From: an uncultured Chloroflexia bacterium
GTDB lineage: Bacteria; Chloroflexota; Anaerolineae; Anaerolineales; E44-bin32
Length of the DNA: 64,000 nt
Direction of reading: 5' to 3'
Assembly: GCA_963777165.1 (NCBI GenBank)
Contig: CAVZPO010000023.1
Location: 479,644-543,643 of the forward strand
How positions within the stretch are numbered: the stretch's first letter is position 1; the number at the start of each line of letters is the position of its first letter. This document shows, piece after piece, positions 1-64,000 of this stretch. Both the position numbers and the translations under genes were made by a program. The notes beneath the pieces were generated by a model. The model was not told where the DNA came from. It ran no database searches and was given only the letters and a program-made list of their open reading frames with translations.

Positions 1-11
1 GTGAGGCTTCC

Positions 12-3000
12 ATGCCGAACGATGCTGAACTGATCGCCCGCGTCCAGGATGGTGCCGCGTCCGCACACTCGCGGGCGGTGCTTGGCCGTTGGATGCGCGT
101 CCCGGAAGCCTGGGCCGCGCTACGCGCCCTCGACCCATCCGAAGTAGGCGGCGTTCAATCGCCCTTCGATCTGGCAACCCTGATGGCCGGGCGCGCCGGC
201 GGGTCGTCGACGGATTCGATCACCTGGCGAGATGCCGGGGTGGCCGCGATCCGGCCGCCGGCCGATTTCCAGGAGGTCCTTCGGCTGGCGACCGCGCTGC
301 GCCAGGGCGTTCAGACCGGCCTGTCGGCTGAGATCGCCGAGGCGATTTCGACCAGGCCGGATGTGTGGCGCTCGGCGCTGGCAATCGCCTGGCCCGATCT
401 CCCCTCCCCTTCCGACCTCGCCGCGGACTTGTTCACACGCGGAGACTTGTCGGGGGCATCCGTCCTGGCCAACGCCCTGCTCGCATCGAACGACTGCGGG
501 GCGGCGGCGGAGATGCTGCGCGAGTTGCTTGGCAACGCCGCCGCGGAGGCCCTCTCGCCTCTGCTCCAGGCGGGCGAAGACGGTTTGGCTGCTGCACTGG
601 CCCAGCGAATTCCAGGTTCCAAGGCCGCAGTGGCCTCCTACGAGGACGCGCTTACCGCGGCTGGTCGTGCCCAGGCCGAGGGCGACGTGACCCTCGCCCG
701 ACAGACACTCATTGCCGCATGGGATCGCAACAACGACCTTGGTGCGCGCTTCGGCGACCGCCTGGCCGACGCCGCCATTTCCGAAGGGGATCCGGTGTCG
801 GCGTGCGAGGCCCTCAAGCGCGCGCTCCAGCTCAACCCGACTCGCGAGCGTAAGGCCCGCGTCGCCTCCCTCCTGGCCGAGATGGGCCGAACGTCGGAAG
901 CCCATGATTGGCTCGCCGAGACCCCGGAAACCGCAAGTGAATACATTGCCGCAGCAACCGTCTGTCTTCAGGCGGGCGATCGCGGCCAGGCTGCATCGCA
1001 TGTTGCCCATGCGGTGGCGGCACTTCCGTCGGAGCCCGGTCTCCAGTCGGAGTGGCTGCAGCGGTTGTCCAATGCGACGCAGTCGATCGGGCAGCCGCAC
1101 CTGGCCGTCCCGGTCCTCGAGCGCCTTGCGCGCCATCGCCCTGAGGACCTAGACGCGCGGTACTCGCTCGCCGTGAACCTGCTGGCCGTCGGTGAACCTG
1201 ACGAGGCCGCCGCCCATGCGCTCGTCGTATGCGGTTTGAGGGGCGATTCGGCGGATGCGCGCCGGCTGCTGGCGCGATCTCTGCAGGCTGCCGGCCGACC
1301 GGGCCAGGCGATGGAGCAGTGGTCCGCCGTTCCGCAGGCGACTTCAGAGGACCGGCTCGAGGCTGCACAATGCGCCTTGATGGCGGGGCAGCCCACTTCG
1401 GCGATCGAGATCGCCCGGGAACTGCTGGTCTCCAACCCGAACTCAGCACTCGCGCTCAGTCTTCTCGGGCGCGCCATGATGGCTGCAGGCCAGCCGCATG
1501 AGGCGCTGCCACAGCTCCAGGACGCGTGCGCAGCCGATCCACGCCAGCCCGAAACGTGGAAAGCCCTGGCGGAGTGCCAGGCCGCTGTCGGAGACCTGCA
1601 GGCCGCGGGCACGACGTTGGCCGCCGCGGTTCAGGCTGCGCCCGGAAACGGCGGCCTGCTGCATGCATACGCTGCCTGGCTTCGCCAGGAGGGTCGGACA
1701 AGCGAGGCACTGGAGGCCGCTGCGCAGGCGGTGGCCGCGTCCGGTGCCCCATTCGAATGGCGTCTCGAGTACGGCGAACTGCTCGTCACCCTCGGGCACT
1801 TCGAGCAGGCGGCAGAGGTCCTGCACGAGGCACTCGCGCTCCGCCCGGCCTCCTGGCCAACGCGCCGAGCGCTGGCTGAATCGTTTCTCGGCCAGGGCCT
1901 CCTTGCCCCGGCTGCCGACGTCGTCGGTTCGATTGCCGACGGCGCTGAACCGACGGCCCTCGCATTCGCCGGCCGTGTCCTCGCCCTGCAGGCAGATGCC
2001 TCGCGCGATCAGACGCTGGCCCGCCGCGCCCTCGCCCTGCTCGAGCGTTCGGTTAGTAATGTCCCATCTCCCGAAACCGAGGTGTGGCTTGCGAAGGCAC
2101 TGGAGACCTGCCACGACATCGAGCAGGCCTTCGAACACTACCGCGCGGCACTCGAGGAGCCCGACGCCCTGCAGCCCGAGTCTCACCTGGCTGCTTCCCT
2201 CGGTCTGGCGCGCTGCGCGACTGCCCTTCACCACGCACCGGCGGCAATCCACGCCCTCGAATCCGCCGCCGCCGTCCACGGCGCATCGGCGGACCTGGAA
2301 GTCGCCTTGTCGGCCGCGTATGCTGCGGGCGGCCAACATCAGCGTTCGCTGCAAGCCGCACAGCGTGCCTCGGAACTTGCTCCGGGCGAGGCATCGCTCC
2401 GGCAGCTCACACAAGCGGCTGCCCAGGCTGGCGAGAGCGGGATGGCGCTCGACGCCATCCGCAAACTCACCACACTCCAGCCATCGAACCCGCACGTCTG
2501 GCTCAGCGTGGCCGAGCTTTCGGGCCAGGCGAACGATCTGCCATCCGCGCGTCAGGCCCTAGCGACCGGGATCCGATTGGCAAACGCCGACGCCTCCGCC
2601 TGGTCCCGCGCCTCCGACCTGCTGTTGCGGCATGCTCGGCCCGCCTCAGCCCAGCGGGCTGTGCGGCGCGCCCTCTCGTGCGCGCCTCTGGATCCCGATC
2701 TCGTCCGGCAGATGGCGGAGGTCAGCCAGCACGCCGGCGACGACCTCACCGCGCAGCGCGCCTGGGTGCGCCTGGCCGAATTGCGCCACCAAGATCCCGA
2801 GGGGTTGAAGCTGGCAGCGCGATCCCTGTCGCTGCTTGGCCAGCGCGCCGTCGCCATCGGTATCTGGCAGCGCGCCGCCTCGCTCGATCCGCAAGATGCA
2901 GACACGCAGAGCGACCTGGCACGCGCCTATCTGACGGAAGGGGATGCAGCCCGCGCCCTTAGCCACTACCGAAGTGTGACCTCCGCGCTCCCCTGCGACC

Positions 3001-5075
3001 TGGGCATGACGCTCGAGGCGGCTGCGGCCGAATTGCACTACGGCTCGCCTGAAGCAGCCGTCGAGTTGTACCGCGCTGCTACGAAGGAAGCCCCGCAGGA
3101 GACAGCCGCCTGGCTCGGCCTGGGCGAAGGGCTGCTGATGCTCCGACAGCCCCACGAAGCTCGCCAGGCGCTCGAGACCGCGCACCGGCTCGACAAGTCC
3201 CGTGTCCAGATCATGGGGTCGCTGGCAATCGCCGCGCTGGACACCAACGATGCGCCGATGGCCGCCGCGATCTACCAGAGCGCCCAACGGCACACGTGTG
3301 AGAACGCCTCAGCTGCTGCAGCGCTGGCGCACGCTGCACTGGCGCTTCTCCAATGGGACGAGGCGCTGCCGGCGTTGGATCACCTGAATGCCTCGGCCCC
3401 CTCCCTCGCGTCCCTTCGGGCAAGCGTGGAGACCCGGTTGCGCCTGGCGGATGCCGCCTGGCTGTTCCAGTCCGCCGCCGCCCATATGCACGCCCCTGAC
3501 CCAGCTTGGCGCACCGACGCCGCCTGGGCCGAAGTGCTCACCTTGATCGAGCGCCTCGCCGCCGTAGCCCCTTCCTGGGAGGCGGAGCGGCTTCGTCAGA
3601 GGGCCTCAGTCACCTACGACCGGCTCGACCCGGCGATCCTGATCGAAACGGCACGTACCGATCCGTCCGGCGAAACACTGGAAGGGCTGGCGATCGCGCT
3701 GCTGCGCAACGGACGCCCGTCCGAGGCATTCGAGCTGATCGGGCGCGGCGCACCGGCGCCCTCCGGCCGCTGGCATCGTTTGCTCGCCGGCATCGCCCTG
3801 ATTGACCTCGGCCAGTTCGAACACGCGCGCAAGGCGCTGGACGAAGCGTCGTCCGATGCCGCGCTGCGCCCGCTGGCCGGATTCCTGATCGCACGCACCT
3901 ACCTGCACCAGGGTGACCCGGAGTTGTTCGCATCCCGAGTGAGCAATTCGTTGGTGGAATGGAACGACGAACCGGCGTGGCACTTCGAGCTGGCCAACGC
4001 GTACTTGCATCTTGGCCAAACTGACGCCGCCCTGCCTCACCTGCATCAGGCCTCCGATCTGGCGCCGTCGGTCGGCGACTACTCGTTGGCGCTGGCACGC
4101 ACGGCCCTGCAAGCTGGCGACCTTCTCGGCGCACAAGCCGGCTTCGCCCGTGCCGTCGAGGACCATCCGTCCATCGGACAGGTATGGAAGGAAGCCGGGC
4201 TGTGCGCCTTGTCCAACGGCGACGGTGCGACGGCAGATGCATGGCTCGAGCACGCCCGCCGGCTCCTTCCCGGCGACGTGGAGACGCTGATCGGCGCGGC
4301 ACGAGCCAGCCTGGCCAGCGGTGAAGTCCGCCAGGCCCATCAGCACACCCAAGCCGCCTATCACTTGGCTCCGGACGATTCCGAAGTCTTGCAGGTTCTG
4401 GGTGAGGTGTTTGCCCGGCAAGGCAAGCTTGATCGAGCGCTGCAATCCTTCGACCGCGCCCTCAAACGCGCCGTCGACCCCCTTCCCGTCCACGTCGCCC
4501 GGAGCCGACTACTGGTCAACATCGGCCGCCCAGATCAGGCCGTGGCAGCGTTGAAGGGTGCCATCGCACTGGCGCCCGAGTCCGATGCGGGCTGGGCTGC
4601 GCTGGCGGAAATCGAAGAGGCGGCCGGGCATCTCACCGAGGCGCTCGACGCCTCCGCGCGTGCGGCGCAGCTCTCGCCGAACGGCCTCGGCCACCATATC
4701 CAGCTTGGACGGCTGTGCCGAAAGGCCGGCCAGCTTGACCGTGCTTTGGATGAACTGCTGCATGCCCAGACTGCGGGGCGCAACGACGGTGCGTTGTCGT
4801 TTGAGATCGGTCGCGTGTACGAAGACCGGCGCGAGTTCAAGCGCTCGCTCGACGCCTACCAGCGGACCATCGATCTCGACTCGTCCCATGGCGAGGCGCA
4901 CTTCCGCGCCGGCGTCGTCCTCAAGATGATCAAGGCCTACCCGCAGGCCGGCAAGATGCTCAAGCGGGCGGTCGAACTCAATCCCAGGGATCCCGAAGCG
5001 CTGCACCAGCTGGCCGCCGTTCGCGCGCTGGAACTGGTCCACGGCGGGATCGCTCAACAGGCGGTGGCCCGATGA
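12..5075 (+). CDS. Very large tetratricopeptide-repeat (TPR) protein, 1687 aa
   Basis: Long ORF of successive ~34-aa A/L-rich helical repeats (e.g. ALSLLGRAMMAAGQPHEALPQLQDACAADP, AHFRAGVVLKMIKAYPQAGKMLKRAVELNP). GAGG at 3-6 precedes the ATG. The frame is open upstream to the window edge, so the start is not fully certain. The stop overlaps the next ATG (ATGA, 5072-5075). Confidence 0.9.
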   Translation: MPNDAELIARVQDGAASAHSRAVLGRWMRVPEAWAALRALDPSEVGGVQSPFDLATLMAGRAGGSSTDSITWRDAGVAAIRPPADFQEVLRLATALRQGVQTGLSAEIAEAISTRPDVWRSALAIAWPDLPSPSDLAADLFTRGDLSGASVLANALLASNDCGAAAEMLRELLGNAAAEALSPLLQAGEDGLAAALAQRIPGSKAAVASYEDALTAAGRAQAEGDVTLARQTLIAAWDRNNDLGARFGDRLADAAISEGDPVSACEALKRALQLNPTRERKARVASLLAEMGRTSEAHDWLAETPETASEYIAAATVCLQAGDRGQAASHVAHAVAALPSEPGLQSEWLQRLSNATQSIGQPHLAVPVLERLARHRPEDLDARYSLAVNLLAVGEPDEAAAHALVVCGLRGDSADARRLLARSLQAAGRPGQAMEQWSAVPQATSEDRLEAAQCALMAGQPTSAIEIARELLVSNPNSALALSLLGRAMMAAGQPHEALPQLQDACAADPRQPETWKALAECQAAVGDLQAAGTTLAAAVQAAPGNGGLLHAYAAWLRQEGRTSEALEAAAQAVAASGAPFEWRLEYGELLVTLGHFEQAAEVLHEALALRPASWPTRRALAESFLGQGLLAPAADVVGSIADGAEPTALAFAGRVLALQADASRDQTLARRALALLERSVSNVPSPETEVWLAKALETCHDIEQAFEHYRAALEEPDALQPESHLAASLGLARCATALHHAPAAIHALESAAAVHGASADLEVALSAAYAAGGQHQRSLQAAQRASELAPGEASLRQLTQAAAQAGESGMALDAIRKLTTLQPSNPHVWLSVAELSGQANDLPSARQALATGIRLANADASAWSRASDLLLRHARPASAQRAVRRALSCAPLDPDLVRQMAEVSQHAGDDLTAQRAWVRLAELRHQDPEGLKLAARSLSLLGQRAVAIGIWQRAASLDPQDADTQSDLARAYLTEGDAARALSHYRSVTSALPCDLGMTLEAAAAELHYGSPEAAVELYRAATKEAPQETAAWLGLGEGLLMLRQPHEARQALETAHRLDKSRVQIMGSLAIAALDTNDAPMAAAIYQSAQRHTCENASAAAALAHAALALLQWDEALPALDHLNASAPSLASLRASVETRLRLADAAWLFQSAAAHMHAPDPAWRTDAAWAEVLTLIERLAAVAPSWEAERLRQRASVTYDRLDPAILIETARTDPSGETLEGLAIALLRNGRPSEAFELIGRGAPAPSGRWHRLLAGIALIDLGQFEHARKALDEASSDAALRPLAGFLIARTYLHQGDPELFASRVSNSLVEWNDEPAWHFELANAYLHLGQTDAALPHLHQASDLAPSVGDYSLALARTALQAGDLLGAQAGFARAVEDHPSIGQVWKEAGLCALSNGDGATADAWLEHARRLLPGDVETLIGAARASLASGEVRQAHQHTQAAYHLAPDDSEVLQVLGEVFARQGKLDRALQSFDRALKRAVDPLPVHVARSRLLVNIGRPDQAVAALKGAIALAPESDAGWAALAEIEEAAGHLTEALDASARAAQLSPNGLGHHIQLGRLCRKAGQLDRALDELLHAQTAGRNDGALSFEIGRVYEDRREFKRSLDAYQRTIDLDSSHGEAHFRAGVVLKMIKAYPQAGKMLKRAVELNPRDPEALHQLAAVRALELVHGGIAQQAVAR

Positions 5076-7666
5076 TCGATCGTTCTTCTCTGCTTGGTCT
5101 GCTCCGCAGCTCGGCCCTGGCGCGTCGTTTCGACTTCGCCCGCGCCGCCGCCCTCGATTGGCTGGCGGTGTGGCCGGGCGACGCGGAAGTCCAACACCTG
5201 CTGGCCCAGGCGGAGATCGAGCTCGGGCACGATGATCTGGCCATCGACAGGCTCCTTCGCCTGGTGTCAGTCGATCCGGAGGATACACAGGCCTATCTGT
5301 TGCTGGCCGAAAACCTGCGCCGCCGGGGTGATGCTGCTCGGGCACGCGTGTTCGCCGCCTGCGGCCGCGCGCTGCGCAGCGTCGATCCCGACCGCAACGC
5401 CACCCCCGCATGGGCGGCAGCCCTCACGCGTGCGATTCGCGGTTTGTCCCAAGGCGATACTGCCGCGGCGCTTCAGCAGGCTGCGCTGGCGTTGTCAGCC
5501 GATCCTGACAGCCCCTTACCGACACTGGTCGCACTCAAGGCGCACCTCAGCCTTGGTGACCACCCGGCGGCGGCGGCGCTGGCGGCTGCCTCACACAAGC
5601 GCTGGCCGGAGTGCGTCGCGCTGCGCCTGATGCACGCCTCGGCGTTGATGGAGGCAGGCCAGACATCGGCCGCCGTGGATGCCCTCCACCGAGCCTCGGT
5701 CGACGATCCGACCGGCGCGATCACGCGCCGCTGGCTCGGCCCCTCACATCCGTATGGAGATCTGTGGCCGGCCAGTCTGCAGGCGCACATGAGCCGGCCT
5801 GTGCCCGCGGATGTCGCCGCGGCGATGGGCGACAACCGGCTGGCGGCCGGCACGCCGGAGGATCGGCAGGTCGAGGCGCCTGCGCCGTCCAAGGCCGCTC
5901 CGTTGATCGAGTCCGACGAGGATCTCCCGACTCCGGAGCCGTGGGAGGCATTCCGCGGCCCCAACGCCGCGGAGCGCGACGTCGAGATCGGCGTCACTCC
6001 GGAGGCGGAGATCGAGCGCGAGATGGCGCGGCTCTCCGTGAAGGTGAAAGCCCGAACGCTGGAGCGCAATCGCGACCGGCGCGTCCCTTCGTACATCTTG
6101 CTCTCGAGCGAGACGCGCCTGATGCAGCAGTTTGGCCCAGCCGGTTTCAAGCTGGTCGATGCTGCCTTGTATGACTTGTGCGATGCGGTGCGGCGGCGTA
6201 AGGGCTGGACCGCACACCGTGTGTACATCGATGATCCGGGCAGCCTGCGGCCGTTCGGTCTCACGCCGGCCGACCCCGGGAATGCCTGGCAGATCAAGCT
6301 CCGGCTGGCCGATCTCGATGTCGCCCTGCGCCGCAAGGGCGAGATGATCGGATCGGTGCTGATCATCGGCGGAGAGAGCGTCATCCCGTTCCACCGACTC
6401 CCCAACCCCACCGATGACGATGACGATGCGGTGCCGTCCGACAATCCGTATGCCACGCCGGACGAGAACTACTTCGCGCCCGAGTGGGCCGTGGGCAGGA
6501 TCCCGGTCGACGACGATGCCGCCCTGTTGGTTCGCGTGCTGGGCACCGCTGCAAGGACCCATCGGACCGCCCTGCAGCCGCGGGGCCCCTTCGCGGGATT
6601 GCGCGCATGGCTTCAAGCGCGCTTCGGCCGGCTCCTGTCGGGCGAGGCGCGCGCCTTCGGCTACAGTGCCAGCATCTGGCGCCGGTCGTCTATGGCCGTC
6701 TACCGTTCGATCGGCGAGCCTCGCTCGTTGGTCACCTCCCCACCGGCCGAAGCGGGCGCACTTCCGTCGCCGGCGATGCGCGGGCCGCGTTTGTCGTACT
6801 TCAACCTGCACGGGCTGGAGGACTCCCCCGAATGGTTCGGGCAGCGTGACCCCCTGCGCGAGCCGGACGCGCCTGAGTACCCGGTCGCGCTCCGGCCGGG
6901 CGATGTGGTCAACGGCGGGCGCGCGCCCAAGGTGGTCTTCACCGAGGCGTGCTACGGCGCCAACACGCTTGGCAAGAGCTCCGAGACGGCGCTGTGCCTC
7001 AAGTTCCTCGATTCGGGCAGCGACGTCGTCGTGGGCTCCACCAAGATCTCCTACGGATCGGTGACCCCTCCGCTGATCGCCGCCGATCTGCTAGGCCGCT
7101 CCTTCTGGGATAATTTGTCCGCCGGCCTCCCCGCCGGGGAAGCCCTGCGGCGCGCCAAGGTTGACCTGGCAACCGAGATGGTCAAGCGTCAGGGGTACGT
7201 GGACGGGGAAGATCAGAAGACTCTGATTTCGTTCGTCCTGTACGGAGATCCGCTCTTCATGCTGACGCCGGCGCGTGTGCCGCTGACCGGCAAGGTGATC
7301 GTCCGCCGAACCACGCGTCCAGCCGAGGTCAAGACCGCCTGTGCCCTCAACGACGGCTGCGCGCCGGATGGCATGCTGCTCGACCAGGCTTCCGCCGACC
7401 GTGTTCGCGGCATCGTTGCCCACTACCTGCCCGGGATGGCGGACGCCGTGGCCCGCGTTCACAGCCAGCACTGCGGATGCGCAGGAGAGGGTCACGCCTG
7501 CCCGACGTCTCAGATCGGATCCAAGCAGGCCGGCCAATCCGACGCCGGGACGACTGTCGTCACCCTCTCCAAAGCCGTCGCCGACGGCACCCACCTTCAC
7601 GCCCGGTATGCCCGGTTGACCCTCGATCCAACCGGGAAGGTGCTGAAGCTGGCGGTCTCCAGGTAG
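5072..7666 (+). CDS. TPR + peptidase C25 (gingipain-like, clan CD) cysteine protease with a Cys-rich C-terminal extension
   Basis: On the + strand: ATGATCGATCGT at 5072 and TAG at 7664-7666 (the ORF track strand label is wrong). N-terminal TPRs, then C25-type motifs IIGGESVIPF, SDNPYA, VGRIP, YFNLHG (His580, 6809-6811), FTEACYG (Cys627, 6950-6952) and FVLYGDP. Confidence 0.8.
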   Translation: MIDRSSLLGLLRSSALARRFDFARAAALDWLAVWPGDAEVQHLLAQAEIELGHDDLAIDRLLRLVSVDPEDTQAYLLLAENLRRRGDAARARVFAACGRALRSVDPDRNATPAWAAALTRAIRGLSQGDTAAALQQAALALSADPDSPLPTLVALKAHLSLGDHPAAAALAAASHKRWPECVALRLMHASALMEAGQTSAAVDALHRASVDDPTGAITRRWLGPSHPYGDLWPASLQAHMSRPVPADVAAAMGDNRLAAGTPEDRQVEAPAPSKAAPLIESDEDLPTPEPWEAFRGPNAAERDVEIGVTPEAEIEREMARLSVKVKARTLERNRDRRVPSYILLSSETRLMQQFGPAGFKLVDAALYDLCDAVRRRKGWTAHRVYIDDPGSLRPFGLTPADPGNAWQIKLRLADLDVALRRKGEMIGSVLIIGGESVIPFHRLPNPTDDDDDAVPSDNPYATPDENYFAPEWAVGRIPVDDDAALLVRVLGTAARTHRTALQPRGPFAGLRAWLQARFGRLLSGEARAFGYSASIWRRSSMAVYRSIGEPRSLVTSPPAEAGALPSPAMRGPRLSYFNLHGLEDSPEWFGQRDPLREPDAPEYPVALRPGDVVNGGRAPKVVFTEACYGANTLGKSSETALCLKFLDSGSDVVVGSTKISYGSVTPPLIAADLLGRSFWDNLSAGLPAGEALRRAKVDLATEMVKRQGYVDGEDQKTLISFVLYGDPLFMLTPARVPLTGKVIVRRTTRPAEVKTACALNDGCAPDGMLLDQASADRVRGIVAHYLPGMADAVARVHSQHCGCAGEGHACPTSQIGSKQAGQSDAGTTVVTLSKAVADGTHLHARYARLTLDPTGKVLKLAVSR

Positions 7667-7717
7667 CCACAATCTGGCACCCTTCTTGCATCATGGCCAT
7701 CACGCAAGGAAACCGGC

Positions 7718-9004
7718 GTGATGGCCATGAATCGTCTTGGCTTCCACTATTACCCCGACGACCAGCACTTCACCGAGAAGGACCTCTCGGCCTGGCTGCC
7801 CGCCCTCTCCGCGCTCGGCGCCGGCTGGCTGACCGTCCGCAGCTCGGCCTCGCGTGCCGTCCCGGAGCCGTTCCTGCGCGGCCTTCTCGAGGCCGGTATC
7901 GCGCCGATCATCACCCTCCCCCTGCGCCTGGCCTCGATCCGGCCGGCGGAACTCAGCGGACTCCTCGAGGCATACGCCCATTGGGGGGTCCGGCACGTCG
8001 TCATTGGTGATCGCCCGAACACGCGGGCGCAATGGGAGCCGGCCGAATGGGGGCGTTCGGCGCTCGTCGAGCGCTACCTCGATCGGCTGATCCCCTTCCT
8101 GCAGGCCCAGCGGACCGCAGGCCTTCAGCCCGTTATGCCAGCCCTGGAACCGGGCGGCGACTACTGGGATACAGCCTTCCTGGCAAGCACGTTGGCCGCA
8201 CTCCAGCGCAGGGGACAGCAGTCCCTCGTGCGCGATCTGGCCATCGGGATGTATGCCTGGTCGTCCGGCCGATCGCTGGATTGGGGGCGCGGAGGCGCCC
8301 GCGCGTGGCCTTCCGTGCGCCCGTACCACAACGCAACCGATGCACAGGATCAGCGCGGCTTCCGGGCTTTCGATTGGTACGCGCAAATCGCGAATGAGGC
8401 GGTTGGGCGTTCCCTCCCGATGCTGGTCCTCGGCGGCGGGATCGGGCAGGCGTGGGATCCGGAATCAGACTCCGAGACCGGCGACCTGATCGGGATGGTT
8501 AAGGCGCTCACCACGGCCGACGTCCCGGACTCGCTTCTGGCCTTCAACGTTTACCTGCTGTGCGCCGACCCCGAAGCTGCGGAACATTCGTCGGCCCTGT
8601 ATGCCGATCCGAGCTCGCCGCGCGCCGCTGCCCGCGCCCTGTTCGCTCACGCGGCGCAGTCGGCAGGCGAAGCGGCGCCCAAGACGGCCAGGACCATCAG
8701 CCACTACTTGCTGCTGCCCACGAATGGAACCCTGGGACAAGACGAGTGGAATGCGCTGGCGGAGTACGTCCTCGTCTGGCGGCCCGTGATCGGGTTCTCG
8801 ATCAGCGAGGCCAGCCTGGCCTCCGAAGTGACGCTGGTGGGCGACAGCCGTGCGCTGCCCGTCAGCGTAGAAGACGACCTACGCGTCGCCGGATGCGTCG
8901 TCCGGCGAGTCATCCCTCAAGCCACGTCGGGGCCCGCCTCGGTGGTGTCGCCCGCTGCGGCCCCGGGCCCTTCGATTCTTGCCGCAGGAGTCAGCCATGG
9001 ATAA
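7718..9004 (+). CDS. Glycoside-hydrolase clan-A-like TIM-barrel protein (apparently inactive) with a C-terminal cell-wall-binding-2-like domain
   Basis: GH5/39-like pattern (LGFHYY, LGAGWLTV, GVRHVVIGDRPN, PALEPGG, IGMYAW). The C-terminus VTLVGDSRALPVSVEDDLRVAGCVVRRV resembles the CW_binding_2 repeat. Start is GTG 7718 or ATG 7721/7727, after AAGGA. Confidence 0.55.
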   Translation: MMAMNRLGFHYYPDDQHFTEKDLSAWLPALSALGAGWLTVRSSASRAVPEPFLRGLLEAGIAPIITLPLRLASIRPAELSGLLEAYAHWGVRHVVIGDRPNTRAQWEPAEWGRSALVERYLDRLIPFLQAQRTAGLQPVMPALEPGGDYWDTAFLASTLAALQRRGQQSLVRDLAIGMYAWSSGRSLDWGRGGARAWPSVRPYHNATDAQDQRGFRAFDWYAQIANEAVGRSLPMLVLGGGIGQAWDPESDSETGDLIGMVKALTTADVPDSLLAFNVYLLCADPEAAEHSSALYADPSSPRAAARALFAHAAQSAGEAAPKTARTISHYLLLPTNGTLGQDEWNALAEYVLVWRPVIGFSISEASLASEVTLVGDSRALPVSVEDDLRVAGCVVRRVIPQATSGPASVVSPAAAPGPSILAAGVSHG

Positions 9005-10109
9005 CGCACCTCGCACTCCCACCCAGCGCACGATCCCGGCTCAAGAGCCGCCAACCGTCGGCCAGGCGCGCGTCAAGGTGCTCGGTCTGGGCGGCGGCGG
9101 ATCGAATGCCGTGAACCGCATGATCGAGCTCGGGCTGACCGGCGTCGAATTCATCGCCGCCAACACCGATCGTCAGGCGCTGGCCTCGAGCCTGGCGCCC
9201 ACCCGGCTGGTGCTCGGCCCGCGCGTGACGCGCGGCCTGGGCGCCGGCGGCAATCCGAAGACCGGAGCGACCGCGGCGATGGAAAGCAGCCGCGAGCTGG
9301 CAGCCGCGCTGGCCGGGGCCGACATGGTATTCATCACCGCTGGCATGGGCGGCGGCACCGGCACAGGTGCAGCGGCCGTCGCGGCCGAAATCGCTCGCGA
9401 AGCCGGTGCCGTCGTGATCGCCGTCGTCACACTCCCGTTCTCATTCGAGATGACCCGGCGATCGCATAACGCGCTCGATGGTGTGCGGTTGCTTCAACCG
9501 CACACTCATACGTTGATCACCGTTCCAAACGATCGACTGTTGCAGGTCGCCCCTCGGGATGTCAGCCTGGAGGTCGCATTCCGGCTGGCGGATGACGTGC
9601 TGCGCCAGGGCGTGCAGGCCGTCTCCGAATTGATTACGCACGCCGGGCTGATCAATGTAGACTTCGCCCACGTGCGCGCGCTGATGGAGCGCGGCGGAGG
9701 CGCGTTGATGGCCGTGGGCGTCGCCGAAGGGCCGGACAAGGCGCGCGACGCCATCCACCAGGCCCTGCATCACCCGCTCCTGGGGGTCGACAGCCTGGAG
9801 TACGCCAATGGCGCCCTGGTGCACTTCACCGGCGGCGAAGACCTGACCCTGTTCGAGGTCAGCGAGGCGGTCGATGAGCTGCGCGCTTCGCTGGCGCCGG
9901 ACACCGACATCATCCTCGGGGCGACGACCGAGCCTTCGATGGAGGGCCGAACCCAGGTCATCCTGATCGTGACCGGGATCGGTGGTCGCCCGATGCCGGC
10001 GACGGTCGAGCGCGTCCCGCAGACGGCCTCGCTGGCCGCTGCACCCGCTGCCGAAGATGATCTCGACCTGCCGACCTTCCTGCGCCGGCGGGTCGCCGTC
10101 GGCTCATGA
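8997..10109 (+). CDS. ftsZ: FtsZ-family tubulin-like GTPase (probable divergent paralogue)
   Basis: KVLGLGGGGSNAVNRM, ANTDRQAL, GLGAGGNP, AGMGGGTGTG tubulin signature, and C-terminal peptide DDLDLPTFLRRR. AGGAG RBS before ATG 8997. T7 loop reads NVDFAHV. Confidence 0.93.
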   Translation: MDNAPRTPTQRTIPAQEPPTVGQARVKVLGLGGGGSNAVNRMIELGLTGVEFIAANTDRQALASSLAPTRLVLGPRVTRGLGAGGNPKTGATAAMESSRELAAALAGADMVFITAGMGGGTGTGAAAVAAEIAREAGAVVIAVVTLPFSFEMTRRSHNALDGVRLLQPHTHTLITVPNDRLLQVAPRDVSLEVAFRLADDVLRQGVQAVSELITHAGLINVDFAHVRALMERGGGALMAVGVAEGPDKARDAIHQALHHPLLGVDSLEYANGALVHFTGGEDLTLFEVSEAVDELRASLAPDTDIILGATTEPSMEGRTQVILIVTGIGGRPMPATVERVPQTASLAAAPAAEDDLDLPTFLRRRVAVGS

Positions 10110-10120
10110 GGAGGCAGGGC

Positions 10121-10348
10121 ATGGACCCAGACGCCATCGCCCGCGTCACGAAGGAAGTCGTCCGGACGTATGGGGAGATGCAGGGCGTCACCCCGACCGT
10201 CCGCCGCGAGACCCAGGCGACGCAGGAACATTACATCTTGACCTACAAGGCCAGGGTCAGCGTCCCCGGTGGAAAACAAATGAGCCGGATCGTTCGGGTG
10301 ACCGCCGATTCGCGCGGCCGCGTACAGCGCATCAGCACCTCGAGGTAG
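10121..10348 (+). CDS. Small hypothetical protein (~75 aa) similar to the C-terminal domain of the C25 protease
   Basis: GAGGAGG RBS before ATG 10121; the alternative ATG 10106 overlaps the ftsZ stop. The C-terminus RIVRVTADSRGRVQRISTSR aligns with RYARLTLDPTGKVLKLAVSR of the protease. Confidence 0.75.
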   Translation: MDPDAIARVTKEVVRTYGEMQGVTPTVRRETQATQEHYILTYKARVSVPGGKQMSRIVRVTADSRGRVQRISTSR

Positions 10349-10350
10349 CG

Positions 10351-10551
10351 ATGACCACACTTGCGCCCACTTGCCCATCGGCCGTCCGCCTGTTCTTCTG
10401 GCGGGTCGCCGCGTGGCTCACGGAGTTCGCCCTCCGGCACCGGGCTGGGATGACTGCCGCCTGGCCCTACTTGCAGTTCGTGGCGGGTGGGCTGACCGCC
10501 TACGCCATCGGGCGGCTGATTGGTGCGTGGGCGATGAAAGGCATGCCCTGA
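10351..10551 (+). CDS. Small putative membrane protein (66 aa)
   Basis: ATG 2 nt after the previous stop, preceded by GAGGT. Hydrophobic segment WPYLQFVAGGLTAYAIGRLIGAW. Followed by a terminator-like hairpin. Confidence 0.55.
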   Translation: MTTLAPTCPSAVRLFFWRVAAWLTEFALRHRAGMTAAWPYLQFVAGGLTAYAIGRLIGAWAMKGMP

Positions 10552-10590
10552 TTGCTGCGCGGCCCTACCCGCGTGCGACATCGTCCTCTC

Positions 10591-10625
10591 ACAGGCCCGC
10601 CGCTCCAGGCGGGCCTGTTCGTCTT
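10591..10625 (+). terminator. Probable intrinsic terminator closing the TPR-protease-ftsZ cluster
   Basis: ACAGGCCCGCC-GCTCCA-GGCGGGCCTGT 11-bp stem, followed by a weak T-tract (TCGTCTT). Confidence 0.55.
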
Positions 10626-10752
10626 GACCCGTGCGGCGCTCTGGGTTCATTCGAGCCATATCGACAAGCCAACGGCGCTCTAGAAAACCCGTCGTGACGC
10701 ACCTGGTGCGCTAGTCGTTCGCGCGCTACCCGTTCCGGCATGGCCAGTGAGT

Positions 10753-10781
10753 TTGCGGCCTCCCAATCGCCAAGGTACAAT
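10753..10781 (+). promoter_or_regulatory. Sigma70-type promoter
   Basis: TTGCGG-N17-TACAAT upstream of the CDS at 10814. Confidence 0.5.
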
Positions 10782-10813
10782 CCGCGTTCGAGGGTATTCA
10801 ACCACCAACGCCT

Positions 10814-11545
10814 ATGGGACGCCGCGCCCAGCTGAAGCTGCTCTTTCTCGTCATCATGGTGGGCTTCGTGCTCGGTTTGCTCAGCGTCGTCCTCGACCGC
10901 CTCGAGGCCGGTGAGAGCGGCGGCACGCCGACGGCACCCGCGGGACTTGGGCAGACAACCATCCTCGTCCTCGGCGTCGACCGGTTCGATCAGCCCCCGG
11001 CGTTGCGCGCCATCTGGTTCGTCACCTTCCGGCCGCCCGGCCGCAGCGTCTTCCTGTACGGCCTGCCCACGAACGCGCCGATCCAGGGCCAGGACCTGGT
11101 GACCCTTGGAGCGCTGTTCGCCTGGTCCTCTGAGCGCGGCGTCGATCCGCTGTTCCTGGACACGCTGGCGCGCACTGTCCCGCTGCAGCCCGATGCCACC
11201 GTGCTGATGGACGAAACCGCCTTCGCCGCGCTGGTGGACTTCGTCGGAGGTGTGGAACTCAACGGGACGACCTTTGGCGGGAACGAAGTGCTGGGGTTTC
11301 TCAGCCTGGTAATTGAAGAGCCCGAGGCCTCGCTGGCTTCCCAGTCTCGCCTGATCGAGGCGATGGTCCGACGCCTCCCGGCCCTGGGCGCTCTTCCGGA
11401 TGTGAGCCCGCTTCAGTGGCTGGTCCCGGACCACGCGCACCTGACGCTGCCGGTCAACCAACTGGTCGGGCTGCTCTCGCCGCTTCTGCCCGTCGAACCG
11501 ACCGAGGTTCACGTCGATCGCTGGTCGCCCCAGACGGCGCCCTGA
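10814..11545 (+). CDS. LytR-CpsA-Psr (LCP)-like membrane-anchored protein, degenerate
   Basis: N-terminal TM helix. TILVLGVD and MDETAFAALVDFVGGVEL match LCP core motifs. The conserved R-S/T-D and PRD motifs are absent. Confidence 0.55.
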   Translation: MGRRAQLKLLFLVIMVGFVLGLLSVVLDRLEAGESGGTPTAPAGLGQTTILVLGVDRFDQPPALRAIWFVTFRPPGRSVFLYGLPTNAPIQGQDLVTLGALFAWSSERGVDPLFLDTLARTVPLQPDATVLMDETAFAALVDFVGGVELNGTTFGGNEVLGFLSLVIEEPEASLASQSRLIEAMVRRLPALGALPDVSPLQWLVPDHAHLTLPVNQLVGLLSPLLPVEPTEVHVDRWSPQTAP

Positions 11546-11581
11546 GGCATGTCCGAGAGGGAATCCAAGGCACTTCCTCGC

Positions 11582-11610
11582 TTGCACTCTGCACAAAGTG
11601 CCGCTATTCT
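11582..11610 (+). promoter_or_regulatory. Sigma70-type promoter upstream of the ABC transporter operon
   Basis: TTGCAC-N17-TATTCT, about 165 nt upstream of the ATG at 11776. Confidence 0.5.
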
Positions 11611-11621
11611 ACGACGGTAGA

Positions 11622-11749
11622 CCAGCGGTGCACCTGCCGGGGCGTCGGCGGTGAGGACGACGCACGCGGCTTCGCGTGTGATCCCCCAAGCGAACGACGG
11701 ACGCCGAACGGTTCGCCACCTTTCCCGCCTCGCCGGGTTTACACTGCTG
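11622..11749 (+). ncRNA. Candidate structured 5' leader or ncRNA (family unassigned)
   Basis: Nested pairings CAGCGGTG/CACTGCTG, ACCTG/CGGGT and CGGGGCG/CGCCTCG enclose hairpins CACGCG-GCTT-CGCGTG and GCGAAC...GTTCGC. Confidence 0.35.
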
Positions 11750-11775
11750 AGATTGAAACCTTCACGGAGGAAGCC

Positions 11776-12522
11776 ATGAAGAAGTTCGCCCTTGTGTCGC
11801 TGATCGTCCTGGCCGCGTTGGCCCTGTCCGCCTGCGGCGGCGGCGCCGCCGACAAGGTCCAGGTCGCCACCGACGCCACCTGGCCGCCATTCGAATACGT
11901 GGACGAGACCTCGAAGCAGATCGTAGGCTTCGATGTCGACCTGATGAATGCCATTGCCGCGGAGACCGGCCTCGAGGTGGAGTTCGTCAACGTCAGCTGG
12001 GATCCTCTCCTGGCGGGCATGGCGGAATGCACGTACGACGCTGCGATCTCCGCCATGACCATCACCGAAGAGCGCAAGCAGCAGTTCCTGTTCACGGATC
12101 CGTACTTCGCCGCGGGTCAGATCGTGGCCGTGCGCCTCGAGAACACCGACATCGCCGGCAAGGACGACCTGGTCGGCAAGGTCGTGGGAGCGCAGCTCGG
12201 GACGACCGGCGCCATCGAGGTCGAGGGCATATCAGGTGCGACGCTGAAGACCTACGATGACATCGGCCTGGCGATCCAGGACCTGATCAACGGGCAGGTG
12301 GACGCCGTCGTCGCCGACAACCCGCTGATTATCGAGTATGTCGGTCAGAACGCGGACACCCTGAAGACCGCCGGTGAGGCGTTCACCGATGAGTTCTACG
12401 GCATCGCCGTCTGCAAGGATCAGGCCGACCTGCAGGCCAAGCTCAACCAAGGACTGGCCGCGGTCAAGGCCGCGGGTGTGATCGATACACTGACCGTCAA
12501 GTGGATTGCTGCGGGTAAGTAG
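11776..12522 (+). CDS. Polar/basic amino-acid ABC transporter substrate-binding lipoprotein (family 3)
   Basis: GGAGG RBS, lipobox LSAC, ATDATWPPFEY, GFDVDL, SAMTITEERK, GAQLGTTG. Confidence 0.93.
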   Translation: MKKFALVSLIVLAALALSACGGGAADKVQVATDATWPPFEYVDETSKQIVGFDVDLMNAIAAETGLEVEFVNVSWDPLLAGMAECTYDAAISAMTITEERKQQFLFTDPYFAAGQIVAVRLENTDIAGKDDLVGKVVGAQLGTTGAIEVEGISGATLKTYDDIGLAIQDLINGQVDAVVADNPLIIEYVGQNADTLKTAGEAFTDEFYGIAVCKDQADLQAKLNQGLAAVKAAGVIDTLTVKWIAAGK

Positions 12523-12533
12523 ACGGACCGCAA

Positions 12534-12573
12534 CAAGCGCCTGCGGAGGCCTGACCGGCTCCGCAGGCGCTTG
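12534..12573. repeat. Perfect 15-bp inverted repeat between the SBP and permease genes (probable mRNA-stabilising or attenuating hairpin)
   Basis: CAAGCGCCTGCGGAG-N10-CTCCGCAGGCGCTTG. Confidence 0.7.
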
Positions 12574-12587
12574 CATTAGGAGGGCCC

Positions 12588-13421
12588 ATGAAGCCCAAAG
12601 TGCCGGTACTTCCAGCCGCTCCGGAGCGCGAGCTGATGAAGATTCCTGGCGCCGAACCCAGCGCGCGCATCGACTCGTGGTGGGGGCTCGTCTTCGGGAT
12701 TATTGCCCTGACGATCGTGCTGGTTGTGTTCTCCCCGGATCCCTATCGGCGCATCGTCCTGTTTGTGCGCGACGGCATCGCCATCACATTGACGCTCACG
12801 GTTTCATCCTTCTTCCTGGTCTTGTTCGTCGGCCTGGTGGGAGGCCTGGGGAGGATCTCCAAGAACAAGGCCGTGCGGGGCGTCACCACCCTGTACGTCG
12901 AACTGGTGCGCGGCATCCCGCTGCTTGTCCAACTGCTCTACTGGTACTATGCCTTTCCTTCAATCGTCCACTCGCTGGGCGCATCCCTGAACCTCCCGGC
13001 GCTGGAAAACTACCGTGCCAACGCCGTCGCCATGGCAGTGCTTGGGATGACCTTCTGCTATGGCGCCTACATGACCGAGATCTACCGCGCCGGCATTCAG
13101 AGCATCCCCAAGGGCCAGCTGGAGGCCGCCCGAAGCCTGGGCATGTCGTATGTCCAGGCGATGCGGCACGTGGTCCTGCCTCAAGCGATTCGCGTCATTC
13201 TGCCTCCCGTGGGGAACGAATTCATCTCGTTGCTGAAGGACTCATCTCTGGCCAGCGTCGTCGCGGTCACCGAGCTCACTCGCCGCGGGCGCGAGTTCAT
13301 GTCCGCCACCTACATGCCGATCGAGACCTGGACGATGGTCGGCCTGCTCTACCTGATCATGACCCTGTTCTCGTCCCGGATTGTCGCCTGGAGCGAACGC
13401 CGCATGCAGTTCGAGAGGTAG
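12588..13421 (+). CDS. Amino-acid ABC transporter permease (HisM/GlnP family)
   Basis: YVELVRGIPLLVQL, AYMTEIYRAGIQSIPKGQLEAARSLGM (EAA loop), NEFISLLKDSSL. Confidence 0.95.
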   Translation: MKPKVPVLPAAPERELMKIPGAEPSARIDSWWGLVFGIIALTIVLVVFSPDPYRRIVLFVRDGIAITLTLTVSSFFLVLFVGLVGGLGRISKNKAVRGVTTLYVELVRGIPLLVQLLYWYYAFPSIVHSLGASLNLPALENYRANAVAMAVLGMTFCYGAYMTEIYRAGIQSIPKGQLEAARSLGMSYVQAMRHVVLPQAIRVILPPVGNEFISLLKDSSLASVVAVTELTRRGREFMSATYMPIETWTMVGLLYLIMTLFSSRIVAWSERRMQFER

Positions 13422-13427
13422 CCCGCC

Positions 13428-14162
13428 ATGGAGCCCATCATCCAGATCCACGAGGTTCACAAGCACTTCGCGCGCGATATTCATGCGCTGCGCGGCGTCA
13501 GCCTCGACGTTCAGAAGGGCGAGGTCGTCGTGGTCATCGGGCCCTCGGGGTCGGGCAAGTCCACGCTGCTGCGCTGCATCAATCGGCTGGAGGAGTACGA
13601 CCAGGGATCGATTGTGGTCGACGGCATCCCGCTCGACACGGCGGCCAACATCAATGCCGTGCGGGCGGAAGTCGGGATGGTCTTTCAGTCCTTCAATCTG
13701 TTTGCCCACCTCTCGGTTCTCTCAAACGTCATGCTCGCCCAGCGCGTCGTCCGCCATCGCGATCCGGCGGAGGCCCGGCGCGTGGCCATGGACTTGCTGG
13801 CCAAAGTCGGGATCCCTGAGAAAGCCGAGGCCTATCCTGCGCAGCTTTCCGGCGGCCAGCAGCAGCGCGTGGCGATCGCCCGTGCCCTGGCGATGAACCC
13901 CAAGATCATGCTCTTCGACGAGCCGACGAGCGCGCTCGATCCCGAAATGATCAAGGAAGTGCTCGACGTCATGCTTGCCCTGGCCCACGAGGGGATGACG
14001 ATGCTCGTCGTCTCGCATGAGATGGGCTTCGCCCGTGCCGCGGCGCACCGGGCGATCTTCATGGACGGCGGATTGATTGTCGAGGAGAGCACTCCGGAGA
14101 AACTGTTCAGCTCGCCGTCGCACGAACGGACGAAGCTGTTCTTGAGCAAAGTCCTGATGTAG
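13428..14162 (+). CDS. Amino-acid ABC transporter ATP-binding protein (GlnQ family)
   Basis: [35 protein letters not shown]. Confidence 0.96.
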
Positions 14163-14187
14163 TCTCCGGTTCATGGCACGTGAATCG

Positions 14188-14213
14188 AACTCGCCGCCCA
14201 CGGGCGGCGAGTT
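14188..14213. terminator. Bidirectional terminator-like hairpin between the ABC operon and tRNA-Leu
   Basis: AACTCGCCGCCC-AC-GGGCGGCGAGTT inverted repeat between convergent genes. Confidence 0.65.
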
Positions 14214-14217
14214 GGTG

Positions 14218-14299
14218 TGCGCTGGGGGGGACTTGAACCCCCACGCCTTGCGGCACATGGCCCTCAACCATGCCTGTCTGCCAGTTCCAGCACCAGCGC
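14218..14299 (-). tRNA. tRNA-Leu (anticodon GAG)
   Basis: Reverse complement GCGCTGGTGCTGGAACTGGCAGACAGGCATGGTTGAGGGCCATGTGCCGCAAGGCGTGGGGGTTCAAGTCCCCCCCAGCGCA. Acceptor stem GCGCTGG/CCAGCGC, anticodon arm CATGG-TTGAGGG-CCATG, long variable arm, GGTTCAAGTCC T-arm. CCA is not encoded directly after the discriminator. Confidence 0.97.
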
Positions 14300-14319
14300 G
14301 GAAGCCGACAACGTGGGGT

Positions 14320-14347
14320 ATTATAGCCGCCGACCCTTCGGTGTCAA
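14320..14347 (-). promoter_or_regulatory. Consensus sigma70 promoter of tRNA-Leu
   Basis: TTGACA-N16-TATAAT on the minus strand, about 20 nt upstream of the tRNA. Confidence 0.75.
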
Positions 14348-14377
14348 CCCGAACCACACTCTGGGAGACGACACACG

Positions 14378-15397
14378 ATGCGAATCGTCCTCGACGCCAT
14401 GGGCAGCGACACCCATCCTGATCCTGAGATCGATGCCGCCGCCCAGGCCGCCGACCTCTGGGGCGACCCGGTGCTTCTGGTTGGTCCCCAGGAGACGTTG
14501 GAGGCTCGGCTGCGCGCTGTCGGCGTGGGCCCGGAGCGCGTGCGCGTCGTCCACGCACCCGAGGTCCTGGAGATGACCGACAAGCCGGCAGATACGGCCC
14601 GCGGCAAGTCCCGCAGTTCGATGGCCGTCGGAATGGAGCTGGTCAAGTCCGGGGAGGCGGACGCCTTCGTGACCGCCGGCAACACCGGCGGCGCCATGGC
14701 CAACGCGCTCTTCCGCATCGGCCGGATCCGCGGCGTCAAGCGCCCGGCGCTTGCAGGCGTGTTCCCCGTCCGAACCGGCCAGGCGGTCCTGCTGGACATC
14801 GGCGCCAACGCCGACGTGCGTCCGGAGTACCTGGTCCAGTTCGCCGTCTTCGGTTCGCTGTATGCCGAAATCGTCTTCGGCCGTCCCTCACCGCGCGTGG
14901 CGCTCCTCTCCAACGGCGAGGAAGCCGGCAAGGGCAACGCGCTCGTCAAGGAGACTTTCCCCCTCCTGCAAGGAGCCGGACTGAACTTCGTCGGAAACAT
15001 CGAGCCCAAGGAGTTCTACGCCGGGAAAGCCGACGTAGCCGTAACCGACGGCTTTACGGGCAATATTCTGCTCAAGACCTCCGAGGCAGTGGCGTCGTTC
15101 CTGATCAGCATCATCCGCGAGCAGATCAAGAGCAGCCCGGTGAGCGCTGTCGGCGGGCTGCTCGCCAAGCCGGCGTTCAAGCGCGTCGGGGCGCTGCTCG
15201 ACCCAGCGGAATACGGAGCGGCTCCGCTGCTTGGGATCGACGGGCTGGTGTTCGTCGGTCACGGTCGCTCCGATGCCCGGGCACTTGTCAGCGCAATGCG
15301 TGTGGCCCGGCAAGCCGTCTCCGGTGGCCTGCTGGAGGCGCTGCGCCGAGAGATCCGAGCCCGGCTATCTCCGGGAGAGGCCGAGGCGCAGGCGTGA
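14378..15397 (+). CDS. plsX: Phosphate acyltransferase PlsX
   Basis: MRIVLDAMGSD, TAGNTGG, GVKRPAL, LLDIGANAD, LLSNGEEAGKGN, TDGFTGNILLK, GHGRS. Confidence 0.96.
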   Translation: MRIVLDAMGSDTHPDPEIDAAAQAADLWGDPVLLVGPQETLEARLRAVGVGPERVRVVHAPEVLEMTDKPADTARGKSRSSMAVGMELVKSGEADAFVTAGNTGGAMANALFRIGRIRGVKRPALAGVFPVRTGQAVLLDIGANADVRPEYLVQFAVFGSLYAEIVFGRPSPRVALLSNGEEAGKGNALVKETFPLLQGAGLNFVGNIEPKEFYAGKADVAVTDGFTGNILLKTSEAVASFLISIIREQIKSSPVSAVGGLLAKPAFKRVGALLDPAEYGAAPLLGIDGLVFVGHGRSDARALVSAMRVARQAVSGGLLEALRREIRARLSPGEAEAQA

Positions 15398-16659
15398 CCA
15401 GCGCAAGTCCCCCCTCCCGCCGGGTAGCGATCACCGGGCTCGGGGTGATCACCGCCCTCGGATCGCAGATTCAGGAGTTCTGGGATCATCTCCTGGCGGG
15501 GGACTCGGGCATCCGCCGGATCACCCAGTTCGATCCCACCGGGATGCCCTGTCAGATCGCGGGCGAGATTCCCGCCTTCGATGCGACCGAGTTCGTGCCG
15601 GCCAAGGAAGCGCGCCGCATGTCGCGGGTCGCTCAGGTGGCACTGGGGGCAGCGCACCGTGCCATCGCCGACTCGGGGCTCCCGTCGCCCTTCCCTTCTC
15701 CCGAACGGGTCGGCGTTTCCTTCGGCACGGCCATCGGGGGCCTCGAACGGGTCGAAGAGGGAATCCGCGTGATGCGCACCCAGGGCCTTGGAAAGATCAG
15801 CCCATTCACGATCCCGTCGGGAATCCCCAATATCCCGGCCTTCTACATCAGCAATCTCTTTGGCGCCGTCGGCCCGAGCCTGACGATCACCACGGCCTGT
15901 GCCACCGGGACGCAGGCAGTCGGCGAAGGCACCGAGTTAATCCGAACCGGCCGCGCCGATCTGGTCATTGCCTGCGGTGCCGAAGCCCTGATTGAAGACT
16001 ACGCGCTGGCGGGGTTCGCCGCCATGCGCGCCCTGCCCACCAGCTTCAATGACGATCCGACGGGCGCCTCGCGGCCGTTCGACGCCAGGCGTGAGGGTTT
16101 TGTGTTCTCCGAAGGCGCCGCCTGCCTGATCCTCGAACGCCTCGACCTGGCGCTGGCGCGCGGCGCTCGCGTCTACGCCGAGGTCGCCGGCCATGCCAGC
16201 TCCGGTGATGGCTACCACGTGGCGGCCCCCGATCCCACGGCCGCCGGCCCGATCCGGACGATGCGCTGGGCGTTACAGGACGCGGGGCTGGCGCCTGAGG
16301 CTGTGGACTACATCAACGCCCACGGAACCTCCACCCCCGCCAACGACGCCGTCGAGACCCAGGCGATCAAGACCGTCTTCGGCGAAGCAGCCCGCCGCAT
16401 TCCCATCTCCTCGACCAAGTCGATGATCGGGCATGCCATGGGAGCCTCCGGGGCGATCGAGGCCGTGGTCTGCGCCCTGACGATCCAGCACGGCGCGATC
16501 CACCCCACCATCAACTACGAGGTCCCCGATCCTGAGTGCGACCTCGACTACGTCCCCAACCAAGCCCGACGTGCGGCCGTGAGGGTCGCCCTGTCGAACT
16601 CGTTCGGCCTGGGCGGACAGAACGCCTGCCTGGTCCTGAAGCAAGCGGAGGCGGCATGA
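15394..16659 (+). CDS. fabF: 3-oxoacyl-[ACP] synthase II
   Basis: RRVAITGLG, TACATG (catalytic Cys), YINAHGTST, KSMIGHAMGA, SNSFGLGGQN. The GTG start overlaps the plsX stop. Confidence 0.95.
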   Translation: MTSASPPSRRVAITGLGVITALGSQIQEFWDHLLAGDSGIRRITQFDPTGMPCQIAGEIPAFDATEFVPAKEARRMSRVAQVALGAAHRAIADSGLPSPFPSPERVGVSFGTAIGGLERVEEGIRVMRTQGLGKISPFTIPSGIPNIPAFYISNLFGAVGPSLTITTACATGTQAVGEGTELIRTGRADLVIACGAEALIEDYALAGFAAMRALPTSFNDDPTGASRPFDARREGFVFSEGAACLILERLDLALARGARVYAEVAGHASSGDGYHVAAPDPTAAGPIRTMRWALQDAGLAPEAVDYINAHGTSTPANDAVETQAIKTVFGEAARRIPISSTKSMIGHAMGASGAIEAVVCALTIQHGAIHPTINYEVPDPECDLDYVPNQARRAAVRVALSNSFGLGGQNACLVLKQAEAA

Positions 16660-17351
16660 TTCGTTACGCCAACGAGTCCGCGATTCGGCGGAACGCGAAG
16701 TTGGGCAAGATCCTGACCTTTGGAGGCATGGGGGTTTTGGTGCTCGGACTGATCCTGTCCGTCGCCTACCCGGCCCAGGTCAACGGCGTCCTGGGCATCG
16801 CCCTGGTGGGTGTTCTGAGCTCGCAGTTTGGGATGGTCTTCTACAATCGCTGGTCCCGGCGCCCGCGCATCGACGAGGTGCTGGACGACTCGGTCAAGGG
16901 GTTGGACGGGCGCTATGCCCTGTTCCACTATACGCTCAGCAGCCCTCACGTCCTGGCCACCCCGGCAGGGGTGTACGCATTGGTACCCCGGCTGGACGAA
17001 GGCGAGGTGACCTGGGTGGATGGCACGTGGACGGTGGTCCGATCCGGCCGCGGCGCCGCTCGACCGCGAGTGCTGCGTGGGATCGAGGGGGCAGCCCAGA
17101 CTGAAGCCGACGCCGCCGCGAGCGCCTTGCACAAGCGGCTTCCGGATCACACGCTCCCCAAGGTCGTGCCCCTATTGGTGTTCCTGAACTCGAAGGCGAC
17201 CGTGCACGCCAAGGGCGCTCCGATGCTGGCGGTGCATGCCAAGAAGCTCAAGGAGACTCTCCGGCAGCTCCCCAAGGGAGGCAACCTGTCTGAGGAGCAA
17301 CTGAAGGAGCTGGCGACGCGCCTGGGCTTGAGCAGCACGCCGCAGGATTAG
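16656..17351 (+). CDS. Two-TM membrane protein with a degenerate NERD-like domain
   Basis: GGAGG RBS; the ATG overlaps the fabF stop. Two N-terminal TM helices. PHVLATPAGVYAL...G.VTW.DG.W resembles the NERD core. Confidence 0.55.
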   Translation: MIRYANESAIRRNAKLGKILTFGGMGVLVLGLILSVAYPAQVNGVLGIALVGVLSSQFGMVFYNRWSRRPRIDEVLDDSVKGLDGRYALFHYTLSSPHVLATPAGVYALVPRLDEGEVTWVDGTWTVVRSGRGAARPRVLRGIEGAAQTEADAAASALHKRLPDHTLPKVVPLLVFLNSKATVHAKGAPMLAVHAKKLKETLRQLPKGGNLSEEQLKELATRLGLSSTPQD

Positions 17352-17390
17352 ATCCTCTCTCGCTTTCGTTCCCCGACCCGGCTAACAACT

Positions 17391-17416
17391 CGAGCGCCGG
17401 CTTTCGCCGGCGCTCG
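17391..17416. terminator. Hairpin between convergent genes
   Basis: CGAGCGCCGGC-TTTC-GCCGGCGCTCG. Confidence 0.65.
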
Positions 17417-17440
17417 GTGATTCAAAGTTGAGAGGGCGCG

Positions 17441-18475
17441 CTAGCTCTTCAAGTACTCGTCCAGCGCTTCGCGGCTGATGCGGAAGGAATTGCCGATCTT
17501 CTTCGCCTTCAGCTGTTTGGCGCCGATCGCGGCGACGACGTCTTCCTCGGAGACCTTGAGGTAGGTGGCGGCCTCGGCGGGCGTCATCACATCCGGCACG
17601 GCGGCGGAAGCGGCGGGCGTCCCGCGGTTCTGTGCGCCCTTCGAAAGCGCGTCGCCCAGGACGTTCCCGATGCCCAGCCCGGCGCCGATCCCGGCCGTCA
17701 GGCCGGCTCCACCGGATGGGTTCTGCGCCGCATCGCGCATGGCGTCGGCGGCTTGAAGCTGCGTGTAGGTCGCCACATCCAACATCCCCATGGCGCGCAG
17801 TTCCTCGGCCGACTTCTCCGACGGCTTAAGGCTCTCGATGTAGAACGCCTTGAGCGTCAGCCCCAATGCCTTGAAATCGTCCTGCGCCTTGGCGCGGACG
17901 CCGGCGCCGATCTCCTCCACCAGGGCGATCAGCTCCGGGACGGTCTTGGCGGCGGTCGTCTCGCCCAGCAGGTCCTGAAGCTTGGACAGCAGCATCGAGC
18001 GCAGCCGGCTCTGGATGTCGGCCGTCCGGTAGGTTCCGCTGGTGCCGACGATCTGGGTGACGAACTGCTGCGGATCCGAGACCTGGAACCCGAACGTGCC
18101 GTAGCCCTGGAGCAGGGCCACGCCCAGCCCCATGCCCGAATTGCGGACGATGATCGGTTGCGGCGTGCCCCACTTCTGATCGGCGAACTCCCGCATCGAG
18201 ACGAAGTACACCTCGGCCGTGAACGGGGAGCGATCGTTGAACGCCTTCCCGATGAAGTTGATCAGCCCCGGGATGTTGGCTGTCGTGATCGTATGGCGGC
18301 CGGCATCGAAGGTGTCCAGCGCTTTGCCGTCGCGGAAGAACACCGCTGACTGCGCCTCGCGCACGATGACTTGCGAGCCGATGCGAAAATCGCCGGCGCC
18401 GGTCTCGGGGATGCGGTGGACGATCTCATCCCGCATCTCATTCGGGTACTCTACGACATCGAAAATCCTGGCCAT
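17441..18475 (-). CDS. SPFH (YdjI/band-7-like) domain protein with a C-terminal excisionase-type HTH
   Basis: GSQVIVREAQSAVFFRDGKALDTF, SPFTAEVYFV, KWGTPQPI (YdjI-type SPFH). Gly-rich linker, then VMTPAEAATYLKVSEEDV...KIGNSFRISREALDEYL (HTH_17-like). GGAGG RBS. Confidence 0.85.
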   Translation of the reverse strand: MARIFDVVEYPNEMRDEIVHRIPETGAGDFRIGSQVIVREAQSAVFFRDGKALDTFDAGRHTITTANIPGLINFIGKAFNDRSPFTAEVYFVSMREFADQKWGTPQPIIVRNSGMGLGVALLQGYGTFGFQVSDPQQFVTQIVGTSGTYRTADIQSRLRSMLLSKLQDLLGETTAAKTVPELIALVEEIGAGVRAKAQDDFKALGLTLKAFYIESLKPSEKSAEELRAMGMLDVATYTQLQAADAMRDAAQNPSGGAGLTAGIGAGLGIGNVLGDALSKGAQNRGTPAASAAVPDVMTPAEAATYLKVSEEDVVAAIGAKQLKAKKIGNSFRISREALDEYLKS

Positions 18476-18496
18476 GTCTCATCTCCTCCCGGAGGG

Positions 18497-19018
18497 CTAC
18501 GCCTGGGTGGCGAGGATCACTTCCTCGCGGCGGTTGTAGGCGTCCACGACGTCCTGGCTCAGGGACACCAGGTTGCGGATGGCGGCCGGCAGGCCGTCGG
18601 TTCCCAGCGAAGCGTTCAGGTTGTCGACCGCATCGGAGATCCGCTTGACATTCTCCAGCAGGGTCGAGTCGTACTCGTAGATCCTGGTGAGCTCCGCCTC
18701 GTTGACGCGGACGGCGTCGAAGAACCCGCTGTAGCCGTACGAGGCGTGGCGGGCGCGGTCGACGAAGGCGCGCAGCTTGATGTTGGCCGCCTCCAGGTCG
18801 TCGACGAATTCCAGCTTGCCTTCTGAGATCAGCTGGCGCTGAAGCTGCGAGATCCGGTCCCACTGCTCCTCGTAGCGCTGGGCGATCGTCTGGCGCAGAA
18901 GCTTGTCCGCTTCGCGCCGGTTCTCGCGCTCCAGGTACCCGGTGAAGCCGGCAAGCCAGTTGCGGATCTTGCCGATCAGGTCCTTGCCTTCGGTGATCTT
19001 GCCGAGTGGATCGCTCAT
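18497..19018 (-). CDS. Conserved all-helical hypothetical protein
   Basis: 173-aa ORF with GAGGAG RBS, co-oriented with the SPFH gene. GFTGYLERENRREADKLLR and ASYGYSGFFDAVRV blocks, coiled-coil-like. Confidence 0.8.
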   Translation of the reverse strand: MSDPLGKITEGKDLIGKIRNWLAGFTGYLERENRREADKLLRQTIAQRYEEQWDRISQLQRQLISEGKLEFVDDLEAANIKLRAFVDRARHASYGYSGFFDAVRVNEAELTRIYEYDSTLLENVKRISDAVDNLNASLGTDGLPAAIRNLVSLSQDVVDAYNRREEVILATQA

Positions 19019-19065
19019 CCTTTTACTCCTCGTCCCGCCCTTAGGCGCGCTGTACTTCTGTGACT

Positions 19066-19094
19066 ATTATAGGGGGGAGCCCGGCCGGGGGCAA
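19066..19094 (-). promoter_or_regulatory. Sigma70-type promoter of the helical protein-SPFH operon
   Basis: TTGCCC-N17-TATAAT on the minus strand. A divergent TATAAT on + at 19132-19137 precedes the aldolase gene. Confidence 0.55.
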
Positions 19095-19171
19095 TCACCA
19101 GCCTGACCTCAGGCTGACAGGCTCGGCCGGGTATAATCCCCTCGCACAGCTCATCTCTCCAGGAGAGTCCC

Positions 19172-20596
19172 ATGGATCTGTTTGAAGCCCTGCAACGCGC
19201 CGCGCAGCCTTTGGGCGACTCGGTGCGTGTCGCCGCCGGTCCGGCGGTGACTATTCTGAACGCCGCCTCCCTGCGCCAGCGGATCGGCGCGCTGGTGGAG
19301 AGTGCGGTCTTCGGCAAGGAACCGCACCGCAGCCTGGCCCGCTGGCTGATCCGTGAGCTGGCGATCGCTGCCGGTGCACCTCCCAGCTCCATCCAGGAGC
19401 TGTATCTGGCCCGGGGACGCGGGGAAACGCGCGACACCTTCACCGTCCCGGCCATGAACCTGCGCGCCCTCCCCTACCATGCTGCCCGCGCCGTGTTCCG
19501 TGCCGCGACCAAGGCGAATGCCAAGGCCATGATCTTCGAGCTGGCCCGCTCGGAGATGGGCTACACCGACCAGCGGCCGGCCGAGTACGCCGCCTGTGTC
19601 TTGGGCGCCGCCATCGCTGAAGGCTACCAGGGGCCGGTGTTCATCCAGGGCGACCACTTCCAGATCAGCGCCAAGAAGTACGCCTCCAAGCCGGCAGAGG
19701 AGGCTCAAGCCGTCCGCGCGCTGATCCAGGAAGCTATCTCGTCCGGCTTCTTCAACATCGACATCGATACCTCGACCCTGGTCGACCTGAGCAAGGCTAC
19801 CATCCCCGAGCAGCAGAAGGTGAACAGCGGGCTGTGCGCCGAGTTCACGGCGCACGTTCGCTCGCTGCAGCCGGCCGGGGTTGTGATTTCGGTGGGCGGC
19901 GAGATCGGCGAGGTCGGCGGGCACAACAGCACCGAGCCGGAACTGCGGGCATTCATGGACGGATACAACGTGGCGCTCAAGGCGCTCGCCCCGACATCCC
20001 CTGGCTTGTCCAAGATCAGCATTCAAACCGGCACTTCCCACGGCGGCGTCGTGCTGCCCGACGGCACGATCGCCAAGGTCAAGGTCGACTTCGGGACGCT
20101 CAGCCAGCTCTCGAAGGTTGCCAAGCAATATGCCATGGGCGGAGCGGTCCAGCACGGCGCCTCCACCCTACCGGAGGAGGCCTTCTCCAAGTTCTCCGAA
20201 GCCGGGGCGCTCGAAGTCCATCTGGCGACCAACTTCCAGAACATGCTCTACGATCGACTCCCGGACGCGCTGCTCACGGAGGTCTACGCCTTCCTAACCC
20301 AGAACCACAGCGATGAGCGCAAGGAAGGCCAGACGGATGAGCAGTTCTACTACAACGCCCGCAAGCGCGCCCTCGGACCGTTCAAGCAGAAGTTCTGGCA
20401 GCTGCCGGCCGCGACGCTGAAGGCAATCGAGGACGCCTGGCAGCAGCAGTTCGAGCTCCTGTTCGAACGGTTGGACATTGGAGGGACACAGGTCGAGGTT
20501 GATCGTTTCGTCCACCCGGTGCCGGTGCGCGTGCCTCTGGCCGAGTACCTGCGCGAAGCCGGAGTGGCCGAGGACGTCAAGGACCTTGCGGATTGA
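19172..20596 (+). CDS. Class II fructose/tagatose-bisphosphate aldolase family protein
   Basis: TVPAMN, FIQGDHFQ, NIDIDTS, GEIGEVGG, QTGTSHGG, VQHGAST (metal-binding His residues). AGGAG RBS. Confidence 0.85.
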   Translation: MDLFEALQRAAQPLGDSVRVAAGPAVTILNAASLRQRIGALVESAVFGKEPHRSLARWLIRELAIAAGAPPSSIQELYLARGRGETRDTFTVPAMNLRALPYHAARAVFRAATKANAKAMIFELARSEMGYTDQRPAEYAACVLGAAIAEGYQGPVFIQGDHFQISAKKYASKPAEEAQAVRALIQEAISSGFFNIDIDTSTLVDLSKATIPEQQKVNSGLCAEFTAHVRSLQPAGVVISVGGEIGEVGGHNSTEPELRAFMDGYNVALKALAPTSPGLSKISIQTGTSHGGVVLPDGTIAKVKVDFGTLSQLSKVAKQYAMGGAVQHGASTLPEEAFSKFSEAGALEVHLATNFQNMLYDRLPDALLTEVYAFLTQNHSDERKEGQTDEQFYYNARKRALGPFKQKFWQLPAATLKAIEDAWQQQFELLFERLDIGGTQVEVDRFVHPVPVRVPLAEYLREAGVAEDVKDLAD

Positions 20597-20606
20597 CGTC
20601 GGTGCG

Positions 20607-21113
20607 ATGATGACCGACGGGCAGCGGCTCGATCCCTCTCGGTACACCATCGTCCCGCGGACACTGTCATTTCTGGTGCGCGGCGATCAAGTGCTGCTGC
20701 TCCGCCTGAGCCCCGATCGCGGCGATTGGGCCGGGAAGTTCAACGGCCTGGGCGGCCATGTCGAAGCTGGCGAAGATGTTTTGAGCTCAGCCCGGCGGGA
20801 GATCCGCGAGGAAGCGGGGCTCTCGCCGGGCGATTTGCGCTTGTGCGGCACCGTCCTGTTCGACACCGGACGGGTCCCGGGCATCGGGCTGTACGTCTGC
20901 GTCGGCGGTGCGGAGGCCCGGGAGGAGCCGCGCGCGGGCCCCGAGGGCGAGCCGATCTGGGTGGACACACACCAGCTTTCCAGCCTGCCTCTGGTCGAAG
21001 ATCTCTCCGTGCTGTTGCCCCGCGCCCTCGAGTGCTACCGCACCCACACCTGCTTCTCCGCGCGCTCACGACTCGACGACGACGGTTCGCTCCGCGTCGT
21101 GTTCGGGACCTGA
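20607..21113 (+). CDS. NUDIX hydrolase (MutT-like)
   Basis: Nudix box GGHVEAGEDVLSSARREIREEAGL. Confidence 0.9.
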   Translation: MMTDGQRLDPSRYTIVPRTLSFLVRGDQVLLLRLSPDRGDWAGKFNGLGGHVEAGEDVLSSARREIREEAGLSPGDLRLCGTVLFDTGRVPGIGLYVCVGGAEAREEPRAGPEGEPIWVDTHQLSSLPLVEDLSVLLPRALECYRTHTCFSARSRLDDDGSLRVVFGT

Positions 21114-21119
21114 ACGCGG

Positions 21120-22040
21120 ATGGTCCGCCCGCGACGCACCCTTGCATGGTACGGCTGGATCGGGATCGCCTGGCTCCTGGCGAGCGAAGCCATGCTGCTG
21201 TTGGGCAACCGGTGGGTCGCCACATGGTTCACCCCGCTGATGTGGACCGGGTACATCCTGGCGATCGACGCCGTTGTCGTCTGGCGCGGCGGCGCATCCT
21301 GGCTGACCTCCCGCCGGCGCGAATTACCCCTGATGGTGCTGCTGTCCGTCGGCGTCTGGGTCCTGTTTGAGGCCTACAACTTCCACCTGAAGAACTGGAC
21401 TTACATCAACGTCCCGCAGAGTGCATTGGTGCGGCTGGTGGCCCTCTTCTGGTCCTTCGCCACCATCATGCCGGGCGTGTTCGAAACTGCCGATCTGTTT
21501 CGAACCTTCCTGCCCGATCGTCGCCGACCTTCATCCCCCGACCTCCCGGGCAACGCCGCTCTTGCCATCTGGTTCACGGTCGGTGTGGCGCTGGTCACCA
21601 TCCCCCTCGCTGTCTCCCCGGCGGCGGCGCCGTACTTGTTTGCGGCGGTCTGGCTCGGTTTCATCCCGCTGCTTGAGCCGGTGCTCGAGCGACTTGGCGT
21701 TCGCAGCGCCAGCGGCGAGTGGCTACGGGGAGACCGACGGCCGGCAGCCGCCCTTCTGTTGGGCGGATTCGTGTGCGGGCTGCTCTGGGAGGCCTGGAAC
21801 TACCAGGCCTACGCACACTACGGCGCGTATTGGGTCTACACCATCCCTCAGGCGCTGCGCCTCTTCGGGTTGCACTATGGGCAGATGCCGGCGCTTGGCC
21901 TGGGCGGGTTTCCCCCGTTTGCCCTCGAGCTCCACGCCTTCTACCTGACATTCAAGGCACTCCTCGGCGGCGCTCGCGTCTTCGGCGGAGCGTCAGACGA
22001 GCGTGAACCTGGAGGTCGGGAGCTACCCGAGGCTGCCTGA
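21120..22040 (+). CDS. Multi-pass membrane protein of unknown function with an internal duplication
   Basis: About 8 hydrophobic helices. Repeated motif FEAYNFHLKNWTY / WEAWNYQ...YWVY. C-terminal MPALGLGGFPPFALE. Confidence 0.75.
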   Translation: MVRPRRTLAWYGWIGIAWLLASEAMLLLGNRWVATWFTPLMWTGYILAIDAVVVWRGGASWLTSRRRELPLMVLLSVGVWVLFEAYNFHLKNWTYINVPQSALVRLVALFWSFATIMPGVFETADLFRTFLPDRRRPSSPDLPGNAALAIWFTVGVALVTIPLAVSPAAAPYLFAAVWLGFIPLLEPVLERLGVRSASGEWLRGDRRPAAALLLGGFVCGLLWEAWNYQAYAHYGAYWVYTIPQALRLFGLHYGQMPALGLGGFPPFALELHAFYLTFKALLGGARVFGGASDEREPGGRELPEAA

Positions 22041-22080
22041 CGCGCGCCTGCATCGTTCGCCGGCCAGAACATTTAGTTAG

Positions 22081-22222
22081 ATCCAAGGCGGTGCGCAGTC
22101 AGCAGTGGCGGGCGAGGGCACCAACGCCCTTCAGGTGACTCCATTCGAATCACGTCTCAGGAACGGACCTTTGCGCCTGCTTGAGCAGACTGCCGCGATG
22201 GGTCCTCCGACTCTGCGTGGAT
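22081..22222. ncRNA. Candidate structured RNA between convergent genes
   Basis: Nested complementarity ATCCA/TGGAT, GCAGTC/GACTGC and GGCGGGCG/CGCCTGCT (G-U pairs favour the + strand), with inner hairpin AGGGC-ACCAAC-GCCCT. Confidence 0.25.
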
Positions 22223-22225
22223 TGC

Positions 22226-22789
22226 TCAGCTTCCGGGGAAATCGTAGAACACAAGGAGCGTGCTTCCGTACTTTCGGCGATCGGACTCCCTCAAGTGCAC
22301 AAGAGGAATCTCGCGCAGCTCCTTCGGGTGAACCTGGACGATAGCCCAGGCATCGGGATTGAGCCACCCGGGATGGGCGTCCAGAGCACTCAAGGCGCGC
22401 GACCAGAAGTCATGATATTGCGGGGGTGCGATGTAGACGTAGTCGAACGCGCGGTGCGGCCTTCGCTCCAGAAGCTCGAACGCGTCCGCCCGCACCACCT
22501 CCGCTCGCTCACCCAGGCCGGTCGACGCGAGATTGGCGTGAACTGTGGCGATTGCGCGAGGGTCCTTATCCACCAGGACACTCCCGGCCGCGCCACGGCT
22601 TACTGCCTCGATCCCCACGCTGCCGGTTCCGGCGAACAGATCCAGAAACCACGCGCCTGGCAGGTCCGGCCCCAGGATATCGAAGAGTGAGACCTTGACC
22701 CGGTCGCTGATCGGGCGCGTGCCCTCTCCAGGCACCATTCGCAGCCTGCGCCCTTTTGCCGATCCGCCGATCACCCGAAGCCCCGCCAT
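22226..22789 (-). CDS. rsmD: 16S rRNA (guanine966-N2)-methyltransferase
   Basis: LRVIGGSAKGRRL, TRPISDRVK, LDLFAGTGSVGIEAVSRGA, YIAPPQY, RKYGST. Confidence 0.9.
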   Translation of the reverse strand: MAGLRVIGGSAKGRRLRMVPGEGTRPISDRVKVSLFDILGPDLPGAWFLDLFAGTGSVGIEAVSRGAAGSVLVDKDPRAIATVHANLASTGLGERAEVVRADAFELLERRPHRAFDYVYIAPPQYHDFWSRALSALDAHPGWLNPDAWAIVQVHPKELREIPLVHLRESDRRKYGSTLLVFYDFPGS

Positions 22790-22856
22790 GTCGTTCTGCG
22801 CGTAGCCTTTCCAGCTCGGAGTGGGGATTGTGTGCCAGGTCGAGCTGCGGAGGTGG

Positions 22857-23843
22857 CTATGCGCAGTCGACTGCGCGGCGAGCGGCCAGAAAATTGCCCC
22901 GCGGCGCCAGCACGGGCACCACACACCCCGTTCCCAGAATGAAGCCCCGGCCGCCTTGCGTCGCCTTGATGGCGGACGCCGCTTCACGCGCTACCAACCG
23001 CGGATCGCCGAGCACCATCGTCTCCTGGCGCCTCAAGCCACCGCACAGCGCCAACTGCGTCATCCGCCTGGCTTCGGACAGAGACGGCGCTGTCTCCCGG
23101 TCATGCCAGTTGATCACCTGGACCGGGTAGGTCGTCGCCAGATCGAACATGATCGCCTCACCGTGCAGGTGCAGGACATTGAGCCACAACCCGCCAGCCG
23201 CCTCGAGCACACGGCGGTCGAACGGCTCGCCGAACTGCGAGTAGGCCGGGCGATCCATCAGCCGATAGGTGGCCAGCTGGGCGGCATAGAACACGCCTGA
23301 GATACCGTACTTGCGCGCGGCCTCCACATACGCAACCGTCGTCTGCGTGATCACTTCCAGGGCGCGCAGCACGCGCTGCGGATCGCGCCGCAGGTGCTCG
23401 AACAGGCGCTCCTCCCCCGCCAGATGCTTGGCTTGTGAGAGGGGGCTAAACACGGTCTGGATATAGGGCACATCCTCACCGCAGCGGTCGCGCAGCCTGG
23501 CGAGGCACTTCAGGTGCGCCCCCAGCCAGCCGCGCACTGGCGACAACGGCTTGAGGCGCAACCAGTCGCGTGGCTGGTCGATCACGGTGCGCGTGTACTC
23601 CCGCGTTCCCTCCGGATCGCCCCTCCAGGCGTCCTCGACGCCCCAATCCTTGACGGAAAACGACGACGCCGGAGTGACCTTGATGAAGTCGAAATCGAAT
23701 TGCGCCTGGAAGTCGAGCGCGGCATCCGCCAGGGTTAGCGGGTCTTGATCATCCACCGGAAAGTGACGCCAGAGCGCCACCGGAGGTCGATCGGCTTTCT
23801 CACCCGCCAACGCAGCCTGGAGCCGCTCGCGCCTGGTCGTCAT
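22857..23843 (-). CDS. Uroporphyrinogen decarboxylase-like (URO-D/MtaA superfamily) protein
   Basis: RERLQAALAGEKADRPPV, QTVFSPLS, LHLHG, GFILGTGC. Lacks the canonical HemE RQAGRY motif. Confidence 0.8.
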   Translation of the reverse strand: MTTRRERLQAALAGEKADRPPVALWRHFPVDDQDPLTLADAALDFQAQFDFDFIKVTPASSFSVKDWGVEDAWRGDPEGTREYTRTVIDQPRDWLRLKPLSPVRGWLGAHLKCLARLRDRCGEDVPYIQTVFSPLSQAKHLAGEERLFEHLRRDPQRVLRALEVITQTTVAYVEAARKYGISGVFYAAQLATYRLMDRPAYSQFGEPFDRRVLEAAGGLWLNVLHLHGEAIMFDLATTYPVQVINWHDRETAPSLSEARRMTQLALCGGLRRQETMVLGDPRLVAREAASAIKATQGGRGFILGTGCVVPVLAPRGNFLAARRAVDCA

Positions 23844-24232
23844 GTTCGAATCCAGGTCTCTGGCTCCAGATCCCACTTGCCGCGTTCGATCCAGTTGACC
23901 TGACCAACCGCCAGACGGCGAAGCATGGCCCCCCGGACAGCGTCCTGCATGGCCGGCAGGGCGGCTGCGGCAGCCCTGAATGCCGCCACAGCCGCATCTC
24001 CGTCCCCGGCCGCTTTGAGCGCCATGCCAAGAAGGTAACTAGGCTCCGGATCTGATGGCGAGCGGTTCCGGCACTCCTGTGCCGCCTCTGCCGCCTGAGG
24101 ATATCTGCCGGCGCCGTACAACGCCCACCCCAAGCGGAGCCAGGCCGCCGCATCGGAACCCGGAGCTCGCACTTCCTGCTCGAGCTGCTCGATCGTCGGA
24201 AGACTGGGCGCACGATCTTGTGTGGGCGTCAC
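23840..24232 (-). CDS. Small TPR protein
   Basis: AWLRLGWALYGAGRYPQAAEA and PSYLLGMALKAAGDGDAAVAAF repeats. GTG start inferred; the stop overlaps the start of the URO-D-like gene. Confidence 0.7.
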   Translation of the reverse strand: MTPTQDRAPSLPTIEQLEQEVRAPGSDAAAWLRLGWALYGAGRYPQAAEAAQECRNRSPSDPEPSYLLGMALKAAGDGDAAVAAFRAAAAALPAMQDAVRGAMLRRLAVGQVNWIERGKWDLEPETWIRT

Positions 24233-24248
24233 GCGGCCCCCCCCTTCT

Positions 24249-25148
24249 TCACCGCTTCCCCTTGCGTCGAGGCTTGCGGGAGCCGCCGGCCACCAACTCG
24301 GCAATCGCATCCGGATGCGGCGCGACCTTGACCCCGGCCGACTCGAGTGCCTTGACTTTGTCTTCCGCCAATCCCGACCCACCTTCCACTATTGCCCCCG
24401 CATGGCCCATGCGTTTTCCGGGCGGCGCCGTCCGGCCGGCAATGAAACCGACGACCGACTTGGTCATCCGATCGCTGATGAACTCGGCCGCCCGCTCTTC
24501 ATCGGTGCCGCCGATCTCCCCAATCATGACCACCGATTCCGTCCGGGCATCGTCCTCGAACATCTCCAGGGCGTCGATGAACGACGTCCCATTGATCGGG
24601 TCCCCGCCGATGCCGACGCACGTGGAGACCCCCAAGCCGCGGGCTTTGAGGGCATAGAGAACCTCGTAGGTCAGTGTCCCGGAACGCGAGACAACACCTA
24701 CGCCGCCGGCCGAGGCGATGTGCCCCGGGATGATCCCGACCTTGCACTCTCCCGGCGTCAGCAGCCCCGGGCAGTTCGGCCCCACCAGGCGAGTGCCCAG
24801 CTGATCGAGGTACCGGCGCACCTGCATCATGTCCTGGACCGGCACGCCCTCCGTGATGCAGACGATCAGCGGGACGCCGGCGTCTGCGGCTTCGAGCATG
24901 GAGTCGGCCGCTGCCTTAGCCGGAACGAACAGGATCGAGCAGTTGGCGCCGGTCGCCTCGACCGCCATCTTGGCCGTGTCGAACACGGGCACCTTCCCCT
25001 CCAGCACCCACTCCCCACCCTTGCCGGGCGTCATCCCGGCGACGATCTTCGTCCCGTACTCCATCATCTGGGCCGCATGGAACATCCCCTCACGGCCGGT
25101 GATGCCGTGCACCATCAGGCGCGTGGCCTTGTTGACCAGGATGCTCAT
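24249..25148 (-). CDS. sucD: Succinyl-CoA synthetase alpha subunit
   Basis: [46 protein letters not shown] (phospho-His). Confidence 0.97.
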
Positions 25149-26290
25149 GCCGCCACCCCCTGGCGCGTCAGCGCCACGGCCTTCTCGGCCGCCTCGAACA
25201 GCGACGTCGCCGTGATCATCTGTTTCTCCGCCAGAAGCTGCCGGCCTTCGGCTTCGTTCGTCCCGACGAGGCGCGTGACCATCGGGATCTGCGTCGGGAC
25301 ATCCTGGAGGGCCATCAGAATCCCCCGGGCAACTTCGTCGCAGCGGGTGATGCCTCCGAAGACGTTCAGCAGCACCGCCTTGACGGCCTTGTCGGAGAGG
25401 ATGATCTCGAGCGCCGCCGCCACCTTGTCGGCCCCCGCCCCGCCGCCGATATCCAGGAAGTTGGCCGGTGCCCCGCCCGCCAGGTTGATCACGTCCATCG
25501 TCGCCATGGCCAGACCGGCGCCATTGACCATGCAGCCGATATCCCCGTCGAGCTTGACGTACGACAGCCCGTACTTGCGCGCCTCGCTCTCGGCCGGCGC
25601 TTCTTCGTCCAGGTCGCGCATCTCCGCCAGCTTCGGCCGCCGAAAGAGGGCGTTGTCGTCGACCACCATCTTTCCGTCCAGCGCCAGCAGCGTCTGTGCC
25701 TTGGTGACCACCAGGGGATTGATTTCCGCCAACGTCGCGTCGCACTCGCGGTACGCCTCATACAGGCCGAGAGCGATTTCGATAAAGGCCCGCCAGTGGT
25801 CTCGGGGCAGCTCGATCGAAGCTGCCAGGTCGCGCGCCTGATACTCGCGCAGCCCCAGCAGGGGGTCGACGTGGATTCGGGCGATCTTGGAAGGATCGGT
25901 GCGGGCGACTTCCTCGATCTCGATCCCGCCCTCGGCCGAGGCGATCATCACCGGCCGCCGCGCCGCCCGGTCGTTGGTCACGCCAAGGTAGATCTCCGCC
26001 TGGATGTTGGCCGCTTCGTCCACCAACACCTTGCGTACCGGCAGCCCCTTGATCTGCATCGCCAGGATCTGGGTGGCGATCTCCAGGGCCTCCTCAGGCG
26101 AGTTCGCCAGCCGGATGCCTCCGGCCTTTCCCCGGCCGCCCACCAGCACCTGCGCCTTGACCACGACCCGACCGTGAAGTTCTTCGGCGATCGACTTCGC
26201 CTCCGCCGCCGTCATCGCTACCCGGCCGCGGGGAATTGGGATCCCGTGCTGGGCGAACAGCTGCTTGGACTGGTACTCGTGAAGCTTCAT
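25145..26290 (-). CDS. sucC: Succinyl-CoA synthetase beta subunit
   Basis: [57 protein letters not shown]. Confidence 0.97.
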
Positions 26291-26310
26291 CCACGCTCCT
26301 CCCCCACAGA

Positions 26311-29300
26311 TTACGGCTCTGCCTGGCTCGGCAGGAATTGCATCAGCCGGGTGTTTCCGGCATCCACGACCCACACCGATCCATCTGAGGCGAACGCCAA
26401 CCCGGCGACCAGGCCGAACTGGTCGGGCCCAACGCCATACTCGCCCCACCCCTGTTCGAAGTTCCCTTCGCTGTTGAAACACAGGACGCGATAGCCTTCC
26501 GGATCGGAGGCGCAGACGCGATCCTCGGGGCCGATCGCCAGGTACGGCTTGTTGTCGAGCGACTGACCGTACCAGGCGTCCATCGGCCACTCGCGTGCAA
26601 CCGTGTAGGTGTTCGGTGCGGTTTCGGCGAAGACCTGGACGCGCTGATTCCACGTGTCGGCCACGTAGACCTGATCGCGGCTGTCGATCGCCAGACCGAC
26701 GGGCTCATCCAGCTGCCCCGGTTCGAGGCCCACGCCTCCGAACTGCCCGAGCGGCTTGCCGTTCGAGTCGAAGATAGCGATGCGCTTGTTCCCGGTGTCG
26801 GCCACAAAGACCCTGCCCCGGCTGTCCACGGCCACGGCCCGCGGCCCCCAGAAATCGGTGGGTGTCTCCGCCTGTCCGAACGTGCCGAACATGGTCAGGA
26901 ATTCCCCCGTCGAAGAGAAACGCTGGACGCGGTGGTTCCAGGTATCGGCGACGTACACCGTGCCGTCCGGGGCGACGGCGATGCCCCACGGCTCATTGAA
27001 AGTCCCCCCGGGGGCTTCCGTCTGGGCCTGATCGGCGAACTTCCCCCAGACTTGGAGCACCGTCCCATCCGGCCGCAAGTGCTGGATCCGATGGTTGAAC
27101 GTGTCGGCGACATACACGCTCCCGTCGCGCGCCACCGCCACGCTGCGCGGCGCATTGAACTGTCCCGGTTCCGTACCACTCGAGCCGACGACAACCTGCG
27201 CCTGAAGCTTGGTCATCCCCTTGGCATACGGATCCTCCAGGCTTCCCGGCTCAAGCGACGCCGGCGTGACGCCGTAGTCCCAGAGCAGCGCGGCGATGTC
27301 CTTGCGGACGTACATCTTCATCCGATCGGCCGGCGACCAGTTCTGGATCGACAGGTCGGAATTATTGAGTGTCGCCCACTCGGTGAAGTCGCGGTTAAGC
27401 CAGATCTCCCACACGGCGTGCCGCACGGCGGGGTCGGTGAAGAACGGCCGCAGGTGGCTCCAGACGCGGCCGATGTACTCCCAGGCCGACATCGGCGGCG
27501 ACTCACCGGCACCGGAGGCCAGCCGCTCAGCATTGCGTTCCGACTCGATGCTCGACCAGCCGATGCGCCAGTAGTCCTGGTTCGGCCACCACAGGCGCGG
27601 GAACTCGAAGGCGTGGTAGCGCTTGCCCAGGATCGGCTCGACCTTCGACCAGTTGCCCGCACCGACGATGACCACAGGATAGTTGAGCAGGTCGCGCGAC
27701 GGAGTGCCTCCGAAGAAGTGCACCCGCGGGTAGTTGCGCAGGTACCACATGTACGGATAGGAGGTCTCGTCGTCATAGCCGACGTCCAGTCCTTTGCCGT
27801 CGGCAGTCCGCGTCGACAAATCGTCGATCTGATCCATGATCATACGCACCCCGGGCGCGCTGTGAGCATAGACCAGATACTCATTAGCCAGATCGTAGTT
27901 GACAAAGGACGCCCGGAAGGAGGCGCGCGCCGTCAGCACCGCCAGAAGGGCCAGCCCCAGAACCCCGGCCAGCCGTGTGCGGTCTGCAGCCGGCCACCCC
28001 CTCCAGTGCAGAGCGAGATAGCCGCCGGCAAAGATCGCCGTGATCAGTGCCACGAGAAAGCCGGTGGTCGACTGAAGCTGCTCGAGGGTTGTTCCCCGGA
28101 AGGGTGGATTGAGGCCAAAGACATAGCCCAACGCACTGAGCAGGGCCACGATCAGCAGGAGCAGAACGGCCAGATCAAGCCATGCCCGGCCGGACTGCAG
28201 CCTGGACCAGTCGATGGAGTCGAAGAAGCGGCCGAAGGCCCAACCTGCCAGCAAGATCATCGGCAAGGCGATGTGCACCGTCAGCCACGGCATCTTTTCG
28301 CCCGCATACGAATACGCCAGCAGCGCCGTGAATACCCAGTAGCCCAGGAAGAACAGCACGGGGAAGCCGGTGCTGGTTGTCCGCGGGCACGGCGGCCGCG
28401 CACAGCTGGCTCCCCATCCTGGGCGCGGTGCCGCACGGCGCGGATCCACGCCACGAGCCCTACGACGATCGCCGCCAAGACCCCGATCGCCGGAAGGTAC
28501 TCGTACACCGGGATCTGCACGAAGGCATAGTAGAACCACGGCTGCCCCCCGCGTTGCACCGGTTGCTGCTCGAGCCAGTAGCCGAGCGAACCCACCAGGC
28601 CGGTCATGAACCCGAAGCCGTTGGTGAACACCGTCGTATACAGGACGACAAAGATTCCCCAGAAGGAACCGGCGGCGATCAGCCAGCGCCGCCAATCCCA
28701 GGCCAGGCCTATCAGGATGCTGATGGCGAACAGGACGACGACCACAAGCGCATCTTTGTTCACGACGGCGGGATCCGTGTAATCGATGGGATTCCACCCC
28801 AAGACGTGAGCGAAGGCAGCGGCCAACTGCGGCAGCGTGACTGTGCCGGTGATGACCAGCAGGTCGAGCGCCGGGAAGTCCGTACGGAGTCGGCGGCCGA
28901 ACGTCATTACCAGGGCAGTCACCATGGTGGCCACGCCCAACAGGACCATCAGGGCACCCACACCGATGAGCGGAGAGAGGGCCGGGACGGGCGCGCCCGC
29001 CACGGCCGCGTCACCAGCGGTAGCCGTCGCCGCAGGCATCAGCGCGGCGAACTCCGCTCGGTCACGCAGAAAGATCACGGCGGCCAGACCGCCGCCCAGC
29101 AGCGTATCTCCCAATCCAATCAGGAACCAAAGGCGCAGCAAGGGTCGATGCCATGGCTCGCGCAGCAAGTCGCCCACCAGGTAGGCCGCCAGGAACAACA
29201 GCAGCTGTGCGGCATAGATGAAGGCGGTCTCCTTCGTGGCGAAATGCAGCACGAGCGAAACGGCCAGCAAATACAGCCACCTCGACTTACGCGTGTCGAA

Positions 29301-29807
29301 GTAACTAAACACAGCCCAGAACATGAGCAGGGCTTCGGGGATGACGAATGGGTCCTCACGCGTGTAGCGCGAATAGAAGAGCATGTAGGGAGAGATGAGC
29401 ATCAGCGCCCCGGCGACCAGCGAACCGGTGCGGCCCAGCCAACGGCGGAAGACCCATGTCAGCGCGACCGCTGCCACGCCCATCGCCGCCGTCGGGATGC
29501 GCGCCGCCGTGTCGTTATCCCCGAAGAGGAAGTACGACAGCGCCCACAGGTGGAACTGCATCGGGCCATGCATCAACGGGTTGTGCTGGAAGCCGTTCCC
29601 CCGATACAGATTCCACGAGTAGTAGACGTGCGTCGTCTCGTCATGGCTCATCACCCGCGTGCCGACATCGTAGAAACGCGAGCCGACCGCCAGGGCGATC
29701 AGGACGGCCAGGACAATCGCTTCCCGTCGAACCGACACGGCGCTCGCCAGGACCTTCTCCAGCCATCCGCCCTGCGAGGCCGGCTCAGTCGCGCTGGTGA
29801 CCGTCAT
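26311..29807 (-). CDS. TIGR03663/Agl23-like GT-C-fold membrane protein fused to an NHL-repeat beta-propeller; split by one frameshift near 28365-28420
   Basis: The N-terminal frame has [36 protein letters not shown] and RGGQPWFYY. The downstream frame continues with [11 protein letters not shown] and EYLVYAH, then NHL repeats ([21 protein letters not shown]). Confidence 0.8.
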
Positions 29808-30577
29808 CCGCCTTCCTCCATCCCCCGCCTGTGACTTGATTGGCGTGCCGCCCCGGGCTTCGCTCGACCCTGCTCCATGCCCTGCCTCAACGCATGGATC
29901 TCTTCCGCCTTCAGAGAGCGCCACTCTCCCGATTTCAGATCCCCGACGCGCAGGCTTGCGATCCGAATTCGGATCAGCCTACGCACACGCAGGCCCAAGA
30001 GCGAGGCCGTGTCCCGGATTTGACGCTTGCGCCCCTGGCGCATCACAACGTGCACCCATGCGCCTTTCGTTTCCACCCGCACGGAGGCCGCCAGGGCCCG
30101 CGTCCCGTCCGACAAGCGGACGCCCGACCGCCATCGATCCAACTGCTCCGCGGTGGGCCTCGCATCGAGCAGGACACGATACTCTTTCTCGTGGCCGAAT
30201 CTCGGGTGTGTCAGCGCCATCGCTAAGTCCCCATCATTGGTCAGCAGAATCAATCCCTCGCTGTCCACATCGAGCCGTCCGACCGGGAAGACGCGCTCCG
30301 CGAGCTGGACAACGTCCAGGATCGTCGGCTTGCCTCCCTGGGAAGCCGACGATGTCAACACACCCACGGGTTTGTAGGCGGCGATGTACACCGGTGCGAC
30401 GGCCGCCTTCACGCGGGCGCCGTCCAGCCGGACCACCTGGGACGCCGGATCGACCGACATGCCGATCGTCGCCGTCCGCCCGTCGACCGTTACGCGTCCC
30501 TCGCGGATCAGCTCTTCGCAGGCCCGCCGCGACCCGAGCCCGGCTGCGGCGAGGACCTTCTGGAGCCGGGCGGTCAC
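29804..30577 (-). CDS. rluB: rRNA pseudouridine synthase, RluB/RsuA family
   Basis: S4 domain RLQKVLAAAGLGSRRACEELI, YKPVGV, VGRLDVDSEGLILLTNDG, GRKRQIR. Follows scpB. Confidence 0.88.
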   Translation of the reverse strand: MTARLQKVLAAAGLGSRRACEELIREGRVTVDGRTATIGMSVDPASQVVRLDGARVKAAVAPVYIAAYKPVGVLTSSASQGGKPTILDVVQLAERVFPVGRLDVDSEGLILLTNDGDLAMALTHPRFGHEKEYRVLLDARPTAEQLDRWRSGVRLSDGTRALAASVRVETKGAWVHVVMRQGRKRQIRDTASLLGLRVRRLIRIRIASLRVGDLKSGEWRSLKAEEIHALRQGMEQGRAKPGAARQSSHRRGMEEGG

Positions 30578-31206
30578 GACTCCTCCTGTTGGAGGTCCGC
30601 CGCCGGCTCAGGCGGCATCTGCACCGGCGCCAGAGGCGGCATCTGCTCCAGCGAACCTAAGCCGAAGTGCTGAAGGAACTCCGAGGTCGTGGCGTAAAGG
30701 ATCGGTCGGCCGGGGCCTTCGCTCCGCCCGGTCTCTTCGATCAAGCTGTAGCGCAGGAGGGTCTGCAAGGCGCTATCGGAGTTCACCCCGCGGATCGAAT
30801 CGATGTGCGGTCTGGTCACCGGCTGTTCGTAGGCGATGATCGCCAACACCTCGAGGGCCGCTCGGGTCAGCCGCGAGGTCGTCTCCAGGTTCAACAGACG
30901 TTCCACGTCCATGGCCGCTTGCGGCGCCGACGTGAGTTGATAGCCGGCGCGGTGGCGCTGAACTCGTAGGCCGCGACCTTGCGTGTCCAATCGCAGGTCC
31001 TCGAGCGCCCGTTCCACGTCTTTCGTGGAAGCGCCGAGGGCTGCCGCCAGGTGCGCGGCGTCCACCGGACCGGCCGAGACGAACAGGAGCGCCTCAAGGC
31101 GGGATCTCAGCGAAAGCGCGCCGTCGTCCGTCGAGGCGAGGCGGGGCCCCGTGCTATAATCTCCCGCAGCTTCGGTCTGGGGAGTGGTCGCGGGTGAGTC
31201 GCTCAA
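30574..31206 (-). CDS. scpB: SMC-Scp complex subunit ScpB (start uncertain)
   Basis: LEALLFVS, LTRAALEVLAIIAYEQPVTR, IRGVNSD, GPGRPILYATTSEFLQHFGL. Confidence 0.92.
   Translation of the reverse strand: MSDSPATTPQTEAAGDYSTGPRLASTDDGALSLRSRLEALLFVSAGPVDAAHLAAALGASTKDVERALEDLRLDTQGRGLRVQRHRAGYQLTSAPQAAMDVERLLNLETTSRLTRAALEVLAIIAYEQPVTRPHIDSIRGVNSDSALQTLLRYSLIEETGRSEGPGRPILYATTSEFLQHFGLGSLEQMPPLAPVQMPPEPAADLQQEES
31152..31160 (+). promoter_or_regulatory. Extended -10 promoter element
   Basis: TGCTATAAT, 34 nt upstream of GTG 31194. An identical element lies at 39176-39184. Confidence 0.5.
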
Positions 31207-31781
31207 CGCAGTTTGCTCAAATGGGATGGCGGTTTGCCTGTGCGGCGATGGCGCTTGCGTTCAGCACGCTCGCCTGCACGATGGACCTCGGCGGCCCGGC
31301 GGCTCCCGGAGCGCCCATCCCCACTTCGGAGATGGCGGCGCAGGAGATCCTCGATGCCTGGAAGAGCGCCGTCGGCGCGTTTCCCTCCACCGGCGAAGTG
31401 CGCTTGCTAATCACTGAGTCGCAGTTCACATCGCTCGTGGCAGCACGCCTGGCCGAGAGTGACGATCCCGTGTTGCTTGAGCCGCAGGTGTACCTGCAGC
31501 AGGGTCAGCTCCAGGTCTATGGCCGCGTGAAGCAGGGTCCATTCGAGGGCGCAATCCTGTTTTCGATCTCGCCCGTGGTCACTCCCGACGGCACCCTGGC
31601 CTTCGAAGTGACCTCGGCCGACCTGGGTCCGATGCCCGCGTCGGAAGGCGTCAAGGACAGTCTCTCGGCGTTGATCACCGAAGCCTTCGCCGGGCCAATC
31701 GGCCCGATGGCCACTGGCCTGCGGGTCACATCCATCGCCATCGACAATGGCGAGCTGGCCCTGGTCGGCGTTCTGCGCTAG
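31194..31781 (+). CDS. Putative lipoprotein (possibly LmeA/DUF2993-like)
   Basis: GGAG RBS before GTG. Signal peptide with STLAC lipobox. Patterns VRLLITESQFTS and VTSIAIDNGELALVG. Confidence 0.7.
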   Translation: MSRSTQFAQMGWRFACAAMALAFSTLACTMDLGGPAAPGAPIPTSEMAAQEILDAWKSAVGAFPSTGEVRLLITESQFTSLVAARLAESDDPVLLEPQVYLQQGQLQVYGRVKQGPFEGAILFSISPVVTPDGTLAFEVTSADLGPMPASEGVKDSLSALITEAFAGPIGPMATGLRVTSIAIDNGELALVGVLR

Positions 31782-31787
31782 GCCACG

Positions 31788-33425
31788 ATGGGCGATTATA
31801 CCAGCCGGCCACACGCCCAGCAAACTGCGGCAATCTTGTCCCGCGCCGTCCGCCGCGTTGCCCTGCTGCTGCTCGTCGGAGCGCTGGCAGCGTGCGCCGG
31901 TCCCCAGGCGACTGCCGCCGCCATCACCCTCCAGGTCGATGCGGACGGTGGCACGACATCCTACACCGTCGCCTCAGGCTCCACCGTCCAACAGGCGCTG
32001 GCGGCGGCCGGCGTACTCCTCGGCGAACTCGACCGCGTCGATCCCCCGGTATTCACCGTACTTACCCGGGACGCCGTCGTCCGCATCACGCGCGTCGTCG
32101 AACGCTTCGAGGTCGAGACCGAGACGCTGCCCTTCGAACGCCAAACGATTCGGAACGAGGCCTTGCCGGAAGGCGAGACGCGCCTGCTGCAGCCAGGCGT
32201 CAACGGCGCACAGGAAACCACCTACCGCATCGTGGAAGAGGAGGGCGTGGAACTCTCGCGCACGCCGGTCAAGACCACGATCCAGAGTTCCCCTGTCCCC
32301 GAGATCATCATGGTCGGGGCGCAGGCGGCCTTCAACCCTGTCCCTGTCGAGGGGACCCTCGCCTACCTTTCCGGATCGACGGCCTGGGTGATCAGCGGCG
32401 ACAGCGGCAATCGCCGACCAGTCCTTCTGGACGGGAAGCTGGACGGCCGCGTCTTCAAGCTTTCACCGGACGGCAAGCTGCTTCTGTACACCGTCGAAGG
32501 GCCGGAGGATGATCCGGCCGTGATCAACAGCCTGCGGGCCGTCGTCCTGTCCGATCCGGATCCGACGCCCATCGACCTCCGTGCGGAGAACATCGTCCAT
32601 TTCGCCGATTTCTCTCCCGTCGCCGCGGAGGCCTACCGCGTCGCTTATTCAACCTCCGAGGCGAGCGCCGGCTCGCCGGGCTGGCAGGCCAACAACGATC
32701 TGATCTTGATCACCTTCGCCTCCTCCGGTACGGTGCTCGACGTCGAGCGCGTCCTGGACGCCAGCTCGGGCGGCCCCTACGGTTGGTGGGGAACGACCTT
32801 CGCCTGGTCGACCGATGGCACGCGGCTGGCCTACGCCAGACCCGATGGCATCGGCATCGTGGACCTCGACGACGCTGCTCTCGAACCTGCCGTGGAGATG
32901 ACGCCGTATCAAACCCTTGGAGATTGGGCATGGGTGCCCGGCGTTGCCTGGGGACAGGATGGGCGCACGCTGTATTTCGTGGACCACGGCGCCCCGACCG
33001 GGCTCGAGGGCCCAGCCGCCTCCCCGGCGTTCGACGTCGCCGCACAGCCCGGCCGCGGCGGGCCGGTCCTCAAACTCGCTCAACGTACGGGCATGTTCGC
33101 TTACCCGTCGGTCTCGCCCGCGCGCCAAACGCCCGGCGGCGAGATCTCCTACCGGCTTGCTTTCCTTCAGGCGTTGTCGCCCCTGGAAAGCCAGACCAGT
33201 ACTTATCAACTCGTGGTGCTGGACCGCGATGGAAGCAACCAGACCGTGCTGTTCCCTGCCAGCGGCGAAGTCGGCCTGGCCCCTCAGCCCGTCGTGTGGT
33301 CACCGGACGCCTTGCGGCTTGGATTGGTCTACCGGGGTGATGTATGGATCGTGGATGCTTCAACAGGAGTGGGCCAGAGGCTCACCGGCGATGGTCAAAC
33401 GTTGGCCGTCGATTGGAAGCGATAG
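31788..33425 (+). CDS. Lipoprotein with ubiquitin-like (DUF348) and G5 domains and a TolB-like beta-propeller
   Basis: LAAC lipobox. [22 protein letters not shown] (DUF348-like). [29 protein letters not shown]...PVPEIIMVG (G5). Repeated SPDGK/WSTDGT/WSPD motifs. Confidence 0.82.
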
Positions 33426-33501
33426 TGTCGGGCCTCGGCAGCCGTCTCCAACTCCTGCAGCACGAGGCCGGCACCTGGAGCGGATCGAACAGGAGGGCAG
33501 C

Positions 33502-34448
<947 letters not shown>

Positions 34449-34452
<4 letters not shown>

Positions 34453-34946
34453 CCCCGGATGCGTCCCGAGCCCGCCGCGAGCTGAGGCGGTTCTTCAAGT
34501 TCGGCGTCGTCGGGACGGTCGGCGCCGTCGTTGATTTCGGCTCATTCAACTTGCTCTCCACTGTCCTGGGCGTGTGGTCGGTGGCGGCCAGTGTGGCGTC
34601 CTTCTCAGCCGCCGTGACCAGCAACTTCATCTGGAACCGGTTCTGGGTCTACCCCGATTCGCGATCGAAGCCCGTCGCCGCCCAGGCCGTCCAGTTCGCC
34701 GCCGTCAATCTGGCCGGGCTGCTGATCCGTACTCCGGTGTTCGCCCTGACCGAGGGCCCCATGACTCGATTGGCCGGGACCTGGCTCCCGAGGCTGCAAG
34801 CATTCCCCGGCCCCCTGGCCGGATTCGCCGCCCGTCTGAGTCCTCCGGTGGCCGGCTCGAATCTGGCCCTGGCACTGGCTGTCATCATCGTGTTGTTCTG
34901 GAACTTCGCCGTCAACCGGTTGTGGACGTACAGCGACGTGAGCTAG
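34449..34946 (+). CDS. GtrA-family membrane protein
   Basis: [40 protein letters not shown]. The GTG overlaps the previous stop. Confidence 0.9.
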
Positions 34947-35014
34947 CCGCCTCTATCGGCTCAAGGCGCAGGTCGGTATAATCCGGTCCGTCGAGCACGT
35001 CCACGGAGCGCGGC

Positions 35015-35398
35015 ATGGGGCGGATCCCCAAAGGCAAGGCCATCCCGATCTACACCACCAAGGGCGATTGGTCGGCCCTGATGGTCTTTCCGTTCGTGTT
35101 CAACACGCAGGGGGAATGGGTCGGCTGGGTGACGCCCGATCGGCAGGTTTATGATGTCGACGGACATTACGTCGGCTGGTTGACGGCTGACCCGCGTGTC
35201 CTGCGCCGCCGCACGTACGACCAGCCGCTGCCGCGCAAGACCCCACCGGTCGCCCCTGAACGCATCCGGCCTCCGGCGACTGTCCCGCTCCCGCCGATGA
35301 TGGCGGACCTGCCCTTCGAGAACGTCGACGTGCTCCTGGAAGAGCCTGAACGGCTCCACACCACCGATACCGGCGAGCTGAAAGAGGACGTCGACTGA
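35015..35398 (+). CDS. Hypothetical protein with beta-flower-like repeats
   Basis: Repeats IYTTKGDW / VFNTQGEWVGW / VYDVDGHYVGW, then a Pro-rich tail. TATAAT at 34977-34982 and a GGAG RBS. Confidence 0.65.
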   Translation: MGRIPKGKAIPIYTTKGDWSALMVFPFVFNTQGEWVGWVTPDRQVYDVDGHYVGWLTADPRVLRRRTYDQPLPRKTPPVAPERIRPPATVPLPPMMADLPFENVDVLLEEPERLHTTDTGELKEDVD

Positions 35399-35434
35399 TC
35401 CGCGTCGCGCGGCATCCCGGTCACGGAGGGACGC

Positions 35435-36628
35435 ATGACTGAGCCCGTCCGGTCCCTCACCGAACTGCTCGAACGATCCAGCGCCCGTCGCTTCCTCCAG
35501 GCGCCTGCTCCCGGTGACTTCGGCCTGGCCGAGCGCCTGGTCTTTCCATTCCTGGGGATCGTGGGCCAGGAGGAGATGAAGCTGGCGCTCTTGCTGACGC
35601 TGATCAACCCCGTGATCGGCGGCGTACTGCTCGTCGGACCGCGCGGCACCGGCAAGACCACCGCCGTTCGCAGCCTGGTCGACCTGATGCCCGATGTGCA
35701 GCGCAGCCGCTGCACGTACGGCTGCCTGCCGGAGGACGTGGAGACCGGCGGGATCGATGCCATCTGCCCCGACTGCGCCCGGAAGTACGCCGAGGGCGAG
35801 CCGCTCACCTACCAGGATCGCGTCCAGCTGATCGAGCTGCCGCTCAACGCCCGGCTTGAGGACGTCGTCGGAGGGCTCGACGAACGCGCCGCAGTGCACA
35901 GCCGTCTGCGCCTGACCCGCGGCCTGCTGGCCCGCGCCGATCACAACCTGCTGTACGTCGACGAGGTCAACCTGCTGGGGGACGAAATCGTCGACGCAAT
36001 CCTCGACGCAGCAGCGCAAGGGATCTTTCTCGTTCAGCGCGGCGCGGTATCCGCCACCTACCGCGCCCGATTCGCATTGGTGGGCTCGATGAACCCTGAA
36101 GAGGGCCGGCTCCGCCCTCAGATCCTCGATCGCTTCGGCCTGCGGGTCATCGTCCGCGGGCTGGAAAAGAAGACCGACCGCCTGGAAGCCTATCGGCGCT
36201 CGGTGGGGTTCCGCGGCAGCCCGCGGTCGGTGCTGAACGACTATGCGGAGGAGACCGAAGCAGTGCGGCTCGAGCTCATCGATGCCCGCAGGCTGTTGCC
36301 CGACGTGCGCCTTTCGACTCAGGCCGAGGCCTTCGGCCTGCGCATGATCCAGGAACTAGGGATTAACTCGTTGCGGGCGGAGATCACGCTGTTCGAGGCC
36401 GCCCGCGCTCACGCTGTCGCCGACGGCCGACCCATCGCCACCCCCGACGATGTTGGAACGGTCGCCCCCCTCGCTCTTCGGCTGCGTCGATCGGAGTTCA
36501 TGGACCAGTACCTGCGCACCCAGCAGGTGGAAGAGCGCCAGCTCCTCACCCTCACCCGCAAGTCGCGCCGGGCTCGCCCGGCTTCCCGTACGGCCCGCCG
36601 TCCACGTCGCCCGACTGTCAGGCACTAA
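35435..36628 (+). CDS. Magnesium chelatase subunit I-like AAA+ ATPase
   Basis: FPFLGIVGQEEMKLAL, GPRGTGKT, LYVDEVNLL, GSMNPEEGRLRPQILDRFG. Confidence 0.88.
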   Translation: MTEPVRSLTELLERSSARRFLQAPAPGDFGLAERLVFPFLGIVGQEEMKLALLLTLINPVIGGVLLVGPRGTGKTTAVRSLVDLMPDVQRSRCTYGCLPEDVETGGIDAICPDCARKYAEGEPLTYQDRVQLIELPLNARLEDVVGGLDERAAVHSRLRLTRGLLARADHNLLYVDEVNLLGDEIVDAILDAAAQGIFLVQRGAVSATYRARFALVGSMNPEEGRLRPQILDRFGLRVIVRGLEKKTDRLEAYRRSVGFRGSPRSVLNDYAEETEAVRLELIDARRLLPDVRLSTQAEAFGLRMIQELGINSLRAEITLFEAARAHAVADGRPIATPDDVGTVAPLALRLRRSEFMDQYLRTQQVEERQLLTLTRKSRRARPASRTARRPRRPTVRH

Positions 36629-36712
36629 ACACCATTGGCCGGGAGGCGGACTCCTGGAACGCAAACGGGCCGGGTGTGTCCCGGCCCGGATCGGTCAGGC
36701 GGCGGAGGCAGA

Positions 36713-36949
36713 CTACTTGTGATGCGAGTCGAGGTAGGTGACCGCTTCACCGACCGTGGTGATCTTCTGAGCGTCCTCGTCGGAGATCTCCCCGCCGAAC
36801 TTCTCCTCGAAGGCCATGATCAGTTCTACCAGATCCAGCGAATCGGCCTCGAGGTCCTCGCGGAACCGAGCCTCGGGCGCGACCTTGGCCTCATCCACGC
36901 CCAGCAGTTCCACGATGATCTTCTTCACCTCATCATACGTTCCGGCCAT
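36713..36949 (-). CDS. acpP: Acyl carrier protein
   Basis: [48 protein letters not shown]. Confidence 0.97.
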
Positions 36950-36988
36950 GCGTCAGCCTCCTCTCCATGGTTCCTGGGCAACACCGCT

Positions 36989-37047
36989 ATTCTACGGCCT
37001 GTCCGCCCGTGCCGCAAGTTGACACGCCAGTTTGCGGCTGGTAAGAT
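36989..37047. promoter_or_regulatory. Back-to-back sigma70 promoters for acpP (-) and fni (+)
   Basis: Minus strand: TTGCGG-N17-TAGAAT (36989-37017). Plus strand: TTGACA-N17-TAAGAT (37019-37047). Confidence 0.6.
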
Positions 37048-37074
37048 GCAACTCTGTCTCTTGAACCCCAGCGC

Positions 37075-38106
37075 ATGACCGAAGTTACGGGCACGCCCTC
37101 CCGGAAGGCCGACCACATCCGCGTCAACCTGGAGGAGGACGTGCGCAGCGGCCTGCCCAGTGGCTTCGAGCGGCTGCACTTCCACCACCTGGCCCTGCCC
37201 GAGTTGAACCTGAGCGATGTCGATGCCGGCTGCACGTTTCTCGGCAAACGCCTGGCGGCTCCGATTCTGATCTCCTCGATGACCGGCGGAACGGAGCAGG
37301 CGAGCCGAATCAACCTGGCGCTGGCCGAGGCCGCCCAGTCGGCCCAGATCGCCATGGGGCTCGGGTCGCAGCGTGTGGCGTTGGAGGATGCGCGCTGGGA
37401 GTCGAGTTTCCAGGTGCGCAGCGTCGCCCCGGACCTCCTGCTCTTCGCCAACCTCGGCGCCGTTCAACTCAACTACGGCTACGGCGCGGCCGAATGCTTG
37501 CGGGCCGTTGAGATGGCCTCGGCCGATGCGCTCATCCTTCACCTGAATCCGCTCCAGGAAGCCGTCGAGCCCGATGGCGACACGCGCTTCGCCGGTCTGC
37601 TTCGCGGCATCGAAGTCGTGTGCCGCGCTCTGCGCGTGCCGGTGATCGTCAAGGAGGTCGGCTGGGGGATCTCGGCCGCCGCCGCCCGGCGCCTGGTCGA
37701 CGCGGGCGTGTCGGTGATCGACGTCGCCGGGGCCGGCGGCACATCCTGGACGCAGGTTGAGATGCACCGCGCCCGGACACCGCTGCAGGCGGAGCTGGCC
37801 GCTGCCTTCCTGGATTGGGGCATCCCCACCGCCACCGCTTTGCGGGAGGTCCACCGCGCTCTGCCCGATCTCCCCGTCATCGCTTCGGGCGGGCTGCGAA
37901 GTGGCGTCGACGTGGCAAAGTCCGTTGCCCTCGGCGCGGCGCTCGGGGGGATGGCCGGGCCATTCCTGAAGGCCGCGGCTGAGTCCACGCAGGCGGTCCA
38001 CGACCGTATCAACCTGACCGTCGCGCAGATGCGCGTCGCCATGTTCGCCGCCGGCTGCGCCAACCTCGATGCACTGCGCCAGGCCGAGTTGTGGGCGGAC
38101 GAGTAG
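37075..38106 (+). CDS. fni: Type 2 isopentenyl-diphosphate delta-isomerase
   Basis: [48 protein letters not shown]. Confidence 0.96.
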
Positions 38107-38108
38107 AC

Positions 38109-39113
38109 GTGCCGCCCTCTCCCTACGAAGAGTACCTTGAAGCCATCGAAGACGACCTGCGACAGGCCGCGCTCCCGTTCGGGTCGGGAACTTATTCCAA
38201 GCTGATCACGATGGTCGCCCATCACCATGGCTGGACGGGCGAGAACGCCGGCCGCGGCAAACGCGTCCGCCCCTTGCTCACCGTGCTGGCCTGCCAGGCT
38301 TGCGGCGGCGATTGGCGTGCGGCCCTCCCGGCTGCATCGGCCGTGGAGTTGGTTCACAACTTCTCACTGGTCCACGACGACATCGAGGACCAGAGTGCCA
38401 CACGCCGGGGGCGGCCGACCCTGTGGGCCCTGTGGGGCGTGCCCCAGGCGCTCAACACCGGCGACGCTCTGTTCGCCCTGGCGCGGCTCTCGCTTCACCG
38501 GTTGCTCCGGGTTGGACTGCCTCCCCTCGCCGTCCTGGCCGTCCAAGAGCGCCTGGACCTTGCCTGCCTACACCTGACACAGGGCCAGCACCTTGATATC
38601 GCCTTCGAGACCCAGGATGATGTTTACGAACTGGCATACCTGGAGATGGTCGAGGGCAAGACCGCTGCCTTACTAAGCGCTGCGACATCGATCGGAGCGA
38701 GCGTCGCAGGCGCTGCCCCGCCAAAGGTCGAGACGATGGAGCGTTTCGGGCGACACCTTGGCCTGGCATTCCAGATGAAGGATGACATCCTTGGGATCTG
38801 GGGCGATCCGGCGGTCACCGGAAAGCCGTCCGGCGACGACCTTCTCTGCCGGAAGAAGACGCTCCCTACCCTGCTCGGGTTGGAGCGATCGGATGTCTTC
38901 CTGGGCCTGTGGCGATCCTCCGATGGTGAGGCCGACAGCCTGTCAGCGATGCGCCTCGAGCTCGAGAGCTGCGGTGCCCTGCAGGCTACGCAGATGGCGG
39001 CCGCCGAGCACACTACCCTCGCCCTGAGCGCTCTCGCCGAGGCAAACCCTGCCGAGCCGGCTGCTTCGCTGCTCGAAAGTCTGTCTAACCAGATGCTGGG
39101 CCGGCAGCGCTGA
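38109..39113 (+). CDS. Polyprenyl (geranylgeranyl-type) diphosphate synthase
   Basis: GKRVRP, ELVHNFSLVHDDIED...RRGRPT, GQHLD, GKTAAL, AFQMKDDILG, KKTLP. Confidence 0.93.
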   Translation: MPPSPYEEYLEAIEDDLRQAALPFGSGTYSKLITMVAHHHGWTGENAGRGKRVRPLLTVLACQACGGDWRAALPAASAVELVHNFSLVHDDIEDQSATRRGRPTLWALWGVPQALNTGDALFALARLSLHRLLRVGLPPLAVLAVQERLDLACLHLTQGQHLDIAFETQDDVYELAYLEMVEGKTAALLSAATSIGASVAGAAPPKVETMERFGRHLGLAFQMKDDILGIWGDPAVTGKPSGDDLLCRKKTLPTLLGLERSDVFLGLWRSSDGEADSLSAMRLELESCGALQATQMAAAEHTTLALSALAEANPAEPAASLLESLSNQMLGRQR

Positions 39114-39175
39114 TCAGGCACGCGACATCCAGCCCCGCTTGCGCCTGCGGCCCGAGCAGTCCGTGCGGTCACTCG

Positions 39176-39184
39176 TGCTATAAT
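39176..39184 (+). promoter_or_regulatory. Extended -10 promoter element of the kinase operon
   Basis: TGCTATAAT, 45 nt upstream of ATG 39229. Confidence 0.5.
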
Positions 39185-39228
39185 CCGCCCAATATCTAGC
39201 TGTCAACCGGCACCACCCCGGGGTTTGT

Positions 39229-41109
39229 ATGCGCCGTACCACACGAGCCTTACCCAACAAGACGGGTGAGACCGACCAGCTAGGCCTGCTCCAGCCCGGC
39301 GTCACGTTGCAGGATCGCTATCTGGTCCTCGGCGTGCTTGGGTCCGGCGGGATGAGCTCGGTCTACAAGGGCCGTGACCTGCACTTCCCCAATGTCACCA
39401 AGCTCGTGGCGGTCAAAGAGATGATCAACATGGCCGCCGACCCGACCATGTACGAGATGGTCGTGCGCAACTTCGAGCGCGAGGCCGACCTGCTGGCCAC
39501 GCTCTCACACCCGGCCATTCCCCGCATCTACGACTACTTCACCCAGGAAGCCAGCTCGTATCTGGTGATGGAGTTCATCGAGGGCCGGGACCTCGAGCGC
39601 CTTCTGCACGACACCGACGAGTTCCTGTCGGAAGAGAAGGTCATCACCTGGGCCGTCGAGTTGTGCGATGTACTCACTTACCTTCACGGTCACCAGCCGC
39701 AGCCGGTCATCTTCCGTGACATGAAGCCGTCCAACATCATGATCGATCAGCACGCGCACATCCGGCTGATCGACTTCGGCATCGCCCGCGTCTTCCAGCC
39801 GGGGCAGAAGGGGACGATGATCGGCACCGAAGGTTACTCGCCGCCCGAGCAGTACCGCGGCGAAGCCTCACCCGCCGGCGACATCTACGCCCTGGGTGCC
39901 ACGCTGCACCACCTGCTCACCCGCCGAGACCCGCGCGCCGAGCCGCCCTTCTCCTTCTCCGAACGGCCGGTGCGCCAGATCAACCCGCATGTCTCGCCCG
40001 AGCTCGAGTTGGTCGTCAATGCCGCGCTGGCCTACGACCCGAAGGAGCGTTTCCCCTCGGCCGAGTTGTTCAAGGGGGCCCTCCTGGCGGCCGCCAAGCA
40101 AACCGGCATCCTGGTCTCGCCGCAGAAATCGACGGCCCTCAAACTCCCGTCGGACGTCCAGGAGCTGTGGTCGTTCGAATGTGAGGATGAGATCCGCGGT
40201 TCCCCGATCGTTCACCGCGGCATCCTGTACGTCGGCTGCTATGACAATAACCTGTATGCCCTGGACGCCAAGCGCGGGACGTTCCTGTGGAAGTACCCGA
40301 CCGAGGGTGGAATTCCAACCCGGCCGGCGGCGCACGAGGACACCATCTTCGTCGCCTCTGAGGATCATCGCCTGCACGCGGTGACGGCCGATCAGGGCAA
40401 GCTTGTCTGGACCTACCTGGCCGAGGGGCCGATCCGCTCCTCCCCGACGCTGTACGAAGGCTACGTGTTCGTCGGGAGTGACGACGGGCACCTGCACGTG
40501 ATCAACATGCTGAACGGCCGCCGGGCGTGGCGCGCCGAGGCGGCCGGGCCGGTGCGCTCCTCCCCGCTGGTCGTCGACGAGCGCGTGTACTTCGGCTGCG
40601 AGACCGGCGACTTCTACTGTGTGGATTTCCGCGGGGAGATCAAGTGGCGTTTCCGGGCCAAGCGCGCCGTTTCGTCCTCGCCGATCATGGTGGAGGGCAT
40701 CCTGTACTTCGGCTCGATGGACTGGACGCTGTATGCGCTCGAGGCGGAGGGCGGCTACCAGATCTGGCGCTTCCGGATGGGCCGGCCGACGATTTCCTCT
40801 CCGGCCTACGCCGAGGGCAAACTCTTTACGGGCTGCGCGGATGGCAATGTCTACGCCATCGACGTCCGCAACAATCGCGAGGTCTGGCGCTTCCAGACTG
40901 AGCACCAGGTCACCGGATCGCCGGTCGTGCAGGAGGACTCGGTCTTCTGCGGGTCGGTCGACGGCTCGATGTACTGCCTCGACCTGCGCTCGGGGCGGAA
41001 ACGCTGGACCTATCGCACCGGCGGACCGATTACGGGCACGCCGACGATTTCCGAAGGCTCGATCTACTTTGGCTCTACCGATCATCATGTCTACGCTCTG
41101 CTGACCTGA
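39229..41109 (+). CDS. Hanks-type Ser/Thr protein kinase with a C-terminal PQQ-like beta-propeller (AfsK-like architecture)
   Basis: LGSGGMSSVY, VAVKEM, IFRDMKPSN, IDFGIAR, GTEGYSPPEQ. About 8 repeats of the form SSP...vYfGs.D..lYalD..tG...W. No TM helix. Confidence 0.93.
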   Translation: MRRTTRALPNKTGETDQLGLLQPGVTLQDRYLVLGVLGSGGMSSVYKGRDLHFPNVTKLVAVKEMINMAADPTMYEMVVRNFEREADLLATLSHPAIPRIYDYFTQEASSYLVMEFIEGRDLERLLHDTDEFLSEEKVITWAVELCDVLTYLHGHQPQPVIFRDMKPSNIMIDQHAHIRLIDFGIARVFQPGQKGTMIGTEGYSPPEQYRGEASPAGDIYALGATLHHLLTRRDPRAEPPFSFSERPVRQINPHVSPELELVVNAALAYDPKERFPSAELFKGALLAAAKQTGILVSPQKSTALKLPSDVQELWSFECEDEIRGSPIVHRGILYVGCYDNNLYALDAKRGTFLWKYPTEGGIPTRPAAHEDTIFVASEDHRLHAVTADQGKLVWTYLAEGPIRSSPTLYEGYVFVGSDDGHLHVINMLNGRRAWRAEAAGPVRSSPLVVDERVYFGCETGDFYCVDFRGEIKWRFRAKRAVSSSPIMVEGILYFGSMDWTLYALEAEGGYQIWRFRMGRPTISSPAYAEGKLFTGCADGNVYAIDVRNNREVWRFQTEHQVTGSPVVQEDSVFCGSVDGSMYCLDLRSGRKRWTYRTGGPITGTPTISEGSIYFGSTDHHVYALLT

Positions 41110-41136
41110 CGACCGGGGGCCCGCTCTAGGACGGAC

Positions 41137-42024
41137 ATGGACCTGTTCAATCGCATCTTCGGCAAGAAGAAGCCCGCCCCGACCCCCGATGGGGTCAAGA
41201 CCGCGCCGTTGGATCCCACGGCGGTCGCGCACCCGATGATCACGCCCTTGCAGGGACGGATTCTGGTGGGCATGGCGCAGTCGACCGGCATCGAGCGGAC
41301 GCACAACGAGGACTCGCTGTTCGTCCTGCAGGGGAACGCCGCCGGGCTGGAGACCATGCCCGAATTCGGGTTGTACATCGTGGCCGACGGAATGGGCGGG
41401 CATCGCTCAGGCGAAGTCGCCAGCGCCGTCTCGGTCCGCGCCGTCGCCCGCCGCCTGTGCGAGGATTCGATCCTGCAGCTCCTGGCCATCGATCCATCTT
41501 CCGACGTTGTCCCGCTTCAAGACCTGATGCGCATCGCCCTCGAAGAAGCCAATCAAGCCGTCGTCGATCGTGTCCCGGGCGGCGGGACCACCTTGACCGC
41601 CGTCCTGCACCTCGGGCATCAGGTGACCGTGGGACACGTGGGCGACAGCCGGGCGTACGTCCTCAAGGACGGCGAGGTTCGACCGATCACCCGCGATCAC
41701 TCGCTGGTCAAGCGGCTGGAGGAGCTCGGGCAACTGCGGCCGGAGGAAGCCGAGGTCCATCCCCAGCGCAATGTGCTCTACCGGGCGATCGGCCAGGGCG
41801 CCAATCTCGAGGTGGATGTCTTCACGCTGCCCGTCCCGCGCGATGCCAACATGTTGCTGTGCTCCGATGGGCTGTGGGGCGTGGTACCCGATCAGGAGAT
41901 CAACAGGATCGTGCACGCGGCCGAGACGCCGCAGGAGGCGTGCGAGCGCCTGATCGATGCCGCCAACGCCGCCGGTGGACCGGACAACATCACCGCCATC
42001 CTAATCCACTTCCCGGCTGAATAG
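41137..42024 (+). CDS. PP2C/PPM-family Ser/Thr phosphatase
   Basis: RTHNEDS, VADGMGGH, GTTLT, HVGDSRAY, TRDHS, LLCSDGLWG, GGPDNIT. Confidence 0.95.
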   Translation: MDLFNRIFGKKKPAPTPDGVKTAPLDPTAVAHPMITPLQGRILVGMAQSTGIERTHNEDSLFVLQGNAAGLETMPEFGLYIVADGMGGHRSGEVASAVSVRAVARRLCEDSILQLLAIDPSSDVVPLQDLMRIALEEANQAVVDRVPGGGTTLTAVLHLGHQVTVGHVGDSRAYVLKDGEVRPITRDHSLVKRLEELGQLRPEEAEVHPQRNVLYRAIGQGANLEVDVFTLPVPRDANMLLCSDGLWGVVPDQEINRIVHAAETPQEACERLIDAANAAGGPDNITAILIHFPAE

Positions 42025-42039
42025 GCCGACGAGGTAACT

Positions 42040-43521
42040 TTGCCGGGCGAACCCGATTTCTACGCGCTGCTGGGGGTCCCGCGCAATGCAAGCGTGGAGC
42101 AGTTGCGCCGCGCCTACCGCGAGGCGGCGCTGCGGTTGCATCCCGATCGCGCCAACCGCCCGGGCGACACGGAACTGTTCATCACGGTCAACAAAGCCTA
42201 CGAGATCCTGAACAACGAAGAACAACGCGCCGCCTACGATGCACGCCTGGCGTCCTCGGAGGCCGATCTGGCGGCCCACTCCAGCTTCCGCTGCGACATC
42301 CAACAAAGCCGCCGGACCCTCTTGCAGCTCGACGAACCCCAGGTGCACTACCTGCTGGTCGACATCACCCCGTCCGAAGCGATGCCCGAGACCCGTCCGC
42401 CGATCAATCTCTCGATCGTGATTGACCGGTCGACGTCGATGCGCGGCCAGCGCCTCGACCAAGTGCGTTCCGCGGCGCTGACGATCCTGAAGGACATGGC
42501 GCCTCAGGACTCCGCCTCGGTGGTGGCCTTCAGCGATCGGGCAGAGGTGATCGTTTCGCCCGACCAGGCGAAGGACATGGCGACGGCACGCGCCCGCCTC
42601 AGCCTGCTGCAGGCCGGAGGCGGGACCGAGATCGGCCAGGGCTTGCAGACCGGCCTGGAGGAGCTTCAGCGCAACTTCGCGCGCGACGGCGTCAGCCATC
42701 TGGTGCTGCTCACCGACGGGCGCACGTACGGCGACGAGGACCTGTGCCTGAGCCTGGCCGACCGAGCCTCCGAACAGGGGATCACCATCAACGGCGTCGG
42801 CATCGGCGCCGACTGGAGCGACCGCCTGCTGGATGATCTGGCCAGTCGCAGCGGCGGAAACGTCATCTTCCTTGATACACCCAAGGTGGTCACCGGCCTG
42901 CTGCAGCGGATCTTCGACGGCCTGAGCCAGGTGGTCGCCAGCCGAGTCCGTCTGGACGGCTCCCTTGCCCAGCAGGTGGACTTGCGCTCGGCGTTCCGCC
43001 TGATGCCGGACCCGATGCCCCTGGGGGACAGCCTGCCGCTGGTGCTGGGCAACCTGGCGCGCGAGGGGCGCATCCGAGTCCTCCTCGAACTGGTCGTCCA
43101 CCCGATCGGCCAGGTCGACGAGCTGACGCTGGCGCACTTCACCATCAGCGGCGACATCCTCGCCGGCTCGTCCGATTCCAGCAGCCTCCCGGCCGACGTG
43201 CGCATCGCCACCTCCAAGCAGCCCGATGCCGATCCCCCTCCCACCGACATGGTGGCGGCCCTGAACGTTGTCGGGTTGTACCGCATGCAGGAGAAGGCAC
43301 GCCATGAGGCCGAGCTCGGGCAGACGTCGCAGGCCGCCCGCCGGCTTGAAAACCTGGCCACGCACCTTCTGGCGGCGGGCGACCGCGACCTCGCCAAGGC
43401 CGCGCTGAGCGAAGCCGAGCGGTTGACCCACACTCGCCGCCTTTCGATCGAAGGCGAAAAGGTGCTCAAGTACGGGACGCGGGCCCTGCTGCTGCTGCCC
43501 GCCAAGGCAGGCGGCGGATGA
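42040..43521 (+). CDS. DnaJ (J-domain) + von Willebrand factor A fusion protein
   Basis: DFYALLGV...LHPD...INKAYEIL-like J-domain. MIDAS DRSTSM, GGGT, LLTDG. Helical C-terminus. TTG start after GAGGT. Confidence 0.88.
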   Translation: MPGEPDFYALLGVPRNASVEQLRRAYREAALRLHPDRANRPGDTELFITVNKAYEILNNEEQRAAYDARLASSEADLAAHSSFRCDIQQSRRTLLQLDEPQVHYLLVDITPSEAMPETRPPINLSIVIDRSTSMRGQRLDQVRSAALTILKDMAPQDSASVVAFSDRAEVIVSPDQAKDMATARARLSLLQAGGGTEIGQGLQTGLEELQRNFARDGVSHLVLLTDGRTYGDEDLCLSLADRASEQGITINGVGIGADWSDRLLDDLASRSGGNVIFLDTPKVVTGLLQRIFDGLSQVVASRVRLDGSLAQQVDLRSAFRLMPDPMPLGDSLPLVLGNLAREGRIRVLLELVVHPIGQVDELTLAHFTISGDILAGSSDSSSLPADVRIATSKQPDADPPPTDMVAALNVVGLYRMQEKARHEAELGQTSQAARRLENLATHLLAAGDRDLAKAALSEAERLTHTRRLSIEGEKVLKYGTRALLLLPAKAGGG

Positions 43522-44039
43522 TCGAGTGCCCGTCGTGCAAGCATCAGGAGTTTGTCGGCACGATGTACTGTGCGGAGTGCGGCACCCGGCTGGTCTCCGT
43601 GTCGCCGGTACCCACGGTCACCATCTCTCGCGATCGGCTCGATCGCGAAGCCATGGCCACCAAGCCCGCCCCGCCGGAGGGACCCGAGCTGGAGTCCGGC
43701 GCTATCCTGGGCCTGCGCCTGGTCGCCAGCGGGGAGATCCTGTCGCTGCTCGGGCGCGACAACTACACCGTGGGCCGCTCGATCGAAGGCCAGGCCGTCA
43801 TCCCGGACATCGACCTGCACACCCACGATGCTTATGAGCAGGGCGTTTCGCGCCTCCATGCCGAGGTGCGGCTGGAGCCGGATGGCATCTACATCGTCGA
43901 CCTGGAAAGCGCCAACGGGACGATGATCAACGGCAAGGCGCTGGAACCCCAGCGGCCGACTCTCGTCCACCACGGCGATATCGTTCAACTCGGGCGGCTG
44001 CGCACGCAGCTGATCTCGCGCTTCCGCTCGGAGAGGTAG
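43518..44039 (+). CDS. Zinc-ribbon + FHA domain protein
   Basis: CPSC...CAECG, then VGR, GVSRLHA, DLESANGT, HGDIVQLG. Confidence 0.92.
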   Translation: MIECPSCKHQEFVGTMYCAECGTRLVSVSPVPTVTISRDRLDREAMATKPAPPEGPELESGAILGLRLVASGEILSLLGRDNYTVGRSIEGQAVIPDIDLHTHDAYEQGVSRLHAEVRLEPDGIYIVDLESANGTMINGKALEPQRPTLVHHGDIVQLGRLRTQLISRFRSER

Positions 44040-44042
44040 GCC

Positions 44043-44285
44043 ATGCCGATCACAGTGCTCGTCCACCTGGGCGGCGAAGACGCGGTCGTCGGGGAAGTCG
44101 AGGACCTGCCCGCTCCGACGGACGTCATCGTCACCCTCAACAACCCGCGGAAGCGCGACGGCAAGGACCTGTCCTACCTGCAGGGCAACGTCGTGACCGT
44201 CGTGTGGCCGATGCACCGCGTCAACTTTATCGAGATCATGCCCACCGCCGAAGAGGAATCCCTCATCGGCCCAGTCCGCGAGTGA
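44043..44285 (+). CDS. Small conserved-looking beta protein (possible Sm/LSm-like fold)
   Basis: GAGG RBS; sits tightly between the FHA and response regulator genes. Pattern V.VHL.G...V.GEV...D..V.L.N...V.WP...VNFIE. Confidence 0.7.
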
Positions 44286-44286
44286 C

Positions 44287-45021
44287 ATGCCCAACTCGCC
44301 GTCCCGCGAACACCGCATTCTGATCGTCGACGACGAGCCGCGCATCATCCATGTCATCCGGCTCAACCTCGAGCACGACGGGTTCCAGGTCTTCGAAGCG
44401 CCCTCCGGCGCGCGGGCCCTGGAGCAGCTTCGCGATCGGCTTCCGGACCTGATTCTGTTGGACGTCATGATGCCCGACCTGGACGGGTTCGAGACGCTGC
44501 GCTTGATCCGTGAGATCTCCACCGTCCCGGTGATCATGCTGACGGCCAAAGGCGAAGAGGACGACCGGGTTCGCGGCCTCGAACTCGGCGCCGACGATTA
44601 CATCACCAAGCCGTTCAGCCCGCGCGAACTCGTAAGCCGGGTGCGGGCGGTCCTGCGCCGCACCGAAGCCGCCGCGCCGGCCGCCCACGAGGCCATCGAG
44701 ATCGACAACCGGCTCAAGCTGGATTTCGATCGCCGGGAGGTCTGGGTGGACGGCGAGCTCGTTCGCCTGCGCCCCACCGAGTTCAAGCTGCTCTACCACC
44801 TGGTGCAGAACGCCGGCTGGGTCGTGCCGCACGACCAGCTCCTGGCCAAGGTCTGGGGCTACGAGTACCGCGACGAGACTCACTACCTGCGGCTGTACAT
44901 CAACTACCTGCGCCAGAAGCTCGAGAAGGACCCGTCCGACCCGCAGTACATTCTCACCGAGCGCGGCGTCGGCTATCGGTTCGTCGATTTCCGCCGCCCG
45001 GCATCCCCCGCCCGCGCGTAG
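44287..45021 (+). CDS. OmpR/PhoB-family response regulator (KdpE-like)
   Basis: [49 protein letters not shown]. Confidence 0.94.
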
Positions 45022-45144
45022 TCCTCGCCCGCGTAAGCGATTCTGATCATCGGCTCATGCCCGATCAGCGGATCAGGGCGTCGCCTTCATTCCTTGTGGC
45101 CGCAGGGGCTCTGGATTAGAATGCACTCAACCTGAGGTCACGGT

Positions 45145-45798
45145 ATGGCACGCCAGCGCATCTTACTCGTCGATGATCATGAGGTCGTACGCTTGGGCCT
45201 GCGCTCCCTGCTGGAGCAGCACCCGAATTTCGAGGTCGTGGCCGAAGCGGCCACGGCGCGCGACGCGGTCGAGAAGACGCGCACGCACAAGCCCGACGTG
45301 GTGGTCATGGACATCCGGCTCAAGGGCGGATCGGGCATCGAGGCCTGCCAGGAAATCACCAGCCAGTTCCCCAATGCCAAGGTCATCATGCTCACCTCGT
45401 ACGCTGAGGATGAGATGCTGTTCTCCTCCATCCGCGCCGGAGCTGCTGGGTATGTGCTCAAGCAGATCGGCGGGGACGACCTGGTGCGGGCGATCGAGGC
45501 CGTCGGGCGCGGCGAAGCACTTCTCGACTCGGCCGTCACGCAGCGTGTCTTCCAGGAAGTCCGCAAGGCGGCTCGCGAAGAAGAGGCCTCGGCCTTCGCC
45601 GACCTCACCCAGCAGGAGATGCATGTCCTGCAGTTGGTCTCGGAAGGACGCACCAATCGGCAGATCGCCGAGATGCTCTACCTCGGCGAAGGCACCGTGC
45701 GGAACTATGTCAGCTCGATCCTCTCGAAGCTGAACGTCCGCAATCGGGCCGAGGCCGCCGCCTATGCCGTCGAGCACAACCTCAAGGACTACCTCTAG
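45145..45798 (+). CDS. NarL/LuxR-family response regulator (DevR-like)
   Basis: [30 protein letters not shown]...GRTNRQIA...[15 protein letters not shown]. Confidence 0.94.
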
Positions 45799-45820
45799 TC
45801 CCGGATTTGGCGTCTGCCCG

Positions 45821-45862
45821 AAAACACAGCGGCTCCCCTGATCGGGAGCCGCTGTGCTTTCT
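45821..45862. terminator. Bidirectional intrinsic terminator
   Basis: AAAA-CACAGCGGCTCCC-CTGATC-GGGAGCCGCTGTG-CTTTCT between convergent genes. Confidence 0.75.
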
Positions 45863-45881
45863 GTGGGGCGACAGAGAGAAC

Positions 45882-46445
45882 CTAGTGGAGGGTCGTGGGC
45901 CTCCGGGGAGCGATGACAGTCTCGCGCCCCTGCAGCGCCTCAAACAGCAAACCCTCCTGCCAGTCGATGACCAGCCTCTCCATGCGGGTCAACAGGCTAA
46001 GCCGTCGGGCGATCCCGGTCACCCGGTTGCCGGCTTCGGTGCAGATCTCCTGGAGCAGGCGTTCATCATCGGCCTCCAGATGTTGTGCCGCAGCCCGGCG
46101 AGCCTCGTGGCGCAGGCCCTGGCTGCAGATTCGCCGGAAGGCATCCGGCGCTTCGGCCGAAAGCAGCTGCGGAAGCTGCACCCCGAATTCGGACAACGCC
46201 TGCACAAGGTCTTGCCGGACATTCAACCCTTCGCGTCCGAGGTGTGTCTTGGCGGTTTGGAGCTCTTCATGAATCTCGTGAAGCACTCCCAGGGACGACG
46301 CCCCGGCCAGCACCAGATTTTCAAGCAGCGCGTGAAACGGACCGGGGTCGCCGCGATCCAGGCACTGCCTGATGAGCTGCTCGGCTTCCATGCGCAGGTA
46401 GACGCGCTCGGCGAAGGTGAGGACTTCGTCCAGAGGCTCGCTCAT
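45882..46445 (-). CDS. Hypothetical helical protein
   Basis: 187-aa ORF whose ATG overlaps the upstream stop; GGAG RBS. No recognisable motif. Confidence 0.65.
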   Translation of the reverse strand: MSEPLDEVLTFAERVYLRMEAEQLIRQCLDRGDPGPFHALLENLVLAGASSLGVLHEIHEELQTAKTHLGREGLNVRQDLVQALSEFGVQLPQLLSAEAPDAFRRICSQGLRHEARRAAAQHLEADDERLLQEICTEAGNRVTGIARRLSLLTRMERLVIDWQEGLLFEALQGRETVIAPRRPTTLH

Positions 46446-46780
46446 GCGCCGCTCCCTGCCGGGGCGCCCCCCGGGCAGAGCTGGCGCAAGTACTCCCAGC
46501 TGTAGATCCCGTAGCTGTGCCCGTCGGCCCAGGTCGGCTGGAGTGCGTAGTGCCCGACACCTTCGATGGACTTAAGTTCCGCCGACCAGCCATCGCGAAG
46601 TGGCTGATCGAGCAGTTCCGGCGAGCCCGGGCCCCCCATCCCTTCATGCCCCCCGCGGCATTCGGCGCACGGGCATGCGGCGCGTAACCCGCGCAGAGGA
46701 AGCTCGCAATGGCTCCCGTCGTCCCAATCGATAGTCAGCACGCCCCGCGATCGCGAGGCGGCCACGCGGAGGGGTCGCAT
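46442..46780 (-). CDS. DUF971 / gamma-butyrobetaine hydroxylase N-terminal-like domain protein
   Basis: LTIDWDDG, LRAACPCAECRG, VGHYALQPTWADGHSYGIYSWEYL. Confidence 0.88.
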   Translation of the reverse strand: MRPLRVAASRSRGVLTIDWDDGSHCELPLRGLRAACPCAECRGGHEGMGGPGSPELLDQPLRDGWSAELKSIEGVGHYALQPTWADGHSYGIYSWEYLRQLCPGGAPAGSGA

Positions 46781-46836
46781 CGTTTCGCAAACCTCTAATC
46801 GGATGATAGCGCGGGTGCTTGTGCGGGGCAACCCGC

Positions 46837-47328
46837 CTACTGGGCCAGGCGCAAGAAGGCGGCCACCGCCCACCCGGCGCGGGCCGCGTCCGATGGGCTG
46901 ACGACATAGAACCACGTGCGCCCGTCCGCGTCCACGGGACCGTCCTGGACGGTAAACACCTCGCTCTCACCTGCCAGCATCCGGATGGTGCCATTGGTGG
47001 TGGGGTCCGCCCGCAGGCGAAGTCCGTCGCCCTCCGTGCCGTACACTGCGACGATCGCACCCACGGTAACTTCGCCTCCGTTCCCGTCCTCGGCCGCGGC
47101 CGGCGGAGGGGTGTCGGTGGGCATCGCCGTAGGTTGCGCGGTCGCGGCGAGGGTGGCCGTTGGCCTAGGAATGAGCGTCACCACCGGCAGCGCCCGCAAG
47201 GAGGGCGCGGCCGCCCCGCGTGAGATCGCGGTCAGGGCCAGGACTGCCGCCAGAACGATCAGACCTCCGACGGCTCCAGCCGACGCCCATACGCACCCAG
47301 GGCGCTGTCTCCACGCGAGGGGTCTCAT
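46837..47328 (-). CDS. Membrane-anchored SH3b-like domain protein
   Basis: N-terminal TM helix, P/T-rich linker, GDGLRLRADP...DGPVDADGRTWFYV...GWAVAAFL. Confidence 0.8.
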   Translation of the reverse strand: MRPLAWRQRPGCVWASAGAVGGLIVLAAVLALTAISRGAAAPSLRALPVVTLIPRPTATLAATAQPTAMPTDTPPPAAAEDGNGGEVTVGAIVAVYGTEGDGLRLRADPTTNGTIRMLAGESEVFTVQDGPVDADGRTWFYVVSPSDAARAGWAVAAFLRLAQ

Positions 47329-48404
47329 GGCAGGAAGAAAAAGGCCAGGGCAGTGATCATGTACAGCGCGACGAGCTCGGCCCCTTCGAGCCAGTTCGAC
47401 TCACCGTCGCCGGCGACGAAGGCGGTGATCAGCACGCCCCCGATCAGTGCAACCAACTCAAAGCTGTTGAAGACCAGAGAGAGTGGGTTCCCCACCGCCA
47501 GGCTGAAGAACACCAGGAACGGAACCACAAAGAGCGCCACCTGCAGGCTGGACCCAATGGCGATTTCAACGCTCAGGCTCATCTGGTTCTTCATCGCGAC
47601 GGAAACGGCCACCAGGTGTTCGGCGATGTTGCCGATGACCGGCACCAGGATGACGCCCAGGAAGAACTCGGAGATGCCCAGGCTGGCGACCACCGGCTCG
47701 ACCTGCCGGACGAGAATCTCACTCATCCACACCACGCCGATCGTCGTCGGTATCAGAATGCCCAGAGCCGTACGCACGGTCCAACCGGAAGGATGGACGG
47801 CCTGGTCGGCAGACTGCCGGCTCAGCGGGCTCTTCCGGTTGCGGAGGCTGTAGACCAGCCCGAGGATATACAACAGCAACATCAGACCGGCCACACCCAG
47901 GCTGAGCGCTTCGACGGCGGTCGGGTTATGAATGCCGGCGCTCGCCTGGCTGAAGAATGACGGGATGGCCAGCGCGGTCACGGCCAGGATCAGGAGGATG
48001 CTGTCGGCGCTCGCCCGCTGCCGGTCGAAGGTTTGTTCGTGATGGCGAATGCCCCCCACGAACATGCTCAGCCCGAGGACGAACAGAAGGTTTCCGAGGA
48101 TGGAGCCGGTGATCGACGCCTTGACCAATTCCAGCAGACCTTCACGGATAGCAACCACCGAGATGATCAGTTCGGCGGCGTTTCCGAGGGTAGCATTCAG
48201 CAGCCCGCCTACGCGCGGGCCCGTGTGATACGCCAGTGACTCGGTTGCCTCCCCGATCAAGCCGGCGAGCGGCACCATGGCCAGGGCTGAGGCGGCCAGC
48301 GTCCATGCCGGACCCACCGACGTGGATTGAAGGACGGCCGCCAAAGGAATCAGCAGCAGCAGCCAATTGAGTGGATTGCGTGCCAGTGTGCGAGCGACGG
48401 TCAT
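47325..48404 (-). CDS. cax: Calcium/proton exchanger (CAX/ChaA family)
   Basis: [47 protein letters not shown]. Confidence 0.93.
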
Positions 48405-49372
48405 CCGGTGGACTCCCCAAGCAGGTCGATGTCCGGTGGGCTGAAGACTCTGGAGGTCAATCCTTCGGGGACCAGGAGGCGAAGCGTGCGCCTGCGCGTC
48501 GAAAAAGCGGCAAACGAGCCGAGCGAAGTCGGCTCGCCATCGAGGTGAACGGGCAGCGGGTAGGCACACTCGAACGTCGCTTCGGCCGCCTGGAAATGAA
48601 CCACGCCGGGCGAGTCGACGTGCATGCCAAGGAGCACTTGGACCACGCGCACGACGGCGTCCACCATCGAGCCGCCGCTGATCAACCAGAAATCGAGCTG
48701 GCCGTCATCGACCATCGCCGATGGGGCGAGCTCCATTAGGCCCCCGGCATAGGAGCGGATGTTGGAGGCCACGGCTACCAGGAAGCGGCCTTCCCATGTG
48801 CGCTCACCGGACGTGACGCGCAGCTCGAGGCCGGTCCAGTCCAATGAAGTCCACAGGGTGAGGATCGCGTAGTTGAGAATGCCAAAGGTCTTCTCCCAGC
48901 GGTCGCGGGGCTCAATGCTATTGACCACCTTACCGTCGAGCCCCACACCGGCCCACAGCAGGAATGGCTTGCGATTGCATTCACCGAGATCGACCAGGCG
49001 GATCTGTCCCCGGGCGAGTTTGGCGGCAGTTTCCTCAACACCGAACCAGTGCGCCCAGTCCATGCGCGGCAGGCCGAGTTCCTGGGCGAAGACGTTGGCC
49101 GTCCCGGCCGGCAGCACGCCCATCGCCGTCGCGGTGCCGGCCAGTACGCCTGCGACCGGTCCCACCGAGCCATCGCCGCCGGCGACGAAGACTGCGTCCG
49201 CCTTGGCCGCCACCGCCAGGCGGGTGAGATCGGCCAGGTCGCGACCCGGATAACACTCGCCCACCTGGACGCTCCATCCGGCGCTCTCTAGCACCTTCAC
49301 CGCTCGATCGAGGAACGGCCCGGCAGGGAATCGGCCCGCCAGCGGGTTGTAGATCAGGTGCGCGCTTCGCAT
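48401..49372 (-). CDS. Diacylglycerol kinase (YegS/DgkB) family lipid kinase
   Basis: IYNPLAG, AGGDGS, LPAGTANVFA, GVGLDG, DDGQLD, HLDGE. Confidence 0.92.
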   Translation of the reverse strand: MRSAHLIYNPLAGRFPAGPFLDRAVKVLESAGWSVQVGECYPGRDLADLTRLAVAAKADAVFVAGGDGSVGPVAGVLAGTATAMGVLPAGTANVFAQELGLPRMDWAHWFGVEETAAKLARGQIRLVDLGECNRKPFLLWAGVGLDGKVVNSIEPRDRWEKTFGILNYAILTLWTSLDWTGLELRVTSGERTWEGRFLVAVASNIRSYAGGLMELAPSAMVDDGQLDFWLISGGSMVDAVVRVVQVLLGMHVDSPGVVHFQAAEATFECAYPLPVHLDGEPTSLGSFAAFSTRRRTLRLLVPEGLTSRVFSPPDIDLLGESTG

Positions 49373-49392
49373 CACTCTGCTCCGGGGAGGGG

Positions 49393-49448
49393 ATTATAGC
49401 CCAGCGCCGAGGCACGAGGTTGCCCGGGGACGCGGCGCCAGTTACAAT
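49393..49448. promoter_or_regulatory. Divergent promoters between the lipid kinase (-) and Ser/Thr kinase (+) genes
   Basis: Minus-strand TATAAT at 49393-49398. Plus-strand TTGCCC-N17-TACAAT at 49420-49448. Confidence 0.5.
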
Positions 49449-49461
49449 GCAGCCGCAAACC

Positions 49462-50517
49462 ATGACTGAACTCGCCCCAAACACACTCCTCGCCGGACGA
49501 TACACCATCCTCGGCCCCCTGGGTGCCGGCGGCATGGCAAACGTCTACCACGCCCGCGACCTGAACTTGCAGCGCGAGGTCGCCATCAAGCTCTTGCGGG
49601 AAGACCTGATCGCCGATCCCGCGTTCGAGGCGCGGTTCCTGCAGGAAGCACGCGCGGCCGCGAACCTGCTCCACCCTAACATCGTGACCGTCTACGACTT
49701 CGGGCACGATTCCGGCCGCATGTTCATGGCCATGGAATACGTTCAGGGGACCGACCTGAAGACGCTCCTTCGCCGGCGCGGCAGCCTGCCGATCGAAGAG
49801 AGCGTCGGCCTGGTCATCCAGGTCTGCGCCGGTGTGGGTTACGCTCACCGTGCCGGCCTGGTCCACTGCGATCTCAAGCCACAGAACATCCTCATCACCG
49901 CCGATGGCCGCGCCAAGATCACCGACTTCGGCATCGCCCGCGCCCTGGCCACCATCCACCCGGAGGAATACTCCGATGTCGTCTGGGGCAGCCCCCAGTA
50001 CTTTGCCCCCGAACAGGCCGCCGGCGGCCCGCCCTCCCCGGCCAGCGACGTGTACTCACTCGGCATCATCCTGTATGAAGTCCTCACCACTCGCCTGCCG
50101 TTCGAGGCCCCCGATTCGGCTCAGCTCGCCCACATGCACCAAACGGCGTCGCCTGCGCCGCCACGCAGCCTGAATCCGCTCGTCCCGGCCCCTCTCGAGC
50201 AGATTGTGTTCAAGGTGCTCTCGAAGGAGCCATCGGCCCGCTATCGAACCGCCGACCAACTCGGCCGGGTGCTGATGACCTTCGCCCCGCGGACGACCGT
50301 CGCGGACCTGCCGCCTCGGGCCCTCCCTGCCAGCGAGCCCAGCCACTCCCCGGAGGCGTTTACCGCGCCGCTTCCGCAGCTAGCGCCGGGTATGTCCGGG
50401 GTGGATTGGCTCGCCGTCGGCCTTGGCCTGCTGGCCTTCCTGGCTGTGGGAGGGCTGATCCCGCTCTGGTTGTGGGCCTGTCTGATGTACCCTTCCTGCC
50501 CGCTGCGGATCCCCTAA
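49462..50517 (+). CDS. PknB-like Ser/Thr protein kinase, C-terminally membrane-anchored, no PASTA domains
   Basis: LGAGGMANVY, VAIKLL, VHCDLKPQN, TDFGIAR, GSPQYFAPEQ, DVYSLG. A single TM helix at the C-terminus. Start is ATG 49462 or 49447. Confidence 0.92.
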   Translation: MTELAPNTLLAGRYTILGPLGAGGMANVYHARDLNLQREVAIKLLREDLIADPAFEARFLQEARAAANLLHPNIVTVYDFGHDSGRMFMAMEYVQGTDLKTLLRRRGSLPIEESVGLVIQVCAGVGYAHRAGLVHCDLKPQNILITADGRAKITDFGIARALATIHPEEYSDVVWGSPQYFAPEQAAGGPPSPASDVYSLGIILYEVLTTRLPFEAPDSAQLAHMHQTASPAPPRSLNPLVPAPLEQIVFKVLSKEPSARYRTADQLGRVLMTFAPRTTVADLPPRALPASEPSHSPEAFTAPLPQLAPGMSGVDWLAVGLGLLAFLAVGGLIPLWLWACLMYPSCPLRIP

Positions 50518-50619
50518 TGCAATTCTGATACACGCACTCTAGGATGGGCGGACGTCCGAGAGGTATAATCCGCTCGCGCCACCGTGCCCGTGCGGGGCGG
50601 CCGGGCGTGGAGGCTGAGC

Positions 50620-52482
<1,863 letters not shown>

Positions 52483-52513
52483 GCTCCAGCAGTGCGAGTA
52501 GCCGAGACTCCAA

Positions 52514-52544
52514 CGAGCCCTCCAACTGGAGGGCTCGCTTCTTG
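52514..52544. terminator. Terminator hairpin after ftsH
   Basis: CGAGCCCTCC-AACT-GGAGGGCTCG followed by CTTCTT. Confidence 0.7.
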
Positions 52545-52575
52545 ATGGCTGCACTTCGCCGGAAAGCTGCCGAGG

Positions 52576-54276
52576 CTACATGGGCACTGCCTCGCCCTGC
52601 TTCTCCCGATCCTGGCGAACCAGCTCGCGGCGCAGGATCTTGCCCACCGTCGTCTTGGGCAGCTCAGGCCGAAACTCGACGCTGGTCGGCACCTTGAACG
52701 GCGCCATGCGTTCCTTGCACCAGGCGCGCACGTCCTCTGCCGTCAGTGTCTCCCCGGGCTTCATCACCACCCAGGCCTTGACCGTCTCACCGCGGTAGGC
52801 ATCGGGGATCCCGGCCACACCGCATTCGAGGACTTTCGGGTGCTCGGTGATGACTTCCTCGACCTCGCGCGGCCAGACTTGGTAGCCGCCGGGCTTGATC
52901 AGTTCCTTCTTGCGGTCGACGATGTAGAAGTAGCCGTCCTCATCCATGCGGGCGATGTCGCCGGTGAACAGCCAGCCGTCACGCAGCGTGTTGGCCGTCT
53001 CGGTCGGCATGTTGTGGTAGCCCTTCATCACGTTCGGGCTTTGAATCGCCAGCTCGCCGACCTCCCCCACCTTCAAGGTGGTCGCGCCGTCATCCAGGGA
53101 GATGATGCGGCAATCAACGTCGGGCAGCGGCAGCCCGATCGATCCGGTCCGCGGCGCCTTGCTGTAGAGCGGATTGCAGTGCGTTGCCGTCGGCGCCTCG
53201 GACAGCCCGTACCCCTCCACCAGTTTTCCGCCGGTGATCGACTCGAACCGCTCCTTGGTGTCGCGCATCAACGGCGCCGAACCGGAGATGCAGGCTTTGA
53301 TCGAGCGCAGGTCGTGCTTGCCGGCGATGACTTCGGGGTGGTTGTTGATGGCGTTGTACATCGTCGGCACGCCCGGAAAGATCGACGGGTGGTAACGGTC
53401 AATATTGTCCAACACGTCTTTCAAGTCGCGCGGGTTTGGCACCATCACCATCGAGGCACCGATGACGATGGCGAGGGTCATCCCGGCCACCATGCCGTAG
53501 ACATGGAAGAGCGGGATGGCCATCAGCACGGTCTCATGCCCCTCCCGGGTGTCCGGCATCCAGGAACGGATCTGAATCCCGTTGACCACCAGGTTGTAGT
53601 GAGTCGAAACGGCCGCTTTCGCTATCCCGGTCGTGCCGCCGCTGTACTGGAAGATGGCCAGGTCCGCGTGTGTCAGGTTGAGCTTGGGGCGGTCCTGCGG
53701 CTTGTATTTCACCAACAAATCCTGGAACCAGACGTCGCCCGCGCCCAGCGTCACGCGGTGGCCGTCCTTCTTCTCCTTGGCCAGGGTGAACAGCGTACGC
53801 AACAGAGGCGGCAGGTATTCCTTGATGTTAGTGACGACAAGCGTCTTGAGCCGCGTGCGGCTCTGGACCTCCTTGGTCTTGGCGTAGAAATTGCTCATCA
53901 CCAGCATGATCTCGCACCCGGCGTCCTTCATCTGGTGCTCGATCTCGCGCGGCGTGTAGAGCGGGTTGGTGGCCACCACGGCCCCGCCGGCCTTCAGGAT
54001 GGCGAAAAAGGCGATCACGAACTGAGGCGAATTCGGCATGAAGATCCCGACGGGATCGCCGCGCTTGACGCCCAGCGCCGCCAGGGCGCCGGCCATCCGG
54101 TCGCTCAGGGCGTTCATCTCGGCGTACGAGACGACGCCGCCTTTGAAGATCGTGCAGGGTTGGTTGGGGTACTTGCGGGCGGTTTCTTCGAGCAGCTGGA
54201 TGAGGGTCACCTTGGGGTAGTCGACATGGGTCGGGACTCCGGGATCGTACTGCCTGAGCCAGGGACGCTCCTCCAT
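52576..54276 (-). CDS. Long-chain fatty acid-CoA ligase (FadD-like)
   Basis: QYSGGTTGIAKA, PLFHVYG, EGYGLSE, FTGDIARMDEDG, IVDRKKELI, LPKTTVGKILRR. GAGGAG RBS. Confidence 0.93.
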   Translation of the reverse strand: MEERPWLRQYDPGVPTHVDYPKVTLIQLLEETARKYPNQPCTIFKGGVVSYAEMNALSDRMAGALAALGVKRGDPVGIFMPNSPQFVIAFFAILKAGGAVVATNPLYTPREIEHQMKDAGCEIMLVMSNFYAKTKEVQSRTRLKTLVVTNIKEYLPPLLRTLFTLAKEKKDGHRVTLGAGDVWFQDLLVKYKPQDRPKLNLTHADLAIFQYSGGTTGIAKAAVSTHYNLVVNGIQIRSWMPDTREGHETVLMAIPLFHVYGMVAGMTLAIVIGASMVMVPNPRDLKDVLDNIDRYHPSIFPGVPTMYNAINNHPEVIAGKHDLRSIKACISGSAPLMRDTKERFESITGGKLVEGYGLSEAPTATHCNPLYSKAPRTGSIGLPLPDVDCRIISLDDGATTLKVGEVGELAIQSPNVMKGYHNMPTETANTLRDGWLFTGDIARMDEDGYFYIVDRKKELIKPGGYQVWPREVEEVITEHPKVLECGVAGIPDAYRGETVKAWVVMKPGETLTAEDVRAWCKERMAPFKVPTSVEFRPELPKTTVGKILRRELVRQDREKQGEAVPM

Positions 54277-54472
54277 GCTGATCTCCTCTTGTAGGGCGAA
54301 GCGAGGCCGGGGATGCCTCACATCTTTTATACAATGGAACACGCCCTGCTCCAACCGCCTGTGATAGAATCACGCCGCGGGACCACCCCGCGACCGTGTC
54401 CTCCTGCCCCGCCGACCCTGCAGCGGGATCCCAGTCCGACGCTGGCCCCCACCGCTCCGGAGGAGTAGGCTA

Positions 54473-55798
54473 GTGAAGACCCTGAACCTGCCTGGTCCAA
54501 AGGCGCGCCAGATCCTCGAGCGCGACGCCAACGTCATCTCCCCGTCCTATCCCCGGGCCTACCCGTTCGTAATGGACTACGGCCGAGGCGCCGAGGCGTG
54601 GGACGTCGACGGGAATCGCTACATCGACCTTGCCGCCGGGATTGCCGTGGCCTCTACCGGCCACAGCCACCCCAAAGTGGTGGCGGCAATCAAGGACCAA
54701 GCCGACCGTTTTCTGCACATATCATCGGACTACTACCACCCGCTGTGGGTCGAGCTGTGCGAACGACTGGACGAGATCTCCCCGTTCCAGGAGCAGGCGC
54801 GCACTTTCCTGGGCAACTCGGGGGCGGAGGCCATCGAGGCCGCCATTAAGCTTGCCCGGCACCACACCGGCCGGCAGCAATTCATCGGCTTCTACGGCGG
54901 CTTCCACGGCCGGACGATGGGCGCCCTGTCCTTCACCGCCAGCAAGACGGTGTACCGGCGCGGATTCCAACCAATGATGCAGGGTGTCGTCCATGTGCCC
55001 TTCCCCGACCCCTATCGGCCGATTCTGAACGTCGATCACGAGGACTATGGCGAGGCAGTCGTCCGCTACATCGAGGAAGTCGTGCTGACCCGCGCGGTGC
55101 CCCCGGATGACTGCGCCGCCGTGTTGGTCGAACCGATTCAGGGCGAGGGAGGCTATATCGTTCCGGCCGACGGCTTCTTCCCCGCCCTGCGCCGCCTGTG
55201 CGACAAGTACGGCATCTTGATGATCGTCGACGAGGTTCAGTCCGGCGTCGGCCGAACCGGGAAATGGTGGGCCGTCGAGAACTGGGGCGTCGAGCCGGAT
55301 ATCGTCTGCGCCGCCAAGGGCCTGGCCTCGGGTGTCCCGATCGGTGCGGCGATTGCCCGGGCCAGCGTGATGGACTGGCCGGCCGGCTCGCACGGCAATA
55401 CCTTCGGCGGCAATCCCCTGGCCTGCGCTGCGGGCCTCGCCACGCTCGACCTGATTCAGAACGGTCTGATGCAGAACGCCCTCGAGCTGGGAGAGTACAC
55501 GCTCGACGCGCTGGCCGAAATCCAGACCCGCCACCGCACCATCGGCGCCGTGCGCGGCAAGGGCCTGATGATCGGCATCGAGTTCGTCAAGGACCGCGAG
55601 ACCAAGAAACCCGCCCGGAAACTTCGCGACACGATTGAGCTCAACGCCTTCGCTCACGGCCTGCTGACCCTGGGCTGCGGCGACAGCACCCTGCGCATCA
55701 GCCCGCCGCTGGTCATCGACAAGTCCCTGATGGATGAGGGGCTGGAGATCCTGGAAGCGTCGATCACGGAAGCGGAGGCTGAAGGCCTCGCCGACTGA
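54473..55798 (+). CDS. Class III PLP aminotransferase (acetylornithine/4-aminobutyrate family)
   Basis: DVDGNRYIDL, NSGAEA, GFHGRT, EPIQGEGG, DEVQSGVGRTG, AKGLASG (PLP Lys), HGNTFGGNP. GGAGGAG RBS. Confidence 0.93.
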   Translation: MKTLNLPGPKARQILERDANVISPSYPRAYPFVMDYGRGAEAWDVDGNRYIDLAAGIAVASTGHSHPKVVAAIKDQADRFLHISSDYYHPLWVELCERLDEISPFQEQARTFLGNSGAEAIEAAIKLARHHTGRQQFIGFYGGFHGRTMGALSFTASKTVYRRGFQPMMQGVVHVPFPDPYRPILNVDHEDYGEAVVRYIEEVVLTRAVPPDDCAAVLVEPIQGEGGYIVPADGFFPALRRLCDKYGILMIVDEVQSGVGRTGKWWAVENWGVEPDIVCAAKGLASGVPIGAAIARASVMDWPAGSHGNTFGGNPLACAAGLATLDLIQNGLMQNALELGEYTLDALAEIQTRHRTIGAVRGKGLMIGIEFVKDRETKKPARKLRDTIELNAFAHGLLTLGCGDSTLRISPPLVIDKSLMDEGLEILEASITEAEAEGLAD

Positions 55799-55800
55799 TC

Positions 55801-57351
55801 ATGCTCCCTGATTTCCGCGTCCGGCAGCGCGACTACCTTCTCGAAATCACCCGCGCCCTCACCGAAGAGCTCGACCTTGACCGGGTGCTCGACCGCATCG
55901 CCCGCATCTCGGCCGAGATCCTCGGGGGGCGCGCCTGCCTGATCGTCCTGCGCCACGATGGGGGCTGGAAGGTCAGCGCCTCCCACGGGATCAACCCCGC
56001 GTTTCTCGAACATTTGAGCCCGCTGCTGACTGACATCCCCGACCACGGTGATCCGCAGCGATTCGAGCTTCCGGAAGTCAACCGCCGCCTGCAGCGCATC
56101 ACGCAGGCGGCGTCGATGGGATTGCTGACCGGCGTCGGGCTTCCGCTCATCGCCCACCAGGAGATCGTCGGCGTCATCTTCGTCTTCCGGTCGTACGCCG
56201 GGGGTTTCTCCACCGAGGACCGCACCCTGCTCCAGGGCTTCGCCACGCAGGCGGCCATCGCCGTCCACAATGCCCGGCTGTACACCGCCGTCACGGCCCA
56301 GAAGCAGGACGTGACCGCCGTGCTTGAGTCGTCCGCCGACGGCATCTTCATCCTCGATCCCCGGATGCGATTCGTCGGATTCAACCGTGCCTGCGCCCGC
56401 TTGACCGGCGTCCCGGCGGACACGGCGATCGGACAGGAACACAGCGAGGTGATCCGCTGGCTGCGCCGCGAGCCCGGGCTCGGGCTGGAGGACGCCGTCG
56501 CCGGCGGATGGCCGCTGTCTGCCCAGGCGACCCTGTATGTTGAGGGCGATCTCCTGAGGCACGGCGGCGAACCGCTCAGCGTTGGGATCACCTACGCCCC
56601 GGCGCTCTCCCCCGAGGGACAGCTACGCAGCATCGTGGGCAACCTGCGCGACATCACCAAGTTCCGCGAGGCCGAGGAACTCAAGAGTACCTTCATCTCG
56701 ATCATCAGCCACGAACTGCGCACGCCGGTGGCGCTGATCAAAGGCTACGTCGGCACGCTGCGCCGCGAGGATGCCCAGTGGGATCCGGCCGTGGTGCGCG
56801 ACAGCCTGGCCGTGATCGAAGAGGAGGCAGATCACCTTGCGCAGCTGATCGATGATCTCCTCGATGCCTCCCGGCTGCAGGCAGGCGGGATGACCCTGCA
56901 GCGTTCGGACGTCGCCCTGGATCAACTCGCCAGCCGATTGGTCGAGCAATTCCGCACACAGACCGCGCGGCACGAATTTGCAGTTGAGTTCCCGCCGAAC
57001 TTCCCGGTTGTGCTCGCAGACGAAGATCGCATGACCCAGGTGCTCAGCAACCTGATCTCCAACGCCGTCAAGTATTCTCCCGACGGCGGAACGATCACCC
57101 TGCGAGGCCTGGTACGCCCGACCGAGGTGATCCTGAGCGTGGCCGACCAGGGCCCGGGGATCACCGCCCAGGATGCGCCGCGCGTCTTCGACCGGTTCTA
57201 CCGTTCGAGCGACACAGCGCGCAAGACCAAAGGCGCCGGACTAGGTCTCTTCCTGGCCAAGGCAGTTGTCGAGGCGCACGGCGGGCGCATCTGGCTGGAG
57301 CCGCAGACCGAACCGGGAGCACGCATTAGCTTCTCACTGCCGCGATCCTGA
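55801..57351 (+). CDS. Soluble GAF-PAS sensor histidine kinase
   Basis: GAF region (FATQAAIAVHNARLY), PAS, SHELRTP (H box), NLISNAVKYS, DQGPGI, GAGLGL. Confidence 0.93.
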   Translation: MLPDFRVRQRDYLLEITRALTEELDLDRVLDRIARISAEILGGRACLIVLRHDGGWKVSASHGINPAFLEHLSPLLTDIPDHGDPQRFELPEVNRRLQRITQAASMGLLTGVGLPLIAHQEIVGVIFVFRSYAGGFSTEDRTLLQGFATQAAIAVHNARLYTAVTAQKQDVTAVLESSADGIFILDPRMRFVGFNRACARLTGVPADTAIGQEHSEVIRWLRREPGLGLEDAVAGGWPLSAQATLYVEGDLLRHGGEPLSVGITYAPALSPEGQLRSIVGNLRDITKFREAEELKSTFISIISHELRTPVALIKGYVGTLRREDAQWDPAVVRDSLAVIEEEADHLAQLIDDLLDASRLQAGGMTLQRSDVALDQLASRLVEQFRTQTARHEFAVEFPPNFPVVLADEDRMTQVLSNLISNAVKYSPDGGTITLRGLVRPTEVILSVADQGPGITAQDAPRVFDRFYRSSDTARKTKGAGLGLFLAKAVVEAHGGRIWLEPQTEPGARISFSLPRS

Positions 57352-57386
57352 GAACGTACCCATCCTTCACGATAGGACCCGATCCC

Positions 57387-58754
57387 ATGCCTCGAGCGAT
57401 GACGCAAGTCCGCTGCCCGAACTGCAAGTCCCCGGTGCAAGCCGCGCTGGAGCAATTGATCGACGTCGCCGAAGATCCTTCGGCCAAAGCCCGACTGCTC
57501 TCCGGCTCGCTCAACATGGTGCGCTGCCCGACGTGCAAGTTCGAGGGCGCGCTCGCCGCCCCCCTGGTCTACCATGACCCGGCGAAGGAGCTCTTGCTCA
57601 CTTACGTCCCTGTCGAATTGGGGCTGAAGAAAGACGACCAGGAGCGCTTGCTCGGTCAGTTGATCAACCAGGTGGCCAGCCGACTGCCGCCGGAGAAGCG
57701 CAAGGCCTACCTGCTTCAGCCTCAGGCGATCCTCACGCAGCAAGGCCTGGTCGAACGCATTCTGGCGGCCGACGGCGTCACCCGCGAGCAGCTGGACGCA
57801 CAGCGTAATCGGCTGCGATTGTTCGAGGACCTGCTGCGCACGCAGGAGCCTGAGATCAAGACGTTTGTCGAAACGCACGATGCCGAGTTGAATGCCGAGT
57901 TCTTCCAGCTTGCTTCGCTCTCCTTGCAGGCGACGGCGGAACCTCGCGCCCGCGAGGCCGCCATGAGCAGGCTCGAACAGGCCCTCGAGCTGACGAGCTA
58001 TGGCAAGCGTCTGGAAGAGCAGGAAGCCGAGGTCGCGGCCGCTGCGGACAGCCTGAAACAGGTGGGGCAGGACCTGACACGCGAGCGGCTGCTCGAGCTG
58101 ATGATTCAGGCCCCGGGTCCGGATCGGGTCCTGGCTCTGGCCGGGCTGACCCGCCCGGCGCTGGACTACGCGTTCTTTCAGCTGCTCAGCGACCGGATCG
58201 ACACGGCACAGGGTGAGGAGAAGGTTAAGCTCGGATTACTTCGCCAGCAGTTGCTTGACTTCACGCAGCAGGTCGACCAGCTCCAGGAGGCCCGCGCGGC
58301 GCAGTCGGCCTCGGTCCTGCGAGCGATCATGAACGCGTCGGACCTGGACCAGGCGCTGGCCGGCGCCCTACCCTACATCGACGAACTCTTCCTTGGCATT
58401 CTCGAGGCCAATCTGCAGGCTGCCCGCGAACGCAACGACGCGGCGACGCTTCAGCGCCTGGAGGAGATCGATCGCAAGCTGCGCGAGGCCGTTCAGCGCT
58501 CGATGCCCGCCGGTCTGAGGCTAGCCCAGAAGGTGCTGGACGTCGAAGATGAGCCTCAGGCCCTTGCGCTGCTGGAGGTTGAGAAGGCGGCGATCGATGA
58601 TCAGCTCGTTTCGGCGCTGCTCGGCGCGGCGCAGAAACTCGAGGATGCCGGTCAGACCGACGACGCCCAGCGTGTGCGGCGTTTGTATCGGACGGCGCTA
58701 CGCCTATCGATGCAGACCAAGATGAAGGCTGAACCGCCGGCCGCGGCCAGCTGA
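57387..58754 (+). CDS. CpXC-domain protein
   Basis: N-terminal CPNC...CPTC zinc-ribbon-like pair and PLVYHDPAKELLL, followed by a long helical region. Confidence 0.8.
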   Translation: MPRAMTQVRCPNCKSPVQAALEQLIDVAEDPSAKARLLSGSLNMVRCPTCKFEGALAAPLVYHDPAKELLLTYVPVELGLKKDDQERLLGQLINQVASRLPPEKRKAYLLQPQAILTQQGLVERILAADGVTREQLDAQRNRLRLFEDLLRTQEPEIKTFVETHDAELNAEFFQLASLSLQATAEPRAREAAMSRLEQALELTSYGKRLEEQEAEVAAAADSLKQVGQDLTRERLLELMIQAPGPDRVLALAGLTRPALDYAFFQLLSDRIDTAQGEEKVKLGLLRQQLLDFTQQVDQLQEARAAQSASVLRAIMNASDLDQALAGALPYIDELFLGILEANLQAARERNDAATLQRLEEIDRKLREAVQRSMPAGLRLAQKVLDVEDEPQALALLEVEKAAIDDQLVSALLGAAQKLEDAGQTDDAQRVRRLYRTALRLSMQTKMKAEPPAAAS

Positions 58755-58809
58755 GCCCGAAGCGGCCCGCGCCCATCACCGGCCAAAACCCTCACACCCC
58801 CATGAACAC

Positions 58810-59460
58810 CTTACGGGCACGGCATGCCGTGCCCCTACACATGCACCCGATCGCTACGCCCAATGCTCTCGGTTCGCACCACGTGCCTCTCGCCACAGCT
58901 TATGGGCTACGTCCCCTGCCGCAACCTCCGCCGGCCCCTTGACGGACGCAGGCTGAAGCCTGCGGCTACCAGCCCGCGATGAGTTCCGCGCTGGTGACGG
59001 CCCATCGCCCCGCCGACGCGCGTAGCCGCAGCCTTTAGGCTGCGTCCCTGCCGCGGGCACAAGCTCCCCCGGGTCCGTGAGGGGAACAGGCTGAAGACCG
59101 GGGGTTATCAGCCCGCGATGAGCCCTTCCGGCGACGGCCGATCGCCCCGCCGGGCTTCGCGGCACGAGCGGTGCTTCGCCCCTTCGAAGATCGGGGCGAC
59201 CCGACCGCGGATTGAAGCCTCGCCTGTCCATTAGACCCTTGACACGAACGGACACCGTAGGGGCACAGCACGCCATACCCCTACCCGCCCCGCCAAACGG
59301 CCTGCAACGGAGGCAGCCACACGGAATGTCGTAGGGGCGAAGCATGCTTCGCCCCTACCAGGATCGGGGTGCTCCCCCCGCGGTCTTAAGCGTTGCGTCT
59401 TGATCCAGACATCGACATTAACGGGCGGCGTAAGAGACCAGTATGCCCTGCCCCGGTGAA
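58810..59460. repeat. Cluster of GTAG-type REP-like palindromes (two families) in degenerate tandem units
   Basis: Family A: perfect 28-bp palindrome GTAGGGGCGAAGCATGCTTCGCCCCTAC (59331-59358), with variants at 58815-58838 and 59257-59284. Family B: GTAGCCGCAGCCTTTAGGCTGCG (59022-59044) and an inverted copy at 58947-58969, with decayed copies near 58890 and 59088. Confidence 0.8.
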
Positions 59461-59609
59461 TGCATCCGATCTACACGCCCTCTGCTGCCGACTCGCCCAT
59501 TGTGCCCGCCGGTGCGGCATCAAAACCACGTTCCCGCCGCGGCCGCCGACGCGTGAGCCATCCTGCAGGACACCGGTCGGAGTCAAGCGCAGGCTGTGAG
59601 CGGCTCTCG

Positions 59610-60806
59610 TCAACCCAGACGTTGGCAGACAAGTCCTTTGAGGTAACGACCTTCGGGGAAACTCAGCGAGACCGGGTGGTCAAACGGCTGGCCGAGCCAC
59701 TCCACGATCACGGCCTCCGTGCCGGCGTCCGCGGCGGCGCCGGCCACGATCTTCTCGAACAACTCCGCCGAGACCCCACCGGAACATGAGAACGTGTACA
59801 GCCTGCCTCCCGGACGCAGCAATTTGAACGCCAGCAGGTTGATATCCTTGTACCCGCGCGCCGCACGCTCCGCCTGTGCAGCCGTGGCTGCGAATCGCGG
59901 GGGATCGAGGACGATGACGTCGAAACTGGCCGCACGATCGCGCAGCCTGCGCAGCTCGGCAAACGCATCCCCCTCCAGCCACTCACAAGCCGCCTCCGGC
60001 AGCGCATTGAGGCTGACATTTGCCCTTGCCAGCTCGAGAGCCTCGGCGGAGCTGTCGAGGGACAGGACGGATGCGGCGCCGCCCATCAGCGCGGCGACGG
60101 TGAACCCCCCGGTGTAGGCAAAGGCATTCAGCACCGATTGGCCGTCCAGGTGCCGCCGAAGGCGGGCGCGGTTCTCGCGCTGATCGAGGTAGAACCCGGT
60201 CTTCTGTCCGCCGCGCACATCGACCAGGTAGGCTACTCCCTGCTCCACGATCTCGACCCGCGTCGGCGGCTCCACGCCCGTCAGTACCCCGGTGCGCTGC
60301 ACCAACCCTTCCAACTCACGAACGCTGACGTCGGACCGCTCGTACACTCCGTTGCTTGACCCGTAAGCTGACAGCGCGTCCACAACCGCCTGACGCCAGT
60401 ATTCCGCACCGGCTGAGAGCAATTGAACGACGCGGAAGCCGGCATAGCGGTCGACGATCACGCCCGGGAGCCCGTCCGACTCGGCGTGAACCTCACGGTA
60501 GGCGTTCGTCCGCCCGTCGTCGTCGAGTGCCTGGCGCCTGGCCACGGCACGCTCCAAACGCGACGCCACGAATGCGGCATCGACCGGTTCGTCCTCTTCC
60601 CACGTCCACAGCCGCACGCGAATCTGGGACTGCGGTGAGTAAGCACCGCGCGCCACCCACGCCCCGGCGAAATCGGTCACTTCTACCGTGGCGCCCGGCT
60701 GCGGCGCGCCCTGGACGTCGGCCACCGCCCCGGAGAACACCCATGGGTGTCTCCTGAGGACCGATCGCTCACGACCCGGCTTCAATCGCACAACCTGGGT
60801 GCTCAT
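59610..60806 (-). CDS. rlmI: RlmI-like 23S rRNA (C1962) methyltransferase
   Basis: PUA-like RRHPWVFSGAV, ESDGLPGVIVDRY, GQKTGFYLDQRENR, VLNAFAYTGGF, LDPPRF, TFSCSG, PEGRYLKG. Confidence 0.88.
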   Translation of the reverse strand: MSTQVVRLKPGRERSVLRRHPWVFSGAVADVQGAPQPGATVEVTDFAGAWVARGAYSPQSQIRVRLWTWEEDEPVDAAFVASRLERAVARRQALDDDGRTNAYREVHAESDGLPGVIVDRYAGFRVVQLLSAGAEYWRQAVVDALSAYGSSNGVYERSDVSVRELEGLVQRTGVLTGVEPPTRVEIVEQGVAYLVDVRGGQKTGFYLDQRENRARLRRHLDGQSVLNAFAYTGGFTVAALMGGAASVLSLDSSAEALELARANVSLNALPEAACEWLEGDAFAELRRLRDRAASFDVIVLDPPRFAATAAQAERAARGYKDINLLAFKLLRPGGRLYTFSCSGGVSAELFEKIVAGAAADAGTEAVIVEWLGQPFDHPVSLSFPEGRYLKGLVCQRLG

Positions 60807-60924
60807 GCGTTCTCCGGCCGAGCTGTCCGCTCTGCCGCCCGATGAATCGCGACCCCACTCACATTGCGACGGCTCTCATGCAAAGACGCACCACGCGCGC
60901 CCAGTCTGGCCGCAGAGAGGAAGA

Positions 60925-63563
<2,639 letters not shown>

Positions 63564-63574
63564 CCCGGCACCTG

Positions 63575-64000
63575 TCAGGCGTCCGGCCAGACCGGATGGA
63601 ACATCAGCCAATCGTCCGCATAGGTCCGGATGATGGGCTCCATCCGGCGCAGTACCTCGCGTGCCAGGGCATGCGCGGCGGCTGCGGTGTGCTCGGTCGG
63701 GGGCTCCATCAGTTCGAGCGCCATGGCGCGATAGTGCCCCGGGCCATCAGGGATGATCACCCCCGGCAGGAGGTAGGAGTTCGTGCGGATCGCCAGTTTC
63801 GCGAACCCGATCGGAAGGTACGCATTGCGGCCGAAAAACTCGATCCACTCAGCCTGCGGAGCCGGGCGGTCCATGCCCGTACCCAGGATCCCTCCGTTGA
63901 GAAGGCGCTGGATCGCCAATCTGACTGAGTCCCGGGACGCCGGCGTGGTCTCCGCGCCGAATTTCGTCCGCAGGTCGTTTTGAAGCCGGTACGTGGCCGT
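63575..64000 (-). CDS. Lysophospholipid/lipid A-type acyltransferase family protein, 3' part (5' end outside the window)
   Basis: GILGTGMDRP, IEFFGRNAYLPIGFAKLA, MEPIIRTYADDWLMFHPVW. Confidence 0.8.
   Translation of the reverse strand, partial: TATYRLQNDLRTKFGAETTPASRDSVRLAIQRLLNGGILGTGMDRPAPQAEWIEFFGRNAYLPIGFAKLAIRTNSYLLPGVIIPDGPGHYRAMALELMEPPTEHTAAAAHALAREVLRRMEPIIRTYADDWLMFHPVWPDA

Follow-up and report, generated by a model that had tools for sequence, protein, structure and literature searches.

A conserved sigma-54-linked gene set with a second FtsZ and a gingipain-fold protease in Anaerolineales

Results

Organization of the locus

The window analyzed here, a 64,000-nucleotide stretch of contig CAVZPO010000023.1, opens with six genes on the + strand (12-10551), whose junctions and residue changes were confirmed. 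A giant TPR protein of 1687 residues, matched by Pfam TPR and without any hydrophobic segment, is encoded at 12..5075 and overlaps by ATGA (5072-5075) the gene for a TPR and Peptidase_C25 protease (5072..7666, 864 aa; PF01364 E 9.5e-11). The GH-A barrel gene that follows (7721..9004, 427 aa from ATG, with an alternative GTG start at 7718) shares 8 nt (8997-9004) with ftsZ2 (8997..10109). After 11 nt comes a small gene paralogous to the protease tail (10121..10348; 75 aa, basic, pI 10.9) and, 2 nt further, the TM66 gene (10351..10551), whose 66-residue product is basic, C-terminally hydrophobic and conserved by position: in 41 of 42 loci, the 42nd being L023, a TM66-like ORF lies 3' of the small gene. 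Orientation, overlaps and these two short gaps agree with an earlier note on this DNA. Its 51-nt gap between the protease and GH genes holds as the distance to the GTG, but becomes 54 nt for the ATG used in the homologue database call.

The hairpin at 10591..10618 (+), described in that note as terminator-like, is real (11-bp GC-rich stem, z -3.1) but was not called as a terminator and lacks a clear U-tract; it may be a weak terminator, and beyond this genome it was seen in the two nearest relatives only. An Rfam search of the window gave no match. Downstream, a gene at 10814..11545 (+), syntenic in most loci, encodes a 243-aa single-TM protein without family match, presumably LCP-like on our own reading of the sequence; a conserved sigma-70-like TACAAT box precedes it, and it is probably transcribed separately from the module. 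Directly upstream of the window lie four further conserved genes, for RpoN, a soluble PAS kinase, a sigma-54 activator and a 2-TM protein. The unit is larger and differently organized than the six genes alone. Contigs in RNA runs X1, X2 and X5 accounted for small shares and came from relatives mostly <95% alike.

A second FtsZ with a substituted T7 loop

FtsZ2 shares with canonical dcw FtsZ a TIGR00065 score above cut-off (364.5 bits against 295.2), the GTP-binding motif GGGTGTG and a C-terminal peptide, DLPxFLR; both motifs are conserved in 44-45 of 45 rows. Its T7 loop reads GLINVDFAH, placing His225 at the position of the catalytic Asp, which we take to be that of E. coli D212. Across the 45 rows this position holds His in 41, Asn in 4 and Asp in none. 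FtsZ2 thus falls outside canonical dcw FtsZ, as it lacks the Asp of NxDxxD, and the dcw place after ftsQ-ftsA is held by another copy (C1:39433-40599) with T7 loop GLINLDFAD. The suspicion that the gene in the window is a T7-loop variant and a paralogue of a normal dcw-linked ftsZ proved correct, as did the remark that ftsA, ftsQ and mur genes are not nearby: no fts or mur gene adjoins the module, and the dcw cluster resides on contig C1. FtsZ2 forms its own clade of 30 rows (SH-aLRT 95) and, in both of the quick trees built (68 and 40 rows), did not fall within the Anaerolineales FtsZ1 clade; an AU test did not reject a clade common to both (p 0.096).

Engineered counterparts exist in which the same T7 position is changed to Ala. 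According to excerpts of PMC11244171, Caulobacter D216A FtsZ polymerises without GTPase activity and yields multiple, misplaced constrictions and minicells; Caulobacter does not survive with GTPase-dead FtsZ as the main form, and the E. coli D212A mutant fails to complement. FtsZ2 differs from canonical and engineered GTPase-dead proteins alike: its His/Asn clade is naturally occurring and conserved, is encoded outside dcw and accompanies a normal FtsZ1.

A gingipain-fold protease and its stand-alone tail

The protease comprises TPRs (1-230), a linker, a gingipain-fold clan CD domain (335-735) and a C-terminal alpha/beta tail (770-864) that ends in Ser-Arg. PF01364 scores 42 bits against a cut-off of 23, comparison with the RgpB structure gives Z 26.3 (rmsd 2.9, 289 aligned), and of 50 rows 48 show the H580/C627 dyad and two have gaps, in agreement with the proposed clan-CD protease. 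Three homologues in family f53 lack the catalytic Cys. Fold (Z 24-26), dyad and PF01364 are shared with the gingipains RgpB and Kgp (peptidase C25). Gingipains are secreted proteins with a signal peptide, a prodomain and an Ig-like domain. In contrast, the Anaerolineales protease begins with TPRs, shows no signal peptide (maximum 19-residue hydropathy 1.22) and carries an unrelated-looking tail; it is not a gingipain proper. E625, two residues before the Cys, is Glu in 75 of 81 homologues, and together with the conserved C-terminal Arg/Lys this suggests proteolytic activity with Arg/Lys specificity.

The 75-aa small protein matches the protease tail by hhalign (probability 93%, E 2.4e-7), in keeping with its reading as a stand-alone duplicate of that tail, and it ends in Ser-Arg/Lys, with S/T-R/K termini in all 70 distinct homologues and in 73 of 81 proteases. 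Pfam and PDB profile searches returned no credible match for it, and an ESM Atlas search hypothetical Chloroflexota clusters only. Separase-securin and the TPR-CHAT switches (Csx29/Craspase, DdvA) likewise combine a helical-repeat scaffold with a clan CD protease (Z 11-15); the former pair is the analogy by which we propose a docking inhibitor here. The TPR-CHAT switches differ in that the Anaerolineales domain is gingipain-type rather than CHAT, and no CRISPR or ECF sigma partner was found in the loci read.

A barrel protein without catalytic glutamates

Residues 1-320 of the GH protein form a clan GH-A (beta/alpha)8 barrel (GH39, Z 21.2, rmsd 3.6, 280 aligned). Glycosidases of this clan rely on a pair of catalytic Glu, one after strand 4 and one after strand 7. 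Here the acid/base Glu is replaced by Arg99 in 41 of 43 rows and the nucleophile by Ala/Gly239 in all 43, so that neither Glu of the clan remains and the earlier designation as a pseudo-glycosidase stands. Distant homologues retain the NEP-type Glu, and that of genome G032 has both Glu in alignment. The C-terminal domain, present in one copy, matches SlpA/Cwp8 profiles (CWB2) weakly (E 0.008-0.15), the best PDB match being C. difficile SlpA (E 0.008, weak); no Pfam match to CWB2 (PF04122) appeared in 29 members, an ESM Atlas search of residues 320-405 gave none, and no signal peptide was seen in the protein.

Sigma-54 motifs link the module to division genes

A sigma-54 motif, P1, precedes the 2-TM gene in 36 of 36 loci. 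A second, P2, is an exact -24/-12 match at 7675..7690 (+; 0.04 expected by chance); its strict pattern occurs in 28 of 42 loci, and it was scored at 45 of 45 junctions by a promoter matrix trained partly on the P1/P2 sites themselves. Because motifs lie both before the 2-TM gene and in the gap between the protease and GH genes, two transcripts are likely, 2TM-TPR-protease from P1 and GH-ftsZ2-small-TM66 from P2, in place of the single six-gene operon first envisaged. The element common to both halves, judged from these motifs, is sigma-54 control, which the earlier note had not noticed.

The activator upstream of the window, the only one for sigma-54 in its genome (G000), is a receiver-AAA protein with GAFTGA, whose C-terminus in 33 of 37 rows comes <=41 residues past the lid of the AAA domain; no HTH_8 DNA-binding domain was found in it. 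Together with RpoN and the -24/-12 motifs, these features are those of the CtcC/FlgR type, and the predicted sigma-54 regulon is one with an HTH-less activator of that kind. Inspection of other genes revealed a motif before rpoN itself and, in module-bearing genomes versus those of sister family f2, before ftsL(-ftsI) (15/19 versus 0/10), a 355-aa gene (9/17 versus 0/10), a 357-aa gene (14/17 versus 0/11) and an amidase_3 gene (7/19 versus 0/11), against a background rate of 1-3.6%. Genomes G464 and G472, with sigma-54, protease and FtsZ2 and no small gene found, were counted as module-bearing; G431, 90% complete, with FtsZ2 and motifs and no sigma-54 or protease found, stands outside both counts. 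The ftsL motif was not found in several module-bearing genomes (G120, G168, G419, G432). The wider predicted regulon includes FtsL, FtsI, L,D-transpeptidase, sortase, SurA-like and Flp pilin genes. A motif inside the SurA-like gene in six genomes may be a coding coincidence and was left uncounted.

These promoters bear on whether FtsZ2 acts as a dominant brake that copolymerises with FtsZ1 and stops division, or as a static wall-bracing scaffold, in stress or dormancy. The lethality and non-complementation of the engineered mutants (excerpts of PMC11244171) would fit such a role, as would a sigma-54 motif in G000 that is oriented antisense to ftsZ1 and directed into its 3' end, with matching sites in G401 and G403. 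None of eight further ftsZ1 loci that were checked has this site, so a conserved antisense promoter beyond the genus was rejected, and the placement of ftsL-ftsI and an amidase behind the same promoters suggests septum building; we consider a brake or scaffold unlikely.

Conservation and distribution

Of 53 related loci, 42 retain the order protease-GH-ftsZ2-small gene and seven more are broken by contig ends, which supports the conserved, dedicated module that had been proposed. In a sample of the order, protease, sigma-54 and a second FtsZ co-occur in 11 of 11 genomes of families f3/f4 and in 0 of 23 of f2, which lacks all three; the co-loss counts as one evolutionary event, not 23. We dismissed the possibility that the family without the module has no peptidoglycan, as MurD was matched in 55 of 55 genomes. 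Across the order the small gene was found in 113 of 151 genomes, and it was not detected in G464, G472 or G443, where FtsZ2 and the protease are found. Judging from gene content, most sampled Anaerolineales carry the gene set with a second FtsZ and a gingipain-fold protease.

In f3 genomes the two halves lie far apart (e.g. G068, G224, G216), and other Chloroflexota that have one FtsZ and no sigma-54 (e.g. G277, G209, G032) also carry the 2TM-TPR-protease core. The direct control of FtsZ2 by the protease that the earlier note had proposed is therefore not supported. The unlinked halves would also suit a general sigma-54 envelope or adhesion response, in which the transcripts are neighbors only through their common regulator and protease and FtsZ2 serve unrelated processes; the Flp pilin, sortase and SurA-like genes of the regulon and the broad tie of sigma-54 to the cell exterior, as given in excerpts of PMC3162934, point the same way. 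Such a response appears distinctly unlikely, however, given that the small gene beside ftsZ2 duplicates the protease tail, that the GH gene directly follows the protease in distant genomes (G209, G032, G153, G305), and that in G362 a divergent FtsZ/tubulin gene lies 3' of the protease behind a sigma-54 motif.

Probable NACHT ancestry of the giant TPR protein

Among distant giant-TPR homologues outside the order, four of six N-termini scanned contain a NACHT domain and eight of nine proteins a Walker A motif, versus none of five in Anaerolineales. The protein in the window showed neither, which places it outside NACHT/STAND P-loop proteins, and its N-terminus aligns only with the post-NACHT helical region, weakly. 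It is likely a truncated NACHT-TPR (NLR-like) protein that has lost its NTPase domain. The distant core (NACHT-TPR, clan CD protease and 2-TM gene) resembles the STAND/NACHT-TPR and caspase-like systems described in excerpts of PMC7159879, PMC8195603 and PMC3501461, the last of which places a NACHT protein of Roseiflexus castenholzii in a metacaspase operon. The Anaerolineales module differs from these systems of multicellular bacteria in lacking the NTPase and in being fixed, widespread and tied through sigma-54 to division genes.

This likely ancestry raises two alternatives. In programmed single-cell sacrifice, the NLR-derived TPR protein would activate the caspase-fold protease, which would in turn set off the 2-TM protein and wall amidases in one selected cell, while FtsZ2 would seal neighboring septa and the filament would break. 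STAND-plus-caspase systems are linked to cell death in multicellular bacteria (excerpts of PMC7159879 and PMC3501461), and Amidase_2 genes lie upstream of the distant core in G387 and G338. Yet NACHT is lost in Anaerolineales, the 2-TM protein has no pore or toxin family match, and most members of the predicted regulon outside the module have constructive roles (FtsL, FtsI, L,D-transpeptidase, sortase, SurA-like), leaving sacrifice improbable. The same ancestry, and the clan CD fold shared with TPR-CHAT defence proteases (Csx29, Z 12.9), could instead suggest an anti-phage or counter-invader signalosome. We regard this as very improbable: the sensor NTPase is gone, the module is tied to division genes, widespread in the order and fixed next to trmFO (G000, G068, G369, L012, L049), and from eight proteins searched with PADLOC 2.0 a single weak match, to a TPR (E 3.8e-5), was obtained.

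Discussion

In Anaerolineales, filamentous bacteria common in sediments and digesters, the gene set described here probably serves a hitherto undescribed program of developmental division or wall remodeling. More specifically, we propose, with confidence just short of even, that the module is the core of a sigma-54 developmental program of multiple or off-centre septation, in which septation and wall remodeling probably cut the filament into short or specialized cells. Once phosphorylated, the activator would fire all sigma-54 promoters together, and the motif before rpoN would provide positive feedback. FtsZ2 is predicted to bind GTP and polymerise while barely hydrolysing GTP, with an intact tail that may still dock on the divisome; stable FtsZ2 rings would then escape mid-cell positioning and give several or off-centre septa. 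The protease may be a timing switch on the TPR platform, restrained either by its own tail or by the stand-alone 75-aa protein; the Arg/Lys at the end of the latter could plug the putative Arg/Lys-specific site in the manner of a cleavage product. FtsZ2 is one candidate substrate only, and a doubtful one.

Precedent for the regulatory layer comes from Chlamydia, where excerpts of PMC7482065 describe an activator without a DNA-binding domain in sigma-54-linked differentiation. The CtcB/CtcC-sigma54 regulon in that account resembles the present one in its HTH-less receiver-AAA activator, partner kinase and envelope genes. In contrast, rpoN, kinase and activator are clustered in Anaerolineales, rpoN has its own sigma-54 motif, the putative targets are FtsZ2, ftsL-ftsI, an amidase and a C25 protease, and the host is free-living and filamentous.

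Streptomyces induces FtsZ developmentally during sporulation, and Bacillus has its endospore program; both share with the proposed program a stage-specific promoter before ftsZ with wall-remodeling genes, and Anaerolineales differ from them in a dedicated FtsZ paralogue and sigma-54. Spo0A (Spo0A_C) and SpoIVA were each found in none of five genomes, of which G000 and G411 are only 90% complete, with a positive B. subtilis control. Cultured members of the Anaerolineae have been described as filaments that do not sporulate, and neither a developmental stage in Anaerolineae nor a developmental program for Anaerolineales turned up in the literature searched. The open-access literature, searched by main text, yielded no description of the locus and no named system, which upholds the earlier view of the combination. 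The regulatory layer alone is of a known kind, and the effector set fits no family tested.

The fullest version of the proposal, an unrecognized Anaerolineales developmental cycle, would combine a self-amplifying sigma-54 switch, a naturally GTPase-dead FtsZ by which many fixed septa are formed, and a domesticated NLR-like platform whose gingipain-fold protease, checked by a securin-like 75-aa inhibitor, would set the moment at which new cells are released, in a bacterial counterpart of separase control; taken whole, we think it rather doubtful. At this locus an immune-type NACHT-TPR/protease unit seems to have become a fixed cell-cycle element linked to sigma-54. Sister lineages that have or lack the module can readily be compared, and a conserved FtsZ clade without the catalytic Asp offers a natural test of whether division can be organized in the absence of treadmilling.

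Gene set and neighbourhood

Inspection of the window bears out the earlier note on all six ORFs, on their junctions and on the changed residues. Pfam and NCBIfam assign the 1687-aa protein to TPR repeats, the 864-aa protein to TPR plus Peptidase_C25 and the 370-aa protein (FtsZ2) to FtsZ, with no match for the other three (the pseudo-glycosidase, GH; the 75-aa small protein; TM66). The proposed six-gene extent proves too small, as the six genes are present but four more lie directly 5′ on contig C23: rpoN (C23:474681-476099, equal to L001:10682-12097), a PAS/HisKA kinase without a hydrophobic segment (C23:476103-478076), a receiver-AAA activator (C23:478073-479257) and, last before the window, a two-TM gene of 110 aa (C23:479311-479643). 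The closing hairpin is likewise real, but is no clear terminator and is not conserved. In the encoded RpoN, region I is followed by a conserved CxxC...CxxC insert, likely a zinc finger.

The activator, the sole full Sigma54_activat match in the source genome, retains GAFTGA in 34 of 37 rows and terminates at most 41 residues past the AAA lid in 33 of 37, and a search for an HTH in it gave no match. An activator of this kind would be enhancer-independent and would fire all regulon promoters simultaneously, by analogy with chlamydial CtcC, which is described as lacking a DNA-binding domain (PMC7482065).

Gene order was compared across 53 fetched loci with the protease, titled nearly all as Anaerolineae, Anaerolineales or Chloroflexota MAGs, a sample biased to close relatives and including near-duplicates. 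By hand count, the order protease-GH-ftsZ2-small gene is kept in 42; seven end too early and four differ (L008, L052, L053, L056). One record titled Methanosarcinales archaeon (L044) holds the full cluster in a layout nearly identical to Anaerolineales loci and is probably a mis-binned contig. Downstream, a minus-strand tRNA-Leu(GAG) (window 14217-14299) and ORFs at 11416-14162 and 14378-16659, which we take to be an amino-acid ABC transporter, plsX and fabF, bear no relation to the module.

Folds and residue changes

For the protease, a model of mean pLDDT 71, with low values in the catalytic loops, matches RgpB (Z 26.3) and Kgp (24.0), followed by separase (14-15) and Csx29 (13). Across the near set, H580, E625 and C627 do not vary, and E-x-C occurs in 75 of 81 distinct wider homologues, the Cys being missing in three members of family f53. 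In clan CD, an acidic residue two positions ahead of the Cys is a mark of Arg/Lys specificity. The small protein aligns to the whole protease tail (alignment 93%, E 2.4e-7) with the tail's Cys/His loop missing; all 70 distinct small proteins end in Ser-Arg/Lys, and 73 of 81 proteases in S/T-R/K. In the most speculative step of our proposal, a protease switch would be held back by this product-like C-terminal Arg/Lys. We consider sacrificial cell death an unlikely reading of the module.

Modelled at pLDDT 87, GH folds as a GH-A barrel (Z 21). Arg and Ala/Gly occupy its two catalytic positions, at which both Glu survive in a distant homologue. The C-terminal domain shows a weak likeness to CWB2 (E 0.008), yet a signal peptide was not found in the protein. 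In f53, three homologues of the protease have another residue in place of the catalytic Cys (L094, L095, L096); GH genes follow them directly, and the acid/base Glu of these is kept in both f53 loci aligned (L118, L124).

Exactly two FtsZ matches occur in the source genome (G000, completeness 90%). One of them, FtsZ1, closes a dcw cluster that runs complete from mraZ to ftsA, and its loop is the normal GLINLDFAD. FtsZ2 retains the GTP-binding motifs and a DLPxFLR tail, with the last T7 Asp changed to His in 41 of 45 rows and to Asn in four; in a quick tree, 30 His/Asn rows form one clade (SH-aLRT 95). FtsZ2 would have low GTPase activity and form stable rings, by analogy with Caulobacter D216A, which polymerises with undetectable GTPase and leads cells to constrict at multiple and misplaced sites and to form minicells (PMC11244171). 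That FtsZ2 instead serves as a division brake or brace seems improbable to us.

Several further families of Chloroflexota (f21, f29, f32, f43, f59) also have a second FtsZ, in some cases in tandem, that retains the T7 Asp. In L302 (G245:C1:1225000-1233500), genes for a CHAT protease and an Amidase_2 are followed by a second, highly divergent FtsZ that likewise has His at the T7 position (DFSH), possibly an independent cluster of clan CD protease, amidase and altered FtsZ.

Sigma-54 motifs and the regulon

TGGCAC-N5-TTGCA at window 7675-7690, in the gap between protease and GH genes, is the sole such match in the window (0.04 expected by chance; match in 4 of 100 shuffles). This gap motif meets the strict pattern in 28 of 42 loci (3 of the 28 mis-placed by frameshifted ORFs) and the matrix in 45/45, the matrix having been trained on these sites; in 36/36 loci a further motif stands ahead of the 2-TM gene. 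Between the TM66 and 243-aa genes, a conserved TTGC...GCGCCCGG-AGTACAAT-CCGGGCGC element (window 10773-10782) resembles a sigma-70-like -10 box within the loop of a GC palindrome, of which the window retains the core only; it was seen in L010, L012-L016, L018, L019, L021, L022, L024-L031 and other loci, and could be an operator or a terminator doubling as promoter.

Genomes of 31 relatives contain 3-21 strict matches each, versus 0-6 for a reversed control. Among 125 strict sites surveyed in 14 genomes, the genes downstream were rpoN (11), the 2-TM gene (9), the GH gene (8), ftsL (7) and a 355-aa gene (5), with three each for amidase_3, a TolB-like gene, LysM genes, sortase, a 357-aa gene and a 906-aa gene; ftsZ2 lies directly downstream of two, 26 are without a downstream match in the source genome, and the rest are mostly singletons. 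Matrix sites in the source genome also precede an L,D-transpeptidase, a LysM-M23 gene and a Flp pilin.

Fixed positions were then scored in genomes with versus without the module (background 1-3.6%), ten of the positives being classed by the small gene alone. Motifs precede ftsL in 15/19 at 11 bits or more (12/19 at 12 bits) versus 0/10, the 355-aa gene in 9/17 versus 0/10, the 357-aa gene in 14/17 versus 0/11 and the amidase in 7/19 versus 0/11. The motifs depend on sigma-54 presence. A set of unrelated genes, merely co-regulated, is to our minds a rather remote reading.

A strong minus-strand motif at G000:C1:40825-40840 points antisense into the 3′ end of ftsZ1, with matching sites in two same-genus genomes only. 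Another, inside a SurA-like gene (G000:C24:13260; L060:1260) and in the same place in six other genomes, is either an internal promoter or a coding coincidence.

Distribution and evolution

The protease profile matches 104 of 401 phylum genomes, only 34 at E < 1e-30 and the rest weakly and nearly all through TPR only; the 34 include the unpublished G161 and the 104 also G263, genomes that no other claim uses. Within the order, protease, sigma-54 and two FtsZ occur together in 10/10 genomes of family f3 and 1/1 of f4, and none of protease, sigma-54 and second FtsZ was found in the 23 genomes of f2, apart from two sub-cut-off sigma matches. Of 151 genomes of the order, 113 carry the small gene, which went undetected in f2 (0/15) and f89 (0/4). 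The pattern amounts to one or two losses rather than many.

Genomes of f3 have GH, ftsZ2 and the small gene as a unit, together with a motif of its own, at a great distance from the rpoN-to-protease block. Beyond the order, the core consists of 2TM, giant TPR and protease, with GH next in some, often with one FtsZ and no sigma-54. We regard the direct protease-to-FtsZ2 link proposed at first as doubtful; the two parts can separate in evolution.

The outside-order TPR proteins carry a NACHT domain in 4 of 6 scanned and Walker A in 8 of 9, Amidase_2 genes lie 5′ of the distant core in G387 and G338, and G100 and G237 have the protease tail as a gene of its own. Defence as the role of the module strikes us as very improbable. 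One distant genome, G362 (L110:3206-16724), has in this order a kinase, an HTH-bearing activator, a sigma-54 motif, 2TM, a NACHT-type TPR protein, the protease and a divergent FtsZ/tubulin gene; G272 shows the same arrangement. The divergent gene of these loci is 28-29% identical to FtsZ2, with no T4/T7 motif recognisable by the patterns used.

Relation to known systems

A search of the open-access literature found no description of the locus. Chloroflexota go unmentioned in the main text of a 2025 sigma-54 regulon survey (PMC12316311), a 2011 survey reports sigma-54 in 'some Chloroflexi' (PMC3162934), and the accessible sections of a Chloroflexota phylogenomics paper mention ftsZ for the dcw cluster only (PMC10608941); 'C25' is absent from the main texts of PMC8195603 and PMC7159879. 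Some protease fragments carry the label C25 family peptidase, and those of the 120 listed GH homologues that bear a name are called hypothetical. The regulatory part belongs to a known type; the effector set lies outside every system tested. Taking the gene set, its conservation, the sigma-54 motifs, the folds and the residue changes as observed, we tentatively favour, at somewhat short of even chances, a role for the module in developmental septation in these Anaerolineales.
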